Assembly (NCBI GenBank): GCA_021432655.1
Contig: MU271225.1
Span: 62,001 to 100,013, forward strand
Length of the DNA stretch: 38,013 nucleotides
Reading direction: 5' to 3'
Source: Atractiella rhizophila
Taxonomy: Eukaryota
Shown here: piece by piece, positions 1 to 38,013 of the stretch
Layout: each line of letters starts with the position of its first letter
Position numbering within the stretch: position 1 is the stretch's first letter
Made by a program: the position numbers and the translations under genes
Notes under the pieces: generated by a model
What the model saw: only the letters and a program-made list of their open reading frames with translations
Database searches by the model: none
What the model was told of the DNA's origin: nothing

Positions 1-3000
1 TCTTCTGGAATCTCCTGCTTCTATTGCCGAACGGTTCTTACCCATCGACTATATGGCGAACGTTTCTGCTCTCCACTCCTCCACATTTTCCGACCTCGAT
101 TCAAAAACTCGCTCATTCCCTTTACGAGCTACGATGCCGTTATACCTCCTACGGCTTTCCGCTTCCTCGCACGTGAACACCCAGATATCCCTTCCATATC
201 TGTGGATTGCTACGTCGACTCGGCTGCAACAGTTCACATGTCCGGATCCACCGAACTGTTCGATGACCTCCAGCCGATATTACCTCCTGTCTTCGTTGGT
301 GGCGAGTTTGGGAGTGGCGGATTCGCGACCCACATGGGCAGAGTTCGACCACTTCTTGAGGATCAAAGCGGGCTCTCGATTTCCCAAGCGGATTTTGGCA
401 CCGGTCTCTACGTCCGTGGACTCGGTGTCACTCTGGTATCTCATTTCGACCTCATGTGCCGTGGGATCCGATTTACCAACGACCGCAAACACCTCTTCTT
501 TCGTCGTGAAGATGGTAGACACTTTGGTATGGCAAAGTTCGGCCAGTCGCAGATAGGACTCCAGGCAAGATCCCCCTCCCTACCTATCCAAATAGCAAAC
601 ATAGCTCACTCAAGCCCGTCTGCTTTTGCAGTTACGAATTCCAAAATGTGGCATTCATGTTTAGGTCACATTGGTGCCAAACACTGGCGGGAGCTATGTA
701 CGGGAGATTGGGGTACAGGATTCGATTGTAATCAAACCACGTTTGAATCCTGTACTATCTGCGCGGCTGGGAAATCGAAAGCACGTCCGAATCGAAGGAC
801 CACAACAACATCTTTGTTCACGAAAGGTGAACGGATTGATTGTGACTTGTGGGGTCCCGCACCAGTACCTGCATTGCAGAGTGGCTACCGTTATGGACTC
901 GGAATCGTAGAAGAGTCCACTGCCATGATATGGTGGATTCCCCTACGACTCAAGTCACATGCCGCCACAGCTCTGAGAATGTGATCACAGAGACGGAACG
1001 TCGTCATGGCGTTAAGGTGAAGATCCTGTGAAGCGATAACGGCGGGGAGTTCAAGTCAGTCATTTTCAAATCTTTCATACAGAAATCAGGTATCACTCAC
1101 GAGACTTCAATTCCATACGTTCACAACCAAATGGGGTTTATGGAACGACGTTGGTATACAATATTCAATGTAGCTTGCACAATTCTCTTGGAATCTGGTT
1201 TGCCTTTATCTTTCTGGGAGAAAGCAGTTCAGTTTGCTGTTCACACTTTAAATCATCTATCCACATTTTGGCACAGATCTTGGAAATGTCCTTTGAAATT
1301 ATGGACAGGCATAGCCCCTGATGTTTCTTCTCTTCGTACTTTTGGCTGCTTAGCTATTGTTCACATTCCAAAGGAGAGGCAGATATCGAAACTCCATCCG
1401 AGAGGGGCACGAGGATACTTCGTAGGATATCTGCCTGGCGTGAAGGGTTGGCTCTTTTGGGTACCGTCGCAAAAGCGATTTGTGGAAGCGAAGGATGTCA
1501 GATGCTTCGAAGATCAGTTTTATCGGGATCGGAGTGTGGAGGATACAGAACGCCTAAGTGACTGGACTCTCGACAAGTTCATGCCCTCTGAGTTTCATAG
1601 CTTAGCTGACAAGGTTCCCGTTAACATTCCAGGCCCTGACGAAGTAGTACCGCCCACCACACCATCCAATAACCCTTCCGTACAACTTCCTCCTTCCAAA
1701 CCCACCACGACGTCTTCACCTACCCCAGATATTCATATTCGGACGGAGTTAGATAACGTTGAGGGAGGGTTGCTGAGTCCTACCGCAAGCGAAGAAGCTG
1801 TGCAGGCACAAATGGTCCCTGTTAGACAAGTACACAAGCGTATACCACAACACTCACCTGCCCCATATCCACCCCCAAACCAACGTCCACAATGTGATAT
1901 ATCGCGAGTCGATTATACTGCCCAGCTGAAGGGTAAGCCGTCAAACCAAAAGGGAGGAACCATACACATTCCAACTACTTTCTTGATGCACACTTCCGAT
2001 CCACTGACCAAGATTTCATTCCCTCACTAGCAAGCAGGAAGATGGCGTCTGCCGTACGCTCATCTTTACAATCATCAATCTCAGGTGAAGGCGAGGACGT
2101 GAGACGCTGGCAGGTGTTTGCGGCTAATGTGAAATGGACAGGTAGTCTAGACGAACCGTCTTTCAAACAAGCGCTCGCTGGGCCTAATGCTGAGAAATGG
2201 TGGGAGGCGATCTTGGCGAAGATAGTGGCGTTGAAAAATATGGGAACATGGGATGAGGAACCTGTTCCACTGCCCTTTGGCAAGAAAGCAGTGGGTTGCA
2301 AATGGGTCTTGCTGATAAAGAGGGATCTAGATGGAAGCATTATCAAGTACAAGGCACAACTCGTTGCTCAGGGTGACACACAGACTGATGGAGTAGATTT
2401 CGAAGACACCTTCGCTCCTACCGTGCGTTTAGTATCTATTTGCGCTATTCTTTCTCTCGCAGCGTCCAGACGCATGAAGTTAGGACAATTCGACGTCAGC
2501 AATGCGTTCTTGAATGGAATACTGGGTGAGGAAGTATATCTTCGTCAGCCTCAAGGTTTTGTCGACCTGCAACGGCCTGCTCACGTTTACAGATTGCGAA
2601 ATACCTTATATGGCCTACGGCAGGCAGGCAAGGGATGGAACGATACCACCCACGTGTTCTTTATCGACCAAGGATTTACACGTTTGGATGCAGACCATGG
2701 GGTATATTTTAAAAATGATGGAGAGGGACTGACTATTGTAGCTATTCACGTTGATGACCGTCTTGTCGTGGCGTCCACTCACACACTCATCGAGAAACTG
2801 TATACTGCGCTTCGCTCGTGATTCAAAATAACGACGTCGCTGGTTGGGAATTTCCTAGGCATGAACATAACATGGGATGAAGAGAGAAGTATTATTACCT
2901 TGGACCAGGAAGCTTATGTGCGCAGATGCATTGAAAAGTATGGGTTGCAGGATATGAAACCGACTAAGACACCATGCGACATCGAACGATCGGGTAACAG

Positions 3001-3715
3001 AGTCTTGGTTGCCCAGACTGATGGTGAAAGGGAGTATATGAAAAGGATTCCTTACCGGGAAGCTGTGGGAGCACTGATCTATGCTGCAGTAAACACTCGA
3101 CCAGACATTGCATTCGCTGTGAACAGGGCAGCACGATACAACGCCAATCCTGGGCGCTGCCACTGGACGATGGTTCAAAGGATATTCAGATACCTTTTAG
3201 GCACACTGGATTTCAAACTCATTTGGGACACAACGGGTAGCACAACCCTTGAAGGTTTTTCTGACTCTGACCATGCTGCTGACTTGGATACTAGACGCTT
3301 GATATCTGGCGTTGTGTTTCGCCTGGGACGCTCAGCAATATCATGGATATCCAAGATGCAACCAACAGTCACGATATCCTCAACTGAGTCTGAGTACATC
3401 GCACTCTCGACAGCGGCAACGGAGGCGATGTGGCTACGGGCGCTGTTATCACAGCTTGGTTTTCCTCAACAAAATGTGACAATGATCAGGGGAGACAACC
3501 AGGGATCCCTACTTCTAGCAAAACATCCGTCTAACCATGGTAGGATGAAGCACGTCAATGTGCACTACCACTTTACAAGGGAAAAGGTAGCGTGTGGGGA
3601 GATCGTACTCGAATGGATCCCTACACAAGATATGGTAGCTGATGTGCCGACGAAGGGCCTGGGATACCTACAGCACTCTAAATTGTGTTCCGCTATGGGG
3701 CTGTTGTCTAGTTAG
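1..3715 (+). pseudogene. copia pol polyprotein (PR-IN-RT-RH), disrupted
   Basis: ORF pieces 202-984, 849-1031, 1131-2030, 2042-2821 and 2861-3715. Frameshifts near 973 and ~1960-2030. In-frame TGA at 1029-1031 (VKIL*SDNGGEF) and 2819-2821 (LRS*FKI). Confidence 0.92.
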
Positions 3716-3957
3716 ATGCGTGATTGCAGTGTTCGACTCAGGTTTCCACTCTATTCTCAGAACTTCGGGATTCTGCTACTTCCAGTTTCTAGGCTATTAT
3801 AATTTCATTCTAACTTTTACTCATTTCTATTAATCATCTCAAATATTTTAGGGCAATCCTGACATCACATTTGCATGTTTGGCCACATTAATTTGTTCTC
3901 GTCCTTTTCCCTCCTTTTCCCTTTTCTACTGTTGCTCATTTTGTGTGCCCCACGCCT

Positions 3958-3971
3958 TGAGTGAGGGGTGG
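3958..3971 (+). other. polypurine tract of the copia element
   Basis: TGAGTGAGGGGTGG, G-rich, lies immediately upstream of the LTR start TGTGAG. Confidence 0.65.
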
Positions 3972-4163
3972 TGTGAGAGAGGGACATACCAGATGACTCC
4001 GTTTTACTTCGTCGTTTTCCTTCCCTTCGTTCATTCCCCTCGCTTCGTTTCCCTCTCTCTCTCTTGTTCTCCACTCGTCGGCACGTGTACATAGGGTTAG
4101 GGCCATCACCAAGCTGATTCCCCAGCGTTTCCACCATCTCATTTCGCTGGGGATCAGCTCACA
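3972..4163 (+). repeat. 3' LTR of the copia element (192 bp)
   Basis: Starts TGTGAG and ends CTCACA (6-bp terminal inverted repeat), directly after the PPT. The right TSD would be CAATC; the 5' LTR is outside the window. Confidence 0.75.
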
Positions 4164-4250
4164 CAATCCACCTTCCAAGCAGTTCCAAGCATATAATGGC
4201 GAGCTTGTCCTTGTCACTACGAAAGCCGTCACGCCACGCCATGAAGGAAG

Positions 4251-4600
4251 TGTCAGGTTTGCATCTTATGCAAATCGGCGCCCGTTCGCCCGTTCGCCCA
4301 TTTGCACCTACATCACCACTTAGTCCAATTGTGCCTATCCTCCTCTTATTAACTCCGCGTAATCCCACTGTTACTTCCTCTTCTAGTTCTCTTACCTGTT
4401 TCATCTGCTCTCCTCTACGCTTTGTGGCAGTGTTATTCCGCTTGTATATATAGATCAGAGAGTAGTGGAGGTGACCTTAGAGTATTCTCTTAGGTTTATC
4501 TCCACTACAGGTTAGTCTTCATGTCATATCATGCTCTTAGGTTTATCTCCACTACAGACGCATCGCCCATCAGCGACCGCACATAGTGTCAGCCCTAACA
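4251..4600 (+). mobile_element. solo LTR, family A subtype 1 (350 bp)
   Basis: Ends TGTCAGG...CCTAACA. Perfect 5-bp TSD GGAAG at 4246-4250 and 4601-4605. Homologous to 6702-7009 and, in its 3' part, to 8063-8550. Confidence 0.9.
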
Positions 4601-4629
4601 GGAAGGCATCATGGCCAAACCAACACTGC

Positions 4630-5084
4630 TGTAATGGTTAGGCCACATACATTATAAAAGATACCGGAACCTTCTGGAACCTCTTAGAACAGCCTAGAAC
4701 ATTACTCTGGAATATGGTAGGACAGTCTAGAACATTGTCTGAATAACCTTAACTGCCATCACCTAGAGTGTCTGGAATATTCTGGAACAATTCCGTATCA
4801 CATAAAAGGAGCTCAAACAAGTAAGGATTCCAGACATTCCAACGACCCTACTTCTTCAGCACATTCCAGAGACTGAATCAACACCTCCGCAACCAACCCA
4901 TCGAACCTCTTGTATACATTCCATCTTATAGTACTTCTTCGGAATAACATAAGGATTACTGACAACCAACGGCATCAAGTCTTGTGCCTGGCTTACGAAG
5001 GGATTGTTGTTTAAACCTAGTGTGAAAGAGATCAAAGGACATATACTTTGTAAAGTCTCGTCATGAAACCTTCTAACCTTTACA
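4630..5084 (+). mobile_element. solo LTR, family B (455 bp)
   Basis: Terminal inverted repeats TGTAATGGTTAG / CTAACCTTTACA. Flanks ACTGC / ACTGT form a 4/5 TSD. Internal repeated (C)TAGAAC and CTGGAA motifs. Strand is tentative. Confidence 0.75.
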
Positions 5085-5540
5085 ACTGTACTAAGATCAC
5101 CGCCATTCTTAAGAGTAGGGGTCCACGCCATACCGCCAGGAGGAAGGGATCCACTGCATCCAGAATCTTCTACACCATCTCTCTCAGGAAAGGGCAAGGA
5201 TTGCTGAGGTTTATGTCTCCTGGAGATGTAGGATTATATGCCAATGATGTCATTGAGTGGAGCAAAATCCACAACCGAGTTAAAAGTTGGATCCTACAGA
5301 CAAGGTGCCCAAGAAATTTAAGCTATCTTCACCTTCCAGTGATAATGTACCCCATCCTTGCCCTACACATACCATCACATGAGGGCCATACGCCAAATAT
5401 GGACATGTGTAAGGCAAACGACGTACATACCTTGTAGACGTACAACACATAGCATTTCACTTGAACACCTACAGGATTACATACTTCCCCACAACACATA
5501 ACTCCGCAACCCTGTTTTTAATTCAATTGGAACAAAGAAA

Positions 5541-6188
5541 TGTAGACAAAGGCCAATCCAAGATAGAGCGAGGTCCAATAGGGGGTCCATCTTAACCTTA
5601 AATAAGAAGACAATGGCGATTGAAAAACTGGGCAAGATATAAGGAAATTGGGGCAAAGTAGGACCTAGGAAAGGATGTAGAAGATCAGAGGATGAGGAAG
5701 GAAAGGAGGTTGAGCAAGGTGAAGCGTTGGAGGAAGAGGAAAGCTATAAAAAGAGAAAGTCTAGAGGGAAATATCCTTCCTCACTCGTGCTATAAGCATC
5801 CTATCCTACACCTTCATTTGACTTCTTACTTATTTCTCTCATCCTCAGGTGCTTGCTTTGGGTACTTTGGGCCAATTATAGTGTTGAAAAACACATTTTT
5901 TACATTGCAAAACTCCTGTTTACTATCCTAGATTCCCTTGAATTTGACTCCCTACCCAGATTCCTATTTAGAGAAGTCACCTTAGTCCTTCTTCACTAAA
6001 CTGCTTAGGTGTTTGCCCACCAAATGTTTATTCCCAATTTTTGAACTCTCCCTCTAGTCCAGGATAAGCGACTTCAGTGACTTATCCAACAAGTTTCATT
6101 CCCTGGAATAACTTACTTCCTTTAGTCAGTCTCGTAATGTTGACTTAGGGTCGGTGCTCAAGTGGCATAAATCTTGGCCAAAATAACA
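5541..6188 (+). repeat. possible LTR-like remnant
   Basis: TG...CA candidate ends, a purine-rich first half, TATAAAA near 5745 and a pyrimidine-rich second half. No TSD was found and the boundaries are uncertain. Confidence 0.3.
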
Positions 6189-6701
6189 TCACTCGAACGC
6201 CATCCAACAGCATCAAACCAGCGCTACTTGAGCTTATTAATGATGTTGGATAGTGGTAAAGCGGTGTTAGGATAGTGTTTCCTATTTCATTCAATGGTCT
6301 TTGGATGGGGTATTTATGGTATTCTCATTTCGTTCCACTTTCGTCCCTTTAGTGTTCTCTAGGTTGGAGTTTACTTCAGGGAGGGTTTGCATTTGGGTTA
6401 AATAGTATTATTATTTTGAAAGTAATCATATTACTGCATAATCTATATCTTGCTGCCTCCGCATTCCTCTTCCTCCACTTGTCATTAGTAATGACAACCC
6501 CAAGCTCTCCTCCAAGTTCTACTCCTTCCAAACCTCCCCCTCACCTCCATAGAAACTTCGCAAAGTCAAATAGACAAAGCATTTTGAGGGTTCCTATCAA
6601 TGGCTTGAAGTTCCTTCTCGCTGGGTCAAAGATGGATAAAGGCATAGCAAACCCACATAAGGCATAGGAGAGGCTGAACGGCATCAAGAACGAGCACGTC
6701 C

Positions 6702-7009
6702 TGTCAGGTTTTTATCTTATGCAAATTGGCGCCGGTTTGCATTCTACGAAAATTGGTGCCTATGTCTCCACTTAGCCCAATTGTGTCTATTCTCCTCTTA
6801 TTAACCTTACGTAATCCCACTGTTGCTTTCCCTTTTTGGTTCTCTGACATGTTTCGTCTGCTCTCCTCTACACTTTGTGGCAGTGTTATTCCGCTTGTAT
6901 ATAGATTGGAGAGTAGTGGGGGTGACCTTAGAGTATCCCTCAGGTTTTCTCCACTACAGGTTAGTCTCCTCATGTCATATCATTCTCACACATAGTGTCA
7001 GCCCTAACA
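6702..7009 (+). mobile_element. LTR, family A subtype 1 (308 bp, shorter 3' part)
   Basis: Ends TGTCAGG...GCCCTAACA and is collinear with 4251-4600. It has one rather than two copies of the 'aggttt..ctccactacag' motif. Flanks CGTCC / TTTGC do not form a TSD. Confidence 0.85.
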
Positions 7010-7379
7010 TTTGCGTCAAGAGGCAGTCGACGGAAGGGGTGGGAGAGTGAAGAGAGGAGGCGGGAGGGGAAGTCCACCAGCGAGTCTGGGCCGCTAATTG
7101 TTCCTCTTTTCAGGAGTTCCATGCCATGCAGGTGAAGGCAAAAGCGAGCGACCAGTCAAGCGCTGGAGCGCTGGGGATGAGGGAAAATGGCGACCTAAGA
7201 GCCAAACAAACCGTTAGCTCTACTCACTGAAAAGAGAGAAGAGAAAACACGATAGAAAGCAGGGGAAACCACATACCTTACGTGGCCCAAGCAGAGGTAG
7301 ATCAGTTGTGAGCATGTAAGTGGGAAGGCAACACTTAAAGGTCATAACTCATCGATAAGAAGCCTTGATGGGGCAAATC

Positions 7380-7868
7380 TGTTAGGGCAAACACTATGTG
7401 CGGTCGCCGATGGGCGATGCGTCTGTAGTGGAGGTAAACCTAAGAGGATAGTATGGCATGAGAAGACTAACCTGTAGTGGAGGTAAACCTAAGAGAATAC
7501 TCTGAGGTCACCACCACTACATCTCAATGTATATATACATATGTAAAGGCACTGCATAAACTGTAACATACGTTTCTTGAAACATATAAGATAGCTAGAT
7601 CAGGAAAGCAATAAAGGGAATACTCAGAAATAAGACATACTGAGCAGTACAAGTGAGAAAGGATAATAAGGCAATAATGGAGACGGTGCAGACTGGCGAA
7701 ATGTATAAGGTTTGCTGAGCGGCGATTCATGTGAGATGGGGGAAGGCGGCGGTCAGGGCGAACGTGAGCAAAGCGGCGACGGGTAGGCACGTGATCCTAT
7801 GACGTACTAAAGTAGGTCACGTGACATCAAATGGTGCATTTCGGTAATGCGTAGGGGCAAGCCTAACA
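7380..7868 (-). mobile_element. LTR, family A subtype 2 (489 bp)
   Basis: Near-identical reverse complement of 8063-8550; both encode the spurious ORF MPTRRRFAHVRPD... Confidence 0.9.
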
Positions 7869-8012
7869 GATTCGTGTGAGAAAGGTAAAGTGGCGGACAG
7901 CGTGGGCATGAGTAAAGCGGCGATGGGTAGGCACATGATCCTATGATGTGGTAAAGTGGGTCACGTGACTTCGGATGGTGCATTTCGGTAATGCGTAGGG
8001 GCAAGCCTGATA
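7869..8012 (-). repeat. diverged partial copy (5' ~144 bp) of the subtype-2 LTR
   Basis: Tandem, more diverged repeat of ~7724-7868, ending GTAGGGGCAAGCCTGATA. Confidence 0.85.
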
Positions 8013-8062
8013 CTTAGTGAGTTAGATGTGTTCTGATCCCTTTTGCTTTCAAACTGTGATTT

Positions 8063-8550
8063 TGTCAGGCTTGCCCCTACGCATTACCGAAATGCACCAT
8101 TTGATGTCACGTGACCTACTTTAGTACGTCATAGGATCACGTGCCTACCCGTCGCCGCTTTGCTCACGTTCGCCCTGACCGCCGCCTTCCCCCATCTCAC
8201 ATGAATCGCCGCTCAGCAAACCTTATACATTTCGCCAGTCTGCACCGTCTCCATTTTCGCCTTATTATCCTTTCGCACAAGTACTGCTCAGTATGTCTTA
8301 TTTCCGAGTATTCCCTTTATTGCTTTCCTGATCTAGCTATCTTACATGTGTCAAGAAACATACATTACAGTTTATGGCAGTGCCTTTACATATGTATATA
8401 TACATTGAGATCTAGTGGTGTGACCTTAGAGTATTCTCTTAGGTTTACCTCCACTACAGGTTAGTCTTCTCATGCCATACTATCTCTTAGGTTTGCCTCC
8501 ACTACAGACGCATCGCCCATCGGCGACCGCACATAGTGTTTGCCCTAATA
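8063..8550 (+). mobile_element. LTR, family A subtype 2 (488 bp)
   Basis: Ends TGTCAGGCTTG...GCCCTAATA and forms a ~490-bp inverted repeat with 7380-7868. Confidence 0.9.
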
Positions 8551-8778
8551 CTAAGGAGCAGCCACGTGCCTGCAGGCAGCAGGATGAGCCAGAAGGAGAT
8601 CAGTTGTGAGGAGGTAAGAGGGAGAGAAACACTTATGAGTCACGACACGTCGACTCATTCTGATAAGCACTGCGACGGGGCAAATCGCGTGGTTGAAAGA
8701 GGCAACAAAAGGGATCAGAACATGTCTAACTGGCTAAGGAGCAGCCACATACATCTGCAGGCAGCAGGACAAGCCAGT
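8551..8778. repeat. degenerate ~183-bp tandem repeat (target of the LTR insertions)
   Basis: CTAAGGAGCAGCCAC...CTGCAGGCAGCAGGA occurs at 8551 and 8734. Further pieces of the unit lie at ~7299-7379 and, inverted, at 8013-8062. Confidence 0.75.
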
Positions 8779-9151
8779 GTGTTATTGATTCCCTCATAGT
8801 GTCCTCCTCTAAAGTCCCATCATCCTACACCTAAAAGAAAAACAAGCCAACTTTCCAACACAGGATAACTGCCACGTCAATTTCAACTCACCCTATCCCC
8901 ATGTCTGGCTGCTCAAAGAGAATCATATTTGAATTTGGCGCCAAAATACCGTGTTTTGACGATATTGACGCGTCTACAGATTCCTATCCGTCAGACTGTA
9001 AATGTGAATGTCCTAAGCTTCAAAAGGTGCAGTTGTCCCAGTTTAGTCAATAGGGATATCGAAGTTCATAGGAAGAGTTTGACGTGTTGATTGTGGACGT
9101 AGGGTTGAAATGGTTGACTTTGTTGTTTGGGGCAGCACTGAGCACATTTCC

Positions 9152-9246
9152 ATTACATGTAATGTAATGTAGTGCTTTTTTAATGTAATGTAATGCACTG
9201 TTTTCTCCCATATGTTCCAGTACAAAGTAATGGCATTACCATTACC
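9152..9246. repeat. TAATG/CATTA pentamer cluster
   Basis: cattacatgtaatgtaatgtagtg...taatgtaatgtaatgcactg...gtaatggcattaccattacc. Confidence 0.6.
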
Positions 9247-10083
9247 AGAATCCTGGACTAATGCCTAGTATTGCATAATAATCATTTCTTACATATCACA
9301 TTGTGGGGCACCCAGGTACAATGGTTTCGCTTGGATCTGTTCTTATTTTCTGGTTGCGTTTTCAGGAAGGCATTCAGGTTATGAAGTTCCATCACAGTTG
9401 TTGTTCCAATGGGTGGAAAGCAAGAGAAAGGGGGGGCGCGTGAAACGTTGCCTACATCCGAGCAACAACAATACTCACCTTGCACCAGTTTGGGAATTCA
9501 CCTTCAACCATCTGCCAACTTGTATCTGATACTACCGTCAGTGTATCATCCAATCCATCTTCTGGGTGTCCATCAGTCCCAACGTGTCGACGTTGGGCGA
9601 GCGACGCGACACGTACACGAGAGCGTCCTTCTGTTGCTGAGTGGCGAAAGCAGAACTTGAATGCGGTGAGTTGGATTGACGTCTGAGGATCTCTGCCTAG
9701 CCTGCTAGTCGCTTTTGATACTATACTGGATACTATATCATGGCTGGGTCGTTGCGTCGCTCGTGCGAATACTGCAGCGAATAATGCTGTGGAAACGTCA
9801 ACTGACGGAGCGCATCACTCGCTCATAACACGCAACATGTCCTTATAACGCTCATGATCGTAGAACTCGACAAACTCGCGCTGCTTACCAAATTACTAAT
9901 TAGCTACTACATACACGCTTCCATCGCCAATATTTATCAGAATATTCATCACAGGCGAGCCTTTTCTTCTTCTTGTCGATCGCTCCAATCGCTTCTACAG
10001 AGCGGGTTCTGCCAGTGAATAAGAAATGATGTGCGAGTGCATTAACCAAGGATGGATGAACAGGATCGCCAGACCATCTCAAT

Positions 10084-11399
10084 ATGATCCGTCGCAACGT
10101 CCTCGACTGTCCACCCGAAGTGCTTTCGCTCATCATTGAGCATCTCCTTCCTGCCCGGTTCAATCCCCCCATGACGGGCTTCGACGACGGGGACTCAGAG
10201 ACTCCAAACCTCCAGCGGCTCTCGCTCGTCTGCAAAGCGTTGCGCGAGCTATGCCTGCCATACCTCTTCGACACAGCCTACTTTCAAGCGACCGATCATC
10301 GAAATACGACCTATTCCGACCCTACAAGACCTCACAAGGAGCATGTGTCCATCCTCAGGATCAAGATAGGCGATCATTATACCCACGAGCACTTTCTAAG
10401 GATCGCTAGCATGCTGAAGGACTACATCAGAGATCATAATTGGAGGGAATGCAGCAAGCTTCATACTCTTCAGGTCGCCCTGTTTCCCAACATGACAGAG
10501 AACGACGTCGTCCAGAACGCAATGGAGAGCATCGGTCCAATCATCGAGGAGAATCTGCAACATGTAACGACGGTCATCGTGCGTCTCCACCTCCTCCGTA
10601 AAATCATCTTTTCATTTGGGGCATTGGATGGGAACAGCTCGAAACCAACATGATGCCCTGGTCTTTCCACTTCGCCTTCTCTCTAATCCAAGCCTGTCGG
10701 ACGCGTCTACGCCGCTTAGAATGGATAGACGAGAGCCAAGCCTTCACCGAATACGTCAAGGGCATCTCCAGCCGGCTCTCCGACCTCATCCTGCTATCCG
10801 AAGTCACCTTCAGCCATCTATCCGGGGAATCCCTAACCGAAGTCATTCAGTACGTCGATCTTCCCTCCCCCGTTCTCCAAACCGCTCGACTGACCCTTCC
10901 CTCCCTCCTCCGGCACTTGGGGATCAGTTGGCCACCTTCGGTCCGTCGTTTTCGGCTCCTCGAATCGACCTATTTCGTCCGGAGGGGAATATCGATAGAC
11001 GTCCAATGGATATACAACGCGCTGGACTCCATTTCTCACAATCTACGAGACCTCGAAATAGAGGGGTACCACATCCTAATGCCCCCTGTTCAGGCTTTGG
11101 CTTATCGGTTCGCCCTGCCGAGGTTGAGACGGTTGGTCTTTACGAACGTGGTGCTCCCTTTTAAGGTACTCAGGATGTGGGAGAACAATCCGGTCGAATG
11201 GCTGGAACTCGTTGGCATCACGATGGTCGATTCGGATGGGGAGGAGGATGAGGAGCGCCAGATTTGGCATTGGCAGTCCGGTTATGATCGCCTGAGGGTG
11301 CTATGTGGCGATAGAACGTGGGGTATAAGCCTTGAGTCTCTATTGAAGATCAAGTTGAAGGGGATCACCTTCATGGTCGAGGGAGAAAGAGTGATATGA
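10084..11399 (+). CDS. F-box-like domain protein with LRR/RNI-like C-terminal region
   Basis: N-terminal LDCPPEVLSLIIEHL...LQRLSLVCKALRELCLPYLF motif. ORFs 10084-10653 and 10650-11399 are joined in frame by a GT-AG intron at 10579-10637. Repeated LxxLxL motifs (LHTLQV, LRRLEW, LRDLEI, LRRLVF). Confidence 0.8.
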
Positions 11400-11619
11400 T
11401 ACAATGGTGACCAGTCAAATGTGCACAAAGTATTGATACCTTGTTCTGTTACATTTTGTCCTCGCTAGAACTAGAACTATCTCTGTCTGTTGGGTACTAT
11501 ATACAATAGCCTTGTTGTCGCTCTTCATGCCTGTGGAAACCTCCCAAAATGTACATATGTCACGTCACACTTATTGCACTCCTCTCTCTTCGAGAGTCCA
11601 GAGAACGAAAACCGAGAGC

Positions 11620-14600
11620 TCATTGAGTTTCACATGGCGCGTCTTCATCATCGTCTCCTCCAACCAATCTAACCCTCACTCCTCCGATGTGGGCATCATC
11701 CTCAGCATCATCTGGGAGAGATGAGAGCCTGGTGTTACGATTTAAAAGAGAAAGCAATACGCTTATCTATCGCCCCATCATCCTTTAGTTGTCGATCCAC
11801 ATAACTCCATCCACAACAAGGATTGGGAGGAAAGACTTGGGAAAGGAGAAGTAAAAGCTCACTGGGATCGTACTAGGAGGTAAGCGCATCCTTCTACGCC
11901 CGTTCATATTGTTTTGCCTGATCGCTTCTGCATTTTCCAACTTTGCAAACCTCCTCGATACTTTCACACCGGAATCGTCCGCGTTCGAAGTCGTGGGGGC
12001 AAAGATCTTGACGCTCTGGTCGATCCCGCTGATCGCCAACACGGGCAGTTTGGGATGGGTCTGCATCACGTTCACTGTATCACTGTCTCCCTCATAGATT
12101 CCCACCAGCTCCGTCGTCTCCTTATTCCAGCTGCACAACCGGCATTAGGATGAGCAAAGGCACAAGACGAGTGGTCATGAGAAAGACTGACATGAAGAAG
12201 TTCCCATCGTCCGACCCGGATATCACGAATTCGTCCTTTGGTCCAGTGAACTGGCGAAGCATCAGATGTCAACCTCAAAAAGAAATGATAAGCTTACATT
12301 CACATCCTTCACCGTCGCTGAATTCAAGTGACCGTCGAACGAACGCAGCGGGAACACGACAGGCACGTCCTTTTCGGGATAAGATCTTCTGTGTCGACTA
12401 CTGAACATAAACAATTCCTCCTCATCGTCTTCATCGTCTTCATCGTCTTCCATCGTGGCTTCTTCACCTTCCTCATCTGCAACGGGCTCCATGCCTGAGC
12501 TCATCGGAGCTTCGCCTCCTGGGGACGAGGCTGCCGGCTCCGTGGCCATCTCCCTTTGCGGAAGAACTTCCACTCCTTTTTCGAGTTGTTCAGCGAGTGG
12601 GGGCATATCTACAGGATCAGCGCTAAGATCCGTGCTCGCTTGAGCCTCGCTTTCATCCCCCTGAGGCACCACCACTTCCACTTGGGACGATTCCGCCGGT
12701 TGACCAGAACCTTCCCCCATCTCAATCTCTGGTATTGGATCCGCATGAGGTTCGGCGCCGGAAGAAATTTGAACATCCACCTTGACCTCTCCATTTTCGC
12801 CGATCGTAACTTCATAAGAATAATTCCTCTGTTCTGCTCCATCAGCCTCTTCAGAGCTTGTGTCAGTTCTCGCAAGTGCGGAGCTGGATGCTTGATTGGG
12901 AGAGGATGGTGCCGACATTTTTTTCTTCTTTGGTCCTTCGTCTGACCCTTCCTCTCCGCTTCGCTGTCGTTTTGATAGCGTGGGCCTTGCCAGTTGAGCT
13001 GTCGGCTCAAAATCAGGGGAGTCAAAGATGTCGAAAATGTAGACCGGGCCGCCAGAATAGCTGACCAGTAACTAAGTGATGATTATCAGGCCCGTCCTAA
13101 CCATGTTTAGATAAGAGTTCCGAAGACTGACTTCTCGTCCATTATTGTCGCTCATCTTCGTCGCAGTAATATGTCTGTCTCGCCTCCTTCTCCTTTTCTT
13201 CTTTCTTATCTCCTCCCCACCTGGCCCTTTGTTGACTTCCTCATACACCTCCACCGTTGGTAATCCGAACCTCCTAACACATTGCGTCTCGAGGCTAGCA
13301 ACCGGATGCACGCCCCAATCCATCAACATCGGACGAGGGAGCATTCTTCGATCGTGTAAATAGGCGTACGGAGAAGTACCTGCGACAGTGAAGAGGTAGG
13401 GACGGATTTTAGAGAGAGAGAGCGAGTAGAAAGAGAGCCCGCTGGCGGAGTAGTCTACCAATGGGGGTGGACAAGAGGAAAAGTTGTGATTACGAAGGCC
13501 CATCAGACGGCAGTTGTGGTGCACTCGCAGATCGTGTTGTCTGATTGGTCGTTGAACAGCTATTCCCTGTGATGCAGCGCTTCGAACCTACCGCACTGTT
13601 CCATCCTGCTTGATGTCAGCATCAGGCCAAATAATACACAATGGCGTACTTCAGAGCAAGTGAGGAAGATATCCTCGCTGTCCTCCGTCGCAATTCTCTT
13701 CACCCTATCCTCTTCATCAACCTCAGCCTCCAACAGTCAAACGACATACCTATCAGTATGGCACCTTAACACCCTCATCAACATGCCACTCTCAGTCCCA
13801 TACTCCGTCCACTCCCTCCTCCCTCCCCACCTATTCCTTCCGCGCATCACTTCTCCACTCACATTGGGAAGGGAAAAATCGAAAATACGGATCTCGGAAT
13901 CACCTAGATCGAATCTCCAATCAACACTATATTGAGGAGGAAAGAGGAGTGTGGTGTGCACCAGCAGCGGAGAAGAGTCTGGAGGGTTTGCCGGGTGCGA
14001 ATTTGACGCTGAAAATGTTGGCTCTGTGACCTGTACCACATGGTTGAGGATAATGTTTCGCTCTAGATGACAAAGCCATACCAGTGTAAATAACCTCACT
14101 TAATCCCATTCCTAAATTCGGGGTGTCCCAGGACCATTCGGAGACGATCACTTCTTCGCTATCCTCCGACGGTGAAAGCGAGCGTTGCGCTGACATCGGA
14201 TCGCGGTTGGTGGGTTCATTGCCAATCTTCCAGATACATATTCTGGAGAGAGATGTCAGTTTGGCATTCTCCCAGGTAAATGCAAATGTCTCGACGACTA
14301 GAGAGTTGACTACATGCAATCAATAGCCCTGCGCAATTACACTGAAGCACATGGACACATCTGTATGTTAGTAAACTGAAGGGATGATAAGTTCAATGTT
14401 CTAAGACCACAAGGGTTCAAAGCATACACTTCTAGTCACAGCATTAGGAAAACATATGTGTTATGCTCTTCGTCCTGAGAGAGGAGCGGCAATAGCAGGA
14501 TTTGATACCAACATACTAAGAGATAGAATGGAACGCACAACTCGACATTGAGAAGCTTGAGGACTGATTGCCACAAATGACCCTCGAGCGCCGTCATTTA

Positions 14601-14911
14601 CATAAGAAATCTGACCTTTTATCATCACTTCCACTAGCCAATTTCTGCCCATCCTCACTCCAACAAAGCGCATTCACACAGCCCTTGTGTCCATAATGAC
14701 CAAAGGGAGCTGCAGGTAAGCCAGCAGGACGCTCGATTTTCCGTTCGCTTTCGTCTCCGTCAACCCTTCCGAGCACTTGGACGCGGTCAAGGCGATGGTA
14801 CAGTGAGGGGAAATAGCTGCTTCGCTTGAGATTGAGCATCCTCAGTCGTTTCGATCGTCCATCAATCAAAGGAAATGGTGAATTTGAAATGCGGTCAATG
14901 CCACGTGACAT
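11620..14911 (-). CDS. WD40-repeat protein, DCAF6/DCAF8/WDTC1-like CUL4-DDB1 substrate receptor; multi-exon, start uncertain
   Basis: Exons encode GHKGCVNALCWSEDGQKLASGSDD, GHRANIFSVKF, HTDR/VKRIATE..FLTCSE/DGTV, NSATVKDVN/FTGPKDEFVISGSDDGNFFM/WNK and VNVMQTHPKLPVLAISGIDQSVKIF. A long acidic insert lies at 12300-13000. The predicted last exon ends ...APCETQ* (TGA 11620-11622). Confidence 0.88.
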
Positions 14912-15334
14912 ACCAGGAGGAAAACTCTACTGTGAAAGCATTCGAAGCTGGAGAACCAGAGAGCCCGATGCTGAGGTTGATACTGGCCAAGCTGTGTGAG
15001 CGGAGCGTTATCCGACTCTTTGAGGACAAAATTGGCGCGATTACTTTCCCACCAAGTCCCATTTGCTCGCAGATCCAAGGATTAATGTCCAGCCTAGATG
15101 CGACATTACATCTTGATTCTGCGTCAAGATTCTTCGTTTGAAAGATTGAGTGTTTCTATGCGTACTGACGGTCATAACAGACCTGTTGAAGGGAGGGTCT
15201 TTTTGATTTCCTGCCTTGTGTTAGAAATCGAGAGAATACAGTCAATGCCATCCGGAATATTTTTCCATATCAAAGTCTTCCCTCCCCTTAGACTTCTAGG
15301 AATCAGGAGACAGCTAAACAAATGCATTCCGGCT

Positions 15335-15408
15335 TATTTCACCATGACTTTTTATTTCACCATGACTTTTTATTTCACCATGACCTTTTTGTTTCACCAT
15401 GACCTTTT
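15335..15408. repeat. 18-19 bp minisatellite, 4 copies (TATTTCACCATGACTTTT)
   Basis: Units start at 15335, 15353, 15371 and 15390. Confidence 0.95.
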
Positions 15409-16245
15409 CATTACAGGCATTGATTCTGCCCGAGGCACTCAATCTGAGGCAATATGTATGGAAACAGCCTTGACCCAATTCCTCCCAGCTTTTTTGTTTA
15501 GGCTAGGTTGGTTGGACTTGTGCGATGGCCTTTCGACCTGCTATGGGAAATCCACTCGTGATCGAATTTGGACTAAGAGAGCAGAGCAGGAGCCATGAGG
15601 ATCGTTTCTTTTCTTGAGGATGGACGAAATAATCATAGCTGAGAAAAGGGTGTAGACTAATTTCTCCGCTCAACTCTCCCTCTCTCCTCTAAGTTCGGTT
15701 AATGATTTTAAGTGGACTTGGGGACCCTTTATACATTTCCTGAGTTATATGACCAGTTACGGTTTACGGCGGCAACCGAGGTCAGAGTTGCGGTCACCTC
15801 GGCCTTGAGAACATTGTTTGAAACAAGGATGAGTCTCATCTCCGCAAGCTGGTGATGAAGCAAGACTTTCTTTGCTCGGGAAAAAGACCGTTTTCAGGGT
15901 ATCGAGAAGGTTAGGAAACATGGCAAGTCCAATGAAAATTTAGTGAAACGTCCGGGAAGAAGTCCTCGCTCTTAGGTCCTTTATATACTCTATCATATCT
16001 TCGCCTTCCCAACATCTCCACGCTATTACACCATTCCGGTGCCTTCATTGATCCTTGCAGTTCGCGATCATTTAGCCTTTATGATGGGTATCTGGTTGTG
16101 AAAATCTTTACCGAAGTACCGTCTGTCGTTGTCCTTGAACAACCAACGGGGCACCAAGACCAAGCTCATCAATCAAAACCACACTCGTTCCATCTTCCCT
16201 CCCTTCCAGTCCTTTCTTCAGTCGTTTGGGTTTCAGCTCAATAGC

Positions 16246-18372
16246 ATGATGGTTTCTTCTCAAGCTCTTGGCCTTTTCTCGCTACTCTGTTTTGTGCTCG
16301 CTCAACAAAACCTCGTTCGCAATCCATCATTCGAGGATCTCAACGCCACTTCCAATCAACCAGAGCATTGGCAGACACATTTCTTCGAGTTCCCTACAAC
16401 TTGGATTAGCCCTGATGACACTTTGAATTTCACCGCTGGGCTTGGTACGTTTCTGCTTGTTTATCGGACGAGGATATTGCCACAGGAAGGGGCATCGCTG
16501 ACTGATTGGTCGCCGAGGTAGAGGTGAGAAATAACGCCACGGATGCCCAAGATGGAGTGAGACATGTTGCCATGTGGGATTGTGTCGAGTTTTGGCAAGA
16601 CGAAATCCTCGTTCAACCTGGAGGAACATAGTTCGTCCTTTCTTGCCCTTGCACATGCGATCTCAAACTGATACACTGTCACAGTCAACTAAGCTATTGG
16701 GCAAATCACAACGCTTCTGCTATTCCAACACCTCAACTCGATTACATTCACGGAATTTCGTGGGCTGGGGCGAGTCCAAATCCAATCATCCATGTCGGAG
16801 ACTGTGAGTTTCTCCCTGAACCAGCCAGAAGTGGAACGTAACTGTACGAATTCTAGCTGGATGGCAGCAGATCTCGCTCACGGGAATCATTAACACCACG
16901 ACCACTCGCATCTTCTTCTTGTGGGCACAGTGCGTCTGTTCCTTCACTGTTTTATGGATAAACTCATGAACGGATGTAGAAAAGCGGCTGAACTACGGTT
17001 TGCTACCTTACATTCCATCTTATCCATGATGACTTTGCGTCGGTAGCATTGACAACGTCTCTCTGAAACTTGTCGCTGGACCTCCGGAAGATAACGCAGT
17101 CCCAATCAACCTGCTCCAGAATGGAGGGTTTGAAGATTCCGAGTCTGATGTTGCTCCTTGGGAGTGTGACTCTGTTTGCTGTACGTCGGTTCCCTCATTC
17201 TGCACCGCAACATGCTCAGTTGCATTTACTTGTTTAGCAATATATACTCCAACGGGGGTGTACTATCCTCCTGAAGGCTTAAATCAGCTGCATTTTTCTC
17301 CCGTCTCTTCCTTGTCCGCCGGGACCTTGACCCAGAAAACAAAGAGTGTGTTCAATACCACCTAGTGAGTATTATCCTGTCCTTCGACAGACGGCGTCTG
17401 ATGTCTGCCTGCCAGTGATATAAGTTTTCTGGCGCACACAACTGGTTGGCACTCTGCTTGAAGCAGGAATGATGCCTCTTAACGTGACGTGAACAGGGGT
17501 AGAAACTGATTCGGACCTAAGAGTCGCATTGGGTAATGATTCCCAATTGTTTAAAATCTCCCCTGGCGCAGAATATACGGGTAAGCATGCTATGCTCGAT
17601 GCATCCAACAAGTCTATTCTCATTGAATGCATTCTAGGACCGTTTGGAAGCTTCAAAGCATCACTTGTTGCTACAGGGGATGATGATGATATGGTTTTCA
17701 CCTTTAACACGTTTGTTCCCTATTCTCTTCGGAAGGTATCACTTATACTCCTGCCTCCAGACCGAATGCCTTCCTGAGGCTCGATGACGTACGAATGTAC
17801 AAGAGTAATGCTCCTCGAGCGCCAACTCTCGACCCTCTTGGCAATAACTCGGGGAAGAAGTCCAGTAAGGGTCCTGTCATCGGAGGAGCAGTGGGGGGAG
17901 TCCTTGGAGCGCTTGTCATCGGGATTATTGTCTTCTTTGTCTTCAGAAGGAGACAACAGCGTACCGACAAAAACAAAATGATGGATGCAACGATTCTTCG
18001 GGAGGAGTTTGAAAAGTTCACTAGCAGTGCGTAGACTGTTGTGTTCATATCAATGTTGGACTAATCATGTGTGGATTAGATTCAGACAGCACCGTCGCTG
18101 GCTCTCCGTCTCCTTTCATGTCTAGCGAACACAGTTATCCCAGCTACGGTGGCACGGTTCCAAGCATGCCTCGCTTTTCCAACGTGCCAGAGCTTCAGAC
18201 TACGACTCCGCGTCCTCCGACTGGCATGAGCGTCAACAATCCCCACCTTCCTGACACCTACAGTCGTTGGGACCATTCGCCTTCTCCATTCCATCCTGTC
18301 CCCAACTCTGCAAGAACAACGAGTCAGTCCGCTGGCGATGCTCAAAGTGTTTGGTCTCATGCTACTCGATAA
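16246..18372 (+). CDS. single-pass type I membrane protein with CBM4/9-like (galactose-binding-fold) extracellular repeats; multi-exon
   Basis: Signal peptide MMVSSQALGLFSLLCFVLA. Motifs NLVRNPSFED (~16310) and NLLQNGGFED (~17110). TM segment VIGGAVGGVLGALVIGIIVFFVF followed by RRRQQR. Ser/Pro-rich tail to TAA at 18372. Many GT-AG introns. Confidence 0.75.
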
Positions 18373-18850
18373 TGTTGGGCAGTTAATAGGTCTATTCGAT
18401 TGGATTTTGACTGGCTGGACCTTAAAGTTTTGTGCAGATTTTAACTGGGATGTTTCAAATCCACTCTTCTGTTTTTTGTGCTTCGTCTGTACGATGTCCA
18501 GTTTCACACTTCAAAGCAGTTTGGTTTTAACTTTCAATATGTTTAACCGCTGCATCCAACTTGCAGCTGGAGTGTTGCGCAATGAGTATCTCTGCATTCT
18601 TCGCCTGTGACTACCGTGCCTACTAGTATAGTTTGTAGCATCTGTTCCAAGAGCAGTAACGTCATCCGTTCTCAAGACCAGGCGAGCTTCAAGTGAAAGC
18701 GTCTAGACTTCTACCATGAAATGTGCCCTTGCCATCTGCAGGTTCTACAGGTTACGCAACTGTAACGAATGTCGATACCCTCAGTACTTTCACAGGGCCA
18801 CACTAAATAGTTTCAATAGCGGCGCTTATCCTAAATGCAACGACCAACTA

Positions 18851-20106
18851 TCAACCAGCAGTCATTTCTGCAATCTTCTCTTCAGCCCAATGCAGACCCC
18901 GTTCCAATTCGTTGCGCGCTTTGTCCTTCTTCACGATTTGCACCTCCCAACCCTCCTCTCCTTCCTTCGGCCAATCGCTCTCGTACAACCACCACGGATG
19001 GATTCCTTCCGTAACATGGTATACGTTACCAATGAGCACTTCTTTTTCATCCAAGAATGCTGGCTTCCCAATGCGACATAGGAACCTTTCTCGTATCCTA
19101 GACTCTTGTACTGAATATGGCTGAACCGATGCTGGAATCGAGGCGTGTTCAAAGGGATTTGGAAAGGAAGCAGACATGAAGGAGAAAGACAAACAAAAAT
19201 CTTCGGCACGTGATGCTGCCGAAGAAAATTCGAAGTCAAGTAGAGCGGTGATACGATGCGGTTGTGTAGGAGTAACCAGAATATTTCTTCGCTCTAACGT
19301 TACGATATTACTCCAATACACCGGGTCTCTGGAGAAACTTACCGAGATCTCCATGACAAAAGAACGCTTCTTCATCTTCACAACCCTGGAGAAGCACTTC
19401 AATGCCTTCTTCAAAACGTCGAAGCGGCTCTTCCAAATCCGACCAGTCGCTGAGAAACTTGTTTTCACGTAGGTTCTTGATATGGAAGCGGGCCTTCTCC
19501 CGATAAAAGGCGGACACGGAGGGCAGAGGTCCTGCGTAAGGCTCCAGCACCGTTTTCCCAACCGCGACAGTCCCATCCGGCTGCGTTCGAAGTCCTCCAA
19601 AGCCCTTGAACCTGATAGAGCGCATTTGGGCCACATATTTTCCAATTTCGTCAACGATGCCCAATTTGTCTTCTTCTCCCAACTCATTCCATACCTCTTC
19701 CAGAGTTACGCCGCTCATGTGCTCCATAATCATCCAATCCAATTGGCTAGGGACGATATCAGAAACTTGATGAGAATGTGACACAAATGAAGCGTAAACT
19801 GTCGGCACTGGGATGGTGGTGCGCTGTCGGATGACGCTCAAAGCGGCGATCTCATTTTCGGACTTCTGGGGGAATATCTTGGAGGGGCTTAATCGCAGCA
19901 CGTAGGAGGTTGTAGGAGTCCAGACTATGTAACAGCGATTATTGTACGATATGGGAATCTCCGAGATCGAAGTAACCTGGATTGTTGTGCATCAAATAGG
20001 ATGAATGCTCCATTTCAGAACATACCGCAACTCCCAAAACTGCATCAAATAATCTCTTTATTGCGGCATCATCTAGTCTAACGTGCTTTTTGGGTCCTTC
20101 TCCCAT
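18851..20106 (-). CDS. aminoglycoside-phosphotransferase/choline-kinase-like (APH family) kinase
   Basis: SYNNRCYIV, ENEIAALSVIRQRTTIPVPTVY, WMIMEHMSG, HGDL/ERRNILV (across an intron at ~19295-19343) and ITALLDFEFS. A first intron at ~19979-20027 joins the exon starting at ATG 20106. Confidence 0.85.
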
Positions 20107-20826
20107 TCTGTGTAGACACCACTGCGTCGTCTCTTGGCATGGTGCAAAGCAATCCAGCTCCCTCAGCCTCTTAAGAGACAGCCTTCGATGACTCGAGTCC
20201 TTGCCCCACAAGATGCTAGACGAATGGACGAATGCATGATTCTTACCTATGCTAGTCGTTTTCTAAGACGATTATTTGGGCAAGTGGGGAAGTTGGATGC
20301 ACCATGTCATAACAACTTGAAGCGGTTTTGTCCAAATCATCACGCGGACGGTTTCCTGTCCATTCTCAACTTGAATGCCTCCTTGTTGTCCAGTTCAATT
20401 TCTTGCTGTTCTTTGTCGAGCCTCTGTTGCAGGCATGGGCAACTGGAATCGCATGTTTATAACAGGAAGGGAGAATGCCTTGCGTATTTATTGGACACTA
20501 CTCGTGGAGTAACACATTGCAACGCCAACTGCAGACTTCATTGAAACAGACGGATGGATGAATGGAGCAAATTGAGAGATGAGCACAGAGTGGTGAGGAC
20601 ATAGAAGGACCGTCTGATTGAACCGCTTCAGACGTTCTTTATACATAGACAGATATAGAACCAGATATAGAAGCAAAAGGGACATGGCGATTCCTACCGA
20701 GGCTCCAAGGCTTTGACACAAAACTTACAACAACATCAGTCAAATAAATGGAAGTCAAATGCACAACGAAGCATCTGCGTCCAATAACGAAATATAATGA
20801 ACTAGAATCTGTAAGACTGAAACAAT

Positions 20827-22368
20827 CTACGAATGCCCTGCTGGCATTCGATCGTAGTTGTTCTGAGGAAATAAGGAGGAATGTCGTTGAAGGAACTCGC
20901 TTTCGCCTTCGTCATAGTAAGTGTGGGCTGGGATATCGCTTCGAAATGCTTGAAAATGTCCGTATTGCGGCGCAGAACCGGCGTAACCAGAATCGTGCTC
21001 GTAAAGGTGGTCGTTATTATCCATATTCGCATCGAAAGGAGGGCTGTTGTTTTGCTGATAATGCCGCTCTCCTGGTGAAGAATTCGGCGAATACATTCCA
21101 GTTTGACGAGGAGGTGAATACATCCCAGCTTGTCGGGGAGGCGAATACATCCCTGGTTGACGAGGAGGTGAATACATCCCAGCTTGTCGGGGAGGCGAAT
21201 ACATCCCTGGTTGACGAGGAGGCGAATACCGGTGAGGCTGGTTAGGTGATGAATAGATTCCAGTCTGGCGAGGTGGCGAGGTTTCAAGAGGATCTGATGG
21301 GGAAAAGAATCCATTGTCCCGTCCATACGGGCTTTGGCTGTTTTGGCTGATATTGGCAGATGGAGGCGTTCCTCGCGTCCCCGAATGAGGAGACGTCGAC
21401 GCCAGAGTGTTCCTTCTTTGCCCTGAACTTTGGAAAGCGGGACGTGGAGGTGTGTATGGAGTGTGATAAGGAGGTTGCACCCGCATCCAAGGAGTACGTG
21501 GTACGTCGAAGGTGGGAGAGGGGAAGTAGTTGGGGGAAGTCATATGATTTGGACGGTTTGGGTTGCCGGGAGCGTTGGACGGAGAAGGTCGCATGGGGAT
21601 GGGGATGGCACGTTCATTTCCAACACCGTCTGTCTGAGCTTCCTTCTCCCTCTGCTCTGCCTTGAAGTCATACCACACCTTTTGAAGTTTTAGGATGTCC
21701 TGGAGCAGTCGTTTAAGTTCCCGCAATTCTGGCATTTCGAAAGTGGTGTATTCCTCATCGGTGAGGTGATGATCGGAGATGAATTTTCGAAGCTCCTCGT
21801 GACTTGGTGGTGCATTGTTCAACCCTTTCGGAATACGAGATTCCAAGCCTTCGACTAAATAAGGCCTGCTGGGGCGTTCCTGAAGAATCTTTCAAGTTGG
21901 AAGAAGTCAGGCTGGCTAGATGGGAAAGAAGAGTCAACACACCTCGAGTGCTCTTTGCTCATATCGACCTCTGACGTTGAAGTCGCTCTCAGTGAACACA
22001 ACTTCCATTTGTTGGTGAAGCGATATTGCCTTGTCGACCTGAGGCCTGAGATGTCGAATTCTAGCGGCGATTTCGAGCACCACCTTAGAGGAGAGTGTTG
22101 GCCATTCCGACGATCTAACAGGTCGAATGTTGATGCCAGACTTGACCGTTGATCGATTTCTAAAGCAAGGAATCAGTCAACATTGATCGATAAGAGAGAT
22201 AGATTGTTCTTACAGCACAAACATAAGCCATTCCTTGACGGAGAGGCTGAGAAACGAGAAATGAGTAAACGAACGTAACAGGAACGAGCAGGACGAGGGC
22301 ACCTGGAAGTTAGGGAGTAACTGCTGAGTGTCTTTGAAGGCTTCTGAGGGCGATTTAGGGGAGGACAT
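20827..22368 (-). CDS. hypothetical Pro/Ser-rich protein with YSPPRQxGM repeats; spliced, 5' end uncertain
   Basis: 339-codon terminal ORF 20827-21846. An upstream open exon at ~21943-22159 (NRSTVKSG...QRALE) is bounded by AG/GT. Candidate ATG at 22368. Confidence 0.65.
21086..21280 (-). repeat. 27-bp coding tandem repeat (~7 units; core alternates as a 54-bp dimer)
   Basis: On the plus strand, gaatacatcccagcttgtcggggaggc alternates with gaatacatccctggttgacgaggaggt; encodes YSPPRQ(P/A/T)GM. Confidence 0.95.
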
Positions 22369-22799
22369 CGCTCTTTCAGTCAGGTTCAGACTGGAAGATC
22401 GATGGGGGAGATGATGGTATGGTGGAAAGTGCTCAATGACGCTGACTGGTTTTGAAGGACCAGGTGAGCAAGTCACGAACTTTGTGTACAGCGCGTAAGT
22501 CATGTGATGAAATCTCGTGTACGCGACTTCGGGTCCGGGGAGTTGACCGCTTCCTTCTTTTTGTTTTCCTGAACTCCTGATTTCTCATTCTTGACGGGAT
22601 AGCTCGATACCTTGACGATTGGCCCAAAGGGTTTCCTGACAGTTTGCTTCTAAATGCTTTCACAAGGGGATAATGTTGGATTTTCACCCAAATGGCTGAA
22701 GTTAAATCAGAGACATGAAGAGAAAGTTCGTACTGCTCTCGGAACACTGCTGGAAGCTACATAAAACATGATGGAATAATAAATGTTGCCTTTTGCCTT

Positions 22800-24800
22800 T
22801 CACCCAGGGTGCCCCTTCTTTCGACTTGAAAATTGTAGGCTGGATTGTACTCTCCGTCGGACCCAATTTACCTTCCCTCATGCTGATGATAAGACATCCT
22901 GCTGTTGCTGTTGCACGTTGCACGGACGTAAACTATTCGATGTACATTGCACATGATGCAGTTAGATTGTCTTTTTTTCGCATATGCGTAGTGGTTGCCA
23001 CCAGACGTTTGACACCACCCGAAATCAAAAGCATCTACGACGGAATCGAAATCAACAATATAGTAAAGGAACCGATGTTATCAGGTTTTGATGTCCGTTG
23101 CATCCTCAAAAAGCGTAAAGACAAGGTCAATCTGCAAAAGTAAGGGACCAGTGCCTGAATAGTTACGGCTTGTAAAATAGTTGTCAAATGCAAATGAATC
23201 CCGACTCGAGCAACCATCACTCTGGTTACTCGCGCAGTTTCTCACTCTGAAACAACACCTCAACAATAAGTGTACACGCAGTTACAGCTGATCTGAGCAG
23301 CCAACTGGTTCATCATGGTCACCTGACGTAAGATTGAAATTGCAATCCATTACGGAACAGTACAAAGCTGAGCTGTATATCAAACTACAACATGGCATGA
23401 CGAGCGCACTCAGAAGAGCAGCATAGATGCCAGACACTTCGACTGCCAAGTTACGTGGCAACACCTACGTGCACAACAAAAATATCGAAAATTTCACTTG
23501 TGCCATGCTCAACTCATGCACAAATTCCTTTAGGACAATTAGCATATTTAATTTCTGCAGCATTCCAACTCTCTGTGACTGTGAGAAGACTCACACTACA
23601 CGAAGCTAGACCAAAGGAACCCCCATATTTCCAGTACTTCCTCCTCACTACATTTTGCACCTTTCACAGACGTCTAAGGTCTGGGCGATGATCCTTCAGC
23701 CCCAGCAAGAAGAAATTCTTTCCTACAAAGCTTTTTAAAGCCACAAAACCGAGTCACAGGAACATGAGGGTCTGTCGTCGTTGGAGTCGTTGCTTCACCC
23801 ACGCACGACCAGCCGAAAGACGACGCGTACGGTGTTTTGACTGAAGCAGGACACCTTTTGTAACAGGAACTCTATATTTTCGCGACCAGACTCTCTGCCG
23901 TCCCACCACCTCTCAGCCTACACATCAGACAGCCCTGAAAACCCTTGCCCGTCATGGCAGAAACAGGAATGTTGCAGCAATGTTGGAAGTGGAGGACGCA
24001 GTTGTAATAAACCAATAGAAACTTAGGAGTGGAAGGACACACGAATGGACGGCGCTCAGGCTGGTGTGTGTACATTGCTTCACCAACCATATGAGAGTGA
24101 TGGGACGATGAAAACCTGCAAAGTTTTTCAGTCGCTTATGGTGCAGAGACATTGAAAGGAAGAAGGCCAGGAGGCATCATTTTGAATATTACAATTCTCG
24201 AACATCTCTTAACAAGCCGGGAGTCCTAGTTTCTTTGGACGTTTCAAGTTTAGGAAATGACGAGCGGGTAGTGGTTGGAGTGAGAAACCCATAATCGTGG
24301 GACCGAGACCGTGGAGTAGAACTCTCTTTGTCACAGCTCTTGTTGTCTTTAACCTAGCCGGAACAGGGCTCTTTTTGAGATCCTTGTCCAACCACTGCCA
24401 ACCGTGAAAATAATCGACGTCGACCAAGCACCATTGTCTGGGATTGACAATATTTGGGCAATGAACAAACCATAGTCCAACCATCCTTGAGAGACAATGC
24501 ATTAATCATCAGCCATACTGGCCATGTAAGCACGTCTTGGCAATGCGTTTACAGCTCGACAATGCTTGAGCAAAGATTGTTGCTACTTGACAACAGTTGA
24601 AAGATAATGTTAAAATGGTGAAGTGACAGCATGAAATCCGCATCAAGGTCTGACAATTTCTTAAATATTCAGCTCCCAGATGGCACTAGCACTTTCAGAT
24701 TTGGTTCAAATCGCTTGAATTTTCGTATACCACCTTTTACTACAGCCTGTCTCCCTCCCTGTCGCTCCTCCTGTTCCTCGCGTCCTCCTTCTGCCTCGCT
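22800..24800 (-). pseudogene. probable highly decayed CACTA/EnSpm-like transposase remnant
   Basis: Fragments DYFHGWQW, GEAMYTHQPERRPF, CCNIPVSAMTGKGFQGCLMC and YWKYGVP occur in the order expected for the DxxDGxxW / CDxPA..GCxxC / xGP motifs. Many stops; the assignment is tentative. Confidence 0.35.
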
Positions 24801-26625
24801 TCGCATCCCCTTCGCGATTTCCCATCCGCTGCTTTCCTACAGCTTCCAGCTGTCCGAACACCCTCCCATCGTTACTAACTGTCGTGGAGAAGTCGGGAGC
24901 TGAGCGGAGGGAATGCCTGCAGTCGTTTGAGGAGTTAGTTGACGATGGCGAGGAATTAATGACAGCAGCGGGCTAATCAAGCGTTAGACATGTAAGGTAG
25001 GGCGAGGGAGCAACGGCGTACCTGTTCCAATGCTGTGAGTATCTGTATTATGTCGGATGGGTCATGTGGGCGAAGGAAATGGAAGATCTTTCGAGTGTTC
25101 CTAATCCCCTTGGTTAAAAAGGCTGATGAGTCGGGTGGTAGACTCACGTTCCATATTAACGGTGTGGAACACGATCCATTTCTATGAAAAGGCATGAGAG
25201 CTAGGTGAAACCAACAATGATGTTACTTACACATGAAATCAGCATAAGCTTTTTCTCCGAAGTCCTATTCTATGGCCAAATTCAGCTCAGCCTGAGATGT
25301 TATAAACGAAACTCACAAGGCAAGTGCCAACAGACGTTCGGTGAAGCATATATATGTTGAATGAGCAAGATCCCTTTGGTCACACGAAGAGATTAACTGA
25401 GATTCATTGATAGGAACGAATTCTGCAACCAACATGAACCACCGTGAAACCACCGTGAGTGCCTGCTCTGATGACTTGAAATTGTAGAAATAACTTGAAC
25501 CGCTGAAGAAACGATACACTTCTTAGATATAATTAAGAAGAAATCCCCCGTTTAGGGTATCAGATTAGAATACGATAAGCCACAGACTGCCCGACTATTC
25601 ATTTAGAACCGCTCCAAGGCATCTGGGAAACAGCCCTTACAGCTGGTACCTTCATGACAATAGGGTCACTCGCCCAAACTATAGCGCTCAAGCTCTATGA
25701 ATTTGGTTGACAACTTGGGACATGTGGGATCACGCTCAAAGGGATTGAACAACCATTTCGTTTCCCCTTCCACATATATCTTTGTTAGCAGAGAAATTAG
25801 AAGCCTGAAATATTAAGACGTCTAAGATGTGGCAGACTTCAGCCAGTTCATGCGTTAGTATTATGGCTTCGTTTCCTCCCATTCCGAAAAATCTGACTTC
25901 TCACCCTTTTGCTTCATTCCCACACCGGAGCCCCTACCATGTCTTCAAGTTCTCCAATGTGTAGTAATCCGCCCCTACTAGCCAGACTTCGCACAGCTGC
26001 TCACCTACAGAGACACTTCATCCTATCAAACCAGGATTTTGAGAGTTCGCTTCCTACTAGTAACAGCTTAGTTGGGGAGTCACAGTAGAGGGGAAATCAA
26101 GACAGGAAGGAACGGGGAGGGGATCATGATGGGCAGAGGGTCGTCGTTCGTTTTGACGTCAAACACCTGTATAAATTAAACACATAATTCATCGTGAAAT
26201 GACAATGATAAGAGTGTAGTACTAAGCACTACTAGTAGTAGTATTGTGGCAGTCACTACAAGGCATGGGTACTTTTCATGTGGTGTTATCTCTCAATTAT
26301 TTTCTCCATGCACAACACCGTAATGTACGCGATCTTTCGATGTGCGATTCCTTCAAGCAATCTTGTAAGACTTTAATCTCAAGCTTGAAGTCCAAGCTCG
26401 ACTGCCTCCAAATTTGATTCACAAGAAGACTATTCGAAACAGTGATGGAGTTGAAATTTAAAGACGTGTGTTTCACACTGGTAGAGCTGGAAAGGAGGAA
26501 AGTATGCGCGTTCCCTGTACTAGCAATTTGTGCGGTGACAAATGTCTGGCGCTCCCCGCTCCCAATGGTTGGCAACAGCGGTCCATTGCTCAATCCCACT
26601 AGTGCTAGCTGAAGCACAATGCTAA

Positions 26626-26697
26626 GAGCCTGTCAGACTGCGCTGGCAGTTTGCAAAGTGCTACCTCATTTTCGGTTGTAACAGCGCTGACAGGCTC
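26626..26697. repeat. 72-bp imperfect palindrome/hairpin
   Basis: Perfect 11-bp arms GAGCCTGTCAG / CTGACAGGCTC plus inner CGCTG / CAGCG pairing. Confidence 0.8.
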
Positions 26698-27367
26698 CCG
26701 ATTTAGTCATGCCTTCCTCAGTCTGGTCTGGCCAGACGCCATGTTCCCGCTGCATCTTATCTTCAGTGCCATCCATTTTGAATTCTACTAACCCTCCTCT
26801 GTTGTTGCAGTCACAGATATCCATCTCCCTGTATCAATACGATCATGCACCGTAATCTCTCACATATAATATCTCAACCTTCAAGTTCGTCTCTGCCTCT
26901 GATTATGTCTTCGCCGTTACTTCGCTTAACAGTGCAGTTGTGATGGGGGGATTAATTTGAATTCTCTCCCGTACATTCCTTGCTTTTGTGATCTAAGGTT
27001 ACAGTTAAATGCTATGGATTGGTTAAAATATTTGGATGTGACGTTGGCAGTTGAAACTCTGTCCATTTACACGCAGAAACTAAAGCTGGGTTTTTATCCT
27101 GCTAAATAATGTGAGAATCCGAAGGCACAGAGTTGCTTGACATAACAACTTGATTTGGACTTGAAAATATCGGCATGCTGGCTGAGAAGAAACTTGCTTG
27201 AAGAAAACGTAGAATCAAAGCAAACTGTCGACACATTGTAGTGCGTTTAGAAACAACTAAGACTGTTAATGAAAAACACAACGATAATGAAACTACAAAC
27301 GACATAATACAAACAATCAGCCTAAAGTGACAGTCTCCTTGCGATGTAAACTATGATGCGGCGCAAG

Positions 27368-29325
27368 CTATACATCGTCATTGTCCTCCCCTTCTTCCAT
27401 CATATCAACGAGGAAGTCATCAAAGTCTTTATCATCATGTTCGACATGTCTGAAACGTGCGGTTTTTCGCTTGTGGAAAGCTGGTGGCGGCAGCTGGAAA
27501 CCTGCTCTCTCGATCTCAACATCGCTGTCATTTAAAAAGGCTTGGACGAGGTTGGATGGTCGGACGTAGCCAATGTCCTATGATGGGATGAGACATTGGG
27601 TTCGACCGGGTAACAGGGACATACCATACTTCCCATTGCAACCATACAGGCTTCAATCCTGACACCCATCAAAGCCCTGTCCGCTAATAAGTTTCCGTTC
27701 CATTCCGCACTCCCCCTCTTTGCTTTTCCATCTGTCCAGCGCAGTTGATCGAGTTGAGTTCCTTCTCCGGCAATTTGGCCAAACGTTTTCATGATGAGCT
27801 CCTTTCCAGACAGAGAAAGACGATCGTCACCAGTCTTGAGTGATTTTCGGCTAGGCAGAATCGGTTTGAACGAACTCTTCTTGGACTTGAGAGTGGTAGT
27901 CTGCCCATCTTTCTTCTTCGCCTTGTCAATGAGGTTAGTCCTATCCTAGCGCCGTCAGTATTACCATCTCTTTTCAGTCCAAATGTGACCTCACAGTTCC
28001 GATTGGTAGCCTTGACCAGTTGGACTGAGAATCCAACCTGTAGAAAGCAGGTAGAGTCGGCAGGCATTAAGAAAGATGTTCTGGTATTCATTTCTTCGAC
28101 AACCAATCTGGGAGCGAACATTTTCCTATGTAAAGCTGAGCAATCTTCAAGCTGAACAACCTGGAACGTACGTAGAAAGATCCCCTCTCTGGGAATCCCA
28201 GAGCAACGTGACCTTGACCCTTCCCGATCTGCTGCAAGATAATGAGAGTTTGATCGACTCTGCCAACTTCATAAACAAATGTCCTTAGAAACATTGCCTT
28301 ATTGAATGTTAGAATTTGTTCATTATAGTATTGTTCCTGTTCAAGCTGTTAGCAGGACGATTAACAATTAAGTAACCTACAGGCAGATAGACCTTTCCCT
28401 CTGTAAACTCCATCGTAGCTCTCCCACTTTCGTCCGCCCAGAATCCATCAAAAGCAAAAACCTTCTTCTTTGCCGCCTTCTTCAGCACCTGAGCAGGCGC
28501 TCCCTCATTAGACTCTGCTCGCTGAGTTCGCCTGTTGGGCATTTTTCTGGTTGAGTTGGTCTTCTTTCGCTTTTTCGTCGGCATCTCCTCCTCCTCCTCC
28601 TCCTCCTCCTCGTTCTCCTCCTCCTCCTCATCCTCATTCTCGTCCTTCTCCTCTGCTTCTGAATTCCCCTCCTCATCACGATCCCGTTGCATTCTTCCAT
28701 GCTTCTTTGTAGACAAAGGCGCTTCGTTCCATTCGCCTCCTCTAGCTCTTGTAGTGCTGGCATGAGCTGATGGTCTTTGAGCACCACCAAGGTTGAGAGC
28801 AGCCTTTGGCCGGAGCCTCTGGAGTCTTTCGGGCCCCATGTGCATCTGGGGAACTTCTTTTGCTAGGAGAGACTGTGAGTTGCCGTCGTCCTCTTCGAAA
28901 GATAGAGAGCGTATGCGTAGCTGACCCGTCTGGTACTCCGTGATTTGTTTGGTGTAGTGACTTTTGATTGACTGGTTGTAGACAGCAAACAGATTATTCA
29001 ACTCGTTCTCTGCTTTGATGGCAGAAATTTCATGCGTTCCAAACATACTAACAATGCTCTGAGCCTGGAAGTGAAATCATCTTTCAAACCCTGTCTTCCA
29101 ACAGTAAAACGAGCTCACTGTTATAGTCTGTACTCGCATAACAAACTGTCTGATTTTGTCCTCATATTCAGGTCCAAGATCGCGATAGAGGTCTTCAATA
29201 TCAATAATGACATCCATCACGGTGCAATCCTCCCCAGCGCCATCCTTCTCGAATTTCTTTACCACCTTTTCTGCAGCCTTTTCAACCTCTCGAGGACTTA
29301 GGGTGTGATCCTTCCTTTTGGGCAT
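27368..29325 (-). CDS. hypothetical spliced nuclear protein (acidic tract, KKRKK-type NLS), divergent from the transposase
   Basis: Starts MPKRKD at 29325. Exon ORFs 29077-29325, 28309-29046 and 28088-28294. The 3' exons splice in frame (…AMGSM/DIGYVRPS…EDNDDV*, TAG 27368-27370). Middle junctions were not all resolved. Confidence 0.7.
28585..28640. repeat. (TCC)n/(GAG)n microsatellite encoding poly-Glu
   Basis: ctcctcctcctcc... run within the minus-strand gene. Confidence 0.9.
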
Positions 29326-29734
29326 CTTCTAAGTATATAAAAGAATAAGAGACGCGTCAGGTGGATGGTTGTTGACGTTGACAGGCATGTCATGTTGTGG
29401 AATCAACAAGTTGACACGATCGATCGAGGAACAGTCAGTGAAATTGGATGAGAGAGAAGCTGAGATGATACGCTCAGAAAGGTCAGACATAGGAAGGAGC
29501 ATACATGGCAAGTGCTTAGTTACAAGTTCTGCAAGAAAAAGGTCATATGAGCCAGTGGCACAGATCGTGCTTCCCGTATTCGCAACATCGGCAGGATGGC
29601 GGCTCGCCTGTCGAAATCAGTCAAACGCGTCCCTAATCTGCCTCGCTTTGGTGAGTTTTTCCATCACCCATCCTATCGTATCTTTAAAGGTTGAGTTAGT
29701 AAAGAATCGTGACACTAACACACCACTTGCTCAA

Positions 29735-32700
29735 ATGCCTCCGTCACAGGACACAACAATGCACAGTGCTCTTGCTCTCGAAATTCCATCAGGCTATTCA
29801 CAAATGTCATTCGACTCCATTCCAGCGTTGATATCTAGTGATCAGCACTGTGTGGTTGCTGAAGAGGCAATTGGCACCACATCCAGACTGTCTGCTACTT
29901 TCCAACCAGTTGCGCAATTACCTATCGACGAATCAATCTTCCTTGGATCCTTCCCAGCTAATTTACAACAAGGCCCGACGTCACAACAAGAGTTACAAGA
30001 TCCTCTTTTCACACCTCTAATTTCAGATGCCAGTTTGTCAACGGAGTCATTGGCAAGCTTCCTTCAAGTGCCGAATCCAAGCCCACCTGCAAGCTCTTGC
30101 GACTCAAGATTCTCTCAATCTAAAGATGATGATCCTCATCCTAGTCAGCATCGCCCTTCTCCTTCCGATGGTGCTCCAGGAAGAGGACCTTCCCGTCCGC
30201 TTGGGTGGATGTACCTTGAGGAATCCCGCGATATCTCAGGTGGTGATTCACCTCTGACCAGTCGAGAGATCACGCTATTCGGCATGCTGACATGGTGCAA
30301 GCTCAATCATATGTCAGAGCAAGGTTACCAACAGCTACGAGAGCTCCTCCTCCATGTCGATTTCGATGCGAAACTGCTTCCCCACTCTATCAAAACAATC
30401 AAGAAGCTGGAAACTTGTCTTCCGCTGATTCCAATCCATCTCACGAATGTGGAAGCAGAGTGCAAAAGCAGACAAACCGGCAGAGTATCGAGGTCTCAGG
30501 TCAAGGCACCTTCCTACCATTTGCCGTCTCTAGTTCAGCAGCGAGTTGTCGAGAACCCTGAGATTTTCTCGTCTTTGTGGACCGGATTAGGGACCCGACC
30601 TCATCAGCGCTCCGAGATGTGGCATGGAGACCTTTGGCATGAGTCGATTGCTATTGCACGACAGGATCTACCTTTTCTTGCACAAAACCAATCAGCTGTG
30701 TGGCCAGGATGCTATATAAGCTACTCTCGGCCACAAATCAAAAATCCTGATAGCAGTCATGTCATTTTCAATCCAAAAACAAAAGCCATTGGTCGTGTTG
30801 CTGGGATTTTTCGTGGAACTGGCGCTGATGGGAATGTGAGTAATGATATTCTGGCCAGAATCCAGCCCGTTGTATCCCTCGAAGACACTTTTAAAGCTCT
30901 GACTGTTCTCGTTCCATCCATCAATATCTCTAAGGTGAAGAAACTGTGGAAGAACTACCGAAACGAATCCATGGTTATCGAATCTAGCCGGCGTCAGCTC
31001 CTGATCTTGGACTTTGACCATATCGTCAACCTAACCTCCATTGCCAGAAGACTCAAGGACTCCGAACTTTCGATTTGGAAAGAGGAACGCAAACTTACTC
31101 AAGACGACCTCTTGACTGGTGATAACCTCATCGTAGATACGGTCGTGCTGTTCGGAAAGCATAAGACACCAACTCCTGAAACCCTAGGGTTCTCTTCACT
31201 TTTTCGGCTCCCTCCAACACTGGCAGAACTTGAGATCGAGCGAGGAGTAATTTCTGAAGAACAGCTAACAAAAGGGTTTTCTGGTCCGCAGAAGACCTTT
31301 GTCATACCTATCTCTTTCTACTTCGATAAATTCGGTGTTTTCAGGACAACGCATCGAACCTGTGGAGGTCTTTATGCCATGATTGCAGGTTCCCCAGCTT
31401 TTCAGCGAGAGCAGCTCCGAAATCGAATAGTTTGTGGCTTCGTACCTTTTGGGACTCACCTTCGCGAGGCTGGAGCTGAATTTCTACGTGAGGTTGTCCA
31501 GTACTCTCGTATGCCATTCCAGCTGCAGCATTTTGATCGACAGACCAACAAGCCCATAATCAGCAACTTCTTTGTCATGTTTATCAGCCTGCGCGGCGAT
31601 CTACCTCAGATGAATGAGGATGCAGGTACTAAGCTGCCTGGCGCGATCCATCCATGTCGCAAAGATCTCTCTCTCCGCGAAGATGCCACTGACTTTACAC
31701 TCAAACCAACGACACTCTTTAACCTTCAAAGGTCGATCAAAGAGTCAAGAAGGGCCCAAGAGAATGCTGAAGCGGCAATGAATGCCACAGCTCGAAGTCG
31801 CATCATCCGAGACTTTGGATTATCCGATCTGGAATCTGCATGGACAAGTGCTGGGCTTGTCTGGGATCCATTTCACCAAACACCTTTCGATATTTCTCAC
31901 TCCGAAGGTGCAGGTATCTGCAAGGACCGACTGATCGATCTGAGTTTGCGTCTCGTACTCAGTCCTGCTGGTCTTGAATGTTTATCTGAAGTTTTGACCA
32001 AAGAACAATTTCCATCGCCGCCAGGGTACTCTTCTACCCCCAATCCTGTCGGGCACTCCAAGCGATTTCAACAGCGTGACGCTTTCAACATCGTGAGTTA
32101 CGGTGCACTAGCATTGGACTGCGCCTTGCGCTTTCGATTATGTGACCCTCGCCATACCTTTGGCATCAAGAAGGATGCATTCGAGAAGCTGAAGCTTGCT
32201 TACCCAGACGAAATAAAGAACCATGAGCACTGTTTGAATCTCTTGATTGAAACATGGAATGCCATCGCAGAGAGCAACTTCTGCGTGCTCGCACGGTCGA
32301 TGGATGACCATGCTTACTCTGTGCTTCATGACACTGTCCTAGCAGGTCGACACGCAATGCTGAAGGTGCGTAGGTATCAGGGACTGATCTACTAGGGTCT
32401 GAGAGTGTTTGCAGATGTTCCGCCCACTTACGGATGAGTTAGATAAACTGCCAAACATGCACCTCGCTCTGCACCTCGCTGACGATGCTCGTCTCTTTTC
32501 TAATTGCCTTAACTCTTCCGTCGCCTTAGACGAGATTCTGCACAAGGCACCGAAGACACTTGTGCCACACACCAATTTCAAGGATATCGATGTCGCCTTC
32601 CTCAAGGACGATAATCTTCTCCAAACAATGCGGAGTGTACTGGCTGGAGGGACAACGGAAGATTGTCCTCGCATATCTCGCATCTATACTGCTTTACAGC

Positions 32701-33451
32701 ACAGAACCCCAAAGTTGTTCGATGGGTACTACTTTGGCCATCACGTCGTGAATGTCGGTGCTTTGGATGATCATTCCGGGAAGGTTGGAAACCTTTCACT
32801 TGAGCAAGTCGATAACAGGTGAATAGGTCACTGCTGAGCATCCAGCAACTGATATTATTTAGATTTCTTGATATTCAGCTCTACTTAGAGCTCTCTCGAA
32901 AGGAAAGACGTTCAAGACAACTTATCCATTCATTGGTGAACTGCGAACAGCCATCTGTCAAAGAACGCATTCGACTCCTCCGTTGCGCCTACCAAGAATG
33001 GTACACCATCCCTAATCCGCTAATTGCAGCTGATAATATTTCTAACGAGTTGAGACACTTCGAAAAACTGATATATTTCGATACAATGCTCCAGCATAAA
33101 CGTACGATCCGAGTGGGGGATCTTGTTGGATGCAATACACAAGGGCATGAGGGCCAGCTTGTCATTCGAACAGCACGAGTGGATGAGATATTTATCCATG
33201 CACAAAGCAGCCAACATCGCATCTTTCTCAAACTCACATGGTTCAAGGACATAGGAAGTTTTTCTCCTCTCATGCCATCAGTCCGCAAGTATGAGTTGGA
33301 CAGGGCAGGTTTGATTTCTTCCATCGCAGGCATCGGCATTCTTTCAAGTTCTCGGGCAGCTCATTTTTTACCAAATTATAGGAAGCACAAATCCACCGAC
33401 TCTGCGATTTCAAGTTATCTGTACAATCCATTAACAGTGGCAGTGGCGTAG
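29735..33451 (+). CDS. CMC/CACTA-superfamily-like DDE transposase with C-terminal BAH-like domain (~1207 aa), apparently intact
   Basis: Motifs SEMWHGDLWHES, FYFDKFGVFRTTHRTCGGLY, GFVPFG, RGDLPQ..AG.K...A.HPCR, DPFHQTPFDISHSE, LPNMHLALHL and EILHK. C-terminal IRVGDLV...ARVDEIFIH...IFLKLTWF. Introns 32366-32414 and 32819-32862 join three ORFs in frame. The frame is open from 29369, so the ATG at 29735 is a best guess. Confidence 0.72.
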
Positions 33452-34481
33452 TTGCAATTGATATTGTTGGTCAAAACATTCATTTCTGAGCTAACATTCA
33501 GAATATCTTTCATAATACGAGTACAAAGCGTTGAGAGAAGCGGCGCAATTTGCAGTCCGTTTGTGACGTTTATGCGCTGTTGGCTTTTCCTGCCACCTTC
33601 CCCTTCGAACATACTTAGTTGTTTGTTTACTCTGAACAGCAAAGGAGAAGGCAAAGGAACACTCACGGGGTTCTTCTTCTTCCTTTTCGCAGGAGGATTC
33701 TCATCGTTAGTTGATGTTTCCGCTTCTTCAGACCTTGAGGCTTTTGCTTTAAGAGGGGCAAACTTCTTCAGATCCTCCATACTGGTACATACAGCCAGAA
33801 GGAATGAACTATAGTGATCCCCCATTCGATCTCGCCAAAAGCCCTATTGCTACCCTTAAACCTATCTCCCCATTCCAGCTATGAGCAAGAACACTCACCG
33901 GCATCAACGTCTCCAAATGCTCCACCGTGCTCATCGGTGACATTGCTCCCCTCCCCCCCTCCTCCCAGCTCCTCCTGAACATCTTCAATTCCTTCACTAG
34001 CATAGGAGGGTTTTGCAATAACTCCATCCCACCTTCACATATTTCCAGCGGAATCGCGCGCTCACAGGTTGGCTCCGTCTTCCCCCTTTTCCTTTTCGAT
34101 GACATTGGGATGGCTTTGGATGCGGAGGTGTGGAGCACAATAGAGGGTCGTCGTTGTTGTTTGACGTTGTGAGAACCGCGAGTCACGCTGACATTACCAA
34201 AGTGAGCGACTGCCAGCCTGAGCCTAGAGATGCAAACATACCAAACTCAAGCGCCTCCTCCGGTGGAAGCAGTGTTGCTTTACTTTCTCGTTGGTATCAT
34301 CCTGCTTCAGAGACCTAATCAGCCAGATAACGGGATCGCTGCGAGTGAGGTGGCTGGACTGCATAATCACGCACGAAATGACAGTACCCGCTCCCCACTC
34401 CCACACATCTAAGAGATAGCATACCTTGGTTCCAGCACGAAGAAGAAGGTCGCTAACAGGCGTCACGACCTCTGTGGCCAT
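33415..34481 (-). CDS. hypothetical, possibly degenerate spliced gene with PPAKRKKK NLS
   Basis: ORFs 34224-34481, 33809-34186 and 33415-33825 with GTATGC/GTATGT/GTGAGT donors. A clean full frame could not be reconstructed. Confidence 0.35.
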
Positions 34482-35813
34482 TCTCCATCTACTCTGACAT
34501 CTTTGCTAACCCTTAGTCTATCCTCATACTACCCACGCATCACAATTGCCCGATGATTGACCAAGCGTTGTCGACAGCCGAGCCAGATATCCCAGCATTT
34601 TCAAAGTTGCCAACGATGGGCCCTGCTTCTCATCAGAGTCAATACATAGTCGGCAATGAAATGAAAAGCACTAAACATCATTGCTATTGTGGTCCACAGC
34701 TTCGTGAGGAGTGATGGAACATGGCTAAGTGTCAGTGCGATGTGACGCTCATGGAGCGTTAATGGCCAATCTAAGCCGAATTGGCATTAATCTCGTTACG
34801 GTTGGAGGACAATAGGAAGGTTCCTCTCACCTCCTTGCCACATAAACTAGCAAGCATGGAGCAATCGTCAACAAGCGAAGACAACTGTTGTTGCAGTCGA
34901 CAATGATGGGACAATGATGCCACAACAATTTGACAATGTCGGGACGGTCGTGGTTGGTTGCTGGCCAAGTTTTGTTTGTTTCCGACGATTGAGCAATGCT
35001 CAAGACATAGCAGTGCAACCATACGATCACGGTTTGGACACAGTGGTATGCCTTTTCAATCACCTTCCAGCACCTACAAGCATTTCACTGACATTGGACA
35101 AGAATCTTGAAAAGGGACCCTATTCCGGCTAGGTACTCGTGAATTCCCACACAAAACCATAGCAAGTCGAGCTAGTTCACGAATTTGCCCTGAGGAAGAA
35201 GAGAGACATTGATTGAAGCCGCTTTCGTTCCGCCTCTGAGAGACTATGTGATGGGCTGGTGGACGCCAAAGGAGGGAAGAGGGAGTTGATCCCCTGGAAC
35301 TTTGCAGGGCGGGTTGAGTGCTGTGGAGGGGATGGAGTAGTGTATCTAGTGCCTGGGAAGTGCTGAACACTCGTGGTTCAATGACAACTGTAATGGTCGC
35401 GAGAAACACGAACTAGACAACATCAGCAGCAGAATTAAAGGACTTCGGGGAAACACAACCCTCAATTGCAGAGTTGAGTCAACCCTCTCCATCACCACTC
35501 TGCCTCCGCCATTCAAAAGGCATTGCTCCTGTGGAAGGACTTGAAGAAAGAAGGCCAATGGTGGAAGAATGGATTGGTGGGTGTGTTGTGTGTTGAAATA
35601 GAGAGAGCTGGAGAGGAAAGTGCACGGAGGTCAACTTATTGCAGTACCACAAAATCGTTAGACAGTATATATCTACTAAAATATCGAAATTTCATATTGT
35701 AACTAGCAAAATTAGAACCGCTAAATTGATCTACAAACATAGATAGCGCAACAATGTAATGGGAATAGGTGAAATGTACTAGAATAATACGAGCCCATAA
35801 ACGCTTGAGAGCC

Positions 35814-38013
35814 TTATATCGAGTCTGGAAGATACATTTCCTCATTCTGGTCTGCATCTCCTTCAACCAGAAAGTCGTCTGCATCCGGTTCGAGAGCTGT
35901 GTCAATGACTGTATCCGACTGGTGGCGAAAAAGAATCCACACGAATGCTGTACCGTTGCCGTCTTCAGCTTGAAAAATCCCGATCAAACGGTGGATCTGG
36001 TCCAGAGGTACAAGCTGATAAAGATTACGAGCGGTGGGGTGAGCGGGACTGCAAGGTGCGAGACCAATCAAAACTCTATTATTGTATGTTCTATATGAGA
36101 ATGAAATACATACCTGCAAGGTGCGAGACCAATCAAAACTCTGGGTCTCACACTTGCAGGGGAAGTTATTTTATAGCATAAAAGCTGAGTAATAAGAAAA
36201 AGGAACCAAGGAAATATGACTTCATACCAGCAAGAGAAAGGAGGATGCGTTTATGCTCCCGTGGCCCCATCACAAGCCGATACTCGTCGCTTCATTGGCA
36301 GAGGATCTCACTCTGTAAGGGGTTTGCTCGTTTGTTGAAAAGCTGAGTGAGCGCGAAGAGCCTGTCGGCTATTGCATCTGCTGTTGGGTTGAAGAAGGAC
36401 TCTGGAATTCGAATGTAGACAACAGCCTCACCATAGAAGACGTCTCCAGCATCATCAATGCCCTATCTGTCATGTCAGAGGAGTTTGTAGCTCATATAAG
36501 TGCACTAATCTAAATCTGACCTGAAATCTGCGAGCCCTTCTTGCTTCGAATTTCCATGACCGTTCGAGTCTCCGAGAGTGAATAACATCCCCATTAGCCA
36601 AAGAACACCGGCCCCAGTGCTCCCATTTTGCAACAGTCTTCTCCATATCTATTCCGTCAAGATTCTTGCCATGAGAGGCACAGTAGGATTGAATCAAATT
36701 GATCTCATGCATCCATTCTACGAATTAATCGCTGCCTCGCAGTTTGACTAACTTGGTGACAGGAATAGACGTCCATCGAGGTGAAGAGACAGAGTTGTGA
36801 GAGGATATAAGGACAACTGACAGAACCGAGGGGCAGACTTGCCATGAATGGGATTTTCATCTGGATAGAGAACATCAACGATGTTCAGCTGCTCTTGCAA
36901 AAGTGCTTGGTTAAGGAGATTCTCTTGATACTTGTTGTCCTGGTTGATACACTTTTTAAGATAACCGATCATTCCCTCCATAGGAAATTACGAGTAGAGA
37001 ATTCCTGGGCCCCACCAGAGAATCCAATCGGCAACGTGCAAGAGATGGTGGATGCACATGGGTATTCGAACAAGTCGAGACCGATCCCCTTGTACAAATA
37101 CCTTCTCCCAGCCTGTAACGAAATTGGCAAAATATTCTCGAATTTTGAGCCGCTGCTCTTCTGTAATCTGATGCTGCCATGCGAGCCGGCAGCCACAGAC
37201 AAAAGAATCAATTACGTTTAGGACATTGAGAGGAAATCCAAGGAGGAAAAGGCTAGGAAGAAGCAGCCAGTCGTAAATGTCCCACCATTCGTGCATCTTG
37301 TACTGAGTGTTTTGAAATCGGTATATGTTTCGAGGAGCCGCCTGAGAGAAGGCGTAGGGAATATCGATTTTGGAGCGTTCGATCATGTTCCCAAATTCCT
37401 CATGAATTTGCTGTGTCGGATGCCTTGGTTCAGGAAGTGACTCCTGCTTGTTGATCCCCATGGTAGAATCGAAAATGAGTTCAGCATCATTCTTCCAATG
37501 GAGATGAGCAAGATCCCCAGCAAAAAAGGTCCAAGGATCACGAAATGTAGCGAGACCAGATATGGGCGTGACGGAAATGACGCCACTGTCACGAGCTATC
37601 TCTGAACGAGCTTTTTGGGTCATCGCAGGGGCTAGGTCCTTTGCTATTTGTGTGTATTCTGTCGTTGTGCGAATGAGAAGGTTTAGAGGATCGTAGGCGA
37701 CTAGGCGATAATCAGGTAGTGTACCATCATCCTGAGGACGTGATATACATGGGTAATAGTAGTGTTGGCCAAGAAGCCGACCGATAAGCTTGCAAAAGCG
37801 ACAGCCACACTTGCCTTGATGGCCCGTGCAGCCGTTAGCCTTTGCAGAGCCAAGCATGTCACCTATGTGTCTTTCAATGTGAGTTTAAAGGAAGCAGTGT
37901 GAGTAAGATATTTCGATACCGTTTCAACTCACCTCCTAACACCTACACCCTACGACCTATAGCTTCCACCAAACAAACCTTTCCTACCGACTAGTTGTTC
38001 GAGCCATTCTTAG
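35814..38013 (-). pseudogene. Tnp2/Transposase_21-like (CACTA/EnSpm) transposase, 3' part, with nonsense codons
   Basis: GDMLGSAKANGCTGHQGKCGCRFC, GDLAHLHWKN, PRNIY...YKMHEW, IHHLLHVADWILWWGP and YS*FPMEGMIGYLK (in-frame TAA 36988-36990). Then WGRCSLANGDVIHS, FYGEA and LDQIHRLIGIF. A second stop (TGA) lies at 36292-36294. The gene runs off the window edge. Confidence 0.85.

Follow-up and report, generated by a model that had tools for sequence, protein, structure and literature searches.

A Plavaka-like DDE transposase gene with a predicted RAG1/Transib-type core and two BAH-fold domains in Atractiella rhizophila

Introduction

A stretch of 38,013 nucleotides of the Atractiella rhizophila genome (hereafter the window) contains two genes arranged head to head, which an initial annotation had described as a large, apparently intact transposase with a BAH-like tail and an orphan nuclear protein gene. 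The locus raises the question of what kind of enzyme the larger gene encodes, whether it is still functional, and whether its neighbour travels with it. In this study, we combined gene modelling, structure prediction and comparison of homologues. It is most likely (with a probability of roughly 0.72) that the plus-strand gene at 29735-33451 is an intact DDE cut-and-paste transposase with two BAH-fold domains, low in copy number and recently functional, which belongs to a Plavaka-like lineage of the CMCT clade (EnSpm/CACTA, Mirage, Chapaev, Transib and Plavaka, together with ESTA and Lanisha). Membership of the divergent gene in the same element is not part of this claim.

Gene model of the transposase

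The initial annotation reported a gene of about 1200 aa that lacks stops and frameshifts once two introns are removed, and our model agrees. The stop-to-stop frames behind the gene (29333-32395, 32403-32822 and 32816-33451, plus strand) are joined via two GT..AG introns, and the resulting exons add up to 3624 nt, encoding 1207 aa with a single terminal stop, intron 2 being provisional. The features are as follows.

29735..32365, plus strand: transposase exon 1, residues 1-877 (open frame; AF2 model)
32366..32414, plus strand: intron 1, 49 nt, GTGCGT..TGCAG, phase 0 (frame arithmetic)
32415..32818, plus strand: transposase exon 2, residues 878-1011, with H893-x3-H897 and the predicted catalytic E917 (codon 32532-32534)
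32819..32862, plus strand: intron 2, provisional, 44 nt, GTGAAT..TTTAG, with CTGAT 12 nt 5' of the acceptor
32863..33451, plus strand: transposase exon 3, residues 1012-1207, predicted C-terminal BAH domain; stop TAG at 33449-33451

Exon 1 encodes, in this order, a non-conserved N-terminus, a RAG1-like helical region, an internal BAH-like domain, an RNase H-like core (D531 and D622) and a helical insertion. Intron 1 is supported by the annotated homologue P0002, which reads '...AMLK|MFGPL...' over the same junction and is 86% identical to the window protein over q615-1010, and by a contig of sequencing run X3 that breaks at 32380/32432. Some form of intron 2 is required because the TGA at 32820-32822 must be removed and the frame must shift. 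There are 47 in-frame GT..AG combinations, from which the shortest (44 nt) was adopted; this region is not conserved in homologues. Full-length homologues show strong conservation of the frame 3' of this intron; P0003, for instance, is collinear over q168-1183 (E 1.5e-55). Two 151-nt contigs of run X4 (32808-32958 and 32968-33118) were found to be unspliced in the intron 2 region, and they could stem from pre-mRNA, from the convergent gene's 3' UTR or from DNA.

Additional in-frame ATGs are located at 29387, 29465, 29759 and 29804, and conservation is lacking over the first ~165 residues. The choice of the start codon is thus movable, and the intergenic distance of '410 bp' given in the initial annotation depends on it. 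On the other side, the end of a small minus-strand gene lies no more than ~120 nt from the transposase stop. GT..AG joints of this downstream gene are present in runs X3 (kind given as '?') and X4 (kind guessed as 'RNA?') and absent from the DNA runs, and we infer that X3 and X4 are RNA-like. Low-depth contigs of X3 are also ~91% identical to the window over the transposase gene.

RAG1-like core and catalytic residues

The AF2 model of 30182-32365 (residues 150-877) had a pLDDT of 83.1 and a pTM of 0.83. Foldseek returned 44 matches at E<=1e-3, and all among the matches listed were RAG1 or amphioxus RAG1-like proteins. VIA placed RAG1 first (Z 12.1, 384 aligned residues, rmsd 5.2), followed by BbRAGL (10.1) and HzTransib (7.4); a Foldseek-independent search of 48,161 chains gave the same order (RAG1 11.6, BbRAGL 9.9, Transib 6.5), with the P element at 5.7. 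A sequence profile of the subfamily searched against PDB sequences did not find RAG1, and its three matches were all to the proteasome activator (E 0.075-0.25). The modelled core is of the RAG1/Transib type: an N-terminal helical region, an RNase H-like domain and a helical insertion bearing putative zinc residues, which are then followed by H893-x3-H897 and E917. The proposal of a CMC-like DDE transposase was thereby borne out, as the RNase H-like core with its helical insertion was recovered as a RAG1/Transib fold and some relatives reach Pfam Plavaka (see below).

The two aspartates of the predicted catalytic triad are encoded in exon 1.

31325..31327, plus strand: codon of catalytic D531, motif FYFDKFGVFR; D in 127/127 aligned relatives
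31598..31600, plus strand: codon of catalytic D622, motif LRGDLPQ; D in 119/121 relatives

Each histidine of H893-x3-H897 ('NMHLALH'), which precedes the catalytic Glu, is kept in all 22 relatives aligned there, and in the EILHK motif E917 is kept in 19 and H920 in 20 of 21. Therefore, the motifs put forward earlier as candidate catalytic residues (FDKF, GDLPQ, HxxxH and EILHK) are all present and all fall in conserved columns, and the predicted D, D, E and H-x3-H positions are all intact in the window protein. Two features that characterize the CMCT clade were found here, namely a DDE triad on an RNase H-like fold (D531, D622 and E917 in the RAG1/Transib-like model) and an H(3-4)H motif before the catalytic Glu (H893-x3-H897).

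One substitution had been overlooked. The C(2)C motif (residues 641-644) reads C-x2-D in the window protein, so that Asp replaces the second Cys. C641 is kept in 118/119 relatives; position 644 is Cys in 100 and Asp in 8 of 110. Asp at 644 could weaken a structural zinc site; Asp is itself able to bind zinc.

BAH-fold domains

The BAH-like tail suggested in the initial annotation was recovered in the structural model. For the C-terminal exon (32863..33451), the AF2 model (pLDDT 88.3, pTM 0.85) matched ORC1 best in the search of 48,161 chains (Z 10.2, 126-127 of 157 residues aligned), followed by TNRC18 (9.0), ZMET2 (9.0) and DNMT1 BAH1 (8.9). The top 15 of these chains were all BAH, and the first non-BAH fold appeared at Z 5.5. 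The best 32 matches listed by Foldseek were all BAH-domain proteins, as were 50 of the 50 matches listed by VIA. Thus, residues ~1012-1207 are predicted to fold as a BAH domain.

A second, internal BAH-like domain had not been noticed before.

30581..31246, plus strand: predicted internal BAH-like beta-barrel, residues ~283-504 (model residues 134-355; VIA structural matches)

VIA matched this region to Rsc2 (Z 6.7), EBS (6.3-6.4), AIPP3 (6.2), ASH1L (5.7-6.3), DNMT1 (5.7) and others, more than 14 different BAH structures in total at Z 4.6-6.7. Residues ~283-504 are therefore probably a second BAH-like domain, inserted before the RNase H domain, with the qualification that Z values of 5-7 may reflect a common arrangement only. 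When the two BAH regions were compared by hhalign, the same core strands were aligned (E 0.0012, probability 20%).

Of 150 relatives, 30 have the C-terminal BAH domain and 102 the internal region; among the 45 relatives of at least 900 aa, the C-terminal domain occurs in 26. Since both domains recur across the family, they appear to be ancestral parts of the lineage and not a local fusion. The BAH assignment is structural: neither the window exons (E<=0.1) nor the 115 relatives scanned (E<=1e-3) gave a match to Pfam BAH (PF01426). A BAH-bearing transposase, or a double-BAH architecture, was not found in the literature searched (titles and abstracts, a set that does not contain the original Plavaka description), and the same search gave no publication linking Plavaka with BAH.

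Family and affinity to Plavaka

An exhaustive HMMER search revealed 291 relatives at E<=1e-3, 93 of them at E<=1e-10, and P0003 and P0010 are full-length collinear homologues. The three transposase exons, searched one by one, matched 0 Pfam families at E<=0.1, and a word-index protein search with residues 350-877 at near lengths gave 0 matches. As the lineage escapes both Pfam and word-based searches, it is probably under-annotated in fungal genomes, and the annotation of transposons would profit from profiles of this family.

Among 115 scanned relatives, 15 (6/36 and 9/79) matched Pfam Plavaka (PF18759) weakly at E<=1e-3, and only three reached the gathering score of 26.3 bits (P0024, 27.1; P0046, 26.3; P0061, 26.8). 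Because the window protein does not reach this score, we named it Plavaka-like and not a member of Pfam Plavaka. Plavaka occurs on 42% of the members of one Atlas neighbour cluster. In a core-domain tree (FastTree, midpoint root, read by topology with supports not inspected), the window protein lies in a clade marked by 'DKFGVFRTTHR', whereas most Plavaka-positive proteins belong to a separate, large 'FGLYRNMYRS' clade.

The closest named proteins, P0001 (89% identical) and P0002 (86%), come from an Atractiella species, so the earlier description of a poorly described fungal lineage is fair. They are two annotated fragments of one homologue, and residues 451-614, D531 among them, are missing from both, which shows that copies of this lineage undergo decay. 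According to the Atlas neighbour clusters, the lineage appears to span Basidiomycota and Mucoromycota. In metagenome contigs, 19 stretches matched the family pattern and 0 were confirmed as related loci.

The window itself contains a degenerate fragment of another Plavaka-like transposase (37492-37917), located in a stretch of high summed depth, which indicates that such elements proliferate in this genome. It is one of many decayed elements in the window, together with Copia pieces (1-3715) and a repeat cluster (4.2-8.7 kb), the Plavaka-like fragment lying at 37.5-37.9 kb. Taken together, the window gene is a new intact member of a Plavaka-like lineage of the CMC/Transib clade, be it mobile or domesticated.

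Proposed mode of action

If the predicted folds are correct, the protein would cut and join DNA by the usual DDE/RNase H chemistry, while the BAH domains may tether it to nucleosomes or to methylated histone tails. Such docking could bias the insertion site or the timing of activity, and would do in cis what the PHD finger of RAG2 does in trans for RAG1. The window copy would represent a low-copy, recently functional transposase gene; its copy number looks low, which would fit a host gene too.

A stronger version of this model holds that the whole RAG1-fold lineage carries two BAH readers in cis that steer insertion or activity to a particular histone-mark landscape, for example to heterochromatin marked by H3K9me or H3K27me, which would serve as a safe haven, as a built-in counterpart of the coupling between the RAG2 PHD finger and H3K4me3, and that the window copy is autonomous and still active. 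We regard this version as tentative, and as rather less probable than its negation.

The divergent gene and the ends of the element

The initial annotation described a spliced, acidic gene bearing a nuclear localization signal that is transcribed divergently ~410 bp upstream, and such a gene was indeed found.

27368..29325, minus strand: divergent orphan gene of 486 aa, modelled from its homologue P0151 and from canonical splice sites
29325-29134, 29064-28381, 28336-28172, 27834-27625 and 27577-27368, minus strand: exons of the divergent gene, separated by four canonical introns
29326..29734, no strand: intergenic region of 409 nt between the divergent start codons, from ATG 29325 (minus) to ATG 29735 (plus)

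The intron donors are GTACAG, GTAGGT, GTACGT and GTATGT. The protein is acidic (92 D+E vs 71 K+R, pI 5.15), and exon 2 encodes an acidic E-run and a KKRKK motif ('PTKKRKKT'). Automatic short-intron models for this gene gave either none or 55 arbitrary paths and were replaced by the model based on P0151. A 2074-nt X3 contig over the gene breaks at 29063/4, 28171 and 27997/27940; it keeps two extra exons within the 337-nt intron 3, which points to an alternative isoform. We conclude that the divergent 486-aa gene is a genuine spliced gene. The 409-nt region between the two genes is presumed to be a bidirectional promoter, a function assigned here from its position between the genes.

In an index of 5.8 billion proteins, the divergent protein had a single homologue (P0151, Atractiella species, 85% identity). 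Pfam gave low-complexity noise only on its exons, and the ESM Atlas model of P0151 had no confident fold (pLDDT 0.28), its neighbours being unnamed basidiomycete clusters.

Several scans for element ends were performed. A generic 14-mer scan for terminal inverted repeats (TIRs) gave 195 pairs, about chance level (~100 independent pairs by our own arithmetic, and more with overlapping shifts; no shuffle control). For CA..TG ends with a 2-5 bp target site duplication (TSD), there was one candidate vs a mean of 2.25 in 20 shuffles. For Plavaka, published termini of PlavakaA/B are TGT..ACA with a 2 bp TSD or CATCA..TGATG with a 2-3 bp TSD, according to the part of the article considered here (Kojima 2025, PMC12730594). 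No pair of either type was found bounding the window gene, the comparison being with these termini, and no subterminal repeats were seen around 27.0-27.4 kb or around 33.4-34.5 kb. Of the inverted repeats in the window, the best one (24352-24395 vs 35094-35134, ~41 nt, ~85%) was considered as the TIR of a 10.8-kb element and rejected, as it has neither a TSD nor CA/TG ends; in several runs, contigs stop at precisely 24352 and 35134, like the edges of other repeats. The ends of the element cannot be delimited from a single copy.

It had been proposed that the two head-to-head genes form a single transposon module of two or more genes. In such a module, the acidic, nuclear-signal-bearing protein would be an element-encoded accessory, comparable to En/Spm's TNPA or to Harbinger's second, Myb-like protein, and would be co-mobilised with the transposase from the shared bidirectional promoter. 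Their arrangement 409 nt apart is in line with this proposal, and so are the homologues, as the close named homologues of either gene form exactly one set, found for both in the same Atractiella species and about equally divergent (85% vs 86-89%). However, these homologues are on different contigs, P0151 on one of 43,738 nt and P0001 and P0002 on one of 309,835 nt. In the DNA runs of the source organism, the summed contig depth rises over both genes together; in run X1 it is 300-490 over 27212-34423 vs 166-199 in the three bins to the left. Summed depth is not copy number, and the profiles of X1 and X2 were taken as a hint only. The 2074-nt X3 contig is spliced and represents a ~95% identical copy, which would also suit the proposal. 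On the other hand, there is no TIR/TSD around the pair and there are no subterminal repeats, and the divergent protein has no Pfam family, no confident fold and, by phmmer, no similarity to 150 transposase-family proteins. Moreover, with one homologue for the divergent protein vs 291 for the transposase family, the pairing cannot be a family-wide trait. The proposal is not supported in this form and appears doubtful to us; nothing shows that the orphan gene and the transposase are parts of a common mobile element.

Domestication or recent loss of mobility

A further explanation is that the gene is a domesticated transposase, i.e. an immobile, chromatin-associated host factor that has kept the RAG1-like core and the BAH readers, with the divergent gene and the small downstream gene as ordinary neighbours. 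A long intact frame without recognisable ends, the low apparent copy number, the tight packing between expressed, spliced genes and the C-x2-D change in the zinc motif would all fit such a factor. A rough dN/dS near 0.3 hints at purifying selection, provided that the X3 contig is the same gene as P0001, an identity that is assumed here; the inputs were 14 aa differences to P0001 in residues 343-449 and, for the same 320 nt, 27 base differences in the X3 contig. Loss of some catalytic residues is frequent in domesticated copies, whereas D, D, E and H-x3-H are all kept in the window protein. In addition, the closest homologue is split into two gene models that lack the D531 region, a decay of transposon type, and the degenerate Plavaka-like fragment in the high-depth stretch also argues against domestication, which we consider unlikely. 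If it did apply, the gene would represent a new, transposase-derived chromatin factor.

Equally unlikely is a young relic, an immobile copy that looks intact and whose frame is open only because it is recent, its ends having been lost or eroded: the failure to find ends, the abundance of decayed elements in the window and the already broken sister copy in a related species would agree with it, but a frame of 3.6 kb that is free of stops and frameshifts and has kept its catalytic positions is unlikely to last long without selection, and related copies are found among the contigs of a run that behaves as RNA.

Comparison with known systems

The preferred reading, an intact Plavaka-like transposase with two BAH-fold domains, can be compared with four known systems. 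Like Plavaka, the window protein is a fungal DDE transposase that has D, D, E and H(3)H motifs and a length of ~1000 aa or above. It differs in that it has no Pfam match and lies outside the main Plavaka-positive clade; the published termini were not found in the scans, and no TET/JBP gene is present at the window locus. BAH domains are not mentioned for Plavaka in the portion of PMC12730594 consulted.

With En/Spm (CACTA), the window gene shares the superfamily-level clade. The idea of a transposase accompanied by a second protein stems from the two-gene elements of this group. The scans of the window locus gave no CACTA termini, 3-bp TSD or subterminal repeats, and the divergent gene has no detectable relation to known accessory proteins.

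Chromodomain integrases of chromoviruses (Ty3/gypsy) are similar in that a mobile-element enzyme is fused to a reader of histone marks, but both the enzyme class and the reader fold are different. The MAGGY chromodomain directs insertion to H3K9me regions (cited in bioRxiv 10.1101/2021.11.30.470311), and in the part of that preprint considered here, chromo and PHD, not BAH, are named with transposable-element domains.

The closest structural likeness is to RAG1, ProtoRAG and Transib, as the predicted helical region, RNase H domain and insertion match RAG1 residues ~460-922 (Z 11.6-12.1, ~390 aligned). The sequence identity is only 10-12%, RAG1 was not found by the sequence profile in PDB, and the window protein has no equivalent of the nonamer-binding domain. 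RAG uses a histone reader, the PHD finger of RAG2; in the window transposase, the predicted BAH domains are within the protein itself and no RAG2-like partner was seen. For retrotransposon integrases, and for RAG via RAG2, there is good documentation of targeting by chromatin readers; to our knowledge it is hardly documented for eukaryotic cut-and-paste transposases. A RAG1/Transib-fold transposase with two predicted, family-wide BAH folds thus offers a concrete and testable case for chromatin-guided DNA transposition, and a point of comparison for the origin of the RAG recombinase's dependence on a histone reader.

Structure of the transposase gene

The predicted transposase gene spans three successive stop-to-stop frames on the plus strand (29333-32395, 32403-32822 and 32816-33451), which are joined when two introns are removed:

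32366-32414, plus strand, intron 1 (49 nt, GT..AG)
32819-32862, plus strand, intron 2, provisional (44 nt, GT..AG)

From ATG 29735, the spliced frame had 3624 nt and encoded 1207 amino acids with one terminal stop, in agreement with the initial annotation of an intact large gene with two introns. For intron 1, the annotated homologue P0002 is joined at the identical point (...AMLK/MFGPL...), and a contig of X3, a sequencing run read as RNA-like from its GT..AG joints, is broken at 32380/32432. For intron 2, 47 in-frame GT..AG pairs are possible, conservation is absent around the junction and two contigs of X4 (another run read as RNA-like on the same basis) read through it unspliced. The frame beyond this intron is conserved in full-length homologues, such as P0003 (1246 aa), collinear over residues 168-1183 (E 1.5e-55), and P0010, collinear over residues 515-1183; the simplest interpretation is therefore a C-terminal exon joined by splicing. 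The start codon is uncertain, with alternative in-frame ATGs at 29387, 29465, 29759 and 29804 and an initial ~165 residues that lack conservation.

A new member of the Plavaka-like lineage

No Pfam family was detected in the three transposase exons, no match was returned by a word-index protein search with the transposase, and no transposase was recovered by comparing the subfamily sequence profile with PDB sequences. An exhaustive HMMER search identified 291 proteins at E<=1e-3, including 93 at E<=1e-10 and seven at E<=1e-30. We scanned the first 115 of the 150 relatives listed: Plavaka (PF18759) was the sole Pfam family found, matching 15 of them at E<=1e-3, and three of these 15 reached or exceeded the gathering score. 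We reconstructed a core-region tree of 102 sequences (FastTree, midpoint-rooted, supports not inspected), in which the window protein fell within a clade marked by 'DKFGVFRTTHR' and most Plavaka-positive proteins within a large clade marked by 'FGLYRNMYRS'. A recent study assigns Plavaka to a CMCT clade that also holds EnSpm, Mirage, Chapaev, Transib, ESTA and Lanisha, and gives as features common to this clade the D, D, E residues, C(2)C and H(3-4)H motifs, termini that are mostly CA..TG, and target-site duplications (TSDs) of 2-5 bp (Kojima, 2025; PMC12730594). The window protein is a new intact member of this Plavaka-like CMCT transposase lineage.

To characterize the catalytic core, residues 150-877 (window 30182-32365) were modelled by AlphaFold2 from a 135-sequence alignment (mean pLDDT 83.1, pTM 0.83). 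Foldseek found 44 PDB matches at E<=1e-3, and those listed were all RAG1 or amphioxus RAG1-like protein. With VIA-align, the best match was RAG1 (Z 12.1, 384 aligned residues, rmsd 5.2; model 31-728 against RAG1 463-922), followed by BbRAGL (Z 10.1) and HzTransib (Z 7.4). The ranking held in a Foldseek-independent, exhaustive comparison with 48,161 chains (RAG1 11.6, BbRAGL 9.9, Transib 6.5), where P element transposase scored 5.7. Because of these matches, the objection named in the initial annotation, that no RNase H/DDE fold might be recovered, does not apply.

The 150 relatives were also aligned to the spliced window protein.

Conservation of motif positions (denominators are the relatives aligned at each position)
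D531, 127/127
D622, 119/121
C641, 118/119
H722, 106/106
H893, 22/22
H897, 22/22
E917, 19/21
H920, 20/21

Among the conserved motif positions examined, only position 644 departed: where C(2)C has its second Cys, the window protein has Asp, as do eight of 110 relatives, whereas 100 have Cys. As modelled, the protein displays a RAG1/Transib-type DDE catalytic architecture together with two BAH-fold modules.

BAH domains

The C-terminal exon (window 32864-33448, 195 aa) was modelled from a 14-sequence alignment (pLDDT 88.3, pTM 0.85). BAH domains led all three structure searches: the first 32 Foldseek matches listed (best ORC1, 7.8e-4), all 50 VIA-align matches listed, and the top 15 of 48,161 chains in the exhaustive search, including ORC1 (Z 10.2, 127/157 residues), TNRC18 (9.0), ZMET2 (9.0) and DNMT1 BAH1 (8.9). 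Tudor, chromo and PWWP barrels ranked below BAH chains (Z <=5.5). Thus, the BAH-like tail proposed from the sequence was confirmed at the fold level. Pfam BAH was undetected in the window protein and in the 115 scanned relatives.

The core model further revealed a second BAH-like barrel, absent from the initial annotation, at model residues 134-355 (~283-504 of the protein), with the helical N-terminal region on one side and the RNase H domain on the other. It matched the BAH domains of Rsc2 (Z 6.7), EBS (6.3-6.4), AIPP3 (6.2) and ASH1L (5.7-6.3), as well as those of DIM2, ORC1, ASI1, DNMT1, MET1, TNRC18, PBRM1 and Sir3. Since these Z values are moderate, we consider a BAH fold of the internal domain probable. 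Profile-profile comparison of the two regions by hhalign aligned the same core strands (E 0.0012, probability 20%).

Iterated searches placed the C-terminal domain in 30 of 150 relatives, always at the C-terminus (26 of the 45 with at least 900 aa), and the internal region in 102 of 150. Since both recur in the two major clades of the core tree, this lineage has long carried its BAH domains. One neighbour cluster in the Atlas (89 members, mostly Mucoromycota) was automatically named 'putative BAH domain-containing protein', which serves as a lead only. In a literature search whose coverage did not extend to the first description of Plavaka (Iyer et al., 2014), no paper joined 'Plavaka' and 'BAH'. 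BAH is not mentioned in the accessible part of Kojima's paper (PMC12730594), and a survey of transposable elements that carry chromatin readers, in its accessible part, names chromo and PHD, not BAH (bioRxiv 10.1101/2021.11.30.470311). The double-BAH architecture is missed by standard profiles, and we found no published description of it.

Transposon or domesticated gene

The complete frame and the intactness of every catalytic residue speak for function. The gene may belong to a transposon: its nearest homologue is annotated as two gene models lacking residues 451-614, and elsewhere in the window a high-depth stretch contains a degenerate piece of a different Plavaka-like transposase:

37492-37917, minus strand, Plavaka-like degenerate fragment in ORF 36988-37884 (tblastn, relative P0014: 28% identity, 136 aa, E 5e-5)

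This fragment was also matched by P0082 and P0133 (tblastn), and the stretch that holds it has 4-6x the summed depth of single-copy parts in the DNA runs. On the other hand, the gene may have been domesticated, given that element ends were not found in window scans, the apparent copy number is low and the gene is tightly packed amid expressed genes. A rough dN/dS near 0.3 points the same way, provided that the X3 contig covering 30761-31080 (27 of 320 nt different) is the transcript of relative P0001, whose protein differs at 14 amino acids across those 107 codons.

The divergent gene

As initially described, a spliced gene for an acidic protein is transcribed divergently; its ATG (29325) lies 409 nt from the transposase ATG. 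Its exons were assigned from canonical splice sites and its only homologue, P0151 (a 243-aa A. rhizophila hypothetical protein; 85% identity over 244 columns):

29325-29134, minus strand, exon 1
29064-28381, minus strand, exon 2
28336-28172, minus strand, exon 3
27834-27625, minus strand, exon 4
27577-27368, minus strand, exon 5

The four introns have 69, 44, 337 and 47 nt; the encoded protein has 486 aa, a pI of 5.15, the motif 'PTKKRKKT' and an extended stretch of Glu. In run X3, a 2074-nt contig represents a copy about 95% identical; it is broken at 28171 and at the acceptor of intron 1, and carries two additional exons within the 337-nt intron 3 (28125-27995 and 27940-27835, minus strand). 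Read in the window copy, these exons would introduce an early in-frame stop (28090-28088), which suggests alternative splice forms or a shortened product of roughly 360 aa. The protein had nothing above low-complexity noise in Pfam, no confident fold (Atlas model of P0151, pLDDT 0.28) and no similarity to transposase-family proteins. We conclude that this orphan gene is genuine and spliced.

That this gene and the transposase form one two-gene transposon module, as first proposed, is unlikely. Each has a single close homologue set in one named species at similar divergence (85% vs 86-89%), and in DNA runs of the source organism the summed contig depth increases across both genes jointly, although depth is not copy number. 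However, the homologues are on separate contigs (P0151 on 43,738 nt, P0001/P0002 on 309,835 nt), known relatives number one for the orphan gene against 291 for the transposase family, and no inverted termini or TSDs bracket the pair in window scans: a 14-mer inverted-terminus scan gave 195 pairs, about chance level by our own estimate, and a CA..TG scan with TSD found one candidate, where shuffled sequence yielded 2.25 on average.

The best inverted repeat in the window (24352-24395/35094-35134; 41 nt, about 85% matched, arms 10.7 kb apart) has a 17-mer core seen twice against 0.05 expected, and contigs of three runs terminate exactly at 24352 and at 35133/35134. It was rejected as module termini, having no TSD and edges that behave like limits of other repeats.

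Other features of the window

1-3715, plus strand, broken Copia-type retrotransposon (gag-pre-integrase, retroviral SH3-like and RVT_2 in successive shifted frames)
4250-8750, dense direct and inverted repeats (arms 7555-7873/8058-8376, 319 nt, 96% complementary; recurring 'CTGTAGTGGAGGTAAACCTAAGAG' units)
10060-10653, plus strand, F-box-like frame
18851-19991, minus strand, APH-family phosphotransferase across two frames, probably with an intron
21071-21259, 27-nt tandem repeat, five units, within the long minus-strand frame 20827-21891
33415-34600, minus strand, small spliced gene convergent to the transposase (about 135 aa; 'SSKRKRGK', 'AKRKKKNP')

The 4250-8750 cluster has the appearance of a non-autonomous element present in nested or foldback copies. 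The tandem repeat is polymorphic in length, since contigs of X1 (a source-organism DNA run) and X3 omit 54 nt (21103-21156), or two units. The APH and F-box-like frames are ordinary host genes, and they point to basidiomycete-type gene content in this eukaryotic window. The small convergent gene has introns at 33602-33665, 33843-33897 and 34188-34241, each seen as a CT..AC joint in X4 and in X3 (depth 268) and in none of the DNA runs; its stop (~33570, read from translation) is within ~120 nt of the transposase stop.

Possible role of the BAH modules

In the CMCT clade, DDE transposases use an RNase H-like site to cut and rejoin DNA. The titles of the matched structure entries describe binding to methylated histone tails or to nucleosome surfaces for the BAH domains of ORC1, DNMT1, ZMET2, BAHCC1, EBS/SHL, TNRC18, Sir3 and Rsc2. 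The BAH modules might similarly tether the window transposase to a chromatin state, and its insertion or activity would therefore be biased. In such a role they would find a possible parallel in the PHD finger of RAG2.
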